Source: Sphyrna mokarran (lineage: Eukaryota). Taken from it: a DNA stretch of 64,000 bases. A model generated the notes under the pieces. That model did no database searches. It was given only the letters and a program-made list of their open reading frames with translations, and was not told the DNA's origin. The translations under genes were made by a program, and so were the position numbers. The DNA lies in contig JAGIQG010000006.1 in assembly GCA_024679065.1 (NCBI GenBank), positions 85,064,001 through 85,128,000 of the forward strand, in the 5' to 3' direction. Positions 1 through 64,000 of the stretch are shown here, piece after piece; positions within the stretch are counted from its first letter, which is position 1; every line of letters begins with the position of its first letter.

Positions 1-263
1 AAGGGCAAGGGCAGCAAATGCATGGGAACATTACCATCTGCAAATTCCCCTTCAAACCATACAGCATCCTGACTTGGAACTCTATAGCAGTCCTTTTACT
101 GTCATTAAGACAACATCTCCCTCTCTAACAGCACTGTGGATTTACCTACACCACGTGTACTCCAACCGTGGCTCACTGCCACCTTCTCGAGGGCAAATAA
201 GAACAAACAATTAAAGTGTGCTAACTTAGCCAGTGACACCCATATTTGGTGGAAATAAAAAAA
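1..263 (+). mobile_element. 3' end of a decayed LINE (CR1/L2 group)
   Basis: Tail ...ccaccttctcgagggcaa...gccagtgacacccat plus A-rich end; related sequence at ~47770-47980 (+) and ~54030-54180 (-). Confidence 0.5.
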
Positions 264-1729
264 GGATGAATTGATTAAAATGTACACTGGAGCCCAAGTT
301 GAGCAATTTCTGAATGTAAATTTTAAATTACATTAGTTTTCCATTTACAGACTTCCCTGTTTCACAAAAGCAGTTTCTGGAAATCCTTATGGTTTTCTAC
401 CATTCTGAAATAAGCGATTTGAAGAGAATTTTTAATGTAAGTTTGCAGCTGTCTTTGGCCTATGTACCACAAGTCTAGTTACATTATTGTCCCTAAAGGC
501 AGTTAGACTTTTTAATTCACTTCATATTTTGCCTTGAGTTAAAGCAAAGACTTTTTGATTTACAGCTGCAAGAAGGGAATTTCAGTTTTTTTAACTGGTT
601 ACAATACAACCAATTCTTTACTAAAAGATCAGTTGAAAATGTTCTGGAATACATACCTGGCTGAAGCCCATTCAACAGTTATGCTGAAAATAAAGGAGCA
701 TATTTGTTCAAAGCATAAGTCAATTCAAATACAAATTGCAATGAAAAATGTTTTTCTTGGCTCCAGCTGATTTTAAATCCTCAGTTTCCTGGGACAACTA
801 TTCTCATTATAATGAAGCAACACATCTGCACATGAGAAAAGTGAAATTAAAATAATTCAGCACTGACTTCAGAGTCTCTTTGATGCATACTGGAAGAAAC
901 ATGGAACTCCAAACCCAATCTTACAAAGGGCTCATCACAGTCACACTGTCAACATTAGGCAATTTTAATCATCTGGGTGCAATTCCATAGGAGCTACTAG
1001 CCCTCTGATATCTTTCCCAAGTGAACGTTCTTTGTGTAAAGTCTGAGCAGTGAGTGTTGACAAGTTAATTGACTATGTCTAGAAGTATGTGTATTGTAGC
1101 CAAGCCTGAAGTTAGGACCAGATGTGATGAGAAAATATTAGTGAGGAAGGAACTGGTTTGAAAACTCTTATCTGTTTTAATTCAATTGCACTGGCATATC
1201 AAGTGAAAGTATTGTACTTTTTTCCTCTTTCTTCTATCTTTGATTTTCTTTTCATCCATTGCCTGCCTGTCTGCATTGTTCAGATGAACATTAGTTTATT
1301 ACAGACATTGCCCAGTTTCCATTTGCATTGATTTTGGACAGCTACGAACAGTTTTTTCAGTAATTTTGTCCCTGACTTATGCTGAAACTGGCGAAGCAAT
1401 AAACAACACTAAGTCCCTATACACCATGAAACTTGCAGATAAATTGGCTGTTTGAAAATTGGCTGCCATTTTTTAAAAAATCTGAAAATATTGGAAGCTG
1501 AAACAAATATAGAAATAGTGCAAAGTACACAGTGGATCAGTTAGTATCTAGAAAGGAAAAATTCAAGTCAGCCATCTGCTGGGTAAATTTTATGCAGTTG
1601 TGATTCAATTTTGCTTCTAATTGTTAATTTGGCAAATTGGCTATTAAATTAGCAGATGAAGAAAAAAGGGCTGGATTAATTTCAGACAATGTCATCACCG
1701 TGCTGTATAAGCAATTTGTCAAGGTTTTT

Positions 1730-2030
1730 AAGTTGGAAGAAAGCTGGGCTATTATCCTCGGCAAAAAGAAGACTTTATGGTGATCTAATTGAAATTTGCA
1801 GAACTATAAAGGAAATTGACAAAGTTGCACAGATGTTCACCTAAGATAAAAAGTTGAAATATCTGAGTTCACATATTTAAAACTGCCAATGTAGGAGTAA
1901 GAAGATAAATAAGTAATTTGTATGAAAGAGTAAGAGAAGAAATCATTGAAGTTAGATAGTTTAAATGAATCCTAAAGATAAAATGTTTATAGCGTGAAAA
2001 GATATTGAGGGCTATAATGAGAAGGCAGAT
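1730..2030 (+). mobile_element. Highly decayed CR1 LINE 3' fragment
   Basis: aagctgggctattatcctc...ggtgatctaattgaa resembles the CR1 ORF2 C-terminal LGLFSLE..R..GDLIE coding sequence seen intact at ~25340-25410. Confidence 0.5.
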
Positions 2031-2568
2031 AGCTCAGATTAAAACCATTCAGAAGTGGATAGACCTTTTTAATTAAGTTATTTTTTTCCCTAGAAACCCT
2101 TGCTTTGTTGTTCTGTTTTAAAATGCCTGAATAAGAAGAATGTGTACATTTTTGGTTGTCATGTGAGATTTATCACAATCCTGATCAGTGTCATTCATTG
2201 GATCTCAAGGATCTGCCGTGTGGACTCTTGCTCTGTTATTCAAGTGAGTTAGTAAGGACTGACATGGAGCTTAAATAATTTCTACAAATCAGAATTTTTG
2301 ACATCAACAGTGGTCACCAAATACCTTGTTTTCAACATGAAGCCATCTAACAATGCCTGTTACCAGTGCAATGGAAATCAGATGTCTGTGGAAATCATGC
2401 CTATGTGAACACAGGAAGTATCTGTCATGAGCACTGTATAGATCAATAACTTTTAAGTTGTTTGAATTCCCAATGATCAACTGAAAGGAGCCTCACATAA
2501 AAAATTCACATTTTAAAACTTTTACTGTAACAACAAACATAAAAGCAACATTGACTAAAGTCAGTGAG

Positions 2569-2761
2569 GTGGAGATGCCGGCGTTGGACTGTGGTGGGCC
2601 CAGTAAGAAGTCTCAGAACACCAGGTTAAAGTCCAAAAGGTTTATTTGGAATCGCGAGCTTTCGGAATGCTGCCCCTTCACCTGATGGAGGAGCAGAACT
2701 CCCAAAGCTTGTAATTCCAAATAAACTGTTGGGCTTTAACTGGTGTTCTGAGACTTCTTAC
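2569..2761. mobile_element. Palindromic Penelope-derived mini-element with decayed hammerhead motif
   Basis: Arms gtaagaagtctcagaacacca (2603) and tggtgttctgagacttcttac (2761) are reverse complements; same terminus as the PLE at 31119-32650; centre cctgatggaggagcagaactcccaaagc. Confidence 0.8.
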
Positions 2762-4096
2762 AATATTTAGTGGGCAATTAATGTACTAAGCTAGAGAAAG
2801 AATATCCCCCCTTTAATTTTTAACATGACCAAAAACCCAACACCACAGTTATACTTTACATCTGGCAGTCTGTAAAATAATAGATTTTACAAGAACCATT
2901 CCAACATCATTCACAAGTTCGAGTTGATTACTTTCTACCCATTTAGTTGAGTTGCAATATCAAGTGACTCTTAAAAAGTGGTTCTCTCAGTCTTTGGAGT
3001 ATTTCTAAACTGCCAGCAATAATGTCCACGATTCTATCCTTCCTGTCCATCCACGATGTATCCTCAGGATTTTTTCAATTGCTGCAGGATGCATCTCTTC
3101 AGGCAGAGGCTCCCTTTCCTCCTGCATTCTATTTGGTAATCCACACTATCCTTGCTACTGATCACACTTGTTGCAGTCCTTTATCTCCCTATGAGGCCTC
3201 CCTCTTTCTCTCTCTTTCCACCAAAATTTTAGAGATTGAGATCTGTATTTCCACCAAGTTAGGGTAATCCATGAGCCATTTAAAAATGTGGACAGGTCCC
3301 AATTTCAGCATTCCCAACCCCATTAATGGGCAGTTCAATTTTCTAGCGTGCCTTTAAAGGATGCAGTCTGATTCCTGTCAGAGGGCAGTATCTAGCACTC
3401 CCAATCTGACCAGCTCCATTGCAGAGATACATATTTCTCCACAATTTTCATGGAGTCAGGCCAAATTTTTAGCAGAGTTCATAGCTCATATCATAGTTCA
3501 TGGTCCCATAGAGGAGTTATGAACCAATCTGCAGGAGAGGACTGTTCAAAACGTCCCTCTCATGATCCCTGTGTCAATTTACACCCTACCTACCGCCTAT
3601 ATCCTTTCATGTCCGCTGTGCTTGACTCTGCCCTTCCACACATCCCCCAGGCTCCTCAATTCCTCAATATAGGCTCTACCCTTCCACCCACTCCTTCGTC
3701 ATTCCTCTAGTTTACGTTGAATTAAAGAGACAGCATCAAAACATAATTACCTTATGAAAACTTCCATTTATAACATATCTCCTTATCCAATCAAATTGAA
3801 GAATTGTGAAACTAATAGTGCAAGTAATGAAAAAGAAGTGCAGATTCAAGTCAGTGAATTTAAGTAAAATCAGGAAAAGAAAGAGAAAAAAGGAGGAAGA
3901 TTGGATTAAGCGAGAGAGAAAAGAGAGGAGAGATTGGATGAAGATAGAGAAAAAGACAGAAAGGAAAAAATAAATAAATTTTATGTTCCTAAAAACTTCA
4001 ACACCAATTAACACCCGAAAGAATGAGATTTCATTATTGTAGTAGTTAATTTTCAATGCCACAGGCATTGACTAACAATAATAAGCGATTATCACC

Positions 4097-4394
4097 GGAT
4101 GGTACCGTGCTTAGCGGTGCTGCCTCACAGGGCCAGGAACTTGGGTTTGATTTCTGACTTGGGTACTATCTATGCAGAGTCTGTACGTTCTCCCCGTGTC
4201 TGTATGGGCTTCCTCCGAATGCTCTGGTTTCCTTTCACAAGTCCTAAAGACGTGTTGTTAGAGTGCTTTGGCCATGCTAAATTCTCCTCAATGTACCTGA
4301 TCAGGTGCTGGAATGTGGCAGCTAGGGGATTTTCACAATAATTTCATTGCAATGTTAATGTAATTCTACTTGATTCATCAATAAATAAACTTTA
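4097..4394 (+). mobile_element. HE1-like tRNA-derived V-SINE, tail type B
   Basis: tgctgcctcacag head, ttctccccgtgtctgtatgggcttcctcc core, tail ggggattttcaca..cattgcaatgttaatgtaa..aataaataaacttt. Confidence 0.75.
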
Positions 4395-4694
4395 AGAGAA
4401 TGCTTAGTTTAAAATGGACAAAATGGTACTTTCTGCAGTGAGTTTAATTTGTACATACCATTCAAACACCTCAATTCCCTGCCATTAAATGTATTTCAAT
4501 AGTGAGTTAGCCCAGCACGCTGTTGTTTTAATGAAGTTATGGCAGTGTTGTGCCTCTCAGATAGCAACTTTTGGATTTCCACTTCTAACAGCACTATTTC
4601 ACTTGCCTGAAGTTGCTGTAACATTTTCATCAATAACAGTGAGTGCTATTCATTTCATAATTATTTTGATATCAAACAGTGGCCCATTATTTGA

Positions 4695-4887
4695 TACAAA
4701 AACAGAAAATGCTGAAAATATTCAATAGGTCTGGCGGTGTCCGTGAAGTGCAAAACAGACATTTGAGTCGTATTGGACATGAAACATCAGCCCTGTATCT
4801 TTCCCCGCATGTACTGTCAGACTTGCTGTATTTTTAGCACTTTGTTTGTATTTCAAATTTCCAGTATCCACTATATTTTGCTTTTAT
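4695..4887. mobile_element. Decayed palindromic element, second PLE-like terminus family
   Basis: aaaacagaaaatgctgaaaata...tatttttagcactttgtttg form imperfect inverted arms, with tail tttcaaatttccagtatccactatattttgctttt; related to 48018-48350 and ~60100-60400. Confidence 0.6.
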
Positions 4888-5009
4888 GTCCATTATTTGA
4901 TGTTGTGAACAAGAAAGATTGAATTCTTCATACACATACTAACATCACAAAAGCAACCCTTCCAAATCACACATTTAAAAATGGAAGTTAAACTATCCTG
5001 TTGGATTTG

Positions 5010-5385
5010 TGGATAAATGCATAGCCTTGCATGATATTATGTTATACAGACAACAAAGGTCCTGGGTTTGATTCCCAAACACGACTGAGCTAGCTGATCT
5101 TAGTTGACAGTAAGAGTGTTACAATTGGTAACAAAACCATTTGGCTATGAAGGGGGAAAATGTTAGGCAAAGTACCCACTCTGTCTTTACTATCCAGTGA
5201 CCCACGCTGAGAAGTATGCATGTTGGTGAAGACAAATCAGACTTGGTTTTGATGCAATACACCAGCCAGCGCTCAGTGTCTAGACTCAAATGTAAAAAAT
5301 GGTCACTTGGGAAAGATATTGGAGGCCTGCCAGCACATTTGAAATCATACCCCAGAATGAGTCAGCACCTTCAGGAAAGGAGAGA
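5010..5385 (+). mobile_element. Old tRNA-derived SINE-like element
   Basis: B-box-like ggtcctgggtttgattccc at ~5058-5076 followed by a ~300 nt body; family not identified. Confidence 0.4.
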
Positions 5386-5444
5386 ATAAAATGGGAACTT
5401 ATGAGAAACTTCACTCTGTTCTCAATTGCTTTGTCTTTTTGCAG

Positions 5445-5564
5445 ATGTGAACGAATGTGATGGAAGCCACAGGTGCCAGCACGGTTGTCAGAACATGCTG
5501 GGAGGTTACAGGTGCAGCTGTCCTCAAGGCTACATACAGCACTATCAGTGGAACCAGTGTGTTG
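5445..5564 (+). CDS. FBN2: Fibrillin-2 internal exon (one cbEGF domain); upstream exons lie outside the window
   Basis: Acceptor ttgtctttttgcag and donor GTTG|gtgagc; 120 nt, phase 1 to 1; encodes [40 protein letters not shown], the fibrillin cbEGF containing the QHYQWNQC motif. Confidence 0.95.
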
Positions 5565-6761
5565 GTGAGCATCATAGGGATGCCAGTATTAATACTGTTT
5601 TCTGTAGATGCAGGAAGTCTGCATTTCTATTATTTAAATTATAACTACTTATATCAGCACAAAAAATCTTTCAACATGTAAAATAACATGAAGCATTTAT
5701 TTTTCTACTAAATTGAATTGGCTAGTGTAGTTTATTAAAGAATTATATAAAAGATGGCTTCCTGGCTTTGTAATGTCATAGAAAGTGATGATTTTCATCA
5801 CATTAAGTTTAGCCTGAGGGTCAACTTTAAATATTCAGTTCTTCCCCACAGTTTTGAGAGATGAATGTTGTGGCTTGATTATATTTGCTTTATTGAGAGG
5901 TACAAAAATTTGTAATAGGAGATTTTACCTGTGGTGTCTTATATCATTTAATACATTAAATGTAAGGTGGATGGGAAGAATGTGTTACCTTGGGTTTCTG
6001 AGCATTTATTCCATTAATGAAAAAAAAAATTGCATTTTTTTAAAATTAAATGTTAGTGACCCTTCTTTCTTTTTGTCTATTTCTCTTGATTCAGTCAAAT
6101 CTTGGTTCACAAGTCATTTTTTGTAGTTCAGTTGAATTAATTCCACCTATCTTCATGGAAATTTTAATGTGGACTGAATGAACAAAACAAAACTAATTTT
6201 TAATGTAGAATCTACCACAAGCAAAATTGTCATTACTTTGATCTGTTTTGGATGTGTTTCTCCTAACTTTATAGACTTCACTGCATAACTGGGATTTGGT
6301 GGGTAAGGGGTCTTTGGGAGGGAGGATATGATGGCTAACAGGGTCCATACTGAAACAAAATGGATTATACAAAAATTGAAGACAATTTTTTTTGGCGAGA
6401 AGCCTGCTTGAATTAGATTTGTAAGTAATATCAGTTCTGCTATCAGGCCAGGAAAAAAAATCTTGTGCCTTAATCATTTTCTGTGCTTTCATGTTATTGA
6501 AAACCCAACTGGTAAGTAGTTTCTTAAATTTGCTATACTAGTACCAGATGTTGAGCAGCCTGCTACGTTTCTAGCAAATAAAACCATAATTAGCTCAAAT
6601 GGTTGTTTCACTTTACTAGGCAGAGTTAACAAAAATTAGCTAAATATGAAGTATTCCTCCATCAAGGAAATTCTATTCAGCTGTGATGCATTACCATGTT
6701 ATTTGTGATAACATAGTTTGGCTAATCAGCCATTCCAGCAGCATTCCTTCACAATTTGTGT

Positions 6762-7125
6762 TCATTCATTCATGGATTGTGGTCTTCGCTGGTCATTGAA
6801 AATGTTGTGGTGAGCCACTTTTTTGAGTGAAACTGGGTGGTTTGGTAGACCATGTCAGAGGGCAGTTAAGAGTCAACCACGTTGCTGTGGGTCTGGAGTC
6901 AGAGCAGGTAAAACAGCAGGTTTCCTTCCCTGGAGGACATTAATGAACCAGATGTATTTTTATAACAATCCTGCAGTTTCATGGTCATCAACTGCTACTA
7001 GCTTATTCCAGATTTATTTAATTAAGCAAGTTTTAATTCCCCAGCTGCCACGGTAGGATTGAAACTAGTATTTCCAAATCATTATTGCAGACCTTTGGAT
7101 TACTTGCCTAGTAACAGAACCAATA
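6762..7125 (-). mobile_element. tRNA-derived SINE with LINE-like tail (family 2)
   Basis: agagggcagttaagagtcaaccac..gtgggtctggagtc..ggacattaatgaaccagatg; homologous to 9781-10148 (+) and to the split copy at 31045/32651. Confidence 0.7.
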
Positions 7126-7229
7126 TTCTTTGGTTAGCATATATGCCTGAATAGATTACAGCTTTTTCTGTGATTGAGTCAATTGAAGATTAGAGACTAC
7201 ACAAAACAGCAAGATTAAGAAATTGGCAT

Positions 7230-8050
7230 AAATATGGGTGCAGATATTTGTATGAGAGAGGGGTTAAGGTAAGACAGGAAGGTAGTGAATTCAAAAGATG
7301 GAGGGCATGGTGTGTTGAAGTGGAAATTAAAATCATTGAGGATGAAAGATTGCTCACTGCAGAGACTGAAGGAAGGCAAGCTAGAGAGATGGAATAAGGT
7401 TGTGCTCAAAGAAGAGGGTTCAAGAGTAGTAGGGGAACAGATCAAGGTGAGATTTGGTAAGAACGGTCACATCACCAATGCAGTTGTTTGATCATGACAG
7501 ATGATGAAAGAATAACCAGGTGGAGAGGCTTCACTAAGGTGGAAGGAGAGCCATATTTCAATAAAGGTCATAATATCAATACAATTATTAACAATATGAC
7601 TATAGTCTTGTTAGAAATGAACAGACATTTTAAAGAGAGACAAGAAATGGATAATGATTGCTGATCCAATGAAAGAAATCATGGATTCTGCAATAAGAGG
7701 AATGTGCAGGACTTCAGAGGTTGGCAAGGATCTTTCCTAATGGACATGCCATTTCGGGAGTTTAGGAGAGTAAGATGAAGATGTTGCGTTTGCTCCTCTT
7801 AAGGATCCGAGAAAGAAGATATAAAAAGAGACAGAATTGGGTTACAGGAAAATGTGGAGGCAAGGGAGAGAGACTGATGAAAAGAAAAAGGAGGAAGGTA
7901 GAAATGATGGACTAGATTTTGGAACATTAACCAGAATGTATGGGACAGAAGGAAATTTGGGTTAAACAAACATGGTAATATTAAGATAGGAAGATCCTGG
8001 TTATAAATGGAGAGTAGAGAGAAGACAATAGTTGAAGTCAGAGATCCCAT
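7230..8050 (-). mobile_element. Decayed L2-like LINE fragments
   Basis: ORF 7215-7445 contains ILNDFNFH (endonuclease GDFN-like motif); the purine-rich + strand is typical of antisense L2. Confidence 0.4.
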
Positions 8051-8220
8051 ATATACAGCCAGTTAACATATTCAGCAGTTAACCTCTTAGATGTCAAAGC
8101 CAAAACATCTGTTATCTGCATGATGCAAAAGTTCCCAGGCAAATTGCCTATTTAAAAAAAAGAAATAGGAGCTGGAATAGGCCATTTGGCACTTTGAGTT
8201 GCTCTACTGTTAAATAACAT

Positions 8221-8349
8221 GGGCTAGAATTTTACCACCCCACCTGCCTGGCAGGATATTACAGCCCTGTTGAACTAAACACCAATTTAAATGATCTGTC
8301 ATATCCTGCAGCGGGTGACATGCTGTGACAGGGCCATACAATCCTGACC
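8221..8349. mobile_element. Short MITE-like element (Harbinger-type termini)
   Basis: Starts gggctagaattttacc and ends atcctgacc; similar termini at 33352, 37530, 48363 and 62124. Confidence 0.4.
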
Positions 8350-9029
8350 ATGGAAGCTGATCAACTTGCACTACATCCTGCCAAGCTCATAGGGAGGCCA
8401 CAAGAATTTATTGGCTCAATTGACCCAAATGTGGGGAAAACTACTCACCACTTACCTTTCTACTGGCAAAATCTGAGTGAGAAGGAATGTGACAAGTATG
8501 ACAGCACTGCTATCCCACTCAATTTTATGTCCCTATTTGACAGCCCTGCTATCCCACCCAATCTTACTTCCCTATTTGCTCCGTTGGGGCATAAAATTCT
8601 GGGCTATCTGTTTCAATGCAATCACGTCTCTTTCTCCAATACTAGGGAATTTAGGGCTATTCAATCTCTCTTCCTAGGACAAATCCTCTCATTCTGATGA
8701 ATCTTTGGTTAGCCTTCCTTCAGTCAGAAAATTAAATTGTATATATTACTCCAGTGCCAGAATTGAACGCTTCCCCGTCGTGAGTTCAGAGGTGGTCATG
8801 GGTGAGACGAAGTATAAAATTTCATGGACTGGACTCCCTCAGAGATCCTGTATGCCCTGACTTGGTCATAATTTTACAACGGGGTCTTGGATGGGAAGCC
8901 TAACTTTGCTCCATTAAGGCTCATAAGTGATTACTAATTTTGCTAATTATAATAAAGTTATCATGCCCCTAATAAAGGATTCTTGTATTTTCAACACAAT
9001 TGATGTTAACAATCTACTGTTTGGTGTTT

Positions 9030-10270
9030 TCTTTCTCCTTTCTTGAATAGCAGAGTTACATTTGCTTTCTTCCAATACAGAAGTACCAATCCAAAATCCA
9101 GACAATTTTGGAAAATCAAAACAAATGAATCTCCTATCCCTGAAACCATCTATTTAGGTCTAGGCAATTTGTCAGATTTATCCCCAATATCCCCATACTT
9201 AAAAGCTTGTAAGATGCCTTAAGCATCTTATTTTCACCTGACCCTTGACTCAGCCACTATTTACTGAATATTTTCTTTTTGTCTCCTACTAAGAAGATCA
9301 GTACAACTTATTTGTTTAACGACTCTGTCATTTCCTTATTCCGCATTATAAGTTCTCCTGGCTCTGCATATTTGCTATATTTGCCTTCTCTAATATCTTT
9401 TCACAAACCTATTGAAATGTCTACAATTTTTTACATGCCTTTAGCTAATTTACTCTCAGAACCTGTATTCACTTCCTTGGTCAACATCTTCATTATCATT
9501 TGCTGTATTTTCAAATCTTCAGGTATACTATTCTTTTTGGTAACATTAAATAAACTTCTTCCATTAATTTCATACTATCTTTGAACTCATTCTTAGTTTC
9601 AGTTGGACCAGTTTCCTGTGGAATTTTTATTATTTAAGGGAATGTTATTTGTAGTTTTAAAAAAAAAACTTTTTAAATATTTACAATTGCTTATCTATTA
9701 TCATATCTTTTCACTTAGCTTCCTAATTAATCTACTTTAAACAACTCATCCTTTATGTTCAAACAGTTTATTTTGCTTCAGATAGTAAGATAGTCATTGT
9801 GTTACTGGATTACTACTCAAAGTGTGGATTTACAATTCAGAGACATGAATTTAAATTCCACTGAATATTTTAAATTTAATTAATTAGTAAAGAATAATAA
9901 AGAAATCTGGAATCAAAAGCTATTATATCAGTAACAATTGGATTGTTGTAAAAACCTACCTAGTTTATGAACGCACTTTTAGGGAGGATTTGGTTTATTC
10001 TATATGTAATTCGAGATCCAGTTTAATGTAATTGTCTTTTAACTGCTTATTGAATTGGCCTAAGCAGCCATTCAGTTAAGGGCAATTAGGAATGGGTAAT
10101 AAATGCTGATCTTATTAGCCAAACACCCACCTCATGAATTATTAAAAATCTTAACTGAATCACTGTCAATCTCAATATAAATTCCATTATATTATGTTGA
10201 TTCATTGGCCTCTTAACATATTGATCTGAAAAACTATTTTGTATGCATTCTACGAATTTGTCCACCATAC
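9030..10270 (-). mobile_element. Old CR1 LINE remnants, interrupted by a SINE
   Basis: cctttcttgaatagcagagttacatttgc..tccaat (antisense of DW..ANVT..FKKG); ORF 10086-10268 KFVECIQNSFSDQYV resembles the CR1 endonuclease. Confidence 0.5.
9781..10148 (+). mobile_element. tRNA-derived SINE family 2
   Basis: aaatctggaatcaaaagc..ttgttgtaaaaacc..aagggcaattaggaatgggtaataaatgctg tail. Confidence 0.65.
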
Positions 10271-10741
10271 GATTACTGAAAACTTGAGATGCCCTGTTAC
10301 ATGCATAATAGGACTGTAAACCTATTCATGAATATTCAAGAAAAAATAGACACTTCACATGTCTATTGAATTAACAGGCTCTCACAATGAAACAAACCAT
10401 TTATTCCAATCAAAGGAATAGATAAATGAAGGCCTGGAATTTGTCTCACGCACTTCTCAGCACATGGGAAGCATCTTTCCCTAGATCTAAATGGTGAAAC
10501 TAGGATTTCCAGATATTGAACCTCAGATTTCTGCATATTGAATCCTGTAAAGTATCACAGCCCACTGGTGAAAAGTTGTGAAAGATTGGGTCGCTTTTTG
10601 TGTAGCAGCAGCTCTGAGCAAAAGGGATCTCCAGAATTCAGGACTGTTACGGGGAATCGGGCTGATCAGGTTTAAACATCAGAGCAGACAAGTTTTTGTT
10701 ATAATTTACCAATGATCCAAGTGTTGCATCTTTATATTTAG

Positions 10742-10973
10742 ATGAGAACGAATGCTCCAATCCAGCTTCTTGTGGATCTGCAACCTGCTACAACACACTT
10801 GGCAGCTACAAATGTGCCTGCCCTTCTGGCTATAACTTTGACGAGTTTGCCAGTAGTTGTCATGATGTGAATGAATGTTCATCCTACAAGAATCCATGCT
10901 CATATGGCTGCTCAAACACAGAAGGAGGCTATCTCTGTGGCTGCCCACCTGGATATTACAGAGTAGGACAAGG
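10742..10973 (+). CDS. FBN2: Fibrillin-2 exon encoding the last two cbEGF domains (absent from the ORF track)
   Basis: Acceptor ctttatatttag and donor CAAGG|gtaaga; 232 nt, phase 1 to 2; translates [78 protein letters not shown], very close to mammalian FBN2 as I recall it. Confidence 0.95.
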
Positions 10974-11510
10974 GTAAGACCGCAGCTGCTATTGCATTAT
11001 TCATCAAACCAGGTAAAATATGGATAAGGTGGAACTTAAAGTCATTTTCCATCATTGTATTGTTTGTTTGTATCTCTTACACATGCTTCTTCTCAAACTC
11101 AGTGGATGGGATCTTTTTGTCTATGAAATGTTCTTCCACTGTGGATAGATGCAAGTCTACAACTGCCTTAATAATGTTGGGATCTTCCTGGAGACAGCAC
11201 ATAAGAACCCTCCAGTGGGAGTGCCATCCAGTTAAGGACAACAGTCTGACAAGGGAATCAACAAGCAATGAGACCGTCCAGAACAGTATCCTGCCAACAG
11301 GCTGGACAGAAGAAATGGGCACTTCTGCGGCAGGTAGCAGAGAGTGGTTCAGAATGGAGAGGGGCAAAGATCGCCTGAGCCCTACAAAGGAGATGGTTCT
11401 CTGCATCACAGGGCCAGTTGCAATAGGACCTGTTGTACCCAGTGTTGCTCAGAACATTAAAGATAATAATCTGCTCCTGCCATATTTATAGAATAAAACC
11501 TTTGTTTATG

Positions 11511-11784
11511 ATAGAATCCCGCATGTACAAAAGGAGGCAGTTCAGTCCATGAAGTCTGCACCGCCTCTCCAACAGAGCATATTACCGAGACCCACACCCC
11601 TGCCCTATCCCACATAAGTGCCATGCTAATTCCCCCAACCTACACATCTAAGGGATAATTCAGCATGGCCAATCCATCTAATCTGTACATCTTTGGGAGG
11701 AAACCCAAGCGGACATGGGGAGAATGCACAAACCCTATATGGACAGTCACCATATATGCAAACCACTGTGCCACTATGTTGTCC
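11511..11784 (-). mobile_element. HE1-like V-SINE, CR1-type tail A
   Basis: atagaatccc..aaaggaggc tail; agcatggccaatccatctaa..ggggagaatgcacaaac core; aaccactgtgccac head (all antisense). Confidence 0.8.
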
Positions 11785-13597
11785 GTATGACACTTTTCCA
11801 CTCCAGCATACCCTTCTGCTGCTGTATGATGTAATGAGCAAGCTACTTATGGTCTGACCATGGACCTCTTGTTTCGCATCACAAACCCTCTTCCCTCACA
11901 CCAATCTTTCCTTATGAGTTCCTGCTTTGAGATCCCAACAATTGTTCTTCCCCACCAGTGGAGGTCCAGGAGGCAGCAGGAGGAAACCAACATTGAAATT
12001 CTAATGAACAAACCCTGTCACTTAATCTGACACTTGCAGCCGCCAATTCAAACATGGGAACTGAATGTGCCATGGACATTAGTGTACAGTTGAGGTCAGC
12101 AGCTGATGAGTTATCCAGAGAGGTCTGCAGCTAGGTCAGTGATAAAGAATTGTTCATATGTCTGCTCACAGGTGGACAAAATTGCAGATGAGAACTGCCA
12201 CAGAGGACATAGATGAAAATCTCCATGGAATAGCATCCAGGAGGACATGTGGATGAGGATGCAAGCTGAGATACTGAGTTCATCGATAGACATGCCAGAC
12301 TGCCTCCTGTTACTGTCAAGAAACATGGAGGCGCCTGGCTGCAGTTTAATGGAAGGGTTAATGTTGAGCTTGCCTTCTCCACAGTTTCTGCTCCATATCC
12401 CTGCTGACCTGTAAGCCCAAGATGTACAGCTCCTGCTGCATTTTTATCTGTTGTAGCCTTTGAGCAGACCAGTCATCTATTCCTCTTCTCCAGTCGCAAC
12501 CTATCCCATCCCCTTTAAGGATTCTGATAATTCAAGGAGCTTATTGCAATGCCTCTAAAACCAGGGCAGAGTGTTTCCAGTCGCTGTTCATTCAAAAAAA
12601 AGTCCAACATAATTTACCTGTAAGTAGGTGAATTAAGGACTGGTCATTTAAGAACTGCTAGTGCAGGGTTAGTGTTTGATTTTTTTTCTTCTTTAATGAA
12701 GAGTGAACTCATTGTCTGCACATTCATTGCCCAAATTTGGGTTCCTGGCATCAGATCAGAAAATTGGACTGTATGACATCAGGATAGTGCTACATCAATG
12801 TCTTCTCGTTCACTCACGTGATTCACTGGTATACTACCTTTCCTCAAATTATGCCACACAGAAAATGGCTGACAGTGAAGGTCACACATCAAAAGTAATG
12901 CAAGGCTTGTACTAATGCTGCATGAAGCAACACTTCACTGGACTTGCAATCTTCCAAAGAATAAGTAACTTTTTTTTATCCTACCAAAATTATTCATGTC
13001 ATACTACCCTATACTGAATTAAATTTGCTAATTATCTACTTATTCTCGAAGTCTGTGTATGTTTGGTGCAGTCCTCCACATTATTAGAACCTCCAATATT
13101 TGTTCTTGTACACATGTCATAAATCATATTCTTCATAACTGGGGAATTGTGACATTTGAAATTTAGTGAAATGAGGCACATGTGAGCTGACAGAATAGAA
13201 CATATTGGTGTGGTTCTGAAATAATTTAGTTCTTTGTGTGAAATCTAAGTTGGTAGACAGTTGCCAGGCATACCCAGGAATTCACAGTTCATTCTTTATA
13301 TGAGGAAAATCAAAGTGTCAAGTCACATTTATTTGGATGCTTTAGAGATTTCACATAGATTGAGCAATTTCAAATACAAACTTCGATCAGCTTTCTTTCA
13401 TCTGCCTCATACTTCTAGCCCAAAGCTCAGGACTGCTCCCAATATCTCCTAACAGAAACCTGCGCTTCTTCAGCTGACAGCAGTATGCAAAAACCTATGA
13501 CTGTTCCAACAGACTACCAGTATAAAATCAGCAGGCATTTATTAGATTAGACACAAAGTTGGCCAAGACTCAGGTACACCAGTTCCTGGCCATAACC

Positions 13598-13810
13598 ACA
13601 ACAATTTGATTTATATAGCACTTTTAACATAGAAAAGCTTCAAAGAGGCATAATCAGAAAGATGGGCACAGATCCAAAGAAGAAGATATTAAAAGGGCTG
13701 AATAAAAGCATGGTCATGGAGTTGAATTTCAAGGAAGGGATAAAATAAAGAGACGAGTTACAGGATGCAGAGGCGTTTAGGGAGGCAGTTCCAATATCTG
13801 GAGCCTAAAT
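13598..13810 (-). mobile_element. L2 LINE 3' fragment
   Basis: acaacaatttgatttatatagcactttt start and gtttagggaggcagttcca are typical antisense L2 3'-end motifs. Confidence 0.5.
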
Positions 13811-14164
13811 TATGGAATGAATTAACCCAATTGACCAGCATTTTGCCAAACATTAACCTGAATGAAGTAATATGTTATGTAAATGTGTTGTAGCAATTAA
13901 ATATTACAACAAGGCTGTGCTACCAGCTCCCACTGCCTGCATCTCAAGCAGTTTACCTGCAGCTTAAAAGTGAGTTTGCTAACATTAGTTACAAGCAATG
14001 TGAAGACCGAAGCATTAGCAACCAACACCACTCACATGGGTCTCAAGCAACATAATGATATCTTCTACCAAGAGACAGATACAAACATAACAAATGTCAT
14101 GGAAAGGGTGTGAAGTGTGTAAGAGAGAAACAGAAATAGCATAACAAATACTGTAAAAAAAAAG

Positions 14165-15324
14165 TTTGATTTATTATTGTTACATGTATTAGTATATAGT
14201 ATTTTTTGCGCATTATACAGACAAAGCATACCATTCATAGAGGAGGCAAAGAGAGGTGCAGAATGTAATGTTATAGTCATGGCTACGGTGTAGAGAAAAA
14301 TCAACTTAATGTAAGGTAATCAGATTGAAAAGTCTGATGGCAGCAGGGAAGAAACTGTTCTTGAGTCAGTTGATACATGTCCTTAGACTTTTCTATCTCT
14401 TACCCAACAGAAGAAGGTGGAAGAGAGTATATTTGGGGTGCGTGGAGTCTTTAATTATGCTGACTGCCAATGAGTGGGATACTGGTTTGAATGATTGACT
14501 GCACTTCATTCACGACCCTTTATTATTTCTTGCAGTCTTGGACAGAGCAAGAGCCATACCAAGCTGTGATATGACCAGAAAGAATGCTTTCTGATGTTCA
14601 TCTGTAAATGTTGATGAGAGTCATAGCAGACATGCCAAATTCCCTTTGTTTTCTGAGAAGGTGGAAGTATTCGTGGGCTTCCTAAACAATAGCATTGATA
14701 TGGCGAGACAAGGATAGGTTGTTGGTAATTCTAGAAACTTGAAGCTCTTGACATTTCTACTACTTCCCCAATAATGTAGACAAGGACATGTACTCCACTA
14801 TGCTTCCTGAAGTCAATCACTATTTCTTTCTTTTGTTGATATTGAGGAAGAGATTATTGTCATTGCACCAATTCACCAGATTCTCTATCTCTTTCCTGTA
14901 CTCTGTCTGTTACTCATCATTGTTTGAGATCTGACCCACAATGGTGGTGTCATCAGCAAATCTAAAAATTGAGTTGGTGTAGAATTTGGCTGCACATCCA
15001 TGGATGTACACGGAGTATAGTAAGGGGCTGAGGACACAGCCTTGTGGGACACTGATGTTGAGGATGATCGTGGAGGAGGTGTTGTTGCCTTTCCTTACTA
15101 ATTACGTTTTGAGGATTAGGAAGTTCAGGATCCAGTTGCAGAGGGAGGAGCTGAGCACCAGGTGACGAAGTTGGAGATAAGTTTCATAGGAATAATGGTG
15201 TTGAAGGCTGAGCTGTAGTCGATAAATAGGAGCCTTTCCAGAGTTGAGTGCAGGGCAGGGAGACGGAGTCTACTGTAGACAAACTGCATTGGCTGCAAGC
15301 AATCTGGGAGGCTGGAATTGAACA
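14165..15324 (-). mobile_element. Rex1/Babar-like LINE, 5'-truncated, in an FBN2 intron
   Basis: RLLFIDYSSAFNT (ORF 15125-15325) and antisense PQGCVLSPLLYS (aaggggctgaggacacagccttgtgg); tail tttgatttattattgt; homologous to the copies at 30113 and 57222. Confidence 0.8.
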
Positions 15325-15473
15325 TGAATGTTTACAACTGAATTGATGTATAGGGTCAATTTTAACTCTTTACAAGCCTTGAATGAGTTAAGATTTCATC
15401 CACGATGGCAGTTCTGATTTTAAATTCCACACATCGTATCAAATTCTAATCTCTCTCTTAATTTACTCCATAG

Positions 15474-15645
15474 CCATTGTGTGTCTGGCATGGGATTTAA
15501 TAAAGGCCAATATCTGCCTTTTGGTGGAGATCCTGATGATGAAAATCTTTTGTCACATGAAACATGCTATGAATGTAAGATCAATGGCCACTCCAAGAAT
15601 GGTGGCAGAAAGAGAAGAAGTGTCAATAGTACTGCATCGGATCAG
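15474..15645 (+). CDS. FBN2: Fibrillin-2 penultimate exon with furin cleavage site
   Basis: Acceptor tttactccatag and donor GATCAG|gtaact; 172 nt, phase 2 to 0; HCVSGMGFNKGQYLPFGGDPDDENLLSHETCYECKINGHSKNGGRKRRSVNSTASDQ. HCVSGMGFNKGQYL is FBN2-type; RKRR lies at 15607-15618. Confidence 0.95.
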
Positions 15646-15950
15646 GTAACTGTCTCTTTTGTAAATAAACTGAACAGCAACAGGTTTTCTTTGTATGAAA
15701 TAAATTGGACCAGAACTAAGGATTTAGAGATTCTAAGTTATATAGTCAAAAATATTAAGTCTTCACTTCATGGAAATGAAAAATGTACACTTGTATATCC
15801 ATCAAATAAAGAATTTTATGTTCGGAAGTATTTAAATATTGACTGCCTTTGCAGCCTAATTTGAAGTTTCCCAATGACAGGAATGAAACATGTTAATGAT
15901 TTCACAGGTACGCATTACTAATAATCCCTTGCTATTTATTTTGATGCTAG

Positions 15951-16325
15951 GATCAACAGGTTAGTTTGGCTAGTCTGGATATAGACAACCCAGTCAAAAT
16001 GAATCTAACTATCTCGGAGCTGAACCACAAGAATCATATTTTGGAATTTGTGCCAGCAATTGAACCACTCAACAATCATGTTCGCTATGTGATCTCCTAC
16101 GGAAATGACAATAACTACTTCCGTATCCACCAAAAGGATGGTTTGAGCTACCTGCACTTGACCAAGAGGAGGCCTCTGGAAGGTACTTACACACTTGAAA
16201 TCACCAGTATTCCTCTCTATAAGAAAAAAACACTGCAGAAACTGGAAGATAAAAAAGACAATGACTACCTCCTCGGTGAGCTGGGAGAAGCACTCAAAAT
16301 GAGACTACAAATCCAGCTTCATTAA
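15951..16325 (+). CDS. FBN2: Fibrillin-2 terminal coding exon (C-terminal propeptide, placensin-like)
   Basis: Acceptor ttttgatgctag; [15 protein letters not shown]...[19 protein letters not shown], stop TAA at 16323-16325; matches the FBN2 C-terminus ([19 protein letters not shown]). Confidence 0.95.
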
Positions 16326-16903
16326 ACTAGCTGAGACTTGCATTATTTCTATTCAAAATTATTCAATTAATTATCTCCACAAATATGTCTGCTTTCAAAA
16401 AGCTTTCACAAGTCAAGGGCTGTGATTCTACATTATGGACAACATATTTTCGTGTTTTTGCCAAGACTGCGTGACCCTTCTTTCAGTAAATGGGTTTTTC
16501 CACACTGCTATGTTAACAGTATTCCATATAACCTCAGTCATGGTTGCTGTATATTTAATATCACCTCAATCGCCTCAGTCAGTGAGCTCATATTTTACAT
16601 GAGTGTGTGTGTGTGATTTGTAAATGGCTTCTAATTATGTAGACCAATAGCAGTATAATGAGCCATTTCTCTGGATTACAGATAATATTATGTAACTGTT
16701 CATATCATATTAATACCAATATGCAATGCTAAGTCAGACTGTACTGTATACAATAGGGCATTCTCAGAGGAACCATTTCAATCACCACAAATCCTTCCCT
16801 TTCAAGTGGTGCAATATTTGATAACTGGTAACAGAGCTCAGAACAAAATGGGCTATATTTTTTCACCTTCATGTTTAAAGACAATAGTAAATGTGTACTT
16901 TCA

Positions 16904-16930
16904 TGGTGCTTGTACAGAAAACTGGTGCTA
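16904..16930 (+). promoter_or_regulatory. Paired miR-29 seed matches (TGGTGCT 16904-16910, TGGTGCTA 16923-16930)
   Basis: Exact complements of the miR-29 seed (UAGCACCA) in the 3'UTR of an extracellular-matrix gene. Confidence 0.55.
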
Positions 16931-17478
16931 ATGATATTTATTCTGTCAGGGTCAGCGTACTGTACAACTAAAAACTAGATCTCATCAGCAAGTAACTGGC
17001 ATTGGAATCTCTGTTTCAGTACATCATGATTTGTGCAGCATTTTACATTGTTCTATGTTTTCATTTGTATTTCATGTATAAAAGATAATGTGTGCACATT
17101 GAATGCCTGCTAGTTGCTAACTCGAAGATTGTAATGTCTTCTTTTTATATACTGTACAAATGTGTTCTATATCAGGGGAATATTGGTCAGCAATTGGTTC
17201 TTGTGAAAAATACATGAAAACAAATCTCAGTTTGTAAAAGTTAGTACCTCCCTGTTTGTAACAACAAGGAAATGAGCCTAATTTTAGTACATATCTGTTT
17301 TGTCTAAAGATGCATTTACATTGAAGATTTCTTAGCACAAAATGGCATTTTATTTAGAAGGGAGAAGAAAGATTTGTATAAAATTCTAAAAAAAAAAATA
17401 CTGAAAAGGAACATTTTGTTACTGGGGTGCTTTATTCTGTAGATTTGAGAGTATCAGTATGCCAACAACTTTTCTTAC

Positions 17479-17484
17479 AATAAA
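17479..17484 (+). terminator. Candidate polyadenylation signal of FBN2
   Basis: AATAAA about 1.15 kb after the stop codon, followed by T/GT-rich sequence; further AATAAA hexamers occur near 17596 and 17787. Confidence 0.55.
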
Positions 17485-19112
17485 GCTTATTATTTTGGGT
17501 TATATAGATTTTAAGTGACTAAATGTGTTACTTGTAAGCACATGTAGGTTTAAACCAGGAGCAATGTATATAATTGCTCACAAAGAGCACAAAATAATAA
17601 ATGTGGCATGTGCAACCAACTGCATTTGTCGAGCTTGTACATGGTCATCCTCGCTATGGAGGGTGATTGGACATTGCCCTTTAAGAATATTGTGTCCTCA
17701 CCAATCAGCTCTTTCAACCCCCTTCCTGTGGTTTAGAAAGCCCTGTTCTGGCATGCACTTATAGTTCTTTTTTTCTCTTTATTGGCAATAAAACTCTCCT
17801 GTCTCCCACTCAAAAAAAATGTTGGCAGTCTTTGACAACCAGGTTTCTGTTTGTAAAGAAAATGATTCAAATCTTTCCCTAAAATCCCATGGTTATATAG
17901 CGGAAGTACTCAAAATCTTACACATCATTCTTGTTTCTTTTATGTGGTTTGGTTTGTAGAGTTTTCACACAGCTTTCACTAGTGCCCTGTTCAATTGAGG
18001 CCCACTGTGCCCTGCAGCAGTAAGGTTAACTCATTTTGACTTCTACCACATGGTCGTTGGCTAATGCAAGCTCGTACTTTTCAAATTTGCTCTGCACAGC
18101 TACAAAATCATCTGTCTACCTTATCTTCCACCATCATCAGACTGTCCTAAAGCAAAAAACTTGCTCAAGTTTCAATACAAAGTTAGGCAAACATTCAATT
18201 TGTAGTAAGGTGATCCTGGTTACATGAGTGACAAAAGCTTTGATTCAGCTCAGTGTTCAGTGAACATGGGACAGCTTGTTAAAAAGCACTTGCAAGGCAG
18301 ACAGAAAAACAATGCTTGCTTGATGATGTCAACCAGAACTATCAGTCAAGTTTAATTTCACATCACCATGTGCAACTAAAGGAAAACACATGAGTCTGAA
18401 TTTCACAGATAATCTCCTCCTATATCAATCAAAAATTGTTCTAAGGTATGGATCCAATTGCTGTCCTGATATCAGCTAACAGTTGTCCAGTTTCTTGTAG
18501 ACATGCAGATAATTGAATCTTAAAGGGTGGTGCTAATCCAACTTCAACAATTTAATGGAATGTGGCCTAAGCCAAAGAATTTGCTGACAATACTTTATTT
18601 GTAAAAGGGGAAAGTAAATTGTTAATTATGGATGTATCTGTTGAGGGAAATGTTACTAAAATTTGTCCAAACACGGCCAGTTTAATGAAACTAGCTTTGT
18701 ATGTCCCCAGAATTTTTTGTCAGAACTCATTCACTGCAGTATGGTTAAAAGTCTCAATTAGGTTTCAGATTACTAAAGTAAGGGGCCTTAGTTTCTGTCA
18801 CATTGCACAGACAAATGGATGTTTTCCAGAAAGACAAATAGATTTCATCTTCTTGAAGCAAAAAGGAGAACAAAAAAGAAGCATAGAGGAAAATGACTTC
18901 AACTCCGGAGGTTTCACTACCATTAATGCAGTGTAATGTAGCAAAGTAAGACTGAAACTCTAGTGAACTAACAAGGGTTATTAACAGAATAACTATACAC
19001 ACTACAGAGAAAACAAAAAGATCTAAAACCTTACAGGCCCAAAACTCCCAATTCCTGGAACAAAGTATGGGGGTCTCCTAATTGCACCAGTAGGTTACAT
19101 GACCCTTTCAGG

Positions 19113-19543
19113 GAACAAAAAACAAAGAACAAAACAGCATGGGAAACAGGCCCTTTGGCCCATCGAGCCCGCACTGCCACCCCAATGTTCCCACCTCTAC
19201 CTGTGATCCCTGTCAATGTTTATAGATCTATGAATTAAAAACCAAATTTGAGACAATTTAGGGAGAATTTGTTTTGCCAATTAGCCTAAGAGCACATCTT
19301 TGGGATGTGGGAGGAAACCGGAGCACCCGGAGAAAACCCACGCAAGCACGGGGAGAATGCGCAAACTCCCACAGACACAGGCCCAAATCCATGTATCTGC
19401 ACAGCACAGCGATAGTCACTGAGCTGTCGTGTTGCCCATCAAATGATCAGGTCAAGCATACACTAACGACATGAAGCATTAGGATACTTCCGAAAAAAAA
19501 TCCAAGGACAGCCCTCTCACGACGCATAGCGTGTATGCCCCTT
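19113..19543 (-). mobile_element. Composite retroposon: CR1-type tail, V-SINE core and an atypical 5' extension
   Basis: Colinear homology with 34457-34873, including the non-SINE segment ggcccaaatccatgtatctgcacagc...catacactaacgac.tgaagca.tagg. Confidence 0.75.
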
Positions 19544-19664
19544 AAGGAAATGCCCCTTAAAGAGCTAATACACCACATATAGTGACTAAGATAATAACTC
19601 AATATCTAGCACAATGAGGTCTTCTTTGCAATTGGAAGTCCCCTCCAGTGACACTATCGTCAAT

Positions 19665-19800
19665 TTAGTAAAAGTTGCCATTGTCCCAGATGACTATAGA
19701 GAATTGACTTGAGGATCACCATACATCTCAAGCAAGGTGTAAGGTTGAGAATAACTTCAGCCAATATAGGAACTGAATCTGCGCTGTTGGCATCACTCAC
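19665..19800 (-). mobile_element. Short tRNA-derived SINE family 3 (decayed)
   Basis: Antisense homology to 52430-52653 (aaggttgagaa; cccagatgactatag). Confidence 0.5.
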
Positions 19801-20250
19801 CAGTTGTTTGCATTGTCATGTTTTCATGCAGTTCCAATCAATTTGTGAACAATGATAAAACAAATCTGAAACATTTTTTCCATAAAGTCATTGTAACATC
19901 CAGGCTACTTAATCTCTCATTTCTATCAGGCTTTCTATTCATACAACCACCCACAGGCTTTCTGATCAACATTCAAGGACAGATTAAACAAAAGGCTTCT
20001 ATTCATGGGAAGAATCTATTTCCTCCAGCAAAGACATCAAAATGCATTGATTGTGCAAAGAAAACAGTCCTTTTTTTTAACCAAAGCAATACTATACTTA
20101 TTTAGTGAAACTGCTTGTGTAGTATGCACACAAACTGTCCAACTAAGTTGACTACTTAAGTTTTAGCTATAGAAAAGAATCAGGTTGAAGAATTATGTAA
20201 ATTACTTCAGCAGTTTTAAATAGAAACCTCAGACAAAGGCACTAAAGGTC

Positions 20251-23200
20251 TTAGAAACATAGAATAGTATAGCACAGTACAGATCCTTAAGCCATCAATG
20301 TTGTGCCAAGGTATAGTCAAACTAAGATTAAGCTATCCCACTCCTTACCATTCTGACGTATTCTATGTGCCTATCCAATAACTGCTTGAAAATTCTTAAC
20401 ATGTCAGACTCTATCACAGCAGGCAGTGTATTCCACACCCCTACCACTCGCACATCCCTCCTATTATCTCCTACCATGAACCTTATAGTTATGCCCTTAG
20501 TAACAGCTACATCCACCCGAGGAAATAGTCTCTGAATATCCACTCTATCTATCCCCCTCATCACCTTATAAACCTCTATGACGTCATCTCTCATCCCCCT
20601 CTGCTCTAAAGGGAAAAGCACCAGCTCTTCAACCTTCCCTGCTAAGATCTGCCCTCTAAACCAGGCAGCATACTGGTAAATCTCCTCTGCACTCTCTCCA
20701 ATGCTTTCACATCCTTATAATGAGGTGACCAGAACTGCACACAATATTCCAAATGTGGTCTCACCAACATCCGGTATAGTTGCAGCATAACCCCACGGCT
20801 CTTAAACTCAAACCCCTGTTAATAAATGCTAACACACTATAAGCCTTCTTCATGGCTCTACCTACTTGAGTGACAAAATTCAGAGATGTGTGGATATGAA
20901 CCCCAAGATCTCTCTGTTCCTCCACATTCCTCAGAACCTTGCTGTTTACCTGCGCTCATGTTTGCTCTACCAAAATGAATCATCTCACACTTATCAGGGT
21001 TAAATGCCATTTTACCATTTTTCAGTCCAGTTTTGTACCCTATCAATGTCTCTTTGCAGCCTGCAAGAGCCCTCCACCTTATCCACTAGACTGCTCCACT
21101 AGTCTTGCTGTCATTAGCAAATTTATAAGCCCCTTCTTCCAAGTCATTAATAAAAATCATGAATAGCAGCAGACCCAGCACTGATCCCTGTGGCACACTA
21201 CTGGTAACTGGTCTCCAATTTCAACATTTTCTTTCCACTTCTACCCTCTGTCTTCTATGACATAGCCAGTTACTTATCCAATTGGCCAAATTTCCTTCTA
21301 TCCCACACCTCCTTACCTTCTTCATGAGCCTACCATGGGAACCTTATCAAATGCCTTACTAAAATCTATGTATACAACATCAATTGCTCGACTTTCGCCT
21401 ACACACTTAGTTACCTCCTCAAAGAATTCAATCAAATTTGTGAGACAGGACTTACTGTTCACAAAACCATGCTGACTACCCCATATTAAACTTTATCTTT
21501 CTAAATAGTCATAAATCCTATCTTTCAGGACACTTTCCATTAACTTACTGAGCACTGAAGTAAGACTAACTGGCCTATACTTACCAGAGTCATTTCTATT
21601 TCTTTTCTTGAAGAAAGGAACAACATTAGCCACAATCCCCATGGACAGTGAGGACCCAAAGATCAAAGCTAAAGGCTCTGCAATTTCATCCCTTATCTCC
21701 CAAAGTATCGTAGGATGTATCCCTTCTGGCCATTGACCCTCAGGTTTTTCAAAGTTGCTAATACGTCCTCCCTCAGAACATCTACCTCCTCCATCCCATC
21801 AGCCTGTATCATGCACTCATCCTCAAAAACGTGGCCCCTTTCCTTGGTGAACACTGAAGAAAACTATTCATCAACACGTCATCTATCTATTTTGATTCCA
21901 TGTACAAGTTCCTACTACTATCTTTGACTGACCCTAATCTCGTCCTGGTCATTCTTTTATTTCTCATAAAAGTAAAAAGTCTTGCAGTTTTCCTTTATCC
22001 AACCCACCAAGGACTTCTCATGCCTCCGCCTAGTTCTCCTAAGCTCTTCCTTTAACTCATTCCTAGCTACTTTGTAACCCTCAAGTGACCCTTGAACTGA
22101 ACCTTGTTTTTTCACCCTTACCCTTCTTTTTGCCTCTTGACAAGATAATCAACCTCCTTTATGAACCATGGTTCCCTCGCTTGGCCATTTCCTCACTGGC
22201 TGCCAGGGACATACCTAATAAGGACATGCAGTATTTGTTCTTTGAAACAGCTCCACTTTTTGTACCCATACCTGAATAGTTTCTCTTCCATTTTATGTTC
22301 CCTAATTCTTGCCTAATTGCATCATACTTACCCCTGCCCCAATTATAAACCTTGCCCTGCCGTGTGCCCCATTCCTCTCTATTGCAATAATGAAAGATAC
22401 CAAATTATGGTCACTATCTCCAAAGTGCTCTCCCACAATCAAATCTAATACTTGGCCCAATTCATTGCCCAGTACCAAGTCCAATGTGGCCCCACCTCTT
22501 GTCAGCTTATCAATATATTGTGTTAGGAAACCCTCCTGCACACTGTACAAAAAAGTGTCCATCTGAACTATTCATCCTATAAATGTTCCAATCAATATTT
22601 GGGAAGTTGAAGTCACCCATGATAACTGCACTGTGACCTCCACACCTATCCATAATCTGCTTTGCCATTTCCTCCTTTACATCTCTATTACTATTTTGGG
22701 GGCCAATAGAAAACTCCTAACAACGTGACCGATCCTTTTCTATTACTAAATTCAGCCCATATTACCTCAGTAGGCAGATTGCCCTCAAAATGCCTTTCAG
22801 CAGCTGTTGAACTATCCTTGATTAACAATGCTATCTCTTTTACCGCCTTCCCTGCTCTTACTGAAACATCAAAACCCCGGAACTGCCAACAACCATTCCT
22901 GTCCTTGTTCTAAACATGTTTCCATAATGGCCACAACATCATAGTCCCAAATACTAATCCACACTCCAATTTCACCTATCTTATTCCTGATGCTCCTTGC
23001 ATTGAAGTAGATACACTTCAACCCATCATCCTGTCTGCTTGTACACTCCTGCAACCTTGATACTTTTCTCAGTACCTCACAATCCTCAACACTGGCTTTT
23101 GGACTACATCTCATTTTCCCATCTCCCTGACAAATTAGTTTAAACTCTCCCCACCCCCTGCTGCCCCTCTGGTTCAGGTGTAAACCATCCTGTTTGTACA

Positions 23201-23330
23201 TGTTCCACCTTCTCCAGAATATGCTCCAATTATCCAAGTACATGAAACCCTCTCTGCTACACTATTCTTGCAGCCACATATTAATCTCCACTCTCTCCCT
23301 GTTCCTCAACTCACTAACACATGGTACTGG
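20251..23330 (-). mobile_element. CR1 LINE, 5'-truncated and degenerate (ORF1 esterase end plus ORF2 endonuclease/RT)
   Basis: DGLHLNQRG (SGNH esterase), YFNARSIRNK, LDLVLGNE..VGEHFGDSDHN, MAFNPDKC, LFPLEQR; tail tagaaacatagaa at 20252. Confidence 0.92.
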
Positions 23331-23399
23331 CACGTCTTGCTCAGAATATTGTTCTATGCCACTTAAGGATGGAAAAGATCTTGTGCTATCCTCTGGAAC

Positions 23400-24130
23400 T
23401 ACAGATAAAATTAACAGAGCTATTGATTTGCTCAATGATGCTCTTCTAATTTGCATCACTGATTATCTCCTATCCCTCATTTGCCCCTAAAGTCTGAGGA
23501 AGATCTGCTATTACAATTGGCCAAGTATCTGGAACCACATGGGCCTCATCAAACGCTTTGATCTTTGGCAAAACCATCCAATATTCCAGAATTATCTTGA
23601 GGGCTGAAATAAACATACGATTCTTTTCTCTACAACCAACTACTTCCTTAAGCAGCTGTTTCTTCACCATCATCTCAAAGACCAATTATAAGAAGTTAAT
23701 GGATTTTTTAAAAATCAAGGATAACTAACAATAGAGTTGCCTCCATTGCATCCACCCCTTCCTTTCGCTCACAAGTCACAACTTTCCCATCCTAAGTCAA
23801 ACCCTACCTCAAACTATGAATGCCTGATTGTTTGCAGCTCCTCCTCCACCTCCATATTTCTCTTTACAGTATTATTCATCAGACCTATCTCTTGCATCAT
23901 CAATTCACTTTCTATGCAAATCTTAACCATTTTGACCTAGAAAGCTGTTGATAATGGTTCCAGACCCTCAGTGGTCATATACCTTCCCTTCAAACACAGC
24001 CATCCTCTACAAAATTACTTAGTTGCCTGATCTCCAACTTCTCATCCCTCTCCAAGGTTCTTGGATATGGCATTTCTTCATGGATCACTTCCCATTTCTC
24101 TTATAATATCCTGCTTGACTCTCTCAAGAT
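23400..24130 (+). mobile_element. Decayed L2 LINE fragment
   Basis: atctccaacttctcatccctctccaaggttcttgga resembles the L2 ISNLPFLSKVLE motif; pyrimidine-rich sense strand. Confidence 0.45.
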
Positions 24131-24923
24131 ATAGCATCTATACAATGAGGGCCATGTTGCCGCAAGACATATGGCAGAGCATAATAACAATTCCACTGCT
24201 TTGGCCATTCTGGAGGATTCCTTAAGTGTTTAGCTTCATGTGTACCAACATCTGTTATTATATTCAGAATGCTGTATACAACCATGACATTATAAGGGGA
24301 GGGGCGGGGGCATTCCTTGCCATCAGGTAGAGGAGGGAGAAGTGGAGAGGTGGAGGGACAGCAACAACAATTATAAGATCATTGCCTGGATTTTCAAAGG
24401 ATTGGGCCGAGTTGAGAAGCCTTTCAAAATTGTAGATGGGACAAGATAATAGGACTTCTATGATAATTTTCACTATTTTGATGTGTCCTTGCACTTATTT
24501 ATTTTCCATCACAACATATGCATCCTGTAAACTGTAACTATGAACCCTGTCCACATGTCTTAATTAAAGGGTGCCCTTTTAAATCACATAAGTGACTGAT
24601 TTTGTCCTGTGGGTAGGTTCACCACCTGGAAGCAATGCCTACCTCTGTCTTCCACAACAAAGGGAAAATCCTGCCCCCCCTCCCCAAAACATATAGTTGC
24701 TGGAAATCTGAAATTAAAAAAAGCAAGTCACTCACCAACTGAAGAGAGAAAAGACAAGTTAATGCATTGAATATGGACTCCTCTATCCAAGAACTTAACC
24801 AGAATCATCAATAAAGATCATCTAGGTTGTCTTCCAATTTCCACAATTTCCATAGGACACTCACTGTTGATAGCTAAATGGCAGGAGTGACACTTGTGGA
24901 ATATTATTTTAGCATTTATGGGT

Positions 24924-25014
24924 GAACATAGAACATAATAAGAACGTAAGAACTAAGAGCAGGAGTAGGCCATCTGGCTCCTCAAGCCTGCTCTGCCATT
25001 CGATAAGATCATAG
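24924..25014 (-). mobile_element. Older CR1 3' tail (left part, split by a younger CR1)
   Basis: gaacatagaacataataagaac..gagcaggagtaggccat..ccattcgataagatcatag; continues at 28336. Confidence 0.8.
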
Positions 25015-28000
25015 AACATAGAACAATACAACACAAACAGGCCCTTCAGCCCACGAGTTGCGCCGATCACATCTACCAATCCACAGACCTATCTATAACC
25101 CCCTATCCTATTCTTTTCCATATACTCATCCAGAAGTCTCTTAAAAGACCCCAGTGAGTTTGCCTCAACAACCTCCGACGGCAGTCGGTTCCATTCACTC
25201 ACCACCCTCTGAGTGAAAAACCTACCCCTGACATCTCCTTTGTATTTGTTTCCCTGCACCTTAAATCTGTGTCCTCTCGTAGTGACCATTTCAGCTCGGG
25301 GAAATAGTCTCTGAGAGTCCACCCTACCTATTCCTCTCAACATTTTATAAACCTCTATCAGGTCGCCTCTCAACCTACGTCTCTCCAGTGAGAAGAGTCC
25401 CAGCTCCCTCAACCTATCTTCATAAGGCCTGCCTCCCAATCCAGGCAGCATCCTTGTAAATCTCCTCTGAACTCTCTCAATAGCCTCTACATCCTTCCTA
25501 TAATGAGGCGACCAGAACTGCGCACAATACTCCAACTGGGGTCTGACAAGAGTCTTATAGAGCTGCATCATTACCTCCTGACTCCTAAACTCTATTCCTC
25601 AATTAATGAAGGCCAGTACACCGTACGCCTTCTTGACCACTTCCTCCACCTGCGAGGCCGATTTAAGAGTCCTATGGACCCGGACCCCGAGATCCTTCTG
25701 CTCTACAACATAGCTAAGACTCCTACCCCTTATATTGTACTCCTTCATCCCATTATTCCTGCCAAAATGGACCACTACACATTTATCTGCGTTGAAGTCC
25801 ATCTGCCACTTCTCCGCCCAGTCTTGCATCCTGTCTATGTCCCGCTGCAACTTTTGGCATCCCTCCAGACCATCCACAACACCACCGATCTTTGTATTGT
25901 CGGTGAACTTGCTAACCCATCCCTCCACTTCCTCATCCAGGTCATTTATGAAAATGACAAACAGCAGGGGTCCCAGAACAGATCCCTGGGGCACTCCACT
26001 GGTTACCGACCTCCATGCAGAACAAGACCCATCCACAACCACTCTCTGCCTTCTGCCGGCAAGCCAGTTCTGGATCCATGAGGCCAAAGCCCCTTGGATC
26101 CCATGCCCTCTCACCTTCTCCAGAAGCCTTGCATGGGGGACCTTATCAAACGCCTTACTAAAGTCCATGTACACTACGTCCACCGCTCTTCCTTCGTCAA
26201 TGTGTTCAGTCACATTTTTGAAGAACTCAACTAGGCTCGTAAGGCATGACCTGCCCTTGACAAAACCATGCTGACTATTTCTAATCAGTCCAAACTTCTC
26301 CAAATGTTCATATATCTTATCCCTCAGAAGCCTCTCCATCAGCTTACCAACCACTGAAGTCAAACTCACCGGTCAGTAATTTCCTGGACTATCCCTGTTC
26401 CCTTTCTTAAAGATAGGAACCACATCCGCAATCCTCCAATCCTCTGGAACCTCTCCCGTTTCCATGGATGACGCAAAGATCATCGCCAGGGGCTCTGCAA
26501 CCACTTCCCTCACCTCCCACAATAACCTGGGGTACATCCCATCCGGTCCCGGCGACTTGTCTATCTTGATAGAATTTAACAGGTCTAACACATCCTCTTT
26601 TCTAACATCCACATACAATCTTTTCCGTATGCCGCAAACCTGCAGTGCAATCTCCCAGTTCACTTTCCACTGTGAATACCGAGGCAAAGTACTCGTTAAG
26701 CACCTCTGCCATTTCTTCCGGATTCACACAGACTTTTCCCCCTTCACCTTTTATAGGCCCTATCCCTTCTCTTCTCATCCTTTCACTTTTCACATAATTG
26801 TAGAAGGCCTTGGGATTCCCCTTAATCTTACCTGCCAAGGCCTTCTCATGACCCCTTCTGGCTCTCCTAATTTCCTTTTTAAGTTCCCTTCTACACACCT
26901 TATACTCCTCTAGATCCCTAACATCCCCTAGTTCTCTGAATCTTTTATATACCATTTTTTTCTTCCTAACTAGGTTCACCACTACCTTCGTGCACCACGG
27001 TTCCCGCGTCCTACCTGAACTTCCTTGACTCCTCGGAACGTTGTCTTGCAGTGCCCTAGACAAACATTCCTTGAAAAACCATCACTTTCCTTCTGTACTC
27101 TTCCCCAAGAATACCTCCTTCCAGTTTATGCGTCCAATTACCTGCCTAATGTTTTCATATTTCCCCTTACTCCAGACATATACCTTCCTAGCCTGCCTGA
27201 TCCTGTCTCTTTCCATCACTATCGTGAAAGAGATAGAATTATGATCTCCATTCCCAAGATGCTCACCTACCATGAGATCCGACACCTGCCCTGGCTCATT
27301 AGCAAGCACCAGGTCAAGTACAGCCTCTCCTCTTGTATGCTTTTCCACGTACTGTGTCAGGAAACCTTCCTGAACACACCTAACAAACTCCACACCATCC
27401 AAACCCCTTACCCTTGGGATATTCCAGTCGATGTTTGGGAAATTGAAATCTTCCATCACGACAACCCTGTTATTTCTACATCTGTCTAGGATCTGTTTCC
27501 CTATCTGCACCTCAAGTTCCCTGCCGCTGTTGGGCAGCCTATAGAATACACCCAGCAAAGTTATCGAGCCTTTGCTGTTCCGCCCACAGAGACTCCGTAG
27601 ACAATCCCTCCCCGTCTTCCACCTTCTCTACAGCCATGACACTATCCCTGATCAACAGTGCCACACCACCTCCTCTTTTGCCCCCAACCCTGTCCCTCCT
27701 GAAGCACCTGAATCCTGGCACCTGAAGTACCCAGTCCTGTCCCTGAGACAACCAAGTCTCTGTAATGGCCACCACATCACACTCCCAAGCAGCAATCCAC
27801 GCCCTAAGCTCATCTACCTTATTTACTACACTCCTGGCATTAAAATAGACACACCTCAGCCCCTCAGTCAGGATATTTCCCTTTTCCACCACCTGCCTAA
27901 CCCCCCTCTCAGAGTGCCTACAGTGCTTCCCTACCTTGGAACTAACCTCCTTATTCACCGTCCCATCGGTATTCCCACCCCCCAGCTTTTCTAGTTTAAA

Positions 28001-28335
28001 GACTCCCCAGTAGCCCTAGCTAGCCTACCTGCCAAGATATTAGTCCCCCTAGGGTTCAAGTGCCACCCGTCCTTACTGTACAGGTCACACCTGCCCCTAA
28101 AGAGGTCCCAATGATCTATGAACCTGAATCCCTGCCCCCTGCTCCAGTCCCTCAGCCATGCATTCATCCTCCACCTCATTTGATTCCTGCTCTCATTCTC
28201 CTGAGGCGCAGGCAGCAATCCTGAAATTACTGCCTTAGCTTTTCTCTTCCGCAGCTTCCTACCCAGTTCTCTATAATCCCTTTTGATGACTGCCTCCCCC
28301 TTCCTGCCGATGTCTGCAGTACCTATATCACCACT
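25015..28335 (-). mobile_element. Relatively young CR1 LINE, 5'-truncated within ORF1, ORF2 frameshifted
   Basis: ORF1 esterase (DHWDLF..DGWHLNPRG), endonuclease (YFNARS, AITETW, DFNFPNIDW, GNGDHN), RT ([23 protein letters not shown] in place of FADD), C-terminus LEYCAQFWSPHY; flanked by GATCATAG at 25007-25014 and 28336-28343. Confidence 0.96.
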
Positions 28336-28600
28336 GATCATAGCTGGTTTTTCATGGATTCGGCTCCACTTACCCGCCCGCTTTCCATAACCCTTCGTTC
28401 TTTACTGTTCAAAAATTTATCTATCTTTGCTTTAAAAACATTCAATGAGATAGCCTTGACTGTTTCACTGAGCAGGGAATTCCACAGATTTACAGCTGTT
28501 TGTGTGAAGGAGTTCCTCCTCAACTCAATCCTAAATTGGCTTTCCTTTACTTTGAGGCTATGCCCACTAGTTCTAGTTAACATTCCTCTCAATGATATTT
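28336..28600 (-). mobile_element. Older CR1 3' fragment (right part)
   Basis: ORF 28338-28733 TSGHSLKVK..FRIELRRNSFTQTAVNLWNSL matches the CR1 ORF2 end. Confidence 0.85.
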
Positions 28601-30112
28601 GTGATGAATTAATGGCAATAATTGTATAATATCGCACTCTCTTTGGTATGTTTTTAACCCAGTTAGAATAGAGAGCATAGAAAAATTTTATATAACCATA
28701 TAATGTGTTTATTCTGAACATTGCAGAAAGCAATTTTACCTCATAGAAAGAAAGTCAATATTTATCAAAATAATAATAATTAAAATGTTAATTTGTTGTA
28801 ATGATTAGATACATCTTCAATAACATGCTCATGGCTTATCAAGTTGCAGGAATTCCCAGGCGTTTACTTAATTGTCCCAAGCACTGTAATAATAGCACCC
28901 TGTTCAGAAGTTTCATTCAAAGCAGCAGGAAATCAGCCTTTTCCATGCACCCGACTGTGGCTATTTCTAGACGTCACATGTTATATTTAAGCACTTGGAT
29001 TTTGATTACACTGTCACTACAATTATCTAACAACAAGGAGTAAAGGTTTGAATGCCAAAAGAATGGATGAATACATTTTCCTTAGCCAGCAAGTGACTAC
29101 AGAAGGAGTATACAGCACAGATTTTTCTGTTCTGAAATATGCTTACAAGTTCCAACGTCAAATAACACATGTATTAATAATCAAATTCACTGTCTTTGGG
29201 CAATGCATTCATTGATATAATTTGATGCATCAAACCCTCTTCAGTTGCTACCACTTACATCTTGTGTTCTTGCCAAAAGCTGGGCTGATAAATTCAGGGA
29301 TCTGACTTGCATCAGGATTATCTTCTCATGATTTTGAGGCAGAAAACAAGTTACATTCTACTTTTTGACGAAGAAGAGTAAATAAGAGGTCTTTAATCGG
29401 TGTGCTAGAGCACACTGGTGCACCATGAGAAGAGTGCAAGGGTGCTGTGGCTATAGGGCACATTTTGTATCTTTGTAGAAGTAGTAGAAGGTGGGGGGGA
29501 GGGAGAGGCTGCAAAGAGACACTTGTGTTACATTGTGGAATCAGTGACATTCAGACACACACGCACACGCTAAATGATCCACATCTCAACATGTCAGAGA
29601 GCCAGGGATGGAGTCTTCAAACTGATCATTCAGGAGAAATCTGGCAAGAAACCTACAGGAACTCAATTCTAAAACTTTCTCCAGTGAGTGTGGACAGTCC
29701 CCACTCTGGTTCTGTGTGTGTGTGTGTGCTCCTTCTGTCCCAAAAGGCTGACATGAGCTTGGATCTGCTTCTTTTCCCTGATATTTAATCTTCTCCCTGA
29801 CAAGGGGAAATGGGGAGAATGGGCTTTATTATTCAAGCTCTGACCTGCATTTCATCACTCTAGCCATACACAGCAGTAGATAAGTGAAAAACAGACTCAT
29901 TACCTGAGGCCCTTCACTTCAGGGAACATGGTTGTGCCGTTCTGTACCCATTGCATGCCAGCTACACTGGGGGCTTCCTTTCAGGGCATCCCAGGGTTAG
30001 AAGCTGTTCCTCATTCCCTCCAACAGTGATCTCACTAACTCCAGTTGGCAAGGTTGAGACGGAGATGCATAGTAAGCTGGAGTCTTGGACGCCCCATATT
30101 TCCAGATTTTTA

Positions 30113-30800
30113 ATTGATTTGATTTGATTTATTATTGTCACATGTATTAACATAGAGTGAGAAGTATTGTTACTTGTGCGCTGTACAGACAAACATATTG
30201 TTCAAAGAGAAGGGAAAGAGAGAGTACAGAATTTAGTGTTACAGCCATAGCTGGAGTGTAGAGAAAGATCATCTTAATGCAAGATAAGTCCATTCAAAAG
30301 TCTGAGAGCAGCAGGGAAGAAACTGCTCTTGAATCAGTTGGTACATGACCTCAGACTTTTGTACCTTTTTCCTGAAGGAAGAAAGTGGAACAGAGAATGT
30401 CTGGGATGCAGGAAGTCTTTAATTATGCTGGCTGCTTTGCTGAGGTAGTGGGAAGTGTAGACAGAGTCAATGGTTGGGAAGCTGGTTTGCATGATGGATT
30501 GGGCTGCATTCATGATTTTTGTAGTTTCTTGCGGTCTTGGGCAGAGCAGGAGCCATACCAAGCTGTGAAACAACCAGAAACAACACTTTCTATGGTGCAT
30601 CTGTAAACGTTGGTGAGACTCATAGCTGACATGCCAAATTTCCTTTTCTGAGAAACTAGAGGCATTGGTGGGTTTTTTAAACTATACTGTTGGCATGGGG
30701 GGAATTAGGACAGGCTGTTGGTGATCTGAGCACCTAAAAACTTGAAACTCTCAACCCTTTCTACTTTGTCCCCATTGATGTAGACAGTGACATGTTCTCC
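30113..30800 (-). mobile_element. Rex1/Babar-like LINE 3' fragment
   Basis: (atttg)n tail; KAASIIKDFLHPRHSLFHFLPSGKRYKS motif; homologous to 14165-15324. Confidence 0.8.
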
Positions 30801-31044
30801 TTTATACCTATCCAAGATCCAAGGCAATGGAGAACAGCATTAAGCAAATTGTCTCCACCTCAGCTGCTGATATTGGGTTTGTGCCTTGATGGACTGACAA
30901 GGAAGGGAAAATTACAACATTATGAAAATAAAGATTGGGCAATGGTGTTTCCTAAAAATATGTATCACTTTTGGGGACTCACTTAGTCAGCGACCAAAAT
31001 GTTTTTTTTGTGTGAATATAATGTGGGCAGAACATGCTGGGCAA

Positions 31045-31118
31045 GCATTTATTGCCCATCCTTAATTGCCCTTAAACTGTGGACCTGGAGTCACAGATAG
31101 GCTGGACCAGGTAAACGC
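31045..31118 (-). mobile_element. SINE family 2, left part (split by the Penelope insertion)
   Basis: gcatttattgcccatccttaattgccctt tail then ctggagtcac..gaccaggtaa; resumes at 32651. Confidence 0.7.
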
Positions 31119-32650
31119 AATAAGAAGTCTCACAACATCAGGTTAAAGTCCAACAGGTTTATTTGGTCGCATGAACCACTAGCTTTCGGAGTGCTGTCCC
31201 TTCATCAGGTAAGTGGGAGTTCTGTTCTCAAATAGAGCATATAAAGACGCAAACTCAATTTAGAAAATAATGGCTGGAATGCGAATCTTTACAGGTAATT
31301 AAATCTTAAAGGTACAGACAATGTGAGTGGAGAGAGGGTTAAGCATAGGTTAAAAAGATGTATATTGTCTCCAGCCAGGACAATTAGTGAGATTTTGCAA
31401 ACCCAGGCAAGTCATGAGGATTACAGATAGTGTGACATGAACTCAAGATCCCAGTTGAGACTGTCCACATCTGTGCGGAACTTGGCTATCAGTCTCTGCT
31501 CAGTCACTCTATGTTGTTGAGTGTCAAGAAGGCCAACTTGCAGAACGCTTACCCAAAGACCAGAGGCCAAATGCCTATGACGCTGACCATTCCCCAACGG
31601 AAGAAAACACTCTTGCCTGATGATTGTCAAGCGGTGTTCATTCATCTGTTATCATAGCATCTGCATGGTCTCCCCAATGTACCAAGCTTCAGGACATCCT
31701 TTCCTGCAGCGCATCAGGTAGACAACGTTGGCCGAGTTTCAAGTGTATGTACAGTGTATGTGCTGGATGGTATTCTCACATGAGATGATGCCATCCGTGT
31801 CAATGATCTGGCTCATCTTGCTGAGGCTGCTGTGGCAGGGATGTGTGGTGTCATGTTTATTGTTCTCCTGAAGACTGGGTAGTTTGCTGCGGACAATGGT
31901 CTATTTGAGGTTGTGTGGTTATTTGAAGACAAGAAGTAGGGGTATGGGGAAGGTATTGACGAGAAGGTATTCATCTTCATTGATGACATTGTTGAACACT
32001 CTGGAGAAGACATCATAGCTTCTCTACTTCGGGGAAGTACTGGACAACAAAGGGTACTCTGTCCGTTGTGTCCCGTATTTGCCTTCTGAGGAGGTCAGTG
32101 CGGATTTTCACTGTGGTGCATTGAAACTGTCGATCAATGAATTGAGTTCCATATCCTGCTCTTATGAGGGCATCTTTCAATGTCTGGAAGTGTCTGTTGT
32201 GATCCTCCTCATCTGAGCAGATCCTGTGTACCCGTAGGGGATGGCTTCTTTAACATGTTTAGAATGGAAGCTGAAGAAGTGGATCATCTTGAGGTTATCC
32301 ATTGGGCTTGCGGTACAGTGAAGTGCTAGATGACCATCCTTGATGGAACTACATGTGTCCAAGAATGCAACTGATTCTGGAGAATAGTGCATGGTGAGTC
32401 TGATGGTAGGATGGAACTTGTTGATATCACCATATAGTTGTTTCAGTGGTTGTTCACCATGAGTCCAAAGGAAGAAAATGTCATCGATGTAGCATCGGTT
32501 GAATGTCCTGTGCAGTGAAGAGGTTTTGTTGGGAGCAGCACTCTGAAAGCTAGTAGCTTGTGCTACCAAATAAACCTGTTGGACTTTAACCTGGTTTTGT
32601 GAGACTTCTTACTGTGTTTACTCCAGTCCAATGCCAGCATCTCCACATCC
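31119..32650 (-). mobile_element. Penelope-like element (RT plus GIY-YIG endonuclease remnants) with inverted terminal arms
   Basis: RT YIDDIFFLW..FHPTIRLT..VAFLD (ORF 32177-32569); GIY-YIG SANVVYLMRCRKGCPEAWYIGETMQ (~31662-31736, antisense) and EQRLIAKFRT..LN.D; the arms at 31119-31195 and ~32538-32612 are reverse complements. Confidence 0.92.
31176..31212 (-). ncRNA. Minimal type I hammerhead ribozyme motif in the PLE terminus
   Basis: The minus strand reads UUAC CUGAUGA A GGGA CAGCAC UCC GAAA GCUA GUGG: intact core boxes, short stem II, palindromic AGCU stem III and stem I UUAC/GUGG. Activity is not shown. Confidence 0.75.
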
Positions 32651-32847
32651 AGATTTTCTTTCCTTAAGGAACATTAGTAAGCCAAATGGATTTTTACAAC
32701 AATTGTTTCATGGTCATCACTGAATTTTTAATTCCAGCTTTCAATTAAATTTAAATGTCCTCATTTGCCACAGTGGGATTTGAACTTAGGTATCCAGAGC
32801 ATTACCCAGGATCTCTGAATTACAATTCAGTGACAATACCAATATGC
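32651..32847 (-). mobile_element. SINE family 2, right part
   Basis: cagattttctttccttaaggaacattagtaagccaaatgg..gtgggatttgaac (antisense B box) continues the copy at 31045-31118. Confidence 0.75.
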
Positions 32848-33351
32848 ATAGTAAGAAATCCCACAACACCAGGTTATGCACAGAGGTATATATTTAGCAT
32901 ATTTCATTGATAATTACAGAAGAGAATGGGACATTGCATTTTTCGAGAAAGATGTTTTGTGCTTGCAAATTTTATTGAATATTCATCTTTTGTACTCACC
33001 AGTCTTTGGGACATGAGTATAAAAGCTAGGTCTCCCTTTTATCTGCTTTTATTGTAAAGACGGTTTGTCTTAGGTGATCCTCAACTTGATAATTTTAATG
33101 CTGTAGGTTCACTCAAAGCAACGTAAAGATAGCAAAGGGTCACATTCATTGATCATTGCAGGCTGATATAAGCATTTCTAAGTGCTGCACAGATGTCCTC
33201 TGGATCAGTAATCACTACTGAGTGTGTACCACAAAGCTTCATACCCTAGGCTGCTCCAGCTGGTAGACTACACAGATTTAGAAATTGCTCTACAAATGAG
33301 TTGAAATAAAAAAAAATCCACATTAGTATCAGGGAGCTGAGATCTCACTAT

Positions 33352-33613
33352 GGCTAGGATTTTCTGCCCTCTCCCCGTAGTGGGATTTCCCCACATCTGG
33401 TATAACAAGCTATGGCTACCAGTGAGATCTTCGACTGAAACCTTCCAGTTTTTGAATATTTTGCCTGTCTCCAGAATCGGTTGCATTCTTGGTCATAAGC
33501 ATCTCCATCAAGAATGGTCACCTCAGCACTTCACTGTACCACCACTGGGAAATCTGCTATGAGGATCAGAAGCAGAAGATCCTGCCCGCGGAATGGGCCT
33601 AAAAATCCCAGCC
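33352..33613. mobile_element. MITE-like element
   Basis: The termini ggctaggattttct and aaaaatcccagcc are near reverse complements. Confidence 0.55.
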
Positions 33614-34456
33614 TTTATTTTTATAAATTCACATGATTTTTAAATCTGAACAATAGCTTTAAAATGGCTGAATCCATGGCTGACTATGACTCACACAAAA
33701 AGTATTTCTATCATTCAGAATAGCAGCAACCTTGTTATATCTAAAGAGGTACTAATGCTCCTTGTGACTATAGCAATCAAATCCCATGGAATTGTATGCA
33801 AAGACCCTTTACATTTTAAAGGCAGGCCCTGATCAAAAGAGACCACCAGTCTGCAAGGACAAGAGGAGCCTGAAACCTCTGTTGAACATGAACATGTGAA
33901 ACATCAACCACCTCAAGAATCCTAACAAGAAAAATGTATCCTTTATACCAAACGAACGTGAAGAAGTGAAATTCATGCCACATAACAACCCTCTCTCTGC
34001 TAGAACCTGTAATATTGTCCTGTGGAGCTGAAAAAGGTTCAGACTGCCATCTTCCAACAAACAACAGCAGAAAGAAAGGCTGTTCCGATCTAAATTGCTT
34101 GGCCTCCCTCGATACTGTTTCTATTGGAACTTTTGTATCAGCACTTACAAGATCCATCTCCATATGCATCTCCCATCATGGGAGTCACCTCTCCTGGAAA
34201 AGCGGATTATCCAACATTGCTTCAGCCTGCTGACCCTGGAAGACTATACTGTTGGACTTGGATTCTGTACTCCCGACAGAGGTGAAGCAATAATTCTTCT
34301 TTTGTACGTGGTCTTTGCTCTGTATCTCTTCCTTTCCCTTTTTCCTCTCTTATTGTGGGTATGTACAAGGAGCTACGTGGCAACAATCTCTTCTGCATTT
34401 TGAGTGTGAATAAAATAAAATAACCCTTTTAGTTTATCCCAGCGGTCTCCAAATTC

Positions 34457-35270
34457 AAAGAACAAAGAATAATACAGCACGGGAAACAGGCTCAACGAGC
34501 CTGCACCGCCATTTTAACATTATGAGTGCTCTCCTCTACCTAACTTTGTCTATGCCTATTGGGGAAAATTGAGGGAAGACTAATTTAGGGACAATTTGTT
34601 ACACCAATCAGCCTAAGAGCACATTTTTGGGGTGTGAGAGGAAACTGGAGCATCCAGAGAAAGCCCATACAATCATGGGGAGAATGTGCAAACTCCCGCA
34701 GACACCGGCCCAAATCCATGTATCTGCACAGCAAACAGTGATAATCACTGAGCTGTCATGTTGCCCATCAGATGGTCCAGTTTAAACATACACTAACGAC
34801 GTGAAGCACTAGGCAACTCTCGAAGCAACATGCAAGAGCAGCCCTCACACGACCCACCATGGGTATGCTCCTTGTTGGTCAACAAGGCGGACTGAGGTAA
34901 AAGAAAAGACATCAATAAACATGCACAACTTAGACAGACAGTTACAGGATCCCCAGAAGCACAGAAATAAACCAAGTGAGCTATGCAATATGTTGGAAGG
35001 TCCATAGGAATCAATTGATTTCCAAGGATGTCCCAAGGCTCTTGATCTTTATTTAGAAAAGTCTCCTGTATCCCTCCATCTGTAGTCTGCTCATGTGCCT
35101 ATTTAAGTAAACCTTAAACAACTCTAGCATGCCTGCCTCCACCATCCTACTTGGCAGTGCATTCCAGGCCTCCACCACCCTCTTTGTGAAAAACTTCCCT
35201 CTAACATCCAAATTATACCTTGCGCACCCCCCCCAACCCTCAGCCAGTGGCCCCTCGTAATTGTTGTATC
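34457..35270 (-). mobile_element. CR1 3' region containing an embedded V-SINE core and a unique segment
   Basis: CR1 tail 34457-34510; V core ~34600-34705; extension shared with the 19113 copy up to 34873; CR1 ORF2-end sequence (gcctccaccatcc..ggcagtgcattccagg..gtgaaaaac) ~35060-35270. Confidence 0.7.
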
Positions 35271-37529
35271 CAGCCTATTTATCTTATCTCGAATTTGCTA
35301 CCAGGTTATGAATGGAAGATTGGGTAACCCCAAAATCGAGGGCTGAGAAAATACCTCACTGCATATAAAGGGAGAAATCAAAAATCAAAAATACTTTTCT
35401 GTTCATGAACGGATAGTGAGAGGTGAAATCAGGACTGTTGGAATTAAAGCCCCTCCTGTCCGTAACCTGAGTAAAAATAATTATCTTGCTGTCAAATTCA
35501 AATGTTTGTCTTGGATGATAGATTATTATTGCTTGCAATTATTAAATATGTTATTTTGATTTTACACCATAACATTTAATGTAATCACAGTTATTATAAA
35601 AACAATTTTTGCATTGTTCCCATACTATTTAATATTATTTCAAGTCATCAGGACTCAGAACTACATTCAGAATGAAGACCTTTCTCCAAATAATAATGCT
35701 CACTTTATATTGTTAAGTATGTGCGATGCTGGAAAAGAAGCAAAGCAAAATTTATTTTAAAGGCACACACAAATCTTCAATCTTTATTACTTTCTTACAT
35801 ATTCTCCCTTCATTTAAATCTTGTCATCCAAAAGTAACAGAACTAGCCCAAAAGGTTTGCCAATTAGGATATGGATGTATGAGCTGAGCTCACAGTTTAC
35901 TTAACTTTTTTCTCTAATAAATGGTTTGGATGAGAATTCAGTACATAATGCAGACTTTTGTACAAACTCGGACCCAAAGGACTGAAATAATTTTGAATCG
36001 GTGCAATGCCCTTGGTCTGGATCCAATAAGGTGTTAAATCAAATTGAAATGAACACATGCAAAAAAGTTACATATTTTAAAGCTGCTTTTAAGATTGATT
36101 CAATGATATTGGACCATCAGAGGTCCATCTCAGTGGTTACATTTTTGAACTGCAGCAATGTCTGATATTTTAAGCCCCTTTGAGATTAATTGTCAGGTCG
36201 CAACTTGTTTTTCTTCACTGCTTATCTCTTGCTGTAGAATTGACTTATTGATGCTGAATTAGCCAGTAAACGGTGCTGGAAAGATCACAGCATGTGTGAA
36301 CAAAAAGGGAGAACAAGTTTAGCTGCAGATAAGCAGCCTCTTCTTGTCAGTTACCCTAGATTAAATCCTGGATTTTCCTCTTTTTTTCATGCTGGTGAAT
36401 CTATGCTGTACACTTTCATGGCTTTCTTGACTTCTTAATGAGTTTCATACAACAATATGCAGTACTCTAACTGTGGTCCAGTGCGGAACACATTTATCTT
36501 AGCTATTATATTCGATCCCTCCATCAAATCTAAAATTCCAATAGCCTTTATTGCTGTTTTATTTAACTGCAGTCATACTCTCAAGCAGGTCACTTCCAAA
36601 CAGGCTGGGAGCCATGACTGCCCTGCAGGCAATCTGCTTCTAATGAATTAGTAAGTGCTTTGTGGCAGGTTGTAAGAGGAACCAGAAAACTGCAGCAAAA
36701 ACTGTTCTCTATGTTTCTTTTCCTGGCGCTATATTCAAGTGTTTTTTGTTCAATTAAACTACTATGCAACCAGACATTAAAAGAAAACTGGAAATCTGAA
36801 ATAACAGCAAATACAGGAAATACCATCTTAATCACCATCGGAAAAGGGAAAAGACAGGTCAATGTTTCAAATACATACCCTTCAGACAAAGGAGCCTTCT
36901 GAATAAGGACTATTCAAGTTATTATAAATATGATAACAACTGTGTTAAAATAGCATGCAAAGGAATTTTACACACAATCACTGTAATATGTTCACTATAA
37001 GTCCCACTGGCAGTAATCTAACTCCATGGTGCCTGATTTTGATGTATGGTATTTTTGTATTGCAAGATGAATCATTTAGCAAAATATTTGCCTGAATTTT
37101 GCATCGAGTGACAGAATTCACCTCACATACAGCGGTCCATAGTGTTTTTGGACTTTTTAGTGGAGACTTGCTATAGTCTGGCATATAATTCAGTATGGCT
37201 CTCTCTGAAGGAGATCTTCAACATCTTTGAACAGGAAAGTAATAGTGAGGATCTTCAAAGAATCAGGTTGAAGAATCCTCACAGAAGCAAAGGCAAGCAA
37301 AATTCAATAACGCCTATGAATGGGCACGGGATTGCAATATGCAATTAACCCACAATTATTTAATGTGTGTAGTGCATCAGCTTTGTGTTCCCTGCTGATT
37401 AACATAACTGCACAATGCAGCCAGCATTGACTGTGCTGTCACACAGCTGCACATCTCGGTAGGACCCCAAGTCAACTGGACTTCACAGGTAGTTGAGAAA
37501 TACCATTCTTCAGGTCCATGATTAACTAT

Positions 37530-37659
37530 GGGCAGAATCTTACCGGACATTCACACCACACTCATGCTGCAACAAAGTCAGAGAATTTAGCTTCCAGGCA
37601 AATCTCTATTCACTGCATGGGAAAATCGCACTGGCATGAACGGCTATAACATTCCGGCC
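37530..37659. mobile_element. Short MITE-like element
   Basis: gggcagaatcttacc ... ataacattccggcc imperfect inverted termini. Confidence 0.45.
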
Positions 37660-38317
37660 TAAGTATTGGCCACAGAGTCGAATACTGTCCATGGTTTAAA
37701 CGTCCAGAGTCACAGGTTAAGTTACAGCCATTTAACAGGTTTTATGGCAGTTATGCAAAGTGTGGTCTTACAATCCATAATATTCAATGTGCCCATGCTT
37801 GTACTGAACATGACACTTGTACATTGCAATATTTGCAAAGGGATTAAACTAGCTTCCGATGTTGGAGTAAGTGATGTGATGTCTCATGTGCTGGATAATG
37901 GCGAGGACAGACTGTCCATATTTGTCACTCGCACTCTCAGTGCCTGTGAGTGAAATTATGCTCAAATAGAATGTGAAATATTGCCTTTGATTTTTCAAGT
38001 AAGAAGATGATCCTAGTTTCATGAACGAAACTTGAGGCAAGCAACTGACAGGTATTTTGAATCCAAAGTCTTTAACACAGCTACTGCCTGCATGCAGAGA
38101 TGGGCTTTGATTTTGTCTGCTTATAAGTAGAGATAATCATAAGATCATTGCTGTGCCCATGCAATTTCAAGGGTAGAACCAACAGGGAGGGTGTACTTTT
38201 CCTTTTGCATACAGATGAGTTGCCAGCACAACAAATAATACTGGTAGTACAACTCAAAGAGATTAACAAGGATGTACATCTATGAGTGGTCAACACAGGG
38301 ACTGGATTTAGAAATAA

Positions 38318-38515
38318 AGTAAGAAGATTGACAACACCAGATTTAAATCCAACCGATTTATTTCATAGTAAGCTCACAAGCTTTCGACCTGTGGCTTTTG
38401 AGGCCATAGGTCGAAAGCCTGTGAGTTTACTATCAAATAAATCGGTTGGATTTAAATCTGATGTTGTCAGACTTCTTACTGTGTTTACCTTAGTCCAATG
38501 CCGGCATCTCCACAT
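38318..38515. mobile_element. Near-perfect palindromic PLE-derived mini-element with 14-bp target-site duplication
   Basis: agtaagaag..ccagatttaaatccaaccgatttattt..gctttcgacct / aggtcgaaagc..aaataaatcggttggatttaaatctg..cttcttact; tail agtccaatgccggcatctccacat; ATTTAGAAATAAAG at 38306-38319 and 38514-38527. Confidence 0.88.
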
Positions 38516-38860
38516 TTAGAAATAAAGCCTTTTTTTATGCGTAAGAATGAGTTGTCAGCTGATAAAAGTTGCGTCACATGAGGGATCCACTTGTCATTCC
38601 TGAAAAGTGCAGATTGCAGTTGCTATGTGATTTTCATGACCAAAACTTGGGATAAGATTGACAAAGAGTCTAGCAAGAAGTTATCTTTTGCAGCCAAGGT
38701 TAGATAAGGGCTTTGCAGATGCAATGAAAACTGTATGGATCATGTCAAACAGTAGAAAAGAAGCCTCCATCAGTACATTCACACGTAGTCTAGTGATGCA
38801 GCCTCCCACACCATTGCTTCTGACATATCTCCTTTCTTGCTCAACCGAGGAGTCCCACCC

Positions 38861-39145
38861 AGAATCAGCAACTCCCTACAGTGCAGAAGGAGGCCATTTG
38901 GCTCATTGAGTCTACACCAGGTATCCAACAAAGCATCTTATCCATGCCCTATACCCATAACCCCATATATTTATCCCATTATTGCCCTAACATACACATC
39001 TTGAGACACTAATTTAGTGTAGCCAATCCACCTAACCTGCACATCTTTGGACATAGAAAGAAATTGGAGCACTCAAAGGAAACCACACTGACACAGGGAG
39101 AATGTGCAAACTCCACACACTGCGTCACATGCCACCCATACTGCT
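38861..39145 (-). mobile_element. HE1-like V-SINE, tail A
   Basis: tccctacagtgcagaaggaggccatttggc tail; gccaatccacctaacctgcacatctttgga and gggagaatgtgcaaactccacac core. Confidence 0.85.
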
Positions 39146-39179
39146 GACTGGACATGTTTGAAGGCCCTATCACTTCAAG

Positions 39180-39480
39180 TACTCTGCTGTCACCTCTTTC
39201 CCTCTTTCCAAGAACCATAAAAGGGATTGGGAGTGACTATGGCTGTGGAGTGCTGGACATTAGACAGCAGGCCCAGGTTTGAGAGGATGGGTGTGAAGAT
39301 AGAGGTGATGCGTGGGGCAGAGGGAAGTGGCCGAGGCACCAGATCTGGACTAACGCGCTTGAGCCTTCTGTCATCTGAGAGGAAAGAGAGAAGCAGTGAT
39401 AATCAGGCAAAGGCCAAAATACGAACTCTAAGGATCACTGAGGCTGCAGCTATTGTACATTTATGAGGTCTGAGGTGGCA
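39180..39480 (-). mobile_element. L2-like LINE fragment
   Basis: Purine/G-rich antisense fragment resembling the L2 endonuclease region; weak. Confidence 0.35.
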
Positions 39481-40639
39481 GTGAATCATTAATTGGAAGA
39501 AATAATAAGTAAGAAGATTAAGCCATGCTCATCTAACATTTACTCAAAATGGACCTCATGGTGGAAGTGTTAAAACAGTTTGGAGGAGTCACAACACCAT
39601 CTAGTGTCAAGAGAATGAACAGACACACAATTAGTTTACTGGTTATTGTGAGTCTGTTCCTCTTGATAGCATAGTTCCTGTTGACAACAATTTCTATCGC
39701 TTTGGTATTGATTGACAGTGGACTGATGGGACAGTAATGCGTCAGTTTGGATTTGTCCCTTTTTTTGAGTGTGTATTATACAATAGTTTGATAAATAAAG
39801 AAAATTAAAATCTGCAGTTTGTTTATTGGGTGACACAATTGGAACACAACAAGATTCCTTATTCTGACCATAGACTTACCTCTGTTAACAAAAGCACATC
39901 AGCTAGTAGTCTTTAAGGAGGTCATCTCACAGTGAGAAAGTGAAAAGTGTATATCGTCTATGATCATTCAGTATTTGATGGAGCGCAGAATGACAATTTA
40001 TTTTGAACAAATCACACATCAAGATTTTTATATTCCACAATTATTGTATCATTGGACTATAATTTCTTAAATGTATGTGGTTTACTGCTGGGGGGTAGTA
40101 TTAATTTCTTACAGGACTTGCCCACCCAAAAGTCCTCCTTAGACATCTGCAAGTGCTTTTAACGACAACAGTTTTACTGTGGAAAATTCACCAAACCACT
40201 GGTGATGTTAAAATGATTTTATTATAATTCCCAAAAACCTACATTTTTAAAGTGGTAGGATGCTTGGCATCCAATCACTTTATTCGTGCTCTTAAATTCT
40301 TAATACTCCTCATATGTTTCAGCTGAAATTAAGTAGCATAGTGGATTAACCCTAGAAAAGTCAATGTTGTCAATTGTGAAATAAATTATACACTTCTTGA
40401 GATTATTGTTAAATTAGCTATAATCTAGAAGCAAATTATAAAACAGCAAAATGGACTAGAATTGTTAAGAATAGTTATTACATGAAACCAATTTCCTTTT
40501 CTGTAAAAAATATAATAAATGTCTTGTCCTGGTGTTCTTTTGCTTTCAGACAGAGCTGATCTTTGTTCTGCTATTAAGACCTACTCTGGATCTTTGTCCT
40601 CACATTATTTTCTGCCTTTTTCTCACACAATGCCCAAAT

Positions 40640-41300
40640 CTCGCTAAGTTGTTGGCATTTAAAAATCTGACGACCTATGTTTCAAACAACTTCACTGATT
40701 GAGCTTCCACAGCTCCCTGGGATAGAGAACGGTTAGGCATGATTCATTTTTTCAGAAGTTACTTCATAGATTTCAAATGGTCCCTTTATTTTTCCAGTGT
40801 TCGTACCATAGATTTTTTTATGACCCCAGCCAATAGATGGATCGATAGATCTGCAGTTCCTTGGCCCAGATTTACATAAACATAAGAACTTATATGATGT
40901 AGCCTCCAGTCCAAGAGATCTATTCCTGATTCTTTTGAAGATACAAGCGAAGATCTCACAGTGTAGACCTGCAATCTCTTTAATCAATGGATATTACACA
41001 AACCTGTATTCCTCTCAATCATGAGCTTTCTTAGTCTATCCAGAATTACATTCCAACTATCCTAAAATTAATAATGCTGCAGAACACCAAGCAAGCCCCA
41101 TTTGAAATATCACCATCATCTAGCCATTTTAGTAATATTGGACCTCTTAAAATTTGGGATCAGCATGGTCTTGAACTGGTCAATAAGACTAAACCTAATT
41201 ATATAATGATCAGAGTTGGCCAGATGTTCCCCCACATGGAGGTTTGCTCTAACACTAAGATCACTGTTAAAAAGAAATCTTGAATTTGCTTATTCCCAAA
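40640..41300 (-). mobile_element. Decayed CR1 fragments
   Basis: Antisense NLHVGEHLANSDHYIIRF at ~41190-41247 (CR1 endonuclease SDH motif); gcttccacagctccctgggatagagaa at ~40703. Confidence 0.55.
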
Positions 41301-42978
41301 TCTCTCACCAACATCATGTGTAAGGAAACAGATATTAACAGTGCTAACAAAACCGTATCTTCTGTCCCTGGCATAATTAATTATGCATTTAATGGTTTTG
41401 TGCCATGGTGGAGCTGGTTCGATGGAGCAAATGTAAATGTCATAGCTAGATGCCATAATGAAAAGGCCCCTGACATCACTGACCCATCACAGATGATATC
41501 AGATGGATCTTTGGGTAAAGCTCTGAAACTGGAAGGTAAGCCTCCTCAATCACATTAAAACTAAAAGATGTACCTGATAGATTCTCCCCCTCCCACCACT
41601 GGTGTTCCAGAGTCACTGGCACCTCCATCCTGAACTCTGAAGACTGTTCTTTTTCTAAAGGTCCTGACTTTTGCATGTTACCTTAGTCCAGACATGTTTT
41701 CCCACTGGTATAATGGACAATCGGATATGGGAGGAAGATTCCGGTCAGGCCTTCGCTTGTATCCATTAGTGGATTCATCACATATTCATCTCCATGTGAA
41801 GAAGATCATTTTGAAGTGCAGAAGCTAGTTACCTCACTCTTTTTTGACACTCAGTTAGCAGTTAGGTGTTATAATTTGGCACACTGACTACCACCCCCTC
41901 CTCCACCTCCTTCAAGTGGAAGCACGGTAGCATTAAGCACAGGACAAATAAATTTGTTCAATAAAATGCAGCTACTTGTCCAAGCACAGAGTACATTTTT
42001 CAATTCAAATTATGATTGCAATAAAGTACACGCTTTCATTATACTTGACAAGGTTTAGAACTGTTTTTTGCTGGGTGTTTTTAATGGGAGCTGTGTGAGT
42101 TGATGTCTACCACCGAAGTATCAGTAGATGATGGCATATTTGTGGAGGGAAGATTTATACAGGGTTGTTAATGCACTGGCCACATGTACAAGTCATGATA
42201 GAAGCATGAATATCTCTGGCAGCTGGCAAAAGACTTTCCTCTACATTCTCCTTGAACTGCTGCATTTTCACTAGTAGATTCCCCTGCTGTTCTTTCGCTG
42301 CTTGGTTTTCCTAATCTGGGGCCTCCGTGATGAAATCGCTTTGGCAGGCAAAGACGTGCAACAGACAGCATACAACCATAATCGTAGACACCAAGGTATA
42401 AAACATGTCAGAGAACCTCCCTACAGACTCTTGAAGCCGTCTGCAGTGAAACAATTGTTTAGTCAATGAAGGCACTGATGGTGGAATGGATTTGTTTCAC
42501 ACTGGATTGGTCAATTGGGGTCCTCAGAAAATACCTTGACTATAAAGGATAGTTTTGATCATCCAGGAGTCACTGAGACATGAGTCTTTCTGCATCACAG
42601 AGTGCAGACACAACAGACTGCCTTTAAATTAAGGCACTGTGACAAACCAATTGTTCTCTGTTTTGAAATAAATAGAAAGGGAGGATAAAATAAATAAGAT
42701 ACAAGCTTACGTAGTAAACAGTTGTCAGCAGTAAAGAAGAATGACTAATATCAGCAGGAAATCATTTGTAAGCACCTTTTATCGGTTTACTTCCAACATC
42801 AACACTTCTGGGAACTGGACTCACTGCATTTAAATAATCACCATTTAATTAGTGAAGACACATCTCACAACTTTAACTTCCTTGATTTTGAAGGTTCTCA
42901 AGAATGAAATTTAATAGCAACAGATGGAAGTAGAAATCCTAAGTAATACATTTGTTTTGCAATTCCCCTGCATGCCAT

Positions 42979-43253
42979 CACGATGGCACAGTGGTTAGCA
43001 CTGCTGCCTCACAGCACCAGTGACTCGAGTTCAATTCCCAGATTCTTCCTCTGTCTATGTGGGTTTCCTCTAGGTGCTCCAGTTTCCTCCCACAGTCCGA
43101 ATGATGTGTTGGTTAGATGCATTGGCCACCCTAAATTCTCCCTTGGTGAACCCAAACAGATGCCAGAATGTGCTAACTAAGGGGTTTTCATAGTAACTTC
43201 ATTGCAGTGTTAGTGTAAGCCTACATGTGACATTAATAAATAAATTTAAACCT
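42979..43253 (+). mobile_element. HE1-like V-SINE, tail B
   Basis: tggcacagtggttagcactgctgcctcacagc head; tail ttcattgcagtgttagtgtaagcctacatgtgacattaataaataaa. Confidence 0.85.
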
Positions 43254-43270
43254 TTACTGTAACATTGGGT

Positions 43271-43743
43271 CAGCATGGTGGCACAGTGGTTAGCACAACT
43301 CACAGGGCCACGAACCCGAATTCAGTTCCAGCCTTGAGTGACTGTGTGGAGTTTGCACATTCTAACCGTGCCTGCATCGGCTTTCTCCGGGTGCTCCAGT
43401 TTCCTCCCATAGTCTGAAAAGACATGCTGGTTAGTTGCATTGGCTATTCTAAATTCTCCCTCGGTGTACCAGAATCACACTGTGTGGAGTTTGCACATTT
43501 CCTCATGTCTGTGTGGGCTTCCTCCTCGTGTTCCAGTTTCCTCCCACCATCCAAAGATGTGCTGGTTAGGTTGATGGGCCATGCTAAAAATTGCCCCTTA
43601 GTGTCCTGAGATGTCTGGGTTAGAGGGATTAGCGGGTAAATGTGTAGAGAAATGGGGGCGTGGCCTGAGTGGAATTGTGGTCAGTGCAGACTCGATGGGC
43701 CAAATGGCCTCTTTCTGCACTGTAGGGGTTCTAGGATTCTATG
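43271..43743 (+). mobile_element. Chimeric HE1-like SINE with a duplicated V core
   Basis: Head and core run to ~43475, a second tgtgtggagtttgcacatt core starts at 43481, then tail A ...ctgcactgtaggggttctaggattctatg. Confidence 0.8.
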
Positions 43744-44131
43744 TAATGACACTGGGCTTGCCTTAGATTTAGAGAGAAATAGATTCGTTATTGTATCCTT
43801 CAGCAGATTTTCTAGATGACATTGATGACTTTTTTCTGGCTTGGCAAAACCAGTTCTAAAAGCTTCTACTTATACATTTCAAGAAATGCTTTCAATTAAT
43901 ATGTCTTGCAGTTATTGTTGTAACACCCATAATCATATTATTGTTCTCTCATCTCAGTAGCTTTGTCACATTTCAAGATAATAGAAACAACAGGTGATGG
44001 GGTTATTATATCCCTTATGGGGAAAGGGGTGTTGGGGAGTTTGTGGGTGTTGAGTTCTTCACTGAGCTGGTTAAAATTGCATTGATTGAAGTCCAGCATT
44101 TTGTATTTTTCAATGTCTTTCTTTCAAGAAT

Positions 44132-44472
44132 CAGCACAATGGTATAATGGTTAGCATTGCTGTCTCACAGCTCAGGTTTAATTTCAACCTTGGGTGATGG
44201 TCTGTATGTTCAACCCTTGCTTGTGCGGAATTCCTCTATGTGCCCAGCTTCCTACCACAGTCCAAAGATGTGCAGGTTAGATAGATTGCCATGCTAAATT
44301 ACCACTTAGTGTCCCAAGATGTGTACATAAAATGGATTAATCATCTGAAATGTGTGGGTTTAAGGGGATTGCGCAGGAAAAAGCCTGGGTAAATTATTCT
44401 GTCAGGCCGTTGTGCAGACCTGATGCGTCAAATGGCTTTTACTGTAGGTATTTTATTCTATTTATTCTATGA
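44132..44472 (+). mobile_element. HE1-like V-SINE, tail A
   Basis: tggttagcattgctgtctcacagc head; cacagtccaaagatgtgcaggttag core; (attct)n-like end. Confidence 0.8.
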
Positions 44473-45083
44473 ATTAGACATTGAACCCCCACTCCCCCCC
44501 ATGACCACCCCTTGCCCCAGTTGTGAAATTCCATGCAACCTGTCAGGGCAGGTCTGCAGTGCAACTCATATTGGAACTTTCTACAAAACAGCTCAATTTA
44601 AAATACTAGATATCAGGCGATTGGTGGTAGCCATCTTTGATCAGTTTTTTTTTACTTTATGTTAACCAGGTCCTCTTTAAACATGTTTTTAATTAGCTGG
44701 TGAAGTTACACTCCTAACCATCATTATACCATTGTTATCTGCCCACTCTCGTTCATCAGCAATATTATGAAAGATGTTGTCATCAATACTACTAAGTGGT
44801 ACTTGTTCACCAACGCTCAGCTTGGATTCCGTAAGAACCATTTGAACTCAGATTGAACTCACATTATAGACTCGGACCAAGCATGGACCACAGAGCTAAA
44901 TACCAGAGATGATGTTAGAATAACCATCTTTGAAATCAAAGCAATATTTGGTCAAATGTGGCATCATGGAATGTTGTTGTTAATGCAACTGTTAAGGGAC
45001 TAAAACTTAACACTATTTATTTTTGTAACATATATATACATATCCTCATGGCTAATTTCCAATATTTTAAAAACTAGACAAGG

Positions 45084-45272
45084 AGGCGGCACGCAGTGGT
45101 TAACACTGCTGTCTCACAGTCCCAGGGATCCCGGTTCGATTCTCAGCTTGGATCACTGTCTGTGTGGAGTTTGCACATTCTCCCCCTGTCTGTGTGGATT
45201 TCCTCTGGATGCTCTGTTTCCTTCCACAGTCCAAAGATGTGCAGGTTAGGGTAATTGGCAGTGCTAAATTGA
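45084..45272 (+). mobile_element. HE1-like V-SINE, 3'-truncated
   Basis: ggcggcacgcagtggttaac A-box region, ggttcgattctc B box and V core; no tail. Confidence 0.85.
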
Positions 45273-45519
45273 TGTTAGTTTAAAAAAAATGGACGAGGAC
45301 CTTTAAAAATGGTTGAATCTATGTCTGTCTGTGATCTCTGAACTAAAGAAGTTATCATTGATGTGTCAAAGAATCCTGCACCTTATTATCATTGAAGAAA
45401 CATTAACAGCCCCCTATGGGCTGTAGAGACAAAATTCAAAGAGAACTATATAAAGGCCATCTGCATTTTGTAAGCCAGTCAGGAGCCTATTCACCTGCAA
45501 TCTTTCTTTCACGTCTTAA

Positions 45520-45816
45520 TGGTTGAAACATTTAACAATCTCAAGGAACCAGACCATATTAACTTCAGGAGTTAATTGTAAAGGAATGGTGCTTTATTGC
45601 ACAAAATAAAGTAAAGCAAAAACTCCAATCCTGCGGTGAATACGAAACAGGTCCCAGCTGAGACAATGAAAAAATGGACCCACTCAGGGACATACTTTAT
45701 ACAGGGCTCGGTATATGAACTCAACATGGTTAATTAATTATCAATCCCCATGGAGCTCCCTGAGTCCTACAGGGAGATCAATCAGTGATTCCCCACGTAA
45801 GGCTTGGGAGTCATCA
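45520..45816 (-). mobile_element. Possible solo LTR
   Basis: The minus strand starts TGATGA and contains TATAAA then AATAAA in LTR-like order; no TSD found. Confidence 0.3.
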
Positions 45817-46559
45817 AAAACAGACAAGGAGATATGTACCCTTTGTCAACGCCAGAGAGGAAAGGTGGGAGTCAGTTGCCATTGACTTAGCTTGTGGAAC
45901 CAGTTATATTGCCTTCTGGAACTGTAAAGCTCAATCTCAAACTTTATCATTGACAGCAAAAGGCTCTGTCCAGATTGAATACCTCACGCCATCTACACCG
46001 TTACTACTGGAACTTCTGTAGTATCTTTTTATGAGGGTGATTAATCTCTGCCTGCCCTTCACCTCATATGGAATCAACCCCACTGGAAAAATTAATTATG
46101 CAGCATCAGTTTTTCCTTCATTCATTGAAGGAATGAAGGATTCATTTCTTCAGCGAAGGAAGGCCTCATTAGACTATGATACTGGACTCTGGACACAAGT
46201 GAAACAATGATATGTTGCTCCACAGTACTTATCCTGGAAAATTTTCTTTTCTCTTGCTCAGGGGGATCTCCGTCCCATAGTTTGAGTGCATGCAAATAAC
46301 CTAACCTTTTGGGTTCAACCTATTACTGGTTTGCTGTAAGGTTATTCATAGAAATTAGATCTACACCAAAACTGAGGTGTTGGAAAATAGGCTGCCAGCC
46401 TAGGCTGAGGAGAGAATTCTCTCCCCATGATCTTGCTCATGAAACAAAATATAACTATTTTTGCATTCATATAAAGGGGGAAGGAAATCACTTTTCCACT
46501 AACAGAGAGGTGGAGAGAGGAGAAATCAGGACTGATCAAATTAACTCCTCTCCAGTCTG

Positions 46560-47140
46560 TTTCACAAATGGAACCAAGTATAAAAGTATTGAAATTTTCT
46601 ACATTTGTATAGGGTGTTGGTGGAACCACATCTGGAGTATTGTGTACAGTTTTGGTCCCCTTACTTAAGAGAGGATATCATTGTATTAGAAGCAGTTCAG
46701 AGGAGATTCACTTACTTATTCCTGGAATCGAGGTATTACCTTATGAGGAACAGGTTGGGTCTGTATCCATTGGAGTTTAGAAAAGTGAGGGATGGTAGTA
46801 AAATCCTGAGGGAACCTGACAGGAAAGATGCTGAAAGGATGTTTCCCTGGTGGGAGAGACTAGATTTGGGGGATACATTGTAAAAATGAGCTCTTATTTT
46901 TATCCCATTTAAAATGGAGATAAGGAGAATATTTTCTTCTCAAGAATATTAGTCTGTGGAATTCCCTAGTCAACCGAGGAATCAGGGTCATTGAATATTT
47001 TTAAGATTGAGTTAGTTTGATATGAAACTCAAAGGATATGGGGGTAAAGAGAAAAGTCGAACTGAGTCACTATCTGATTAGTCATGGTCTTATCAAATGG
47101 CAGAACCATTTGGAGTAGCCTGATGCCTTGCTCCTGGTCC
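46560..47140 (+). mobile_element. CR1 LINE 3' fragment
   Basis: ORF 46605-46883 [35 protein letters not shown]. Confidence 0.85.
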
Positions 47141-47270
47141 TACCACATTTCTCTGTTATCAAGGAGAGCTGGAAGTATTAAAGTCAATTGGAATCTTCAG
47201 TGACCTCTCTTCTATCATAAAGTCAAACAATGAAATAGCCCATGCCCACATGCAGCAAGACATGAGCACC

Positions 47271-47470
47271 ATAGAATCATAGATTCCCTACAGTGCAGAA
47301 GGAGGCCATTTGGCTCATCAACTTCCCAAAGAGCATTTGACCCAAGCCTACCTCTCCACTATACCCCCATAAACCCGCGCATCTGCCATGGCTAATCCAC
47401 AGAGCCTACATATATTTGGAATCCAGGTCTCTGGCACTATGAGACAGCAGTGCTAACCACTGTGTCACTG
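47271..47470 (-). mobile_element. HE1-like SINE (internally deleted), inserted in older LINE remnants
   Basis: atagaatcatagattccctacagtgcagaaggaggcc tail; gagacagcagtgctaaccactgtg head. Confidence 0.8.
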
Positions 47471-48015
47471 AGCTGTATACAATTTAGGCTTGAGTTGATA
47501 AAATACAAGTAACATTCATGATATAGGCAATGGCATTGCTTTGACATTCAATGTTTTGACATTAAATATAAGTACTATCACGAAATGTCTCATCATTAGT
47601 GCCTTAGTGTTCACCATTGTCTATAAGTTCTGTAGAACAGCAAAATAAATGAGAAGCCCATTAGAGACTTATTCTGTTGAGTGTAGATCATTTTCTGACT
47701 CCTCAAAGTGTCTTCACCCACAAGACACAAGTCAGATGTATCTAATATATTCTTCACTCTCTCGGCAGAAAGTGCACAGAATCACCACCACCTCCATGCT
47801 CCCCTTCAAGTCACACGCCATCCTAATTTGAAAATATGTCTCTATTCTTTAATGATTGCTGGGAGAATAGCCTGGAAAATCCTATTGAACAGAATTGTGG
47901 GTGGAGCTTCACCACTACGGCAGTTCAGGAAGATGGCTCACTCAAGGGCATGTAGAGATGGATAACAACCACTGGTCTTGCTCATGGAACAAAATATAAC
48001 TATTTTTGCATTCAT

Positions 48016-48350
48016 ATAAAAGCAAAACACTGTGAATGTTGGAAATCTGCTAGTAACCCCTTCTGCCACTTTACCTCTATGCCACAATTAGCACTTCTTC
48101 AGTCTTTAGTGGCATCATTAATATCTCCTTTGTCTTATGCCCATGAGTTATTTATCAATCTATGCTTAGCTCCAACTTACTATTGATCTCCCATTCTGCC
48201 CCACTCACTCTCCAACTATCTAATTCATTACATTTCTATCTTTCTTCAGTTCTGTAGAAGAGTCAAATGGACTTGAAATATGAACTATGTTTTTCTCCCC
48301 ACAGATGCTGCCAGGTCTGCTGAATTCACCCAGTGTTTTCAGTTTTTAAT
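48016..48350 (+). mobile_element. Second PLE-like terminus family element with decayed hammerhead motif
   Basis: taaaagcaaaacactgtgaatgttggaaatctg start; agttctgtagaagagtcaaatggacttgaaatatgaact (48248-48286); cacagatgctgccaggtctgctga. Confidence 0.6.
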
Positions 48351-48362
48351 TGTACATACTAT

Positions 48363-48489
48363 GGGGTAAAGTTTCCCAATCCACCTGCTACGGGAATTGT
48401 AGCAGGTGAGGGATGGACCGTGGAAAAGTCCGTTGACTTTGGGTTAGATTTTCTAGTTTCAGGGCAAGCATGGCTGGAAAATCCCATCC
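48363..48489. mobile_element. Short MITE-like element
   Basis: ggggtaaagtttccc ... ggaaaatcccatcc termini. Confidence 0.45.
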
Positions 48490-50173
48490 TAGGTATTATT
48501 TTTGTGCATTGTTAATTTTCAGCACATTTTAAACTTTAGTTTCTAACTTTTGCAATTACAACTCTAAGAGCAACTTTGGCTAACTCCAGAATCTCATAAT
48601 CTCATTCATATGAATGTTGAGTGTGTCCAGCAACAAGGAAGAAAGGCTGTGTGTGTTTTTCAAGTCAGTAAATATAACCTAACCTTGGAATCATAAATTA
48701 TTCAGCAGCATTGCACACAGGAATAAATGCAGCTGTACTAATTTGCTTACCTTCAAATTTAACGGAATGTTAATGAAAAATAAATGACATGGCTTTGAAA
48801 ATATAGAGGTAGAATTGTTACTATATTATATAAATTTCTAACACAATTTACCTAATATTACCCCAAACCAAAACCAGAGATTAAGGTATTAAAAATGTGA
48901 CTCTAGCTTCCATGGTCTGCTGAGCTTATTTAAAAATAAAGTCACATTTGGACCCAGTATTATCACAAAATAGAAAGGCCCATTTTGGCACTAACCAACA
49001 ACTTCCATTTTTGCTTTCTGAGGCACAATTTAGGTATCTTTTGGAAGGACACAATCATTCATACAGATGGCTTCTCAAAGACAAATCTGCCAAATATTTG
49101 GTACTCATTAAGCAGAGGTGAGTTTGCTGCTTTGGCACATTTGGATGATAGGAGATGAATGTGCACCCAAGATTAATCTGTATGGCCATGTAGCTGAAAC
49201 CAGAAGATCAATATAAGGCCACAGCTCCACTTCAAGAATGCTGTCAAGAATAAAATGAAGGCCCTAAGCACCGGTTTTCTCACCTGGGAGACATGGGCTG
49301 ACAAAGGAGGAAAATGGTGACATCATCTGTGGGTCAATGTGTCGAACAGTGGTTGGGCAACAGGTGCCAATAACAAAAACAACAATCCAAAACATTGCAA
49401 CACACAAAGGGTGATAGAAGTTTGAAATTCTGTTCTGCAAATAGAATAGTCAATTTGTTCTTGACTATTCTATTACTTCAACAGACTTTTCACTCTCCTT
49501 ATTCAATGTAGCAACTCATTTATGGTACATGCATTTGGCTTACATTGAATTGAAAGATGGGGTTATGATTTGTTCTGCAGTTGATATATGTGTTGACTAG
49601 TTTGCATCTCTAGACATCTGAAACATGGACAGTAAGCATGAATTGAGGTGGTTTATTTACGGTGTTAGAAAATATGGTGGGGTGGAATTTCCATACATAT
49701 TCTCCAGAACTTTACATAACCTCAGCAGGAGATTGCCAGAAACTCCAAAGAAATGGCATTGACAGTCAGATACATCCCCCAAGAATCCATAAACCTTATG
49801 GAGGAAAATTGGGAGAACACTAAGACCTACTCAACACTTTCCATTTTCAAACTTGGTGAAAAAGAAACTTTCTCTTCTAGGAGAGATAAAAATGAGCAGC
49901 GTTAACTTTCAGCAGACACATGACAGGGCATACTTCGCAAACCACAGACAACTAAAAGCATTGTCTACTCAAAAGATGAGGCTGGTCAGTCCATTCAGTC
50001 AAATGTTTTAAACAAATGCACTTTGAATTTTTCCAGTGATTCCCCAAATGGAGATTAGTACAAGTCCTGGATAAATGGCTAAAAATGATAAGTTACGGTG
50101 CTTCATCAATTTTTTACTGCAGCTTTAGTGGGAAATTTGAAAACCCCTATGAAAATTCAGGCGCCCCTACATT

Positions 50174-50460
50174 GGGCAGCATGGTGGCACTGCAGTTAAC
50201 ATTGCTGCCTCACAGTGCCAAGAATCCAGGTTCAATTCTGGCCATGGGCAACTGTCTGCATGGATATCTTTCAACTGCTCCATTTTTCTTCTGTAGTCCA
50301 AATATGTGCAGGTTAAGTTGACTGGCCACGCTAAATTTGATGCTAGTGTCAGTGGAATTGGCAGGGTAAATGTGTAAGGTTACTGGGCCTGGGTGGGATT
50401 ATGGTTGATGCAGACTCGATGGGCCGAATAGCTTCCTTCTGTACTGTAGGGATTCTATGA
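50174..50460 (+). mobile_element. HE1-like V-SINE, tail A
   Basis: gggcagcatggtggcac head; gcagactcgatgggccgaatagcttccttctgtactgtagggattctatga tail. Confidence 0.85.
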
Positions 50461-50925
50461 TAACTCCTGTAGAAATTTAAGGTAGGCTGGATAGTTCAAT
50501 ATTATTATTTTAATTTTTTGTTCTAAATTAGTTACTCAAGCTAAAAACGATGAAAAGGTGGAATTCTGAGATATGCCTAGCCAGCCAAAGGAAAGCCCTA
50601 ATAAAACTAATCACATAGAATAGAAAAAGAAAATTTTAAGCCCCTGCAAATTATATAGTGAATATAGGGAATAGCTGAACCCATGTATAATAAGGTAACT
50701 ATCCCAGTTTTCCATGGAAAATTAATTAAATCGCAGAATGCAACTCCCAAAATATCTGTAAAAATTCAAAATTCCATTGCATGGAATAAATAATTGGATT
50801 TATTCAGTCATCATAAATGCTCTATTAATGGGCCGCAAGTTAAAAATAAATACTCTCTTTTCACCACTATGTGGCACTCTCTATCCATTGTAAAGAGCAA
50901 TGCAGTTGGGCTTAGACTTCTCATG

Positions 50926-51042
50926 ATGTGGAGATGCTGGCATTGGACTGGGCTAAATGCAGTAAGTAGTCTCACAACACTAGGTTAAAGTCCAACAGGT
51001 TTAGTTCTGTTGGCCTTTAACCTGGTGTTGTGAGACTTCTTA
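50926..51042. mobile_element. Palindromic PLE-derived mini-element, centre deleted
   Basis: Tail atgtggagatgctggcattggactggg; arms agtctcacaacactaggttaaagtccaacag / ctgttggcctttaacctggtgttgtgagact. Confidence 0.85.
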
Positions 51043-51569
51043 TTTGGACTTCTTCCCAGTGAGTGACACTTCTCGTTCCTGTGTTTTAAAGACTGTGCCA
51101 CAAATAGCCTGCAAGATGTTCTGGGATTTGCTCTTTTGCATTTCCACTGGTGCAGTCCTGTTCGAAAGTCCATGTAAAACAGATACAAGTAACTGAACAA
51201 GCTAGCTGGAAACAGCATAGTTGCACTTTCTGCAGCAGCAGGCTGTGGGACAAACTGATAAGGAACAAGACTTATTTATTTCATTTCACTCTTGAATAGC
51301 TTCATTACGTGTCATGGCAATTTTAACAATATATTTGTGTATAATAATGACTAAGCAGTCACCTTATGAACCTAGCAAAATATGGCATCAAGACACAGAA
51401 GAATGCAGAAATTCACTGATTCAAATTGCTAAATGTGACAATGGTAAAATCATGACCAGGAGGGCACATGTGCTGAGTATGGGTGCAACCAAGCCAGCTG
51501 GGAATCTCATGCCAACTTGGAGGGAGGTGGCACGTGCATAAGAACAAACTCCTTCATCTTCAGGAGTAT

Positions 51570-51730
51570 AGTAATAAGTTTCACAACACCAGGTTAAACT
51601 CAAACAGGAATCACCTAATGAAGGAGCGAGACTCTGAAAGCTCGTGCTACTAAATAAATCTGTTGGATGTTAACCTGATGTTGTGAGACTTCTTGCTGTG
51701 CCTACCCCAGTCCAATGCCGGCATCTCCAT
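51570..51730. mobile_element. PLE-derived mini-element with hammerhead-like core
   Basis: tcacctaatgaaggagcgagactctgaaagctcgtg; arms and tail as in the other copies; flanked by ttcaggagtata (51559) and ttcaggagcaca (51731). Confidence 0.85.
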
Positions 51731-52429
51731 TTCAGGAGCACAAGACAGTTCTCCTGAAAGTTCAGTGGCCTCACAAGGTCAGGCAAGGTAACACACACAC
51801 ACTTCTTTTCTTTTTTACCCAGACTGTGTGTCAACACATTCTTCACCCTCTCAAAAACACCACTACAACAATTAATTCTCCACTCCACACTCTGTTTAAA
51901 GACAGCTGTTCAACTTACATCCATCCACAGTTTTCTTAACAGCAATTATTTACACGCACAGTCTTTATGCTCTACTTAACATTTTCTCACCTCTTACTGC
52001 TCCCATGAACATCCCTCAACTCTTAACCTTGCCCTCATTTATTCCATCTTCTTACAGGATGAATTCCTTACCAAGATTCAGGACTAAACCTCCAGATCTC
52101 TCATACTTCCTCAAACTGGGAGGCTATTAGAACATCTTCCTTCCTTACTGCTGGAAATGCCTTGACACTTCCGGCCCTTAGTGAACAAGGGGACAACAAT
52201 GTGTCTGCTTAACTAAGGAGACTTGAGGATGGAGAAAGAAAAAGAAGAATGAAGATGGAGATGAATTAGAGTCAAATCAGGTACATGAACACAAGAAACT
52301 AAGAACATAAGAAGGAAAAGAATAGATAATTTGGTGCGGTGAATCTGCTGCATCATTGAATAAGATTGAGGCTAATTCTGATCAATTATTGATTCCAATA
52401 GCCTTTCAGCCTTTTGTTTATCGAGAGTC

Positions 52430-52653
52430 TACGATTAGCTCAATTGGCTAGATGCCTGGTTTAGAATGCAGAAATGCCAACACCGGGGGTTCAATCCCAT
52501 ACCCGCTGAGATTATTCATGAAGGCCCTACCTTCTCAACCTGGGCCTTCACCTGACGTGTGATGACCTTCAATTTAAATCATCACCAGTCAGCTCTCCCC
52601 CTCAAAGGTGAGAGCAGCCTATGATCATCCAGGACTACGCAGCAATATCTTTA
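52430..52653 (+). mobile_element. Short tRNA-derived SINE family 3, inserted in a CR1 3' fragment (~52285-52720)
   Basis: A box tagctcaattgg and B box ggttcaatccc; CR1 tail aagaacataagaa upstream and cttccactgccttttgaggaag downstream. Confidence 0.7.
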
Positions 52654-53119
52654 TCTATTTGTAAATTCATTTAGACTCTGCTTCCACTGCCTTTTGAGGA
52701 AGGGATTTCTAAAAACTCACAAGTCTGGTTCAATGGAGGGTGTAGGTAGCATGCCAGGAGTAGCACCGAACATTCATAAAAAATGAGGTGTCAATCTTGT
52801 GAAGCTGCAACACAAGTCTACTCGCCTGCCAAATAGTATAAGCGCCAAGTGATAGACGGAGCAGATCAATTCCATGAGCAAAGGATTAGGTCTAAGCGCT
52901 GAAGTCCTGCCACATTCAGACAAGAATAGTGGTGGACAATGAAGCAACTTACTGAGGAGCATATTCTACAAATATCCCCATCCATGCTAAAGACAAGGCT
53001 GAAGCATTTTCCGCCATCTTTAGCCAGAAGAGCTGAGTGGATGGTGACCAGTATCGCAGATGACAATCTTCAGTCAGTTTGATTCACCCCCCGTGTAGCA
53101 AGGAACAGCTACAAAAGGA

Positions 53120-53362
53120 AGAATTTTTGTACACAAAGGGTGGTATGTGTCTGGAATTCACTGCCTGTCATGACAGAATAAGCAGAGACCTTAAACTCTT
53201 TTAACAAATATTTGTGTGTGCACCTTAAATACTGTAATCTGCAGGGCTGTAGCCTGAGTGCTGGAAGGTGGGATTACAAAGGTCACCTAGATGTCCTTGG
53301 GCTAGCATGGACAAGATAGGTTGAATGGCCTCCTTCTGTGCTATAACTTTTCTATGGTTCTA
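53120..53362 (+). mobile_element. CR1 LINE 3' end
   Basis: tttttgtacacaaagggtgg..ctggaattcactgcctg..gaatggcctccttctgtgctataactttt. Confidence 0.75.
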
Positions 53363-54416
53363 AGATTGGTTTGAAAATTCTGCAGCGTGTAATTCATCTC
53401 TGATTTCCAAAAGCCTGATCACTGTCTACAAGGCACAGGTTAGGAATGTAATGGAATTAAGTGAGGTTGGTTGGCTATGCTATATTACCCCATAGTGTCA
53501 GTGAGTCTAGCTGGGTAAATATGTAGCTAAGATCTGGGTGGGATTGTTGTCCATGCAGGCTTGATGGGATGAATGGCCGCCTTCTGCACTATTGAATGAT
53601 TCTACAAAGATTTCAAATGGCAGAAACCACAACACTGCATCAGTTTTTCACAAATAATAAAACTTGAAATGAAGTATTAAGCAAAACCTTATGAGTCAAA
53701 ATATACTTTTATCCATGAATTGTTAATTAAAGTCTCTTTATTTGTTTTTGGAAGACATTTGCCATTCGTGATAGGAAGCTAATTCATCAGGTCTGTTTAA
53801 AGTGTCATATTATAAGTAATTTGTCATTCAACTATTATTCACAAACCGTGCAATTTTCCAACAATGAGTCATCTCATTGTAGCTGCTGGATTCTAGTGCA
53901 AAGTTTATGTGAAATGAAGAGGAGCCGCCAGCATTCACTGCAGGGCTGCATCAGTGCTTGTGCATTTATCACTGTCATGTCATCCACTCTGCATAACATG
54001 TTTGCACCTGCAAATAAATTATTAGCTCTTTCTATTTTCAGTCATTTTCCAGCATGTGGACATTGCTGGCAAGCCTTTATGCTTGAGAAAGTGGCAGTAA
54101 GCAGTCTCTTGGAATAACTGAAGTCCAGCTGGTGGAGATGCTCCCACAGTGCTGTTAGGGTAGGATTTTGACCCAGCGATGATGAAGTAATGTACAGAAG
54201 CAGAGATGTCTTCTGCAATTGCACAGCACCTTGTTGAGAGCACAGATGTAGTATTGCAGTATATTTTGCATGGAAAGTGAATGGTTTTTTTTGATTCATG
54301 GAGCATGAGTTTAATCAAAAGGATTTTTTTTTCTCACACACTCACTTCAAATTAAAGGAACATCATACATCCAGCCTCATGCATGCAAACACACAGAAAG
54401 ATTGGACGCAGGAACA

Positions 54417-54729
54417 GTTTTAAAGTTTATTTATTAGTGTCACAAGTAAATTTATAATAACACTACAATGAAGTTAATTTGAAAATCCCTGAGTCACCAC
54501 ACTCCACTGCCTGTTCAGGTGCATTGAGGTAAGAATCTGGCATAGTCAATGCACCTAACCAGCACATTGTTCGGACTATGAGAGAAAATCGGAGCATCTG
54601 AAGGAAATCCGTGTAGATACAGAGAGAATGTGCAAACTCCACACAGACAGTGACCCAAGCCAGGAATCAAATCCAGGTCCCTGGTGCTGTGAAGCAGCAG
54701 TGCTAACCACTCTGCCACCGTGCTGCCCT
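54417..54729 (-). mobile_element. HE1-like V-SINE, tail B
   Basis: aaagtttatttattagtgtcacaagt tail; gcagtgctaaccactctgccaccgtgctgccc head (antisense). Confidence 0.88.
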
Positions 54730-55495
54730 TATACTCTATTACAGATTATGCTCTATTACAGATTATTGCTAATTCAACCTCTGATTAATAATTTCAAGCC
54801 TCCCATATGGAAGACCTATCATTTCTTGAATGGATTTAATACCTCAAAGTTGAAGTGAGAATCTTGTAAAGCAAAGGTTCGCTGCAGATTGTGAAGTTTC
54901 CTGTAATCAAATATCTAGAAGTTTCCTTCTCAGGTAAATTTTGAAACCGGAACAGGTTACATACGCTAGTTGCTTGATGACTTGTGGCTATCTTCAGAGT
55001 CTGGTTCTCAGACTGGCCGACGACTGATGGTTCTCATGGACTTGTTGCACCCCAGGGCTAATATAGATCATTAAAACTAATTTTAATCAACGGATCCTGG
55101 ATTTACACTTTTAGGACCCATCCCAGAAGTTTGGAAGGTAGAGACCATTATGATACAATGGGAAGTTCATACTGATCATCAAATTTCAACCTTCCCTTTT
55201 GTCCTGTTTGAGACATGGAGACAGGCAGTCTGGAAACTCTGTAGTCTTTAGGTGTTTGCCCATCCTTAAACAAAGAGGTGTATGAATTCCACAAATGAGG
55301 TATATTTTCCTATGTCTGTATTTAATTAGGTATTTGTCAGAAACTTGACACAATCTGGTCTAAATACTAAAAGTCATGTGATTTACAGCGGCCACCCTAA
55401 CAGGCCCTTGTGTCCAATTTTTAGAAATATTGACTGAAATTTCATAATATGACATGCCTATATTGGGCTTGGAATAAAAAAAGCTTCAGCGATGA

Positions 55496-56577
55496 CTGCT
55501 GAAATCAAAATGCAGAGAAGTCCCCAAGTCATTCGATTAAAATTCTGTCACATGTATTTGTAGTGAATTATTCACAAAGTGACAACATCTTACCATTGAA
55601 TTGTAGTGAACTAAAAATCCTTTTTACTTTCAGCAAGTAACATGTCTGATTACCACTGAAGTTTCTCGATTATGACATTTAGGTTATGAAGATTCTTCCT
55701 GGTCATTGTTAGCCCTAAAGGAGTTCCTCAGTGATGGATTCTGTAAGCCAGTCTCAACTGAGAGACGTTGGCCTGAAGACATGCTTCATTGAGGAAGTGA
55801 CATTCGAACCAATTCTTATGACAGGAGTTTAAGCAAAACTGACACTATTCAATATCATCCAATACCCAAGAGAGTGGACAGGATAAAAGCTCAAATGAAG
55901 GTATCTCACTTGCAGACTCTTTCTCAGGTCACCTCACAAAAATCAACAGAAGGATCTGGCACATGGAAATCATATCTGTCTGTCAAAAAGATACTATATT
56001 CTTCACCCCAGTGGAACAAAAGATAGAGAATATGCTGAGAGTTCAGGATAATAGAAATGTTTTTGCCATTGCACAGATTGGAGTTCTTCAACATTGCATT
56101 TTGTATTTCACTCTTATATGTAAATTAAACAGCCAATTAGGCAAAGTTGACTCATCTTTTTTTTAATATACCTGTTTTTTTTAGTCTGATTGCTGAAATC
56201 AGAACACAGAGAAGTCCCTTGTTGAAATCAGAACGTAGAAACCACCCCCAAGTCATTCAATTAAAATTCTGTCACATGGATTTGCAGTGAATTATTCACA
56301 AGGTGACAACATCTTACCATTGAATTGCAGTGAAACAAAAATCATTTCTACTCTCAGCAAGTAACGTATCTGATTAGCACTGAAGTTTCTTAATTACAAT
56401 GTTGAAGTTGTGAAGCTTCTTCTGGTCATTATTAGTCCTAAAGGAGTTCCTCAGTGACCTGTAGATTGGAGTTCTCCAACACTGCACTGGGTATTTCATC
56501 TTTATACATAAATTAAACAAACAGTTGGACAAAGTTGACTCATTAATTTTTTTTTATATACTTGTTGTCTTTTAGTC
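55496..56577 (+). repeat. Local tandem duplication (A-insert-B / A-B)
   Basis: A 55496-55733 matches 56190-56456; B 56073-56186 matches 56460-56577; ~340 bp (55734-56072) is present only in the first copy. Confidence 0.9.
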
Positions 56578-56749
56578 ATTTAACAATTTCTTAACTTCGT
56601 TGTAGAAAACTGAAGTTTGCCTGTGTTGTTCTTAATTAAGTAACAGTATCTTCTTTGATGCGCTATTCAACATTTTCCCACAATATGCCAGCACTAATCT
56701 CAGCAGCATTGATTTGCATTATAAATTAGTATCCAGATATAGTGTTAAT

Positions 56750-58400
56750 GGGCACAACTTTCCCAAAAAATAACCAAGGGTGGGTTTCTCCGCCATTCAT
56801 TTCTGCATCAATGCCATCACAAGTACCTTCTTCTTGTGGGTGGCTGATTGTATCAGATTCCTCATGGGTGTGGCCCCCCCAATCAATAAGGACAACAGGT
56901 GTTGCCATAATAGCTAAATTCCCTCAGGTGCATGGTGTGATCAACTGCACATGTGGTGCTTTCAAGGCAACCACGAACAACCTGACAGGGTTATAAAAAG
57001 GAAGGTCTTCCACTCCATCAATGGTAGGTGTGCGACCATAGGAAGAGTCTGTCTGCATGTTTTTCAGGCTGCTGCCAAGATGCTTTTGTACTAAAGCATG
57101 TCAAGTCTGCCTTAGCTCTTCTACCTCTAAACCCCCACGTGCATGGTTGGTTTAAGGGCGACAAGGGCTACCTGCTGATGAACTAGCTCCTAATGCCTAT
57201 ACAAGATCCATGAATGGAGCCTTGATTTTTGAGTTGATTTATTATTGTCACATGTATGGGGATACAGTGAAAAGTATTGCTTCATGAGCACTATAGACAA
57301 AGCATACTGTTCATAGAGTACGTAAGGGAGAAGGAAAGGAGAGGATGCAGCATAAAGGATTACAGTCATAGCTAGGGTGTAGAGAAAGATCAACTAAATA
57401 CATGGTAAATCCATTCAAAAGTCCAATGGCAGCAGGGAAGAAACTGTTCTTGAGTCAATTGGTACATGATCTCAGAAATTTGTATTTTTTTTCCAATGGC
57501 AGAAAATGGAAGCGAGAATGCCTAAAGTGTATGAGTTCCTTGATTACGCCGGCTGCTTTTCCAAGGCAGTGAGAAGTGTAACAAAATCAATGGATGGGAG
57601 GTTGGTTTGTGTGATGGACTGGGCTACATTCATAACCCCTTATAGTTTCTTGCAGTCTTGGTCAGAGCAGAAGTCATACAAAGCTGTGATACAACCAGAA
57701 AGGATCTTTTCTATGGCATATTTGTTAAAATTGGTGAGAGACGTAGTGGACATGCTGAATTTCCTTCGCCTCCTGAGAAAGTAGAAGTGTTGATGGGCTT
57801 TCTTAACTATTGCATCAGCATGGAGGAACCAGGACAAGTTGTTGGTGATCCAGACACCTAGATACTTGAAGCTATTGGCCTTTCCCACTTCACCACATTG
57901 ATATTGATAGGGCATGTGCTCCACTACACTTCCTGAAGTCAATAACTATCTCCTTCATTTTATTGACATTGAGGGAGAGATTATTGGATTCTCTATCTCT
58001 TTCCTGTACTCTGTCTCATTATTGTTTGAGATCTGACCCATTACAAATGTGTAATCAGCAAACTTGAAAATGGAGTTGGAACAGAATTTAGCCAAGAGCT
58101 ATTGACACACCAGGGTGATGATCTGTTCAAGATGCCTGGACTGCCTCTGGTGGAGCAATGTAGTATCAGCCAGCCAGAGTCTCCCGCATGCTTATAATAT
58201 GTTGTGTAGCATACCACATTGTTCAGCAAATAGCAGTGATACTTGAGGAGACAAAGTGCAAGGCAAGCCACATAGCATCATCATCAGAGGAGGAGGAACA
58301 GGATGTGGCTGAAAAACACCAAAAGAATCAGAAGAGGACTCAGATACACAGGTGGACCACATGGTGATGACCATATCTGGGGAATCAGAAGGGGATCCAT
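56750..58400 (+). pseudogene. PIF/Harbinger (HARBI1-like) DDE transposase relic, interrupted by a LINE
   Basis: IAKFPQVHGVINCT (56907-56951), KRKVFHSIN (~56997-57022), GDKGY (57157-57171); after the LINE, RCLD..SGGA..Y.P.RVSR..IICC (~58127-58210). Confidence 0.75.
57222..58091 (-). mobile_element. Rex1/Babar-like LINE fragment
   Basis: SFKYLGVWITNNLSW..KKAHQHFYFLRR..ILSGCITA (ORF 57640-57942); same tail as the 14165 and 30113 copies. Confidence 0.85.
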
Positions 58401-59561
58401 GCAGGACATTTCTGTTGTGGGTGGCCTAATGATCCAGAAATGGTTCAGCTAATGATTCCTGACTGGTCAAACACTGAAGATATGCCTTCTCTACACTAAG
58501 AGAGGGTCTTCACAAGGATTTCACTGTTTCTCCTGTAGAGATGGGCTAATGACTGCAATTTCCAATGGCACCAGTGAATGCCTGCTGATACCTGTGTACA
58601 TTACAATTAGTATTTGACATTGACTCGTAGAGAACATGCTTAACTTTGAAACAGATATTTTAGTGGCATTGTGAGTGACAGAAATCAGATACAAACAACA
58701 TACTTAATAGACAACAGAGATACATTCAATGGTCGAGGTGGCCCTACGAGTGCTCTAATGACATGCTTCCCTTGTCACCTCAGAGAAGGTGAAGTCAGGC
58801 TGCTCGCAGCCCCATTTAAGTAATTGTGAGGATGGCAGCAATTGCTTCATTATGGAGGAACCCTTCCTGTAACTGCATTGGCCACAATTCTGTTCCACTG
58901 ATCTGCCCAAGGACCTGAGGAAGCCCCAAGCAATGCCAAAGCACTTTAAGTGAGACAGGAGGACATTTCTCCTCAATAAAATAAAATTATTGTTGGGAAT
59001 TTTCTTAGGGATTTTCCTGATCAATTGTTATAAATTTGCTGGAGGTTTGGCAAAATCCTAGTTGACACATCAAACTGAGGTTTCCACCAATTGTTCACTG
59101 AAGCAATGGTCGTCTATCTATAGAACCTATGAGGAAGATTATATTTATGTGCAACTTGCGAGCATATGAGTTGCAAACACTCCTTCCAGATTTGATTCAT
59201 CAAGTATGCCAATCCTTTACTTTGGTATGAAATTAGGAAACATGCCACTCTTAAAATTCAGCATGTCGATATAATGTAATTATACAGAGCTGTATTCATC
59301 TTTAGATATGTAAATACCCTGAGATGTTTACACTATACTTTAAATATCATCAATGCAAATATGTGTCTAAAAGGTATAAAAGAAGAAAAAGAAAGCAAAT
59401 TATTTCCGATATCCAGAGAACCTTTGGGTCAATGAAAAAATACTTTCCAATTAACTTCAAACATCCAATTTTCTGCTGAATTACAGTTGATTTGGGGGTG
59501 TTTTTGATACATGAATAGAATAAAATGAGCTCTTAGAGATTTCTGCCTTAAATTTATATGC

Positions 59562-59858
59562 GGGCAGTACAGTGGCTCAATAGTTAGCACTGCTGTTTCA
59601 TAGCGCCAGGGACCCAACTTCAGATCACTGTCTGTGCGGAGTTGGCACTTTCTCCCCATGTCTGCGTGGGTTTCCTCCGATTGTTCCAGTTTCCTCCCAC
59701 AGTCTAAAGATGTGCAGCTTGGGTTGATTGGTTATGCTAAATTGACCCTAGTATCAGGGAATTAGCAGGGGAAATAAGCATTAGGGAAATAGGGCCTGGG
59801 TAGGATTGTGCAAACTCGATGGGCTGAATGGCTTCGGTCTGCATTGTAGGGATTCTAC
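59562..59858 (+). mobile_element. HE1-like V-SINE, tail A
   Basis: Head gggcagtacagtggctcaatagttagcac; core ttctccccatgtctgcgtgggtttcctcc; tail tgtagggattcta. Confidence 0.85.
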
Positions 59859-60099
59859 AGATGCTATGATTTGTGTGTCACTCAAGGTATCTTTCTCATA
59901 GCTGCTCATATTGTCTTATCAGCGTGTGCGTATCAAGAAGGTCTTATGAATTCGCTTATGAAGCATGAACGCTCTCCTTCACCCCATTTCTATTTATTTT
60001 ATTTCATTCTGTTTTTTCTTGTTGTCTCATTCATCCATTTTTATCATTCTTCTTTCTCACTTCCATTTTTCCACTTGTCCATTCCTGCTCTTCTCCTTG

Positions 60100-60400
60100 C
60101 CTCCCTTCCTCTTAACCCTTTCAAGCCAACTGCCTTAACCATCTGTACCTCTGTTCTGCCAATCACACATTCTGATCACTTAATGGATACTTCTAGCAAC
60201 TCTCCCAGCCTTCTATATCCTCATTTACATTTCCTTTATCCAGTTACAGTTGTCCCCACTCTCATAGTGTAAATCTTTTCTGACTTCCTTTGCTCTTAGT
60301 TCTGACAAAGGGTCATCCAGACTCAAAAAGTTGATTCTATTCTCTTTCTACAGATGCTGTCAGACCTGCTGAAATTTTTCAGTGTTTCCTGTTTTTGTTC
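60100..60400 (+). mobile_element. Second PLE-like terminus family element
   Basis: agttctgacaaagggtcatccagactcaaaaagttgatt (60298-60336), then acagatgctgtcagacctgctga..tcctgtttttgtt. Confidence 0.6.
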
Positions 60401-60440
60401 AAGAAGGTCTTACTTAGATTTCTCTGTTAGAACTCTTACA

Positions 60441-60570
60441 AAACCATGTTAAAGAACAACAGGTTTATGTGGTATCATGAGCTTTTGGAGCACTGTTCCT
60501 TCATCAGGTGAGTGGCGCCACTTTAACCTGGTGTTGTGCCCACTCCAGTCCAATGCCAGCATTTTCATAT
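60441..60570. mobile_element. Decayed PLE-derived mini-element
   Basis: aacaggtttat..gagcttttggagcactgttccttcatcaggtgag (antisense CUGAUGA core), then actttaacctggtgttgtg..ccagtccaatgccagcat. Confidence 0.75.
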
Positions 60571-61105
60571 CTTAAATTTGGACAAGTTGAGGCCAATACT
60601 ACCTTTAATTTATTTATATACTTTCCACTTGACGAGGAAGATAGTTTTGTCACATTTGTCAAACGACTGCTTAACACTGTATCAGGAAGTTTACTAATGA
60701 ACTATTTTGGAAGGCTGCAAAATTCATATTATTTCCATTGGAAGCAGAAAAACAAATAAGAGGGTTGTCTGTGTGCATACTGTGCTCACCCCCACAACCA
60801 AAAATATCATTGAAGGTCAACAGACCTTTTCATGGTCTGCCCCTTGCCTGCCAAGGGTATCCTTGCGGGCAGAATGGGAAATTTGTGCCTATGTCTCCAG
60901 TGTCTCCACACTGGCAGGGATCCCATTGGTAAAAGGAACATTTGATAGAATGCAAATAGCAACTGAAGTCCAAAATGACAAACACCTCGATTTTCTAAAT
61001 TGAAAAAGTTTATATACTAGTCATATTCACTTGATATGTGGTGCCAATTGCCGTAACCTGAATGTTCTCCAGATGATTAGTTAGTGCTGTTATTTGGGCA
61101 CAGAG

Positions 61106-61432
61106 ATTCATAGAATCTCTACAGTGCAAAAGGAGGCCATTCAGCCTGTTGAGTCTGCACCAACAACAATCTCACGTGAGTGCTATTCCTGTAATCCCCT
61201 ATATTTACTCTGTTAATCCCTCTCACATTAAGGGGCAATTTAGCATTGTCAATCAACCTAACCCGCATATCTTTGGAGTGTGGGAGGAAACCAGAGCATC
61301 CGGAGCAAACCCATGCAGACATGGAGAGAATGTGCCAAACTCCACACAGACAATGACCCAAGGCTGGAATTGAGCCTGTGCCCCTGGCACTGTGTGGCAG
61401 CAGTGTCAATCACTGTGCCACCATGTTGTGCC
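61106..61432 (-). mobile_element. HE1-like V-SINE, tail A
   Basis: catagaatctctacagtgcaaaaggaggccattc tail; aaactccacacagacaatgacccaagg; cactgtgccaccatgttg head. Confidence 0.88.
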
Positions 61433-61479
61433 ATTATGATTTATTACCTCAGCATTTTATAGTCAATTAAATTGCTTTT

Positions 61480-61750
61480 AAAGCATAGCTGCTGTTATAC
61501 TCTTGGAAAAGCAACAGTCAATTTGCACACAGCCAGCTCCCACAAAAATAAATGACCAGAGTAATATAAATGACCCACATCATCTGTTTGCCAGATGGCA
61601 CTGAGGACTGCTCAGGATACAGGAGGGAACCTCTGCTTTTCTGCACCAGGTGATTTATTATGAGAAGACAGGCTGTACTTGACCTCATTTTCCAGACAGC
61701 ACAGTGTTCCCCATTGCATTGCCAACCTGAAGTTTGATGCTTATATCATG
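61480..61750 (-). mobile_element. DeuSINE-like (SacSINE1/AmnSINE-related) relic
   Basis: caatttgcacacagccagctcccacaaa..aatgaccaga..caggatacaggagggaacctctgct..gacagcacagtgttccc..ttgcattg resembles the antisense Deu-domain SINE body as recalled. Confidence 0.5.
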
Positions 61751-62123
61751 TGGCAATCCACCAGATTGGCTACCATATCTTTGAATCAGGTATCAGGATG
61801 GTTGTTTGGTGGTCATGGCTAGCCCTTGCAATGCCTTGGCTGAAATCCCAAAACTTTTACAGAATTGAGTGTAGTGTAAGGGTCTGGCATATACATATAT
61901 TGACCAAAGTTTGGGGTCAGTGTAGTGTTAAGCAGGCATAAACAGAGACCTGGAGATAACTCGTAGCCCTGTACTCTTTACTTTGTGTGAATAGTTCTCA
62001 TAATTAATAAAGTCATCAGTTCCCTACTTAGACGTAAAAGATTTTGTTAAAACATTTCATTCTGTAACAAACACCCTCTGAACTGCAGACAAACCACCAG
62101 GAATATCATAAAAGAAAGACCAT

Positions 62124-62996
62124 GGGGTGATTCTTCCATCGCGTGCACATTCGGTAGAGGGCTCAAAGACCATTAAAATAGTCATTTGAGTACCATTTAA
62201 ATGCTATTAGCCGGTCCAGGACTGAAGTTTTCAGGTCGGCTAGCATTTCCTTGCCCTCTGGAGAGGTTCAGTCTCACGAGGAATACAGTAGCTCCTCACT
62301 GATGGAGAACTAGCAGCCCGAAGCCACTTGACTGAAGAGAGGCAAATGGGGCACCCCAGACGGTTGGACACCAAAGCAGTGCCCCCTAGGCATCGGCACC
62401 TTGGCTGCACTAACCTGGCCCCTCTAGCACTGCCTGAGGGGCAAATTATCAATGCCCAGGGGGTATCTTGGCACTGCCCATTAGGCATGGGGCAGTGCCA
62501 AGAGGTGGGGCATATGAGGGGCAATCCGTGGAGGTGGGGGGTCCTGCTGCCACTCTGCAGTCGGGGGTTGGCGGGGGAAGGAGAAAGATCAGCATTTAGG
62601 GCAGGCTGGTGGGTGGAGGGGACTGGGGGGTGGGGGGGCGGGGGTCGGGGTGGACCAGCGGTTTGGGCTGCGGGGCAAGTGGAGAGCCAGTATTGCGGGG
62701 CTCAGGGGGCTGTCCAGTGATCGAGTTGGCCAGCAATTGGGAGGCCAGCAGTGGAGGGCCACTGCGAACGCGCTGATCTTGGTGCTCTCAGATCGATGAA
62801 TGTGCAGTTGCCCACTCTGCGTGTTGATTTCAGCCTGTCTAGCGGGGATGGGCCCTCTAAAACTTAATGATATTCACGCTGATGCCCTCTGCAATGTGCA
62901 GTGTGGGAGATTCTTCTCTGAAAAAAATCAGAGTGAATTACTCCAGTTTTCACATAAATTCGACAGTTAGAATTTTTGAGGGGAGAATTTCGGCCC
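62124..62996. mobile_element. GC-rich non-autonomous DNA transposon (Harbinger-type MITE)
   Basis: Sharp GC-rich island; termini ggggtgattcttcc and ggagaatttcggccc are imperfect inverted repeats; internal tggcactgcc/ggcagtgcca palindromes. Confidence 0.65.
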
Positions 62997-64000
62997 ATGA
63001 GCGGGATTCTTTGGCTGCGTTGACCTAAAATTTCTGCCTGAGCTCAATGGACGTTTAAATGATTCATCAAATTGTCTGTCATGCCCATTCCAATTCCCAT
63101 GGTGGGTGAGACTGGAAATTTTCAGCCTATTAGAATTCTCCATATTCATGTTTAGATACTTAGCAAGTTAAAAGAGCAACTTTCAAGGATCCTTGCAGAT
63201 TGCTGTAATTTGAATTGTGTCACAATGAAGAATCGCTTTTTGCTTATAGAAGCTGAAACAAATGATGATGGAGTAGAGATAAAAACCCATCTCTCATCAC
63301 AGCGTGAAGAGGGAACAAAGGAAGAAGAGGATGTGAGGCAGGCTGACCTGCCAGATTAGATACGATAGAACTGTTCGCAAAACGTTTCTAATAAGTAAAC
63401 ATTACTCACCAAAAACATCACCACCCCTGACTGTTCTCATGTCATTCCCTCACAAGGTCAGAAGTTTCAATTCCCTGTGAAAATTTTTTTAAAATCAGAA
63501 GCCTGTGTGCGTAGGCCAATTTTATTCTCACAATGACATGTTCTCTTAAAAAAATTCAGAGAACCCAAATCATTCTACCCACAACTATTATGTTGCTGTT
63601 GAATTTCCTCTGGGGTTTTCCTGCCTGATTGTAGTAATGTCAGCAGGAAAAACATTGAAACCTTGAAAAAAAACAATAGATCTGTGATTCTTTCTTTGAA
63701 TTTATGGCAGCAGAAAAGAAATTCCCCCTCCTCCAGGATTTCTCCATCTTTTCACCCATTTGTCACACTTATGCTGGATAGGTTACTTGTTCCAGATCCT
63801 AATCTATTGTTTCAATGAGATGCTCGCTGACTGAAATTGGTCTGAGAGGGCCAACTGAGATGGCTCCTCCTAAATACCTGGTGAGTGTCTCTCATTGCAG
63901 GAAACTTGCTATTCAAGAGGGATGGGGTTCCAGCAGGCCTCTTCTGACAGTGATGAGAAATGACATACCATATATGAAGTTCCACCATATTCAGGCATTG

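Follow-up and report, generated by a model that had tools for sequence, protein, structure and literature searches.

A broken Penelope-like element

The window, meaning the whole 64,000-nucleotide stretch of Sphyrna mokarran DNA that was analysed, holds the remains of a Penelope-like element (PLE) on its minus strand. A 5'-truncated and broken open reading frame (ORF) lies at 31421..32531. Translations, an alignment and tblastn show reverse transcriptase (RT) from the YxDD region onward, the thumb, a degraded cysteine linker and a GIY-YIG endonuclease. Downstream, also on the minus strand, are the 3' untranslated region and the pseudo-LTR (31099..31420), which ends short without a full tail. 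They were recognized by their likeness to 10 other stretches of the repeat in the window and by contigs from sequencing runs. At the truncation point there is an inverted pseudo-LTR arm (32531..32649, plus strand), and the ORF similarity found by tblastn extends to 32531, the exact start of this arm. Pseudo-LTR, inverted 5' arm and one-sided tail are all present.

The ORF is badly damaged, with at least four frame changes and six in-frame stops, and neither Pfam nor NCBIfam recognizes the decayed fragments themselves. The order of RT followed by a C-terminal GIY-YIG domain comes from alignment of the fragments to shark proteins that have Pfam RVT_1 and a weak GIY-YIG hit. The C-terminal 185 residues (read through with X) are 61-69% identical to eight proteins among 95 candidates, all eight of which are named from sharks (Mustelus, Scyliorhinus and Heptranchias). 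A cysteine linker precedes the endonuclease in all five aligned relatives, and a DKG motif is found in the two longest. In the alignment, the focal ORF has lost the CxxC of the linker and a conserved endonuclease arginine. Two papers treat the cysteine linker as a mark of Neptune and Nematis elements (Arkhipova et al., 2013, PMC3846280; Craig et al., 2021, PMC8557442). This gives a lead: from the CX2-5CxxC linker of its relatives, degraded in the focal copy, the element may be Neptune-like.

A candidate target-site duplication of five bases, a weak one, flanks the unit (31094..31098 on the left, 32650..32654 on the right, no strand). A five-base match is at chance level, yet both copies adjoin the inferred ends of the element. 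The arrangement is that of PLE insertion units as described by Arkhipova et al. (2013, PMC3846280) and Craig et al. (2021, PMC8557442), in which a truncated ORF lies between a direct and an inverted pseudo-LTR, with the tail on one arm and possibly a short target duplication. There is no difference in kind, although the focal duplication is only five bases long and uncertain. A single insertion event probably produced both the truncated copy and the inverted arm.

Some smaller pieces surround the unit. Just beyond the inverted arm are a 72-base piece of the RT of the same PLE (33468-33540, plus strand) and a short tail fragment (32850-32876, minus strand). On the other side, the flank (30940-31106) is spanned by a single contig of a second organism, which has 15 other letters and four gaps and ends eight bases inside the element. 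It hints, weakly, that more than one species carries the insertion.

A minimal type I hammerhead in the pseudo-LTR

The pseudo-LTR contains a minimal type I hammerhead motif at 31176..31212 on the minus strand, 212 nt downstream of the ORF stop codon (31423-31421) and on the same strand. Hammerhead numbering is used below, and general hammerhead chemistry is taken as background. Sequence, descriptor scans and a position table place the parts as follows, all on the minus strand. The 5' strand of stem I (31212-31209) is followed by C3-A9, which reads CUGAUGA (31208-31202, with C3 at 31208 and A9 at 31202), and by one extra A (31201). Then come stem II, decayed to three pairs (31200-31188, with G10.1 at 31200 and C11.1 at 31188), and GAAA (31187-31184, with G12-A14 at 31187-31185 and G12 at 31187). 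The palindrome A15.1-G-C-U16.1 (31184-31181, with A15.1 at 31184 and U16.1 at 31181) leads to A17 (31180) and the 3' strand of stem I (31179-31176). The predicted cut lies between 31180 and 31179.

All 11 invariant core letters are intact, and the motif agrees with CUGANGA plus GAAA-NN-UH. The G10.1-C11.1 pair and the palindromic 15.2/16.2 are both there, and stem I has four pairs, two of which are U.G. The first-pass annotation had reported these letters and coordinates with both core boxes, and a re-reading of the sequence agrees. It had also proposed an AGCU palindrome in place of stem III, which is found at 31184-31181, and a closed stem I, which holds with its two U.G pairs counted among the four. 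However, its GGA/UCC stem II is a decayed register that needs two unpaired bases after A9, outside the published descriptor. In the registers that the descriptor allows, the focal stem II has three pairs including one G.U.

Could the motif be a chance arrangement of hammerhead-like letters? The core boxes alone match once in the window against 0.88 matches expected, and 59 of 100 shuffles reach one match. Bare core boxes are at chance level. In addition, hammerhead is absent from the Rfam matches for the window and for 31100-31300 (201 bases), and the folding energy of the isolated 37-mer is ordinary, being no better than that of shuffles (z +0.5). Two-sided covariation is also lacking among the four core-spanning copies in the window. 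The stems tell against chance. The published descriptor of the min-HHR (Cervera and De la Pena, PMC4209133, Fig S7) calls for three to seven pairs in each of stems I and II and at most one extra base after A9. With the stems included, the focal locus is the sole match in the window, and a match of any kind appears in only eight of 1000 dinucleotide shuffles. The focal copy passes with four pairs in stem I and three, one of them G.U, in stem II. A stricter version that adds G10.1-C11.1 and the palindrome is matched by none of 300 shuffles. Furthermore, the motif sits where PLE hammerheads are described, and the same design is seen in other copies in the window. Within the core, the position listed as varying among the sequencing runs is 7, the free one (another letter in 15-22% in three runs, 5% in one). 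A chance origin is therefore highly improbable. Descriptor match and position after the GIY-YIG ORF both fit the earlier reading of a PLE minimal type I hammerhead in a 3' terminal repeat, and by these sequence tests the motif is a member of that class.

A search for the tail word of the pseudo-LTR gave two loci that were set aside as chance matches, with neither a hammerhead nor the remaining repeat. Two other scans for the word gave no loci.

The inverted arm starts at G10.1 and is without the CUGAUGA box, but it has family-type stem II bases and a full tail. It differs from the focal copy at 12 of 90 aligned bases, which makes the two the closest pair among six copies, and they have A17 and a 7-base subfamily extension in common.

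An intact core and a decayed stem II

The focal copy had been called the best-preserved ribozyme copy in the window. For the core this is correct. None of its 11 invariant letters is changed, whereas the three other core-spanning copies have two, one and one of 11 changed; four further copies consist of the 3' half only. For the ribozyme as a whole it is not supported, and the reason is stem II. Folded alone, stem II gives -0.5 kcal/mol in the focal copy and -1.5, 0.0, -3.2, -1.5 and -0.2 kcal/mol in five other copies, so it is weaker in the focal copy than in three of the five. It also departs from the family majority at 10.3 and 10.4.

The state of the family was read from contig pieces of four of the 24 listed sequencing runs, aligned to 30940-31420 at 80% likeness or more and expressed as depth-weighted shares. 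This comparison is biased to pieces resembling the focal copy, is without linkage between positions and is not a copy count. Run X1 alone has 66,904 contig pieces on 30940-31420, nearly all on repeats, and there are tens of thousands per DNA run. At 31198 the four runs have another letter in 64, 57, 65 and 93% and at 31197 in 78, 76, 86 and 97%; both changes lead to a Watson-Crick stem II of four pairs. A fifth pair (31192) is found in 39, 46, 55 and 9%. Since the inverted arm has the family state at both 10.3 and 10.4, the two departures most likely arose in the focal copy after insertion. At position 2.3, U.G is a variant common in the family, with C in 42-45% of three runs and 84% of one. 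Free position 7 has another letter in 15, 17, 22 and 5% of the four runs, and the 11 invariant core positions do not appear among the 40 of 56 variable rows listed.

Position 17 (31180) is variable, with A, C and U all present among the window copies. It is U in 43% of run X23, compared with 4-7% in the other three runs.

Does the intact core mean that it has been selected? The pseudo-LTR differs from the run X1 majority at 21 or more of about 307 positions (about 7%, from the 40 of 56 rows listed). Measured against their own majority, the window copies differ at 5 of 64 core positions (8%) and 61 of 494 tail positions (12%), a contrast that gives a Fisher p of 0.41 in a test of little power. 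At 7-12% divergence, the probability that all 11 sites survive is 0.45-0.25 for one copy, and the probability that at least one of four copies keeps them is 0.91-0.68. Given these odds, an intact core is no proof of selection. It is expected by drift alone, and there is no sign of constraint, although the test is a weak one.

Among the four core-spanning copies in the window, two-sided (compensatory) change is found at none of eight stem pairs. Paired cells make up 87.5% against 28-41% when the alignment is slid, as expected when the structure was read from these same sequences. The runs have a one-sided variant, U.G or C-G, at position 2.3, in data that do not give linkage between positions. 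A long hairpin at 38380-38420 was not counted toward covariation, being a fold-back junction whose self-complementarity follows from its construction.

These results bear on the idea that the host has selected the motif as a regulatory cut site, for example one that ends a read-through transcript near the 3' end of fibrillin-2. Two observations lean toward it, namely that the focal core is the sole intact one among four copies and that the second-organism contig over the flank to 31106 weakly hints at an old, shared insertion. However, the intact core is expected from drift anyway, and selection for cleavage should have kept stem II from decaying. The position of the gene is also wrong. The sole host gene found in the window is the 3' end of a fibrillin gene on the plus strand, with coding exons at 5444-16325 and its stop at 16325, so that it ends 15 kb from the motif. 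Two of its exons are 80-86% identical to the best-matching fibrillin proteins, some of which are named fibrillin-2. Because the gene is on the plus strand, its read-through transcript would be antisense to the motif. Taken together, selection by the host is most improbable.

A likely working parent and a probable decaying copy

The motif is very probably part of the 3' end repeat of a broken, 5'-truncated shark PLE, a likely inactive and neutrally decaying copy of a ribozyme that likely worked in the active parent. What would the ribozyme have done there? Minimal hammerheads in the pseudo-LTRs of metazoan PLEs were described in 2014 (Cervera and De la Pena, PMC4209133). In that work, the Schistosoma mansoni monomer shows no cleavage and dimers show low cleavage only. 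Lunse et al. (2016) also support dimer cleavage, according to a review. For an Anolis PLE, the account reports cleavage only with the element's protein, insertion in vitro without need of the ribozyme and no RNA-seq reads ending at the cut site (Frangieh et al., 2024, PMC11167929).

Applied to the parent of the focal copy, this literature suggests a tandem transcript in which two pseudo-LTR copies would pair their AGCU palindromes into a four-pair stem III and swap their stem I strands. Two copies would be needed since a monomer without stem III is unable to fold. The RNA might then be cut after position 17, slowly and probably with the help of the element's own protein. A single insertion would have laid down the truncated copy together with its inverted arm. 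Later drift of about 7% would have struck stem II and spared the 11 core letters by chance. Stem II would now hardly form, and in any RNA read through the element the inverted arm is predicted to pair with both stem II and the cut site.

Some observations sit awkwardly with a fossil. Core, palindrome, stem I and the G10.1-C11.1 pair have all stayed intact, and the copy still matches the published descriptor. Moreover, one published Caenorhabditis briggsae family also has a three-pair stem II (PMC4209133, Fig S3). Perhaps, then, some low-rate RNA cleavage by this copy persists in cells. Minus-strand transcription might come from an internal promoter or from read-through, the partner might act in trans or be a half copy nearby, and active members of the family might supply protein. 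This is unlikely, and the evidence on it concerns partners, folding and transcription.

The element has no complete same-strand partner within it. The closest copies on the same strand are a 3' half (38386, 7 kb upstream) and one at 60515 that is mutated at G12. The half copy keeps GAAA, the palindrome and one stem I strand, all of which would help, but it is part of a fold-back unit of its own. Since family members are very numerous, there could be partners, and the protein-assisted cleavage reported for the Anolis element (PMC11167929) is a precedent for help from other members.

Folding is less kind to the idea, quite apart from the weakness of a three-pair stem II. A hammerhead dimer of the focal copy is computed at -1.1 kcal/mol against -15.6 kcal/mol for the best dimer fold, and dimers of two other copies at -5.7 and -6.5 against best folds of -17.7 and -17.6 kcal/mol. 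The dimer energy of the 60515 copy was set aside, as no stem I was formed. A rival hairpin has a predicted probability of 0.70 both in the focal copy and in the copy at 51613, which has a four-pair stem II. These dimer and hairpin results weigh little because the nearest-neighbour energy model ignores the catalytic core and predicts the same misfolding with a four-pair stem II.

The inverted arm may be a greater obstacle. When the whole unit is folded as a single minus-strand RNA, the minimum-energy structure pairs 82 of the 90 positions of 31111-31200 with the inverted arm, and the predicted duplex covers G10.1, G12, A17 and G1.1. A transcript running through the element is thus predicted to hide both stem II and the cut site in this duplex; one that began within the ORF would avoid it. 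As for read-through, no minus-strand host gene was found among the 97 frames of at least 84 aa in the window, a scan that short exons would escape. Run X23, which is only guessed to be RNA and consists, like all 24 listed runs, of contigs unable to show RNA ends, has no reported cluster of starts or ends.

The dead ORF, the missing same-strand partner, the predicted duplex and a host gene on the other strand all argue against cleavage in cells, and together they make it unlikely. Residual cleavage in vitro, by a forced dimer at high Mg2+, has a better but still less than even prospect, and would be compatible with the reading of a decaying copy.

What if old copies were instead kept by the host as dimer-dependent cut sites, switched on in trans by RNAs and protein of active family members and cutting host read-through transcripts? 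If true, very many shark PLE ends would form a genome-wide, transposon-triggered network of RNA cleavage. The proposal is hardly credible. The reading of a neutrally decaying copy, by comparison, gives the locus little significance alone. The cellular role of PLE hammerheads would be better tested with a young, intact element. The locus does serve as a warning: drift is expected to leave intact cores in old repeats, and a stem II register should be compared with the family's.

Relation to known systems

The motif class has been known since 2014, and the focal copy is one of very many decayed copies. Families of PLE hammerheads from turtle, coelacanth, frog and fish are among those described. 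No shark row was seen in Table S1 or Fig S3 of PMC4209133, and a search that missed most subscription journals found no published account of a shark PLE hammerhead.

The closest comparison is with the published min-HHRs themselves, in which A9 is followed by one unpaired base and G10.1 pairs with C11.1 (PMC4209133). The focal motif is likewise of type I. It too has CUGANGA followed by a single unpaired base, a G10.1-C11.1 pair and a palindromic 15.2/16.2, lacks stem III and lies in the 3' repeat of a truncated element. In Fig S3, the painted turtle row shares the G-C centre of the palindrome and has a similar short word following stem I. What differs is stem II, which has three pairs in the focal copy, the lower limit of the descriptor, and four to five in the family. 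The focal H17 is A, a letter less frequent than C or U in the rows of PMC4209133, yet present there.

The Anolis element PAc, of the Penelope/Poseidon clade (Frangieh et al., 2024, PMC11167929), is also a vertebrate PLE with RT and GIY-YIG domains and a hammerhead in its pseudo-LTR. PAc is intact and its protein-helped cleavage has been shown, whereas the focal copy is broken, its hammerhead is putative and its relatives, which have a cysteine linker, are possibly of Neptune type.

Animal non-LTR retrozymes, reported in one cartilaginous fish, also have type I hammerheads, related to those of PLE pseudo-LTRs (bioRxiv 10.64898/2026.07.22.740005). However, retrozymes are tandem non-coding units with a complete hammerhead in each, and the focal motif is a single copy on a PLE ORF. 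The window has one complete motif, and its other copies are dispersed or head-to-head.

Other repeats in the window

Five more short head-to-head units of the same PLE repeat ends are found at 2566-2758, 38320-38511, 50925-51044, 51572-51729 and 60426-60560. Each has a full tail on one arm only, and three of the five have exact flanking duplications, of 14, 7 and 8 bases. In several units the arms join within the hammerhead or close to it (core, about 2675; stem II region, about 38395; stem I, about 51610). At the fold-back centre of 38380-38420, the sequence before GAAA is unlike that of the other copies. It may represent a second subfamily with a longer stem II, a hairpin that would look the same as a fold-back junction.

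Repeats of other kinds are also present. In a fairly complete LINE at 25089-28754 on the minus strand, Pfam recognizes a GDSL esterase-like frame together with an apurinic endonuclease and an RT, and an older, related RT remnant lies at about 20518-21798. A LINE-like 3' end occurs in three copies that are 70-75% alike (14165-14990, 30118-30800 and 57228-58092), and the last of these gives a Pfam ALKBH8_N hit at 57643-57945.

Follow-up and report, generated by a model that had tools for sequence, protein, structure and literature searches.

A palindromic mini-element that probably represents two truncated PLE 3' ends joined head to head in a single insertion

What is the near-perfect hairpin at 38306-38527 of the window (the whole 64-kb stretch of DNA that was analysed), and is it a mobile unit in its own right? 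The initial annotation had offered two alternatives for this locus: a non-autonomous family that moves by means of PLE proteins, or the minimal product of PLE integration. Our analysis favours the latter. With a probability of roughly 80%, the element consists of two short 5'-truncated PLE 3' ends (pLTR) lying head to head, which were likely laid down in one insertion event and have likely been immobile since.

Alignment of the two arms (38312-38395 and 38403-38486, 84 nt each) gave 89% complementarity, and folding 38319-38479 as RNA returned a single stem in which 75 pairs are interrupted by 4 mismatches; its z-score was -18.8, and 0/200 shuffles folded equally well. A single tail follows one arm, with no second copy on the other, so that the alignment and the fold bear out both the ~160 nt hairpin and the ~35 nt one-sided tail described at the outset. 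The element is bracketed by an exact 14-bp repeat, ATTTAGAAATAAAG, whose copies overlap each element end by 1-2 nt, in agreement with the target-site duplication and ~2 nt overlap that had been proposed. The tailed arm together with its tail (38401-38515) is ~92% identical to the subfamily C consensus. The suggestion that the hairpin centre is a hammerhead remnant held in part: stem II, the GAAA and the cut site are retained, but the CUGANGA core is absent from both arms. Given that both arms begin 6-7 nt into the core, this copy cannot be a ribozyme. An Rfam scan of the 64-kb window returned no hammerhead, the only matches being sub-threshold ones to microRNAs and sRNAs.

Searching with the arm and tail alone recovered hairpins, solo copies and copies in which arm and tail continue into ORF sequence (L182, L188 and L194), which confirms the association of the arms with PLE ORFs. 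The arms had originally been assigned to the terminus of the PLE that resides in the window; they are indeed PLE pLTR ends, but share only ~80-85% identity with that element (31110-32650) and belong to a sister subfamily (C) with ORF-bearing copies of its own. One whole unit (L071) runs from an inverted copy through a ~260-bp pLTR, the tail, an ATG and a ~2.6-kb ORF to a pLTR, so the tail ends at the start codon. Partial tandem pLTRs and an inverted 5'-truncated copy are present in L071, L073 and L074, and L073 (reverse complement 2217-7635) holds a head-to-head pair of 2.5-kb PLE copies that are 92% alike and carry a single tail, which is the layout of the hairpin pairs at full scale.

Translations of the parent ORF contain YIDD-type RT and GIY-YIG motifs, and the PLE ORFs have Atlas look-alikes at 0.96-0.97 (GIY-YIG, RT-thumb); among the Atlas cluster members, 18-27% carry GIY-YIG and up to 60% carry HTH_animal. 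Direct Pfam scans of three broken PLE fragments gave no relevant match. Motifs and look-alikes together identify the parent as an endonuclease-bearing PLE, in which the RT is followed by a C-terminal GIY-YIG. A C-x4-C-x2-C precedes the GIY-YIG motif in L188 and L071, and a CX2-5CxxC linker in this position marks Neptune/Nematis in the available sections of PMC8557442. The parent PLE carries Neptune/Nematis-type motifs, and the linker would place it in either of these two clades.

The parent pLTR also contains a minimal hammerhead. Across 27 copies, all chosen by their core motif, 86% of cells were paired, a level reached in 0/500 shuffles and compared with 20-43% in slid controls, and helices I and II showed compensatory changes. 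When helix I and the cut triplet were compared (in rows that include L062, L066, L069, L168, L176 and L182), compensatory swaps in helix I separated subfamilies, with A-U in 11 rows and G-C in 11, and the cut triplet was variable (CUA, CUC, CUU). Given compensatory helices beside a variable triplet, the fold was retained while cleavage may have been lost.

Table 1. Features of the element at 38306-38527 and of related PLE insertions in the window.
Position	Strand	Feature	Remark
38306-38319	.	Target-site duplication, left copy (14 bp)	Final 1-2 nt in common with arm end
38319-38398	-	Tail-less arm: PLE pLTR 3' end, 5'-truncated ~6 nt into hammerhead core	
38399-38400	.	Head-to-head junction	Single occurrence genome-wide
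38401-38479	+	Tailed arm: PLE pLTR 3' end, 5'-truncated ~7 nt into hammerhead core	
38480-38515	+	PLE 'tail', ~35 nt	Directly abuts ORF ATG in full copies
38514-38527	.	Target-site duplication, right copy	Initial 2 nt in common with tail end
2568-2761	.	Head-to-head mini insertion	Tail on left
50927-51043	.	Head-to-head mini insertion	Tail on left
51571-51731	.	Head-to-head mini insertion	Tail on right; exact 8-bp duplication TTCAGGAG
60426-60575	.	Tail-less arm from -8 plus short, internally deleted tailed partner	
32847-32876	-	Arm-end stub, 30 nt	
31120-32530	-	Sister-subfamily long insertion: 5'-truncated, broken RT-thumb-GIY-YIG ORF	
32532-32647	+	Short inverted partner arm of the 31120-32530 PLE, with tail	

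To place this copy within its population we surveyed 1.624 Mb in eight blocks, one of which was the window plus the adjoining 200 kb; the blocks were set at round coordinates of our own choosing, and the sample is therefore not a random draw. It contained 140 arms. Short head-to-head pairs, with the 5' ends of the two arms adjoining, numbered 41, a density of ~25 pairs per Mb that extrapolates, roughly, to ~70,000 per genome. Exactly one arm was tailed in 39 of the 41 pairs, the remainder being one pair with no tail and one with two, and tails measured ~35-41 nt across the sample. Two arm calls had been excluded as self-hits, one of which (C1 16660) was later judged to be a real short tailed arm; counting it makes the one-tail figure 40/42 instead of 39/41 and leaves the stop peak discussed below unaffected. 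Target duplications flanked 23/39 one-tail pairs versus 2/312 mismatched-flank controls, ranged from 9 to 22 bp, and had a GC content of 31% against 40% in the sample; among the closest copies of the 38306-38527 element, 24 of 29 had one. Both arms belonged to the same subfamily in 40/41 pairs (39% expected), although the single closest arm was an arm's own partner in just 9/31 pairs. Pair length spanned 76-427 nt, beyond which came kilobase copies with the same layout. A degenerate pattern of the 38306-38527 junction, with 1 mismatch allowed, matched once genome-wide, and the 29 distinct closest copies showed 28 distinct breakpoint pairs.

Arms contiguous with a PLE ORF, one tail, variable duplications and differing junctions together uphold the second of the two initial alternatives, the minimal product of PLE integration. 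In the mechanism that we propose, the PLE protein would make a staggered cut of ~9-15 bp at an AT-rich target, and both free DNA ends would serve as primers for the reverse transcription of PLE RNA, which would begin at the tail end beside the ATG for one of them and ~35 nt further upstream, where the arm ends, for the other. A few matching bases, those shared by target and element, would aid each priming, and the two cDNAs would be joined 5' to 5'. The arm ends do lie ~35 nt apart, each with a few bases in common with the target. A similar process is described in the accessible text of PMC11167929 for Poseidon of Anolis carolinensis, which in vitro cuts and extends both strands of AT-rich targets and starts reverse transcription at two internal sites bracketing the tail, with uncleaved RNA as template. 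That work found no strand difference in the start site, so it does not account for the rule of one tail per insertion.

We then considered where the copied arms end. With the initial C of the hammerhead core numbered 0, 93 arms extend as far as position 0, and 44 of them stop within the 13 nt at -12..0; the rate there is 0.036 per nt, compared with 0.004-0.012 downstream and 0.001-0.010 upstream. An initiator-like A occupies -6 in all eight references examined, and TATATG lies at -35/-36 in four of the eight, subfamily C having TATGTG and subfamily D none; the initiator consensus is BBCABW, and the spacing from TATA to start is ~30 nt. Genome-wide, the base preceding ACTCACCTGATGAAGGAGCAG was C in 3351 cases, G in 483, T in 276 and A in 175, and the G:A ratio before the A at -6 (483:175, or 2.8) exceeded that at the control position -3 (228:179, or 1.3), giving a G excess at -7 versus -3 with an odds ratio of 2.2 (p = 7e-9). 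True 5' ends accounted for 18/20 G sites, 9/10 A sites and 8/10 T sites (L274 being a long copy by eye), and several of the G's could be traced to the target, the partner arm or a template switch. In L1, 5' ends that are complete and capped are marked by an additional G (PMC11702581), and Penelope transcripts in D. virilis start within the upstream pLTR (PMC2377424), according to the available parts of both papers.

We lean slightly toward run-off copying at a predicted capped start as the explanation of this stop zone. An mRNA starting in the pLTR and primed at the 5' pLTR-ORF junction would have only its ~130-nt 5' UTR copied, whereupon the enzyme would run off the capped RNA end. Run-off at the end of the 5' UTR would thus generate many stubs of ~200-230 nt that stop just before the hammerhead, with an upper bound of ~225 nt predicted for a pure 5'-UTR pair; 19 of the 41 pairs measured 194-233 nt, and 35/41 were no longer than 233 nt. 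The copy at 38306-38527 itself ends 12-13 nt short of the predicted start. The proposal extends to the life cycle of these elements, and here we see about even odds: PLEs may waste most insertions by design, capped mRNA giving rise only to back-to-back ~130-nt 5' UTR copies, whose first base is the first hammerhead base, and full copies arising only from tandem read-through. The reasoning is that internal priming at the pLTR-ORF junction would leave a normal capped mRNA able to give 5' UTR pairs and nothing else.

For the stop peak taken alone, it is also conceivable, but in our judgement doubtful, that no capped start is involved and that the RNA was trimmed to the folded hammerhead or that joining was favoured at -6. 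Helix I of the hammerhead has its first base at -6 as well, and the TATA-less subfamily D stops in the zone in 6/15 at-risk arms, as trimming would allow; the G excess, larger at -7 than at -3, and a sharper peak in subfamily A, which bears the TATA box, than in C and D combined (35:3 vs 9:7, p = 0.004) speak against it. Run-off, for its part, is weakened by a peak that is carried by subfamily A (35/83 arms) and by a weak signal in subfamily C, to which the 38306-38527 element belongs. Stops in the zone were found for 3/24 sampled arms and 5/29 further copies of subfamily C and for 0/4 at-risk arms of subfamily B, which has a TATA-like box, and the G:A count of subfamily C, taken over the first 100 of the 174 matches listed, was 32:21, not clearly above control.

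Two other origins of the 5' ends were tried and rejected. Ribozyme cleavage would place ends at the cut site (+26..+31), where 0/140 arms stop. A splice acceptor is conceivable at a conserved AG at about -14, but few arms stop there; an intron ending at helix I is reported for D. virilis in the accessible part of PMC4209133. In 9/140 arms (for example C2 113146 and W+C1215 224947) the stop fell at +21..25, where hammerhead helix III has a self-complementary AAGCTT, and two cDNAs can anneal at this motif.

An improbable alternative to two primings is fold-back, in which one cDNA, or an antisense RNA, primes on itself and copies itself into a palindrome, self-priming having been proposed for PLEs in the available text of PMC3846280. 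The AAGCTT stops and the frequent 2-6 nt overlaps at junctions suit fold-back, and arm lengths within one insertion are correlated (Spearman 0.66), which fold-back accounts for just as readily as two primings do. Fold-back of a target-primed tailed cDNA, however, requires the tail-less arm to be a subset of the tailed one, and we observed the tail-less arm to reach more than 5 nt further 5' in 11/39 pairs and the tailed arm in 12/39, which favours two primings. In the PLE resident in the window the tail-less arm is 1.4 kb long and the tailed arm 116 nt. Two primings are thus the better reading, with the AAGCTT stops and the length correlation keeping fold-back alive for some copies.

Less probable still is the first of the initial alternatives, that the hairpin belongs to a non-autonomous family whose members are transcribed and then re-inserted whole by PLE proteins. 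Such a family would be consistent with the abundance of the pairs (41 in 1.62 Mb), with the similar lengths of the 19 pairs of 194-233 nt, with the retained priming region and with the ability of PLE proteins to move pLTR-flanked sequence in trans, as given in the available portion of PMC3846280. A junction unique in the genome, breakpoint pairs that nearly all differ, variable duplications and lengths from 76 nt to kilobases argue strongly against a replicating unit. The sequence beyond the tail is also lost, and the Anolis protein required ORF sequence past its start sites (accessible text of PMC11167929); moreover, the RNA would be trapped in a stem whose folding energy is about -115 kcal/mol. 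With that sequence missing and its RNA so trapped, the stub has probably lost the ability to move. A conventional MITE, mobilised by a DNA transposase, although suggested by a short, palindromic, non-coding and multicopy form, is effectively refuted by the unique junction and differing breakpoints, by the asymmetric tail and variable centres, by arms contiguous with RT/GIY-YIG ORFs, and by duplications that range over 9-22 bp in place of the fixed short length that the initial annotation had named as the mark of a MITE.

The element is therefore better regarded as a PLE insertion of an abundant kind, probably dead, whose layout is already in print for PLEs than as the poorly described system for which it had been taken (PMC3846280, PMC8557442 and PMC4209133, in the parts available). 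Endonuclease-bearing PLEs, in the accessible text of PMC3846280 and PMC8557442, typically show inverted copies truncated at the 5' end, a tail on one side and short duplications, and the complex insertions described there share with ours an inverted 5'-truncated copy beside the 5' end, a tail of 30-40 bp at one end, duplications of 8-10 bp and head-to-head palindromic junctions. Our pairs differ from these in that both copies are reduced to ~100 nt, so that nothing of the ORF remains, and in their great abundance (41 pairs/1.62 Mb). Poseidon belongs to a different clade and its ORF starts inside the hammerhead, whereas here the ATG follows the tail; the available text of PMC11167929 describes no head-to-head minis and no stops at the transcription start.

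The minimal hammerheads of metazoan PLEs, as presented in the accessible part of PMC4209133, have the same fold as the parent pLTR and occur as pairs on opposite strands 100-700 bp apart, with many singles derived from truncated PLEs; both arms of the 38306-38527 element, by contrast, have lost the catalytic core. In L1 twin priming, per the available text of PMC11702581, two target ends likewise prime on RNA, with variable duplications and an extra G, but the products are non-overlapping segments, whereas here both arms copy the same ~90 nt, so that two RNAs or strand displacement would be needed. Non-LTR retrozymes (10.64898/2026.07.22.740005, available portion) are similarly non-coding, hammerhead-related and derived from PLE pLTRs; this assignment was rejected since they are head-to-tail tandems with a hammerhead per unit, and the present element is one inverted pair without the core. 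Our literature search, whose coverage left most subscription journals and Repbase outside, turned up no description of minimal head-to-head PLE stubs and none of stops at the transcription start.

Taken singly, the copy is an unremarkable and probably dead PLE insertion, which annotation pipelines would misread as a MITE or a microRNA precursor, and PLE mini hairpins may mimic or seed microRNA calls, as with the mir-3015 match below the gathering score. Taken as a population, the stubs give in vivo rules that can be tested in vitro: each insertion has a single tail, arms do not stop where the ribozyme cuts, and their ends accumulate at the predicted capped start. The origin of PLE inverted copies, tails and tandems is termed unresolved in the available sections of PMC8557442 and PMC11167929. 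What the present data add to the published layout is a stop zone that, judged from promoter-like motifs, suggests a TATA/initiator-predicted start, with an excess of G just upstream; this zone is a likely clue to how PLEs copy their own RNA. If the run-off account is true, tens of thousands of stubs would allow the start, the cap and the two priming sites to be mapped from genomic sequence alone in PLE families that are extinct, and insertions containing only the 5' UTR would explain why PLEs need tandems.

The same layout had been noted elsewhere in the window, and the three mini insertions at 2568-2761, 50927-51043 and 51571-51731 all proved to be head-to-head pairs with one tail each; the stub near 32850-32876 is also real (Table 1). 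The proposed recurrence at 60441-60570 stood for the tail-less arm, which is complete, but the tailed partner is so short and internally deleted that the hairpin there comes to ~19 bp. The 3' pLTR of the resident PLE (31120-32530) has the hammerhead core and lacks the full tail, and the body of this insertion has many relatives at ~80% identity. The Rfam match to mir-3015 falls on a PLE mini hairpin at 50968-51039 and scores 36 bits, where the gathering score is 59.

Several further features of the window were recorded in passing. A lone 73-nt piece of the PLE RT region lies at 33468-33540, 0.8 kb from the larger copy, and an inverted repeat at 49425-49489 has 29-nt arms with no PLE similarity. 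Open frames at 15424-16325 (+), which gave a weak cadherin-domain match (E 0.0034), resemble what we take to be the last exons of a fibrillin-type gene. LINE remains with RVT_1, exo/endo/phosphatase and GDSL-esterase frames occupy 22869-28754 on the minus strand and are, by their domain order, presumably of CR1/L2 type.
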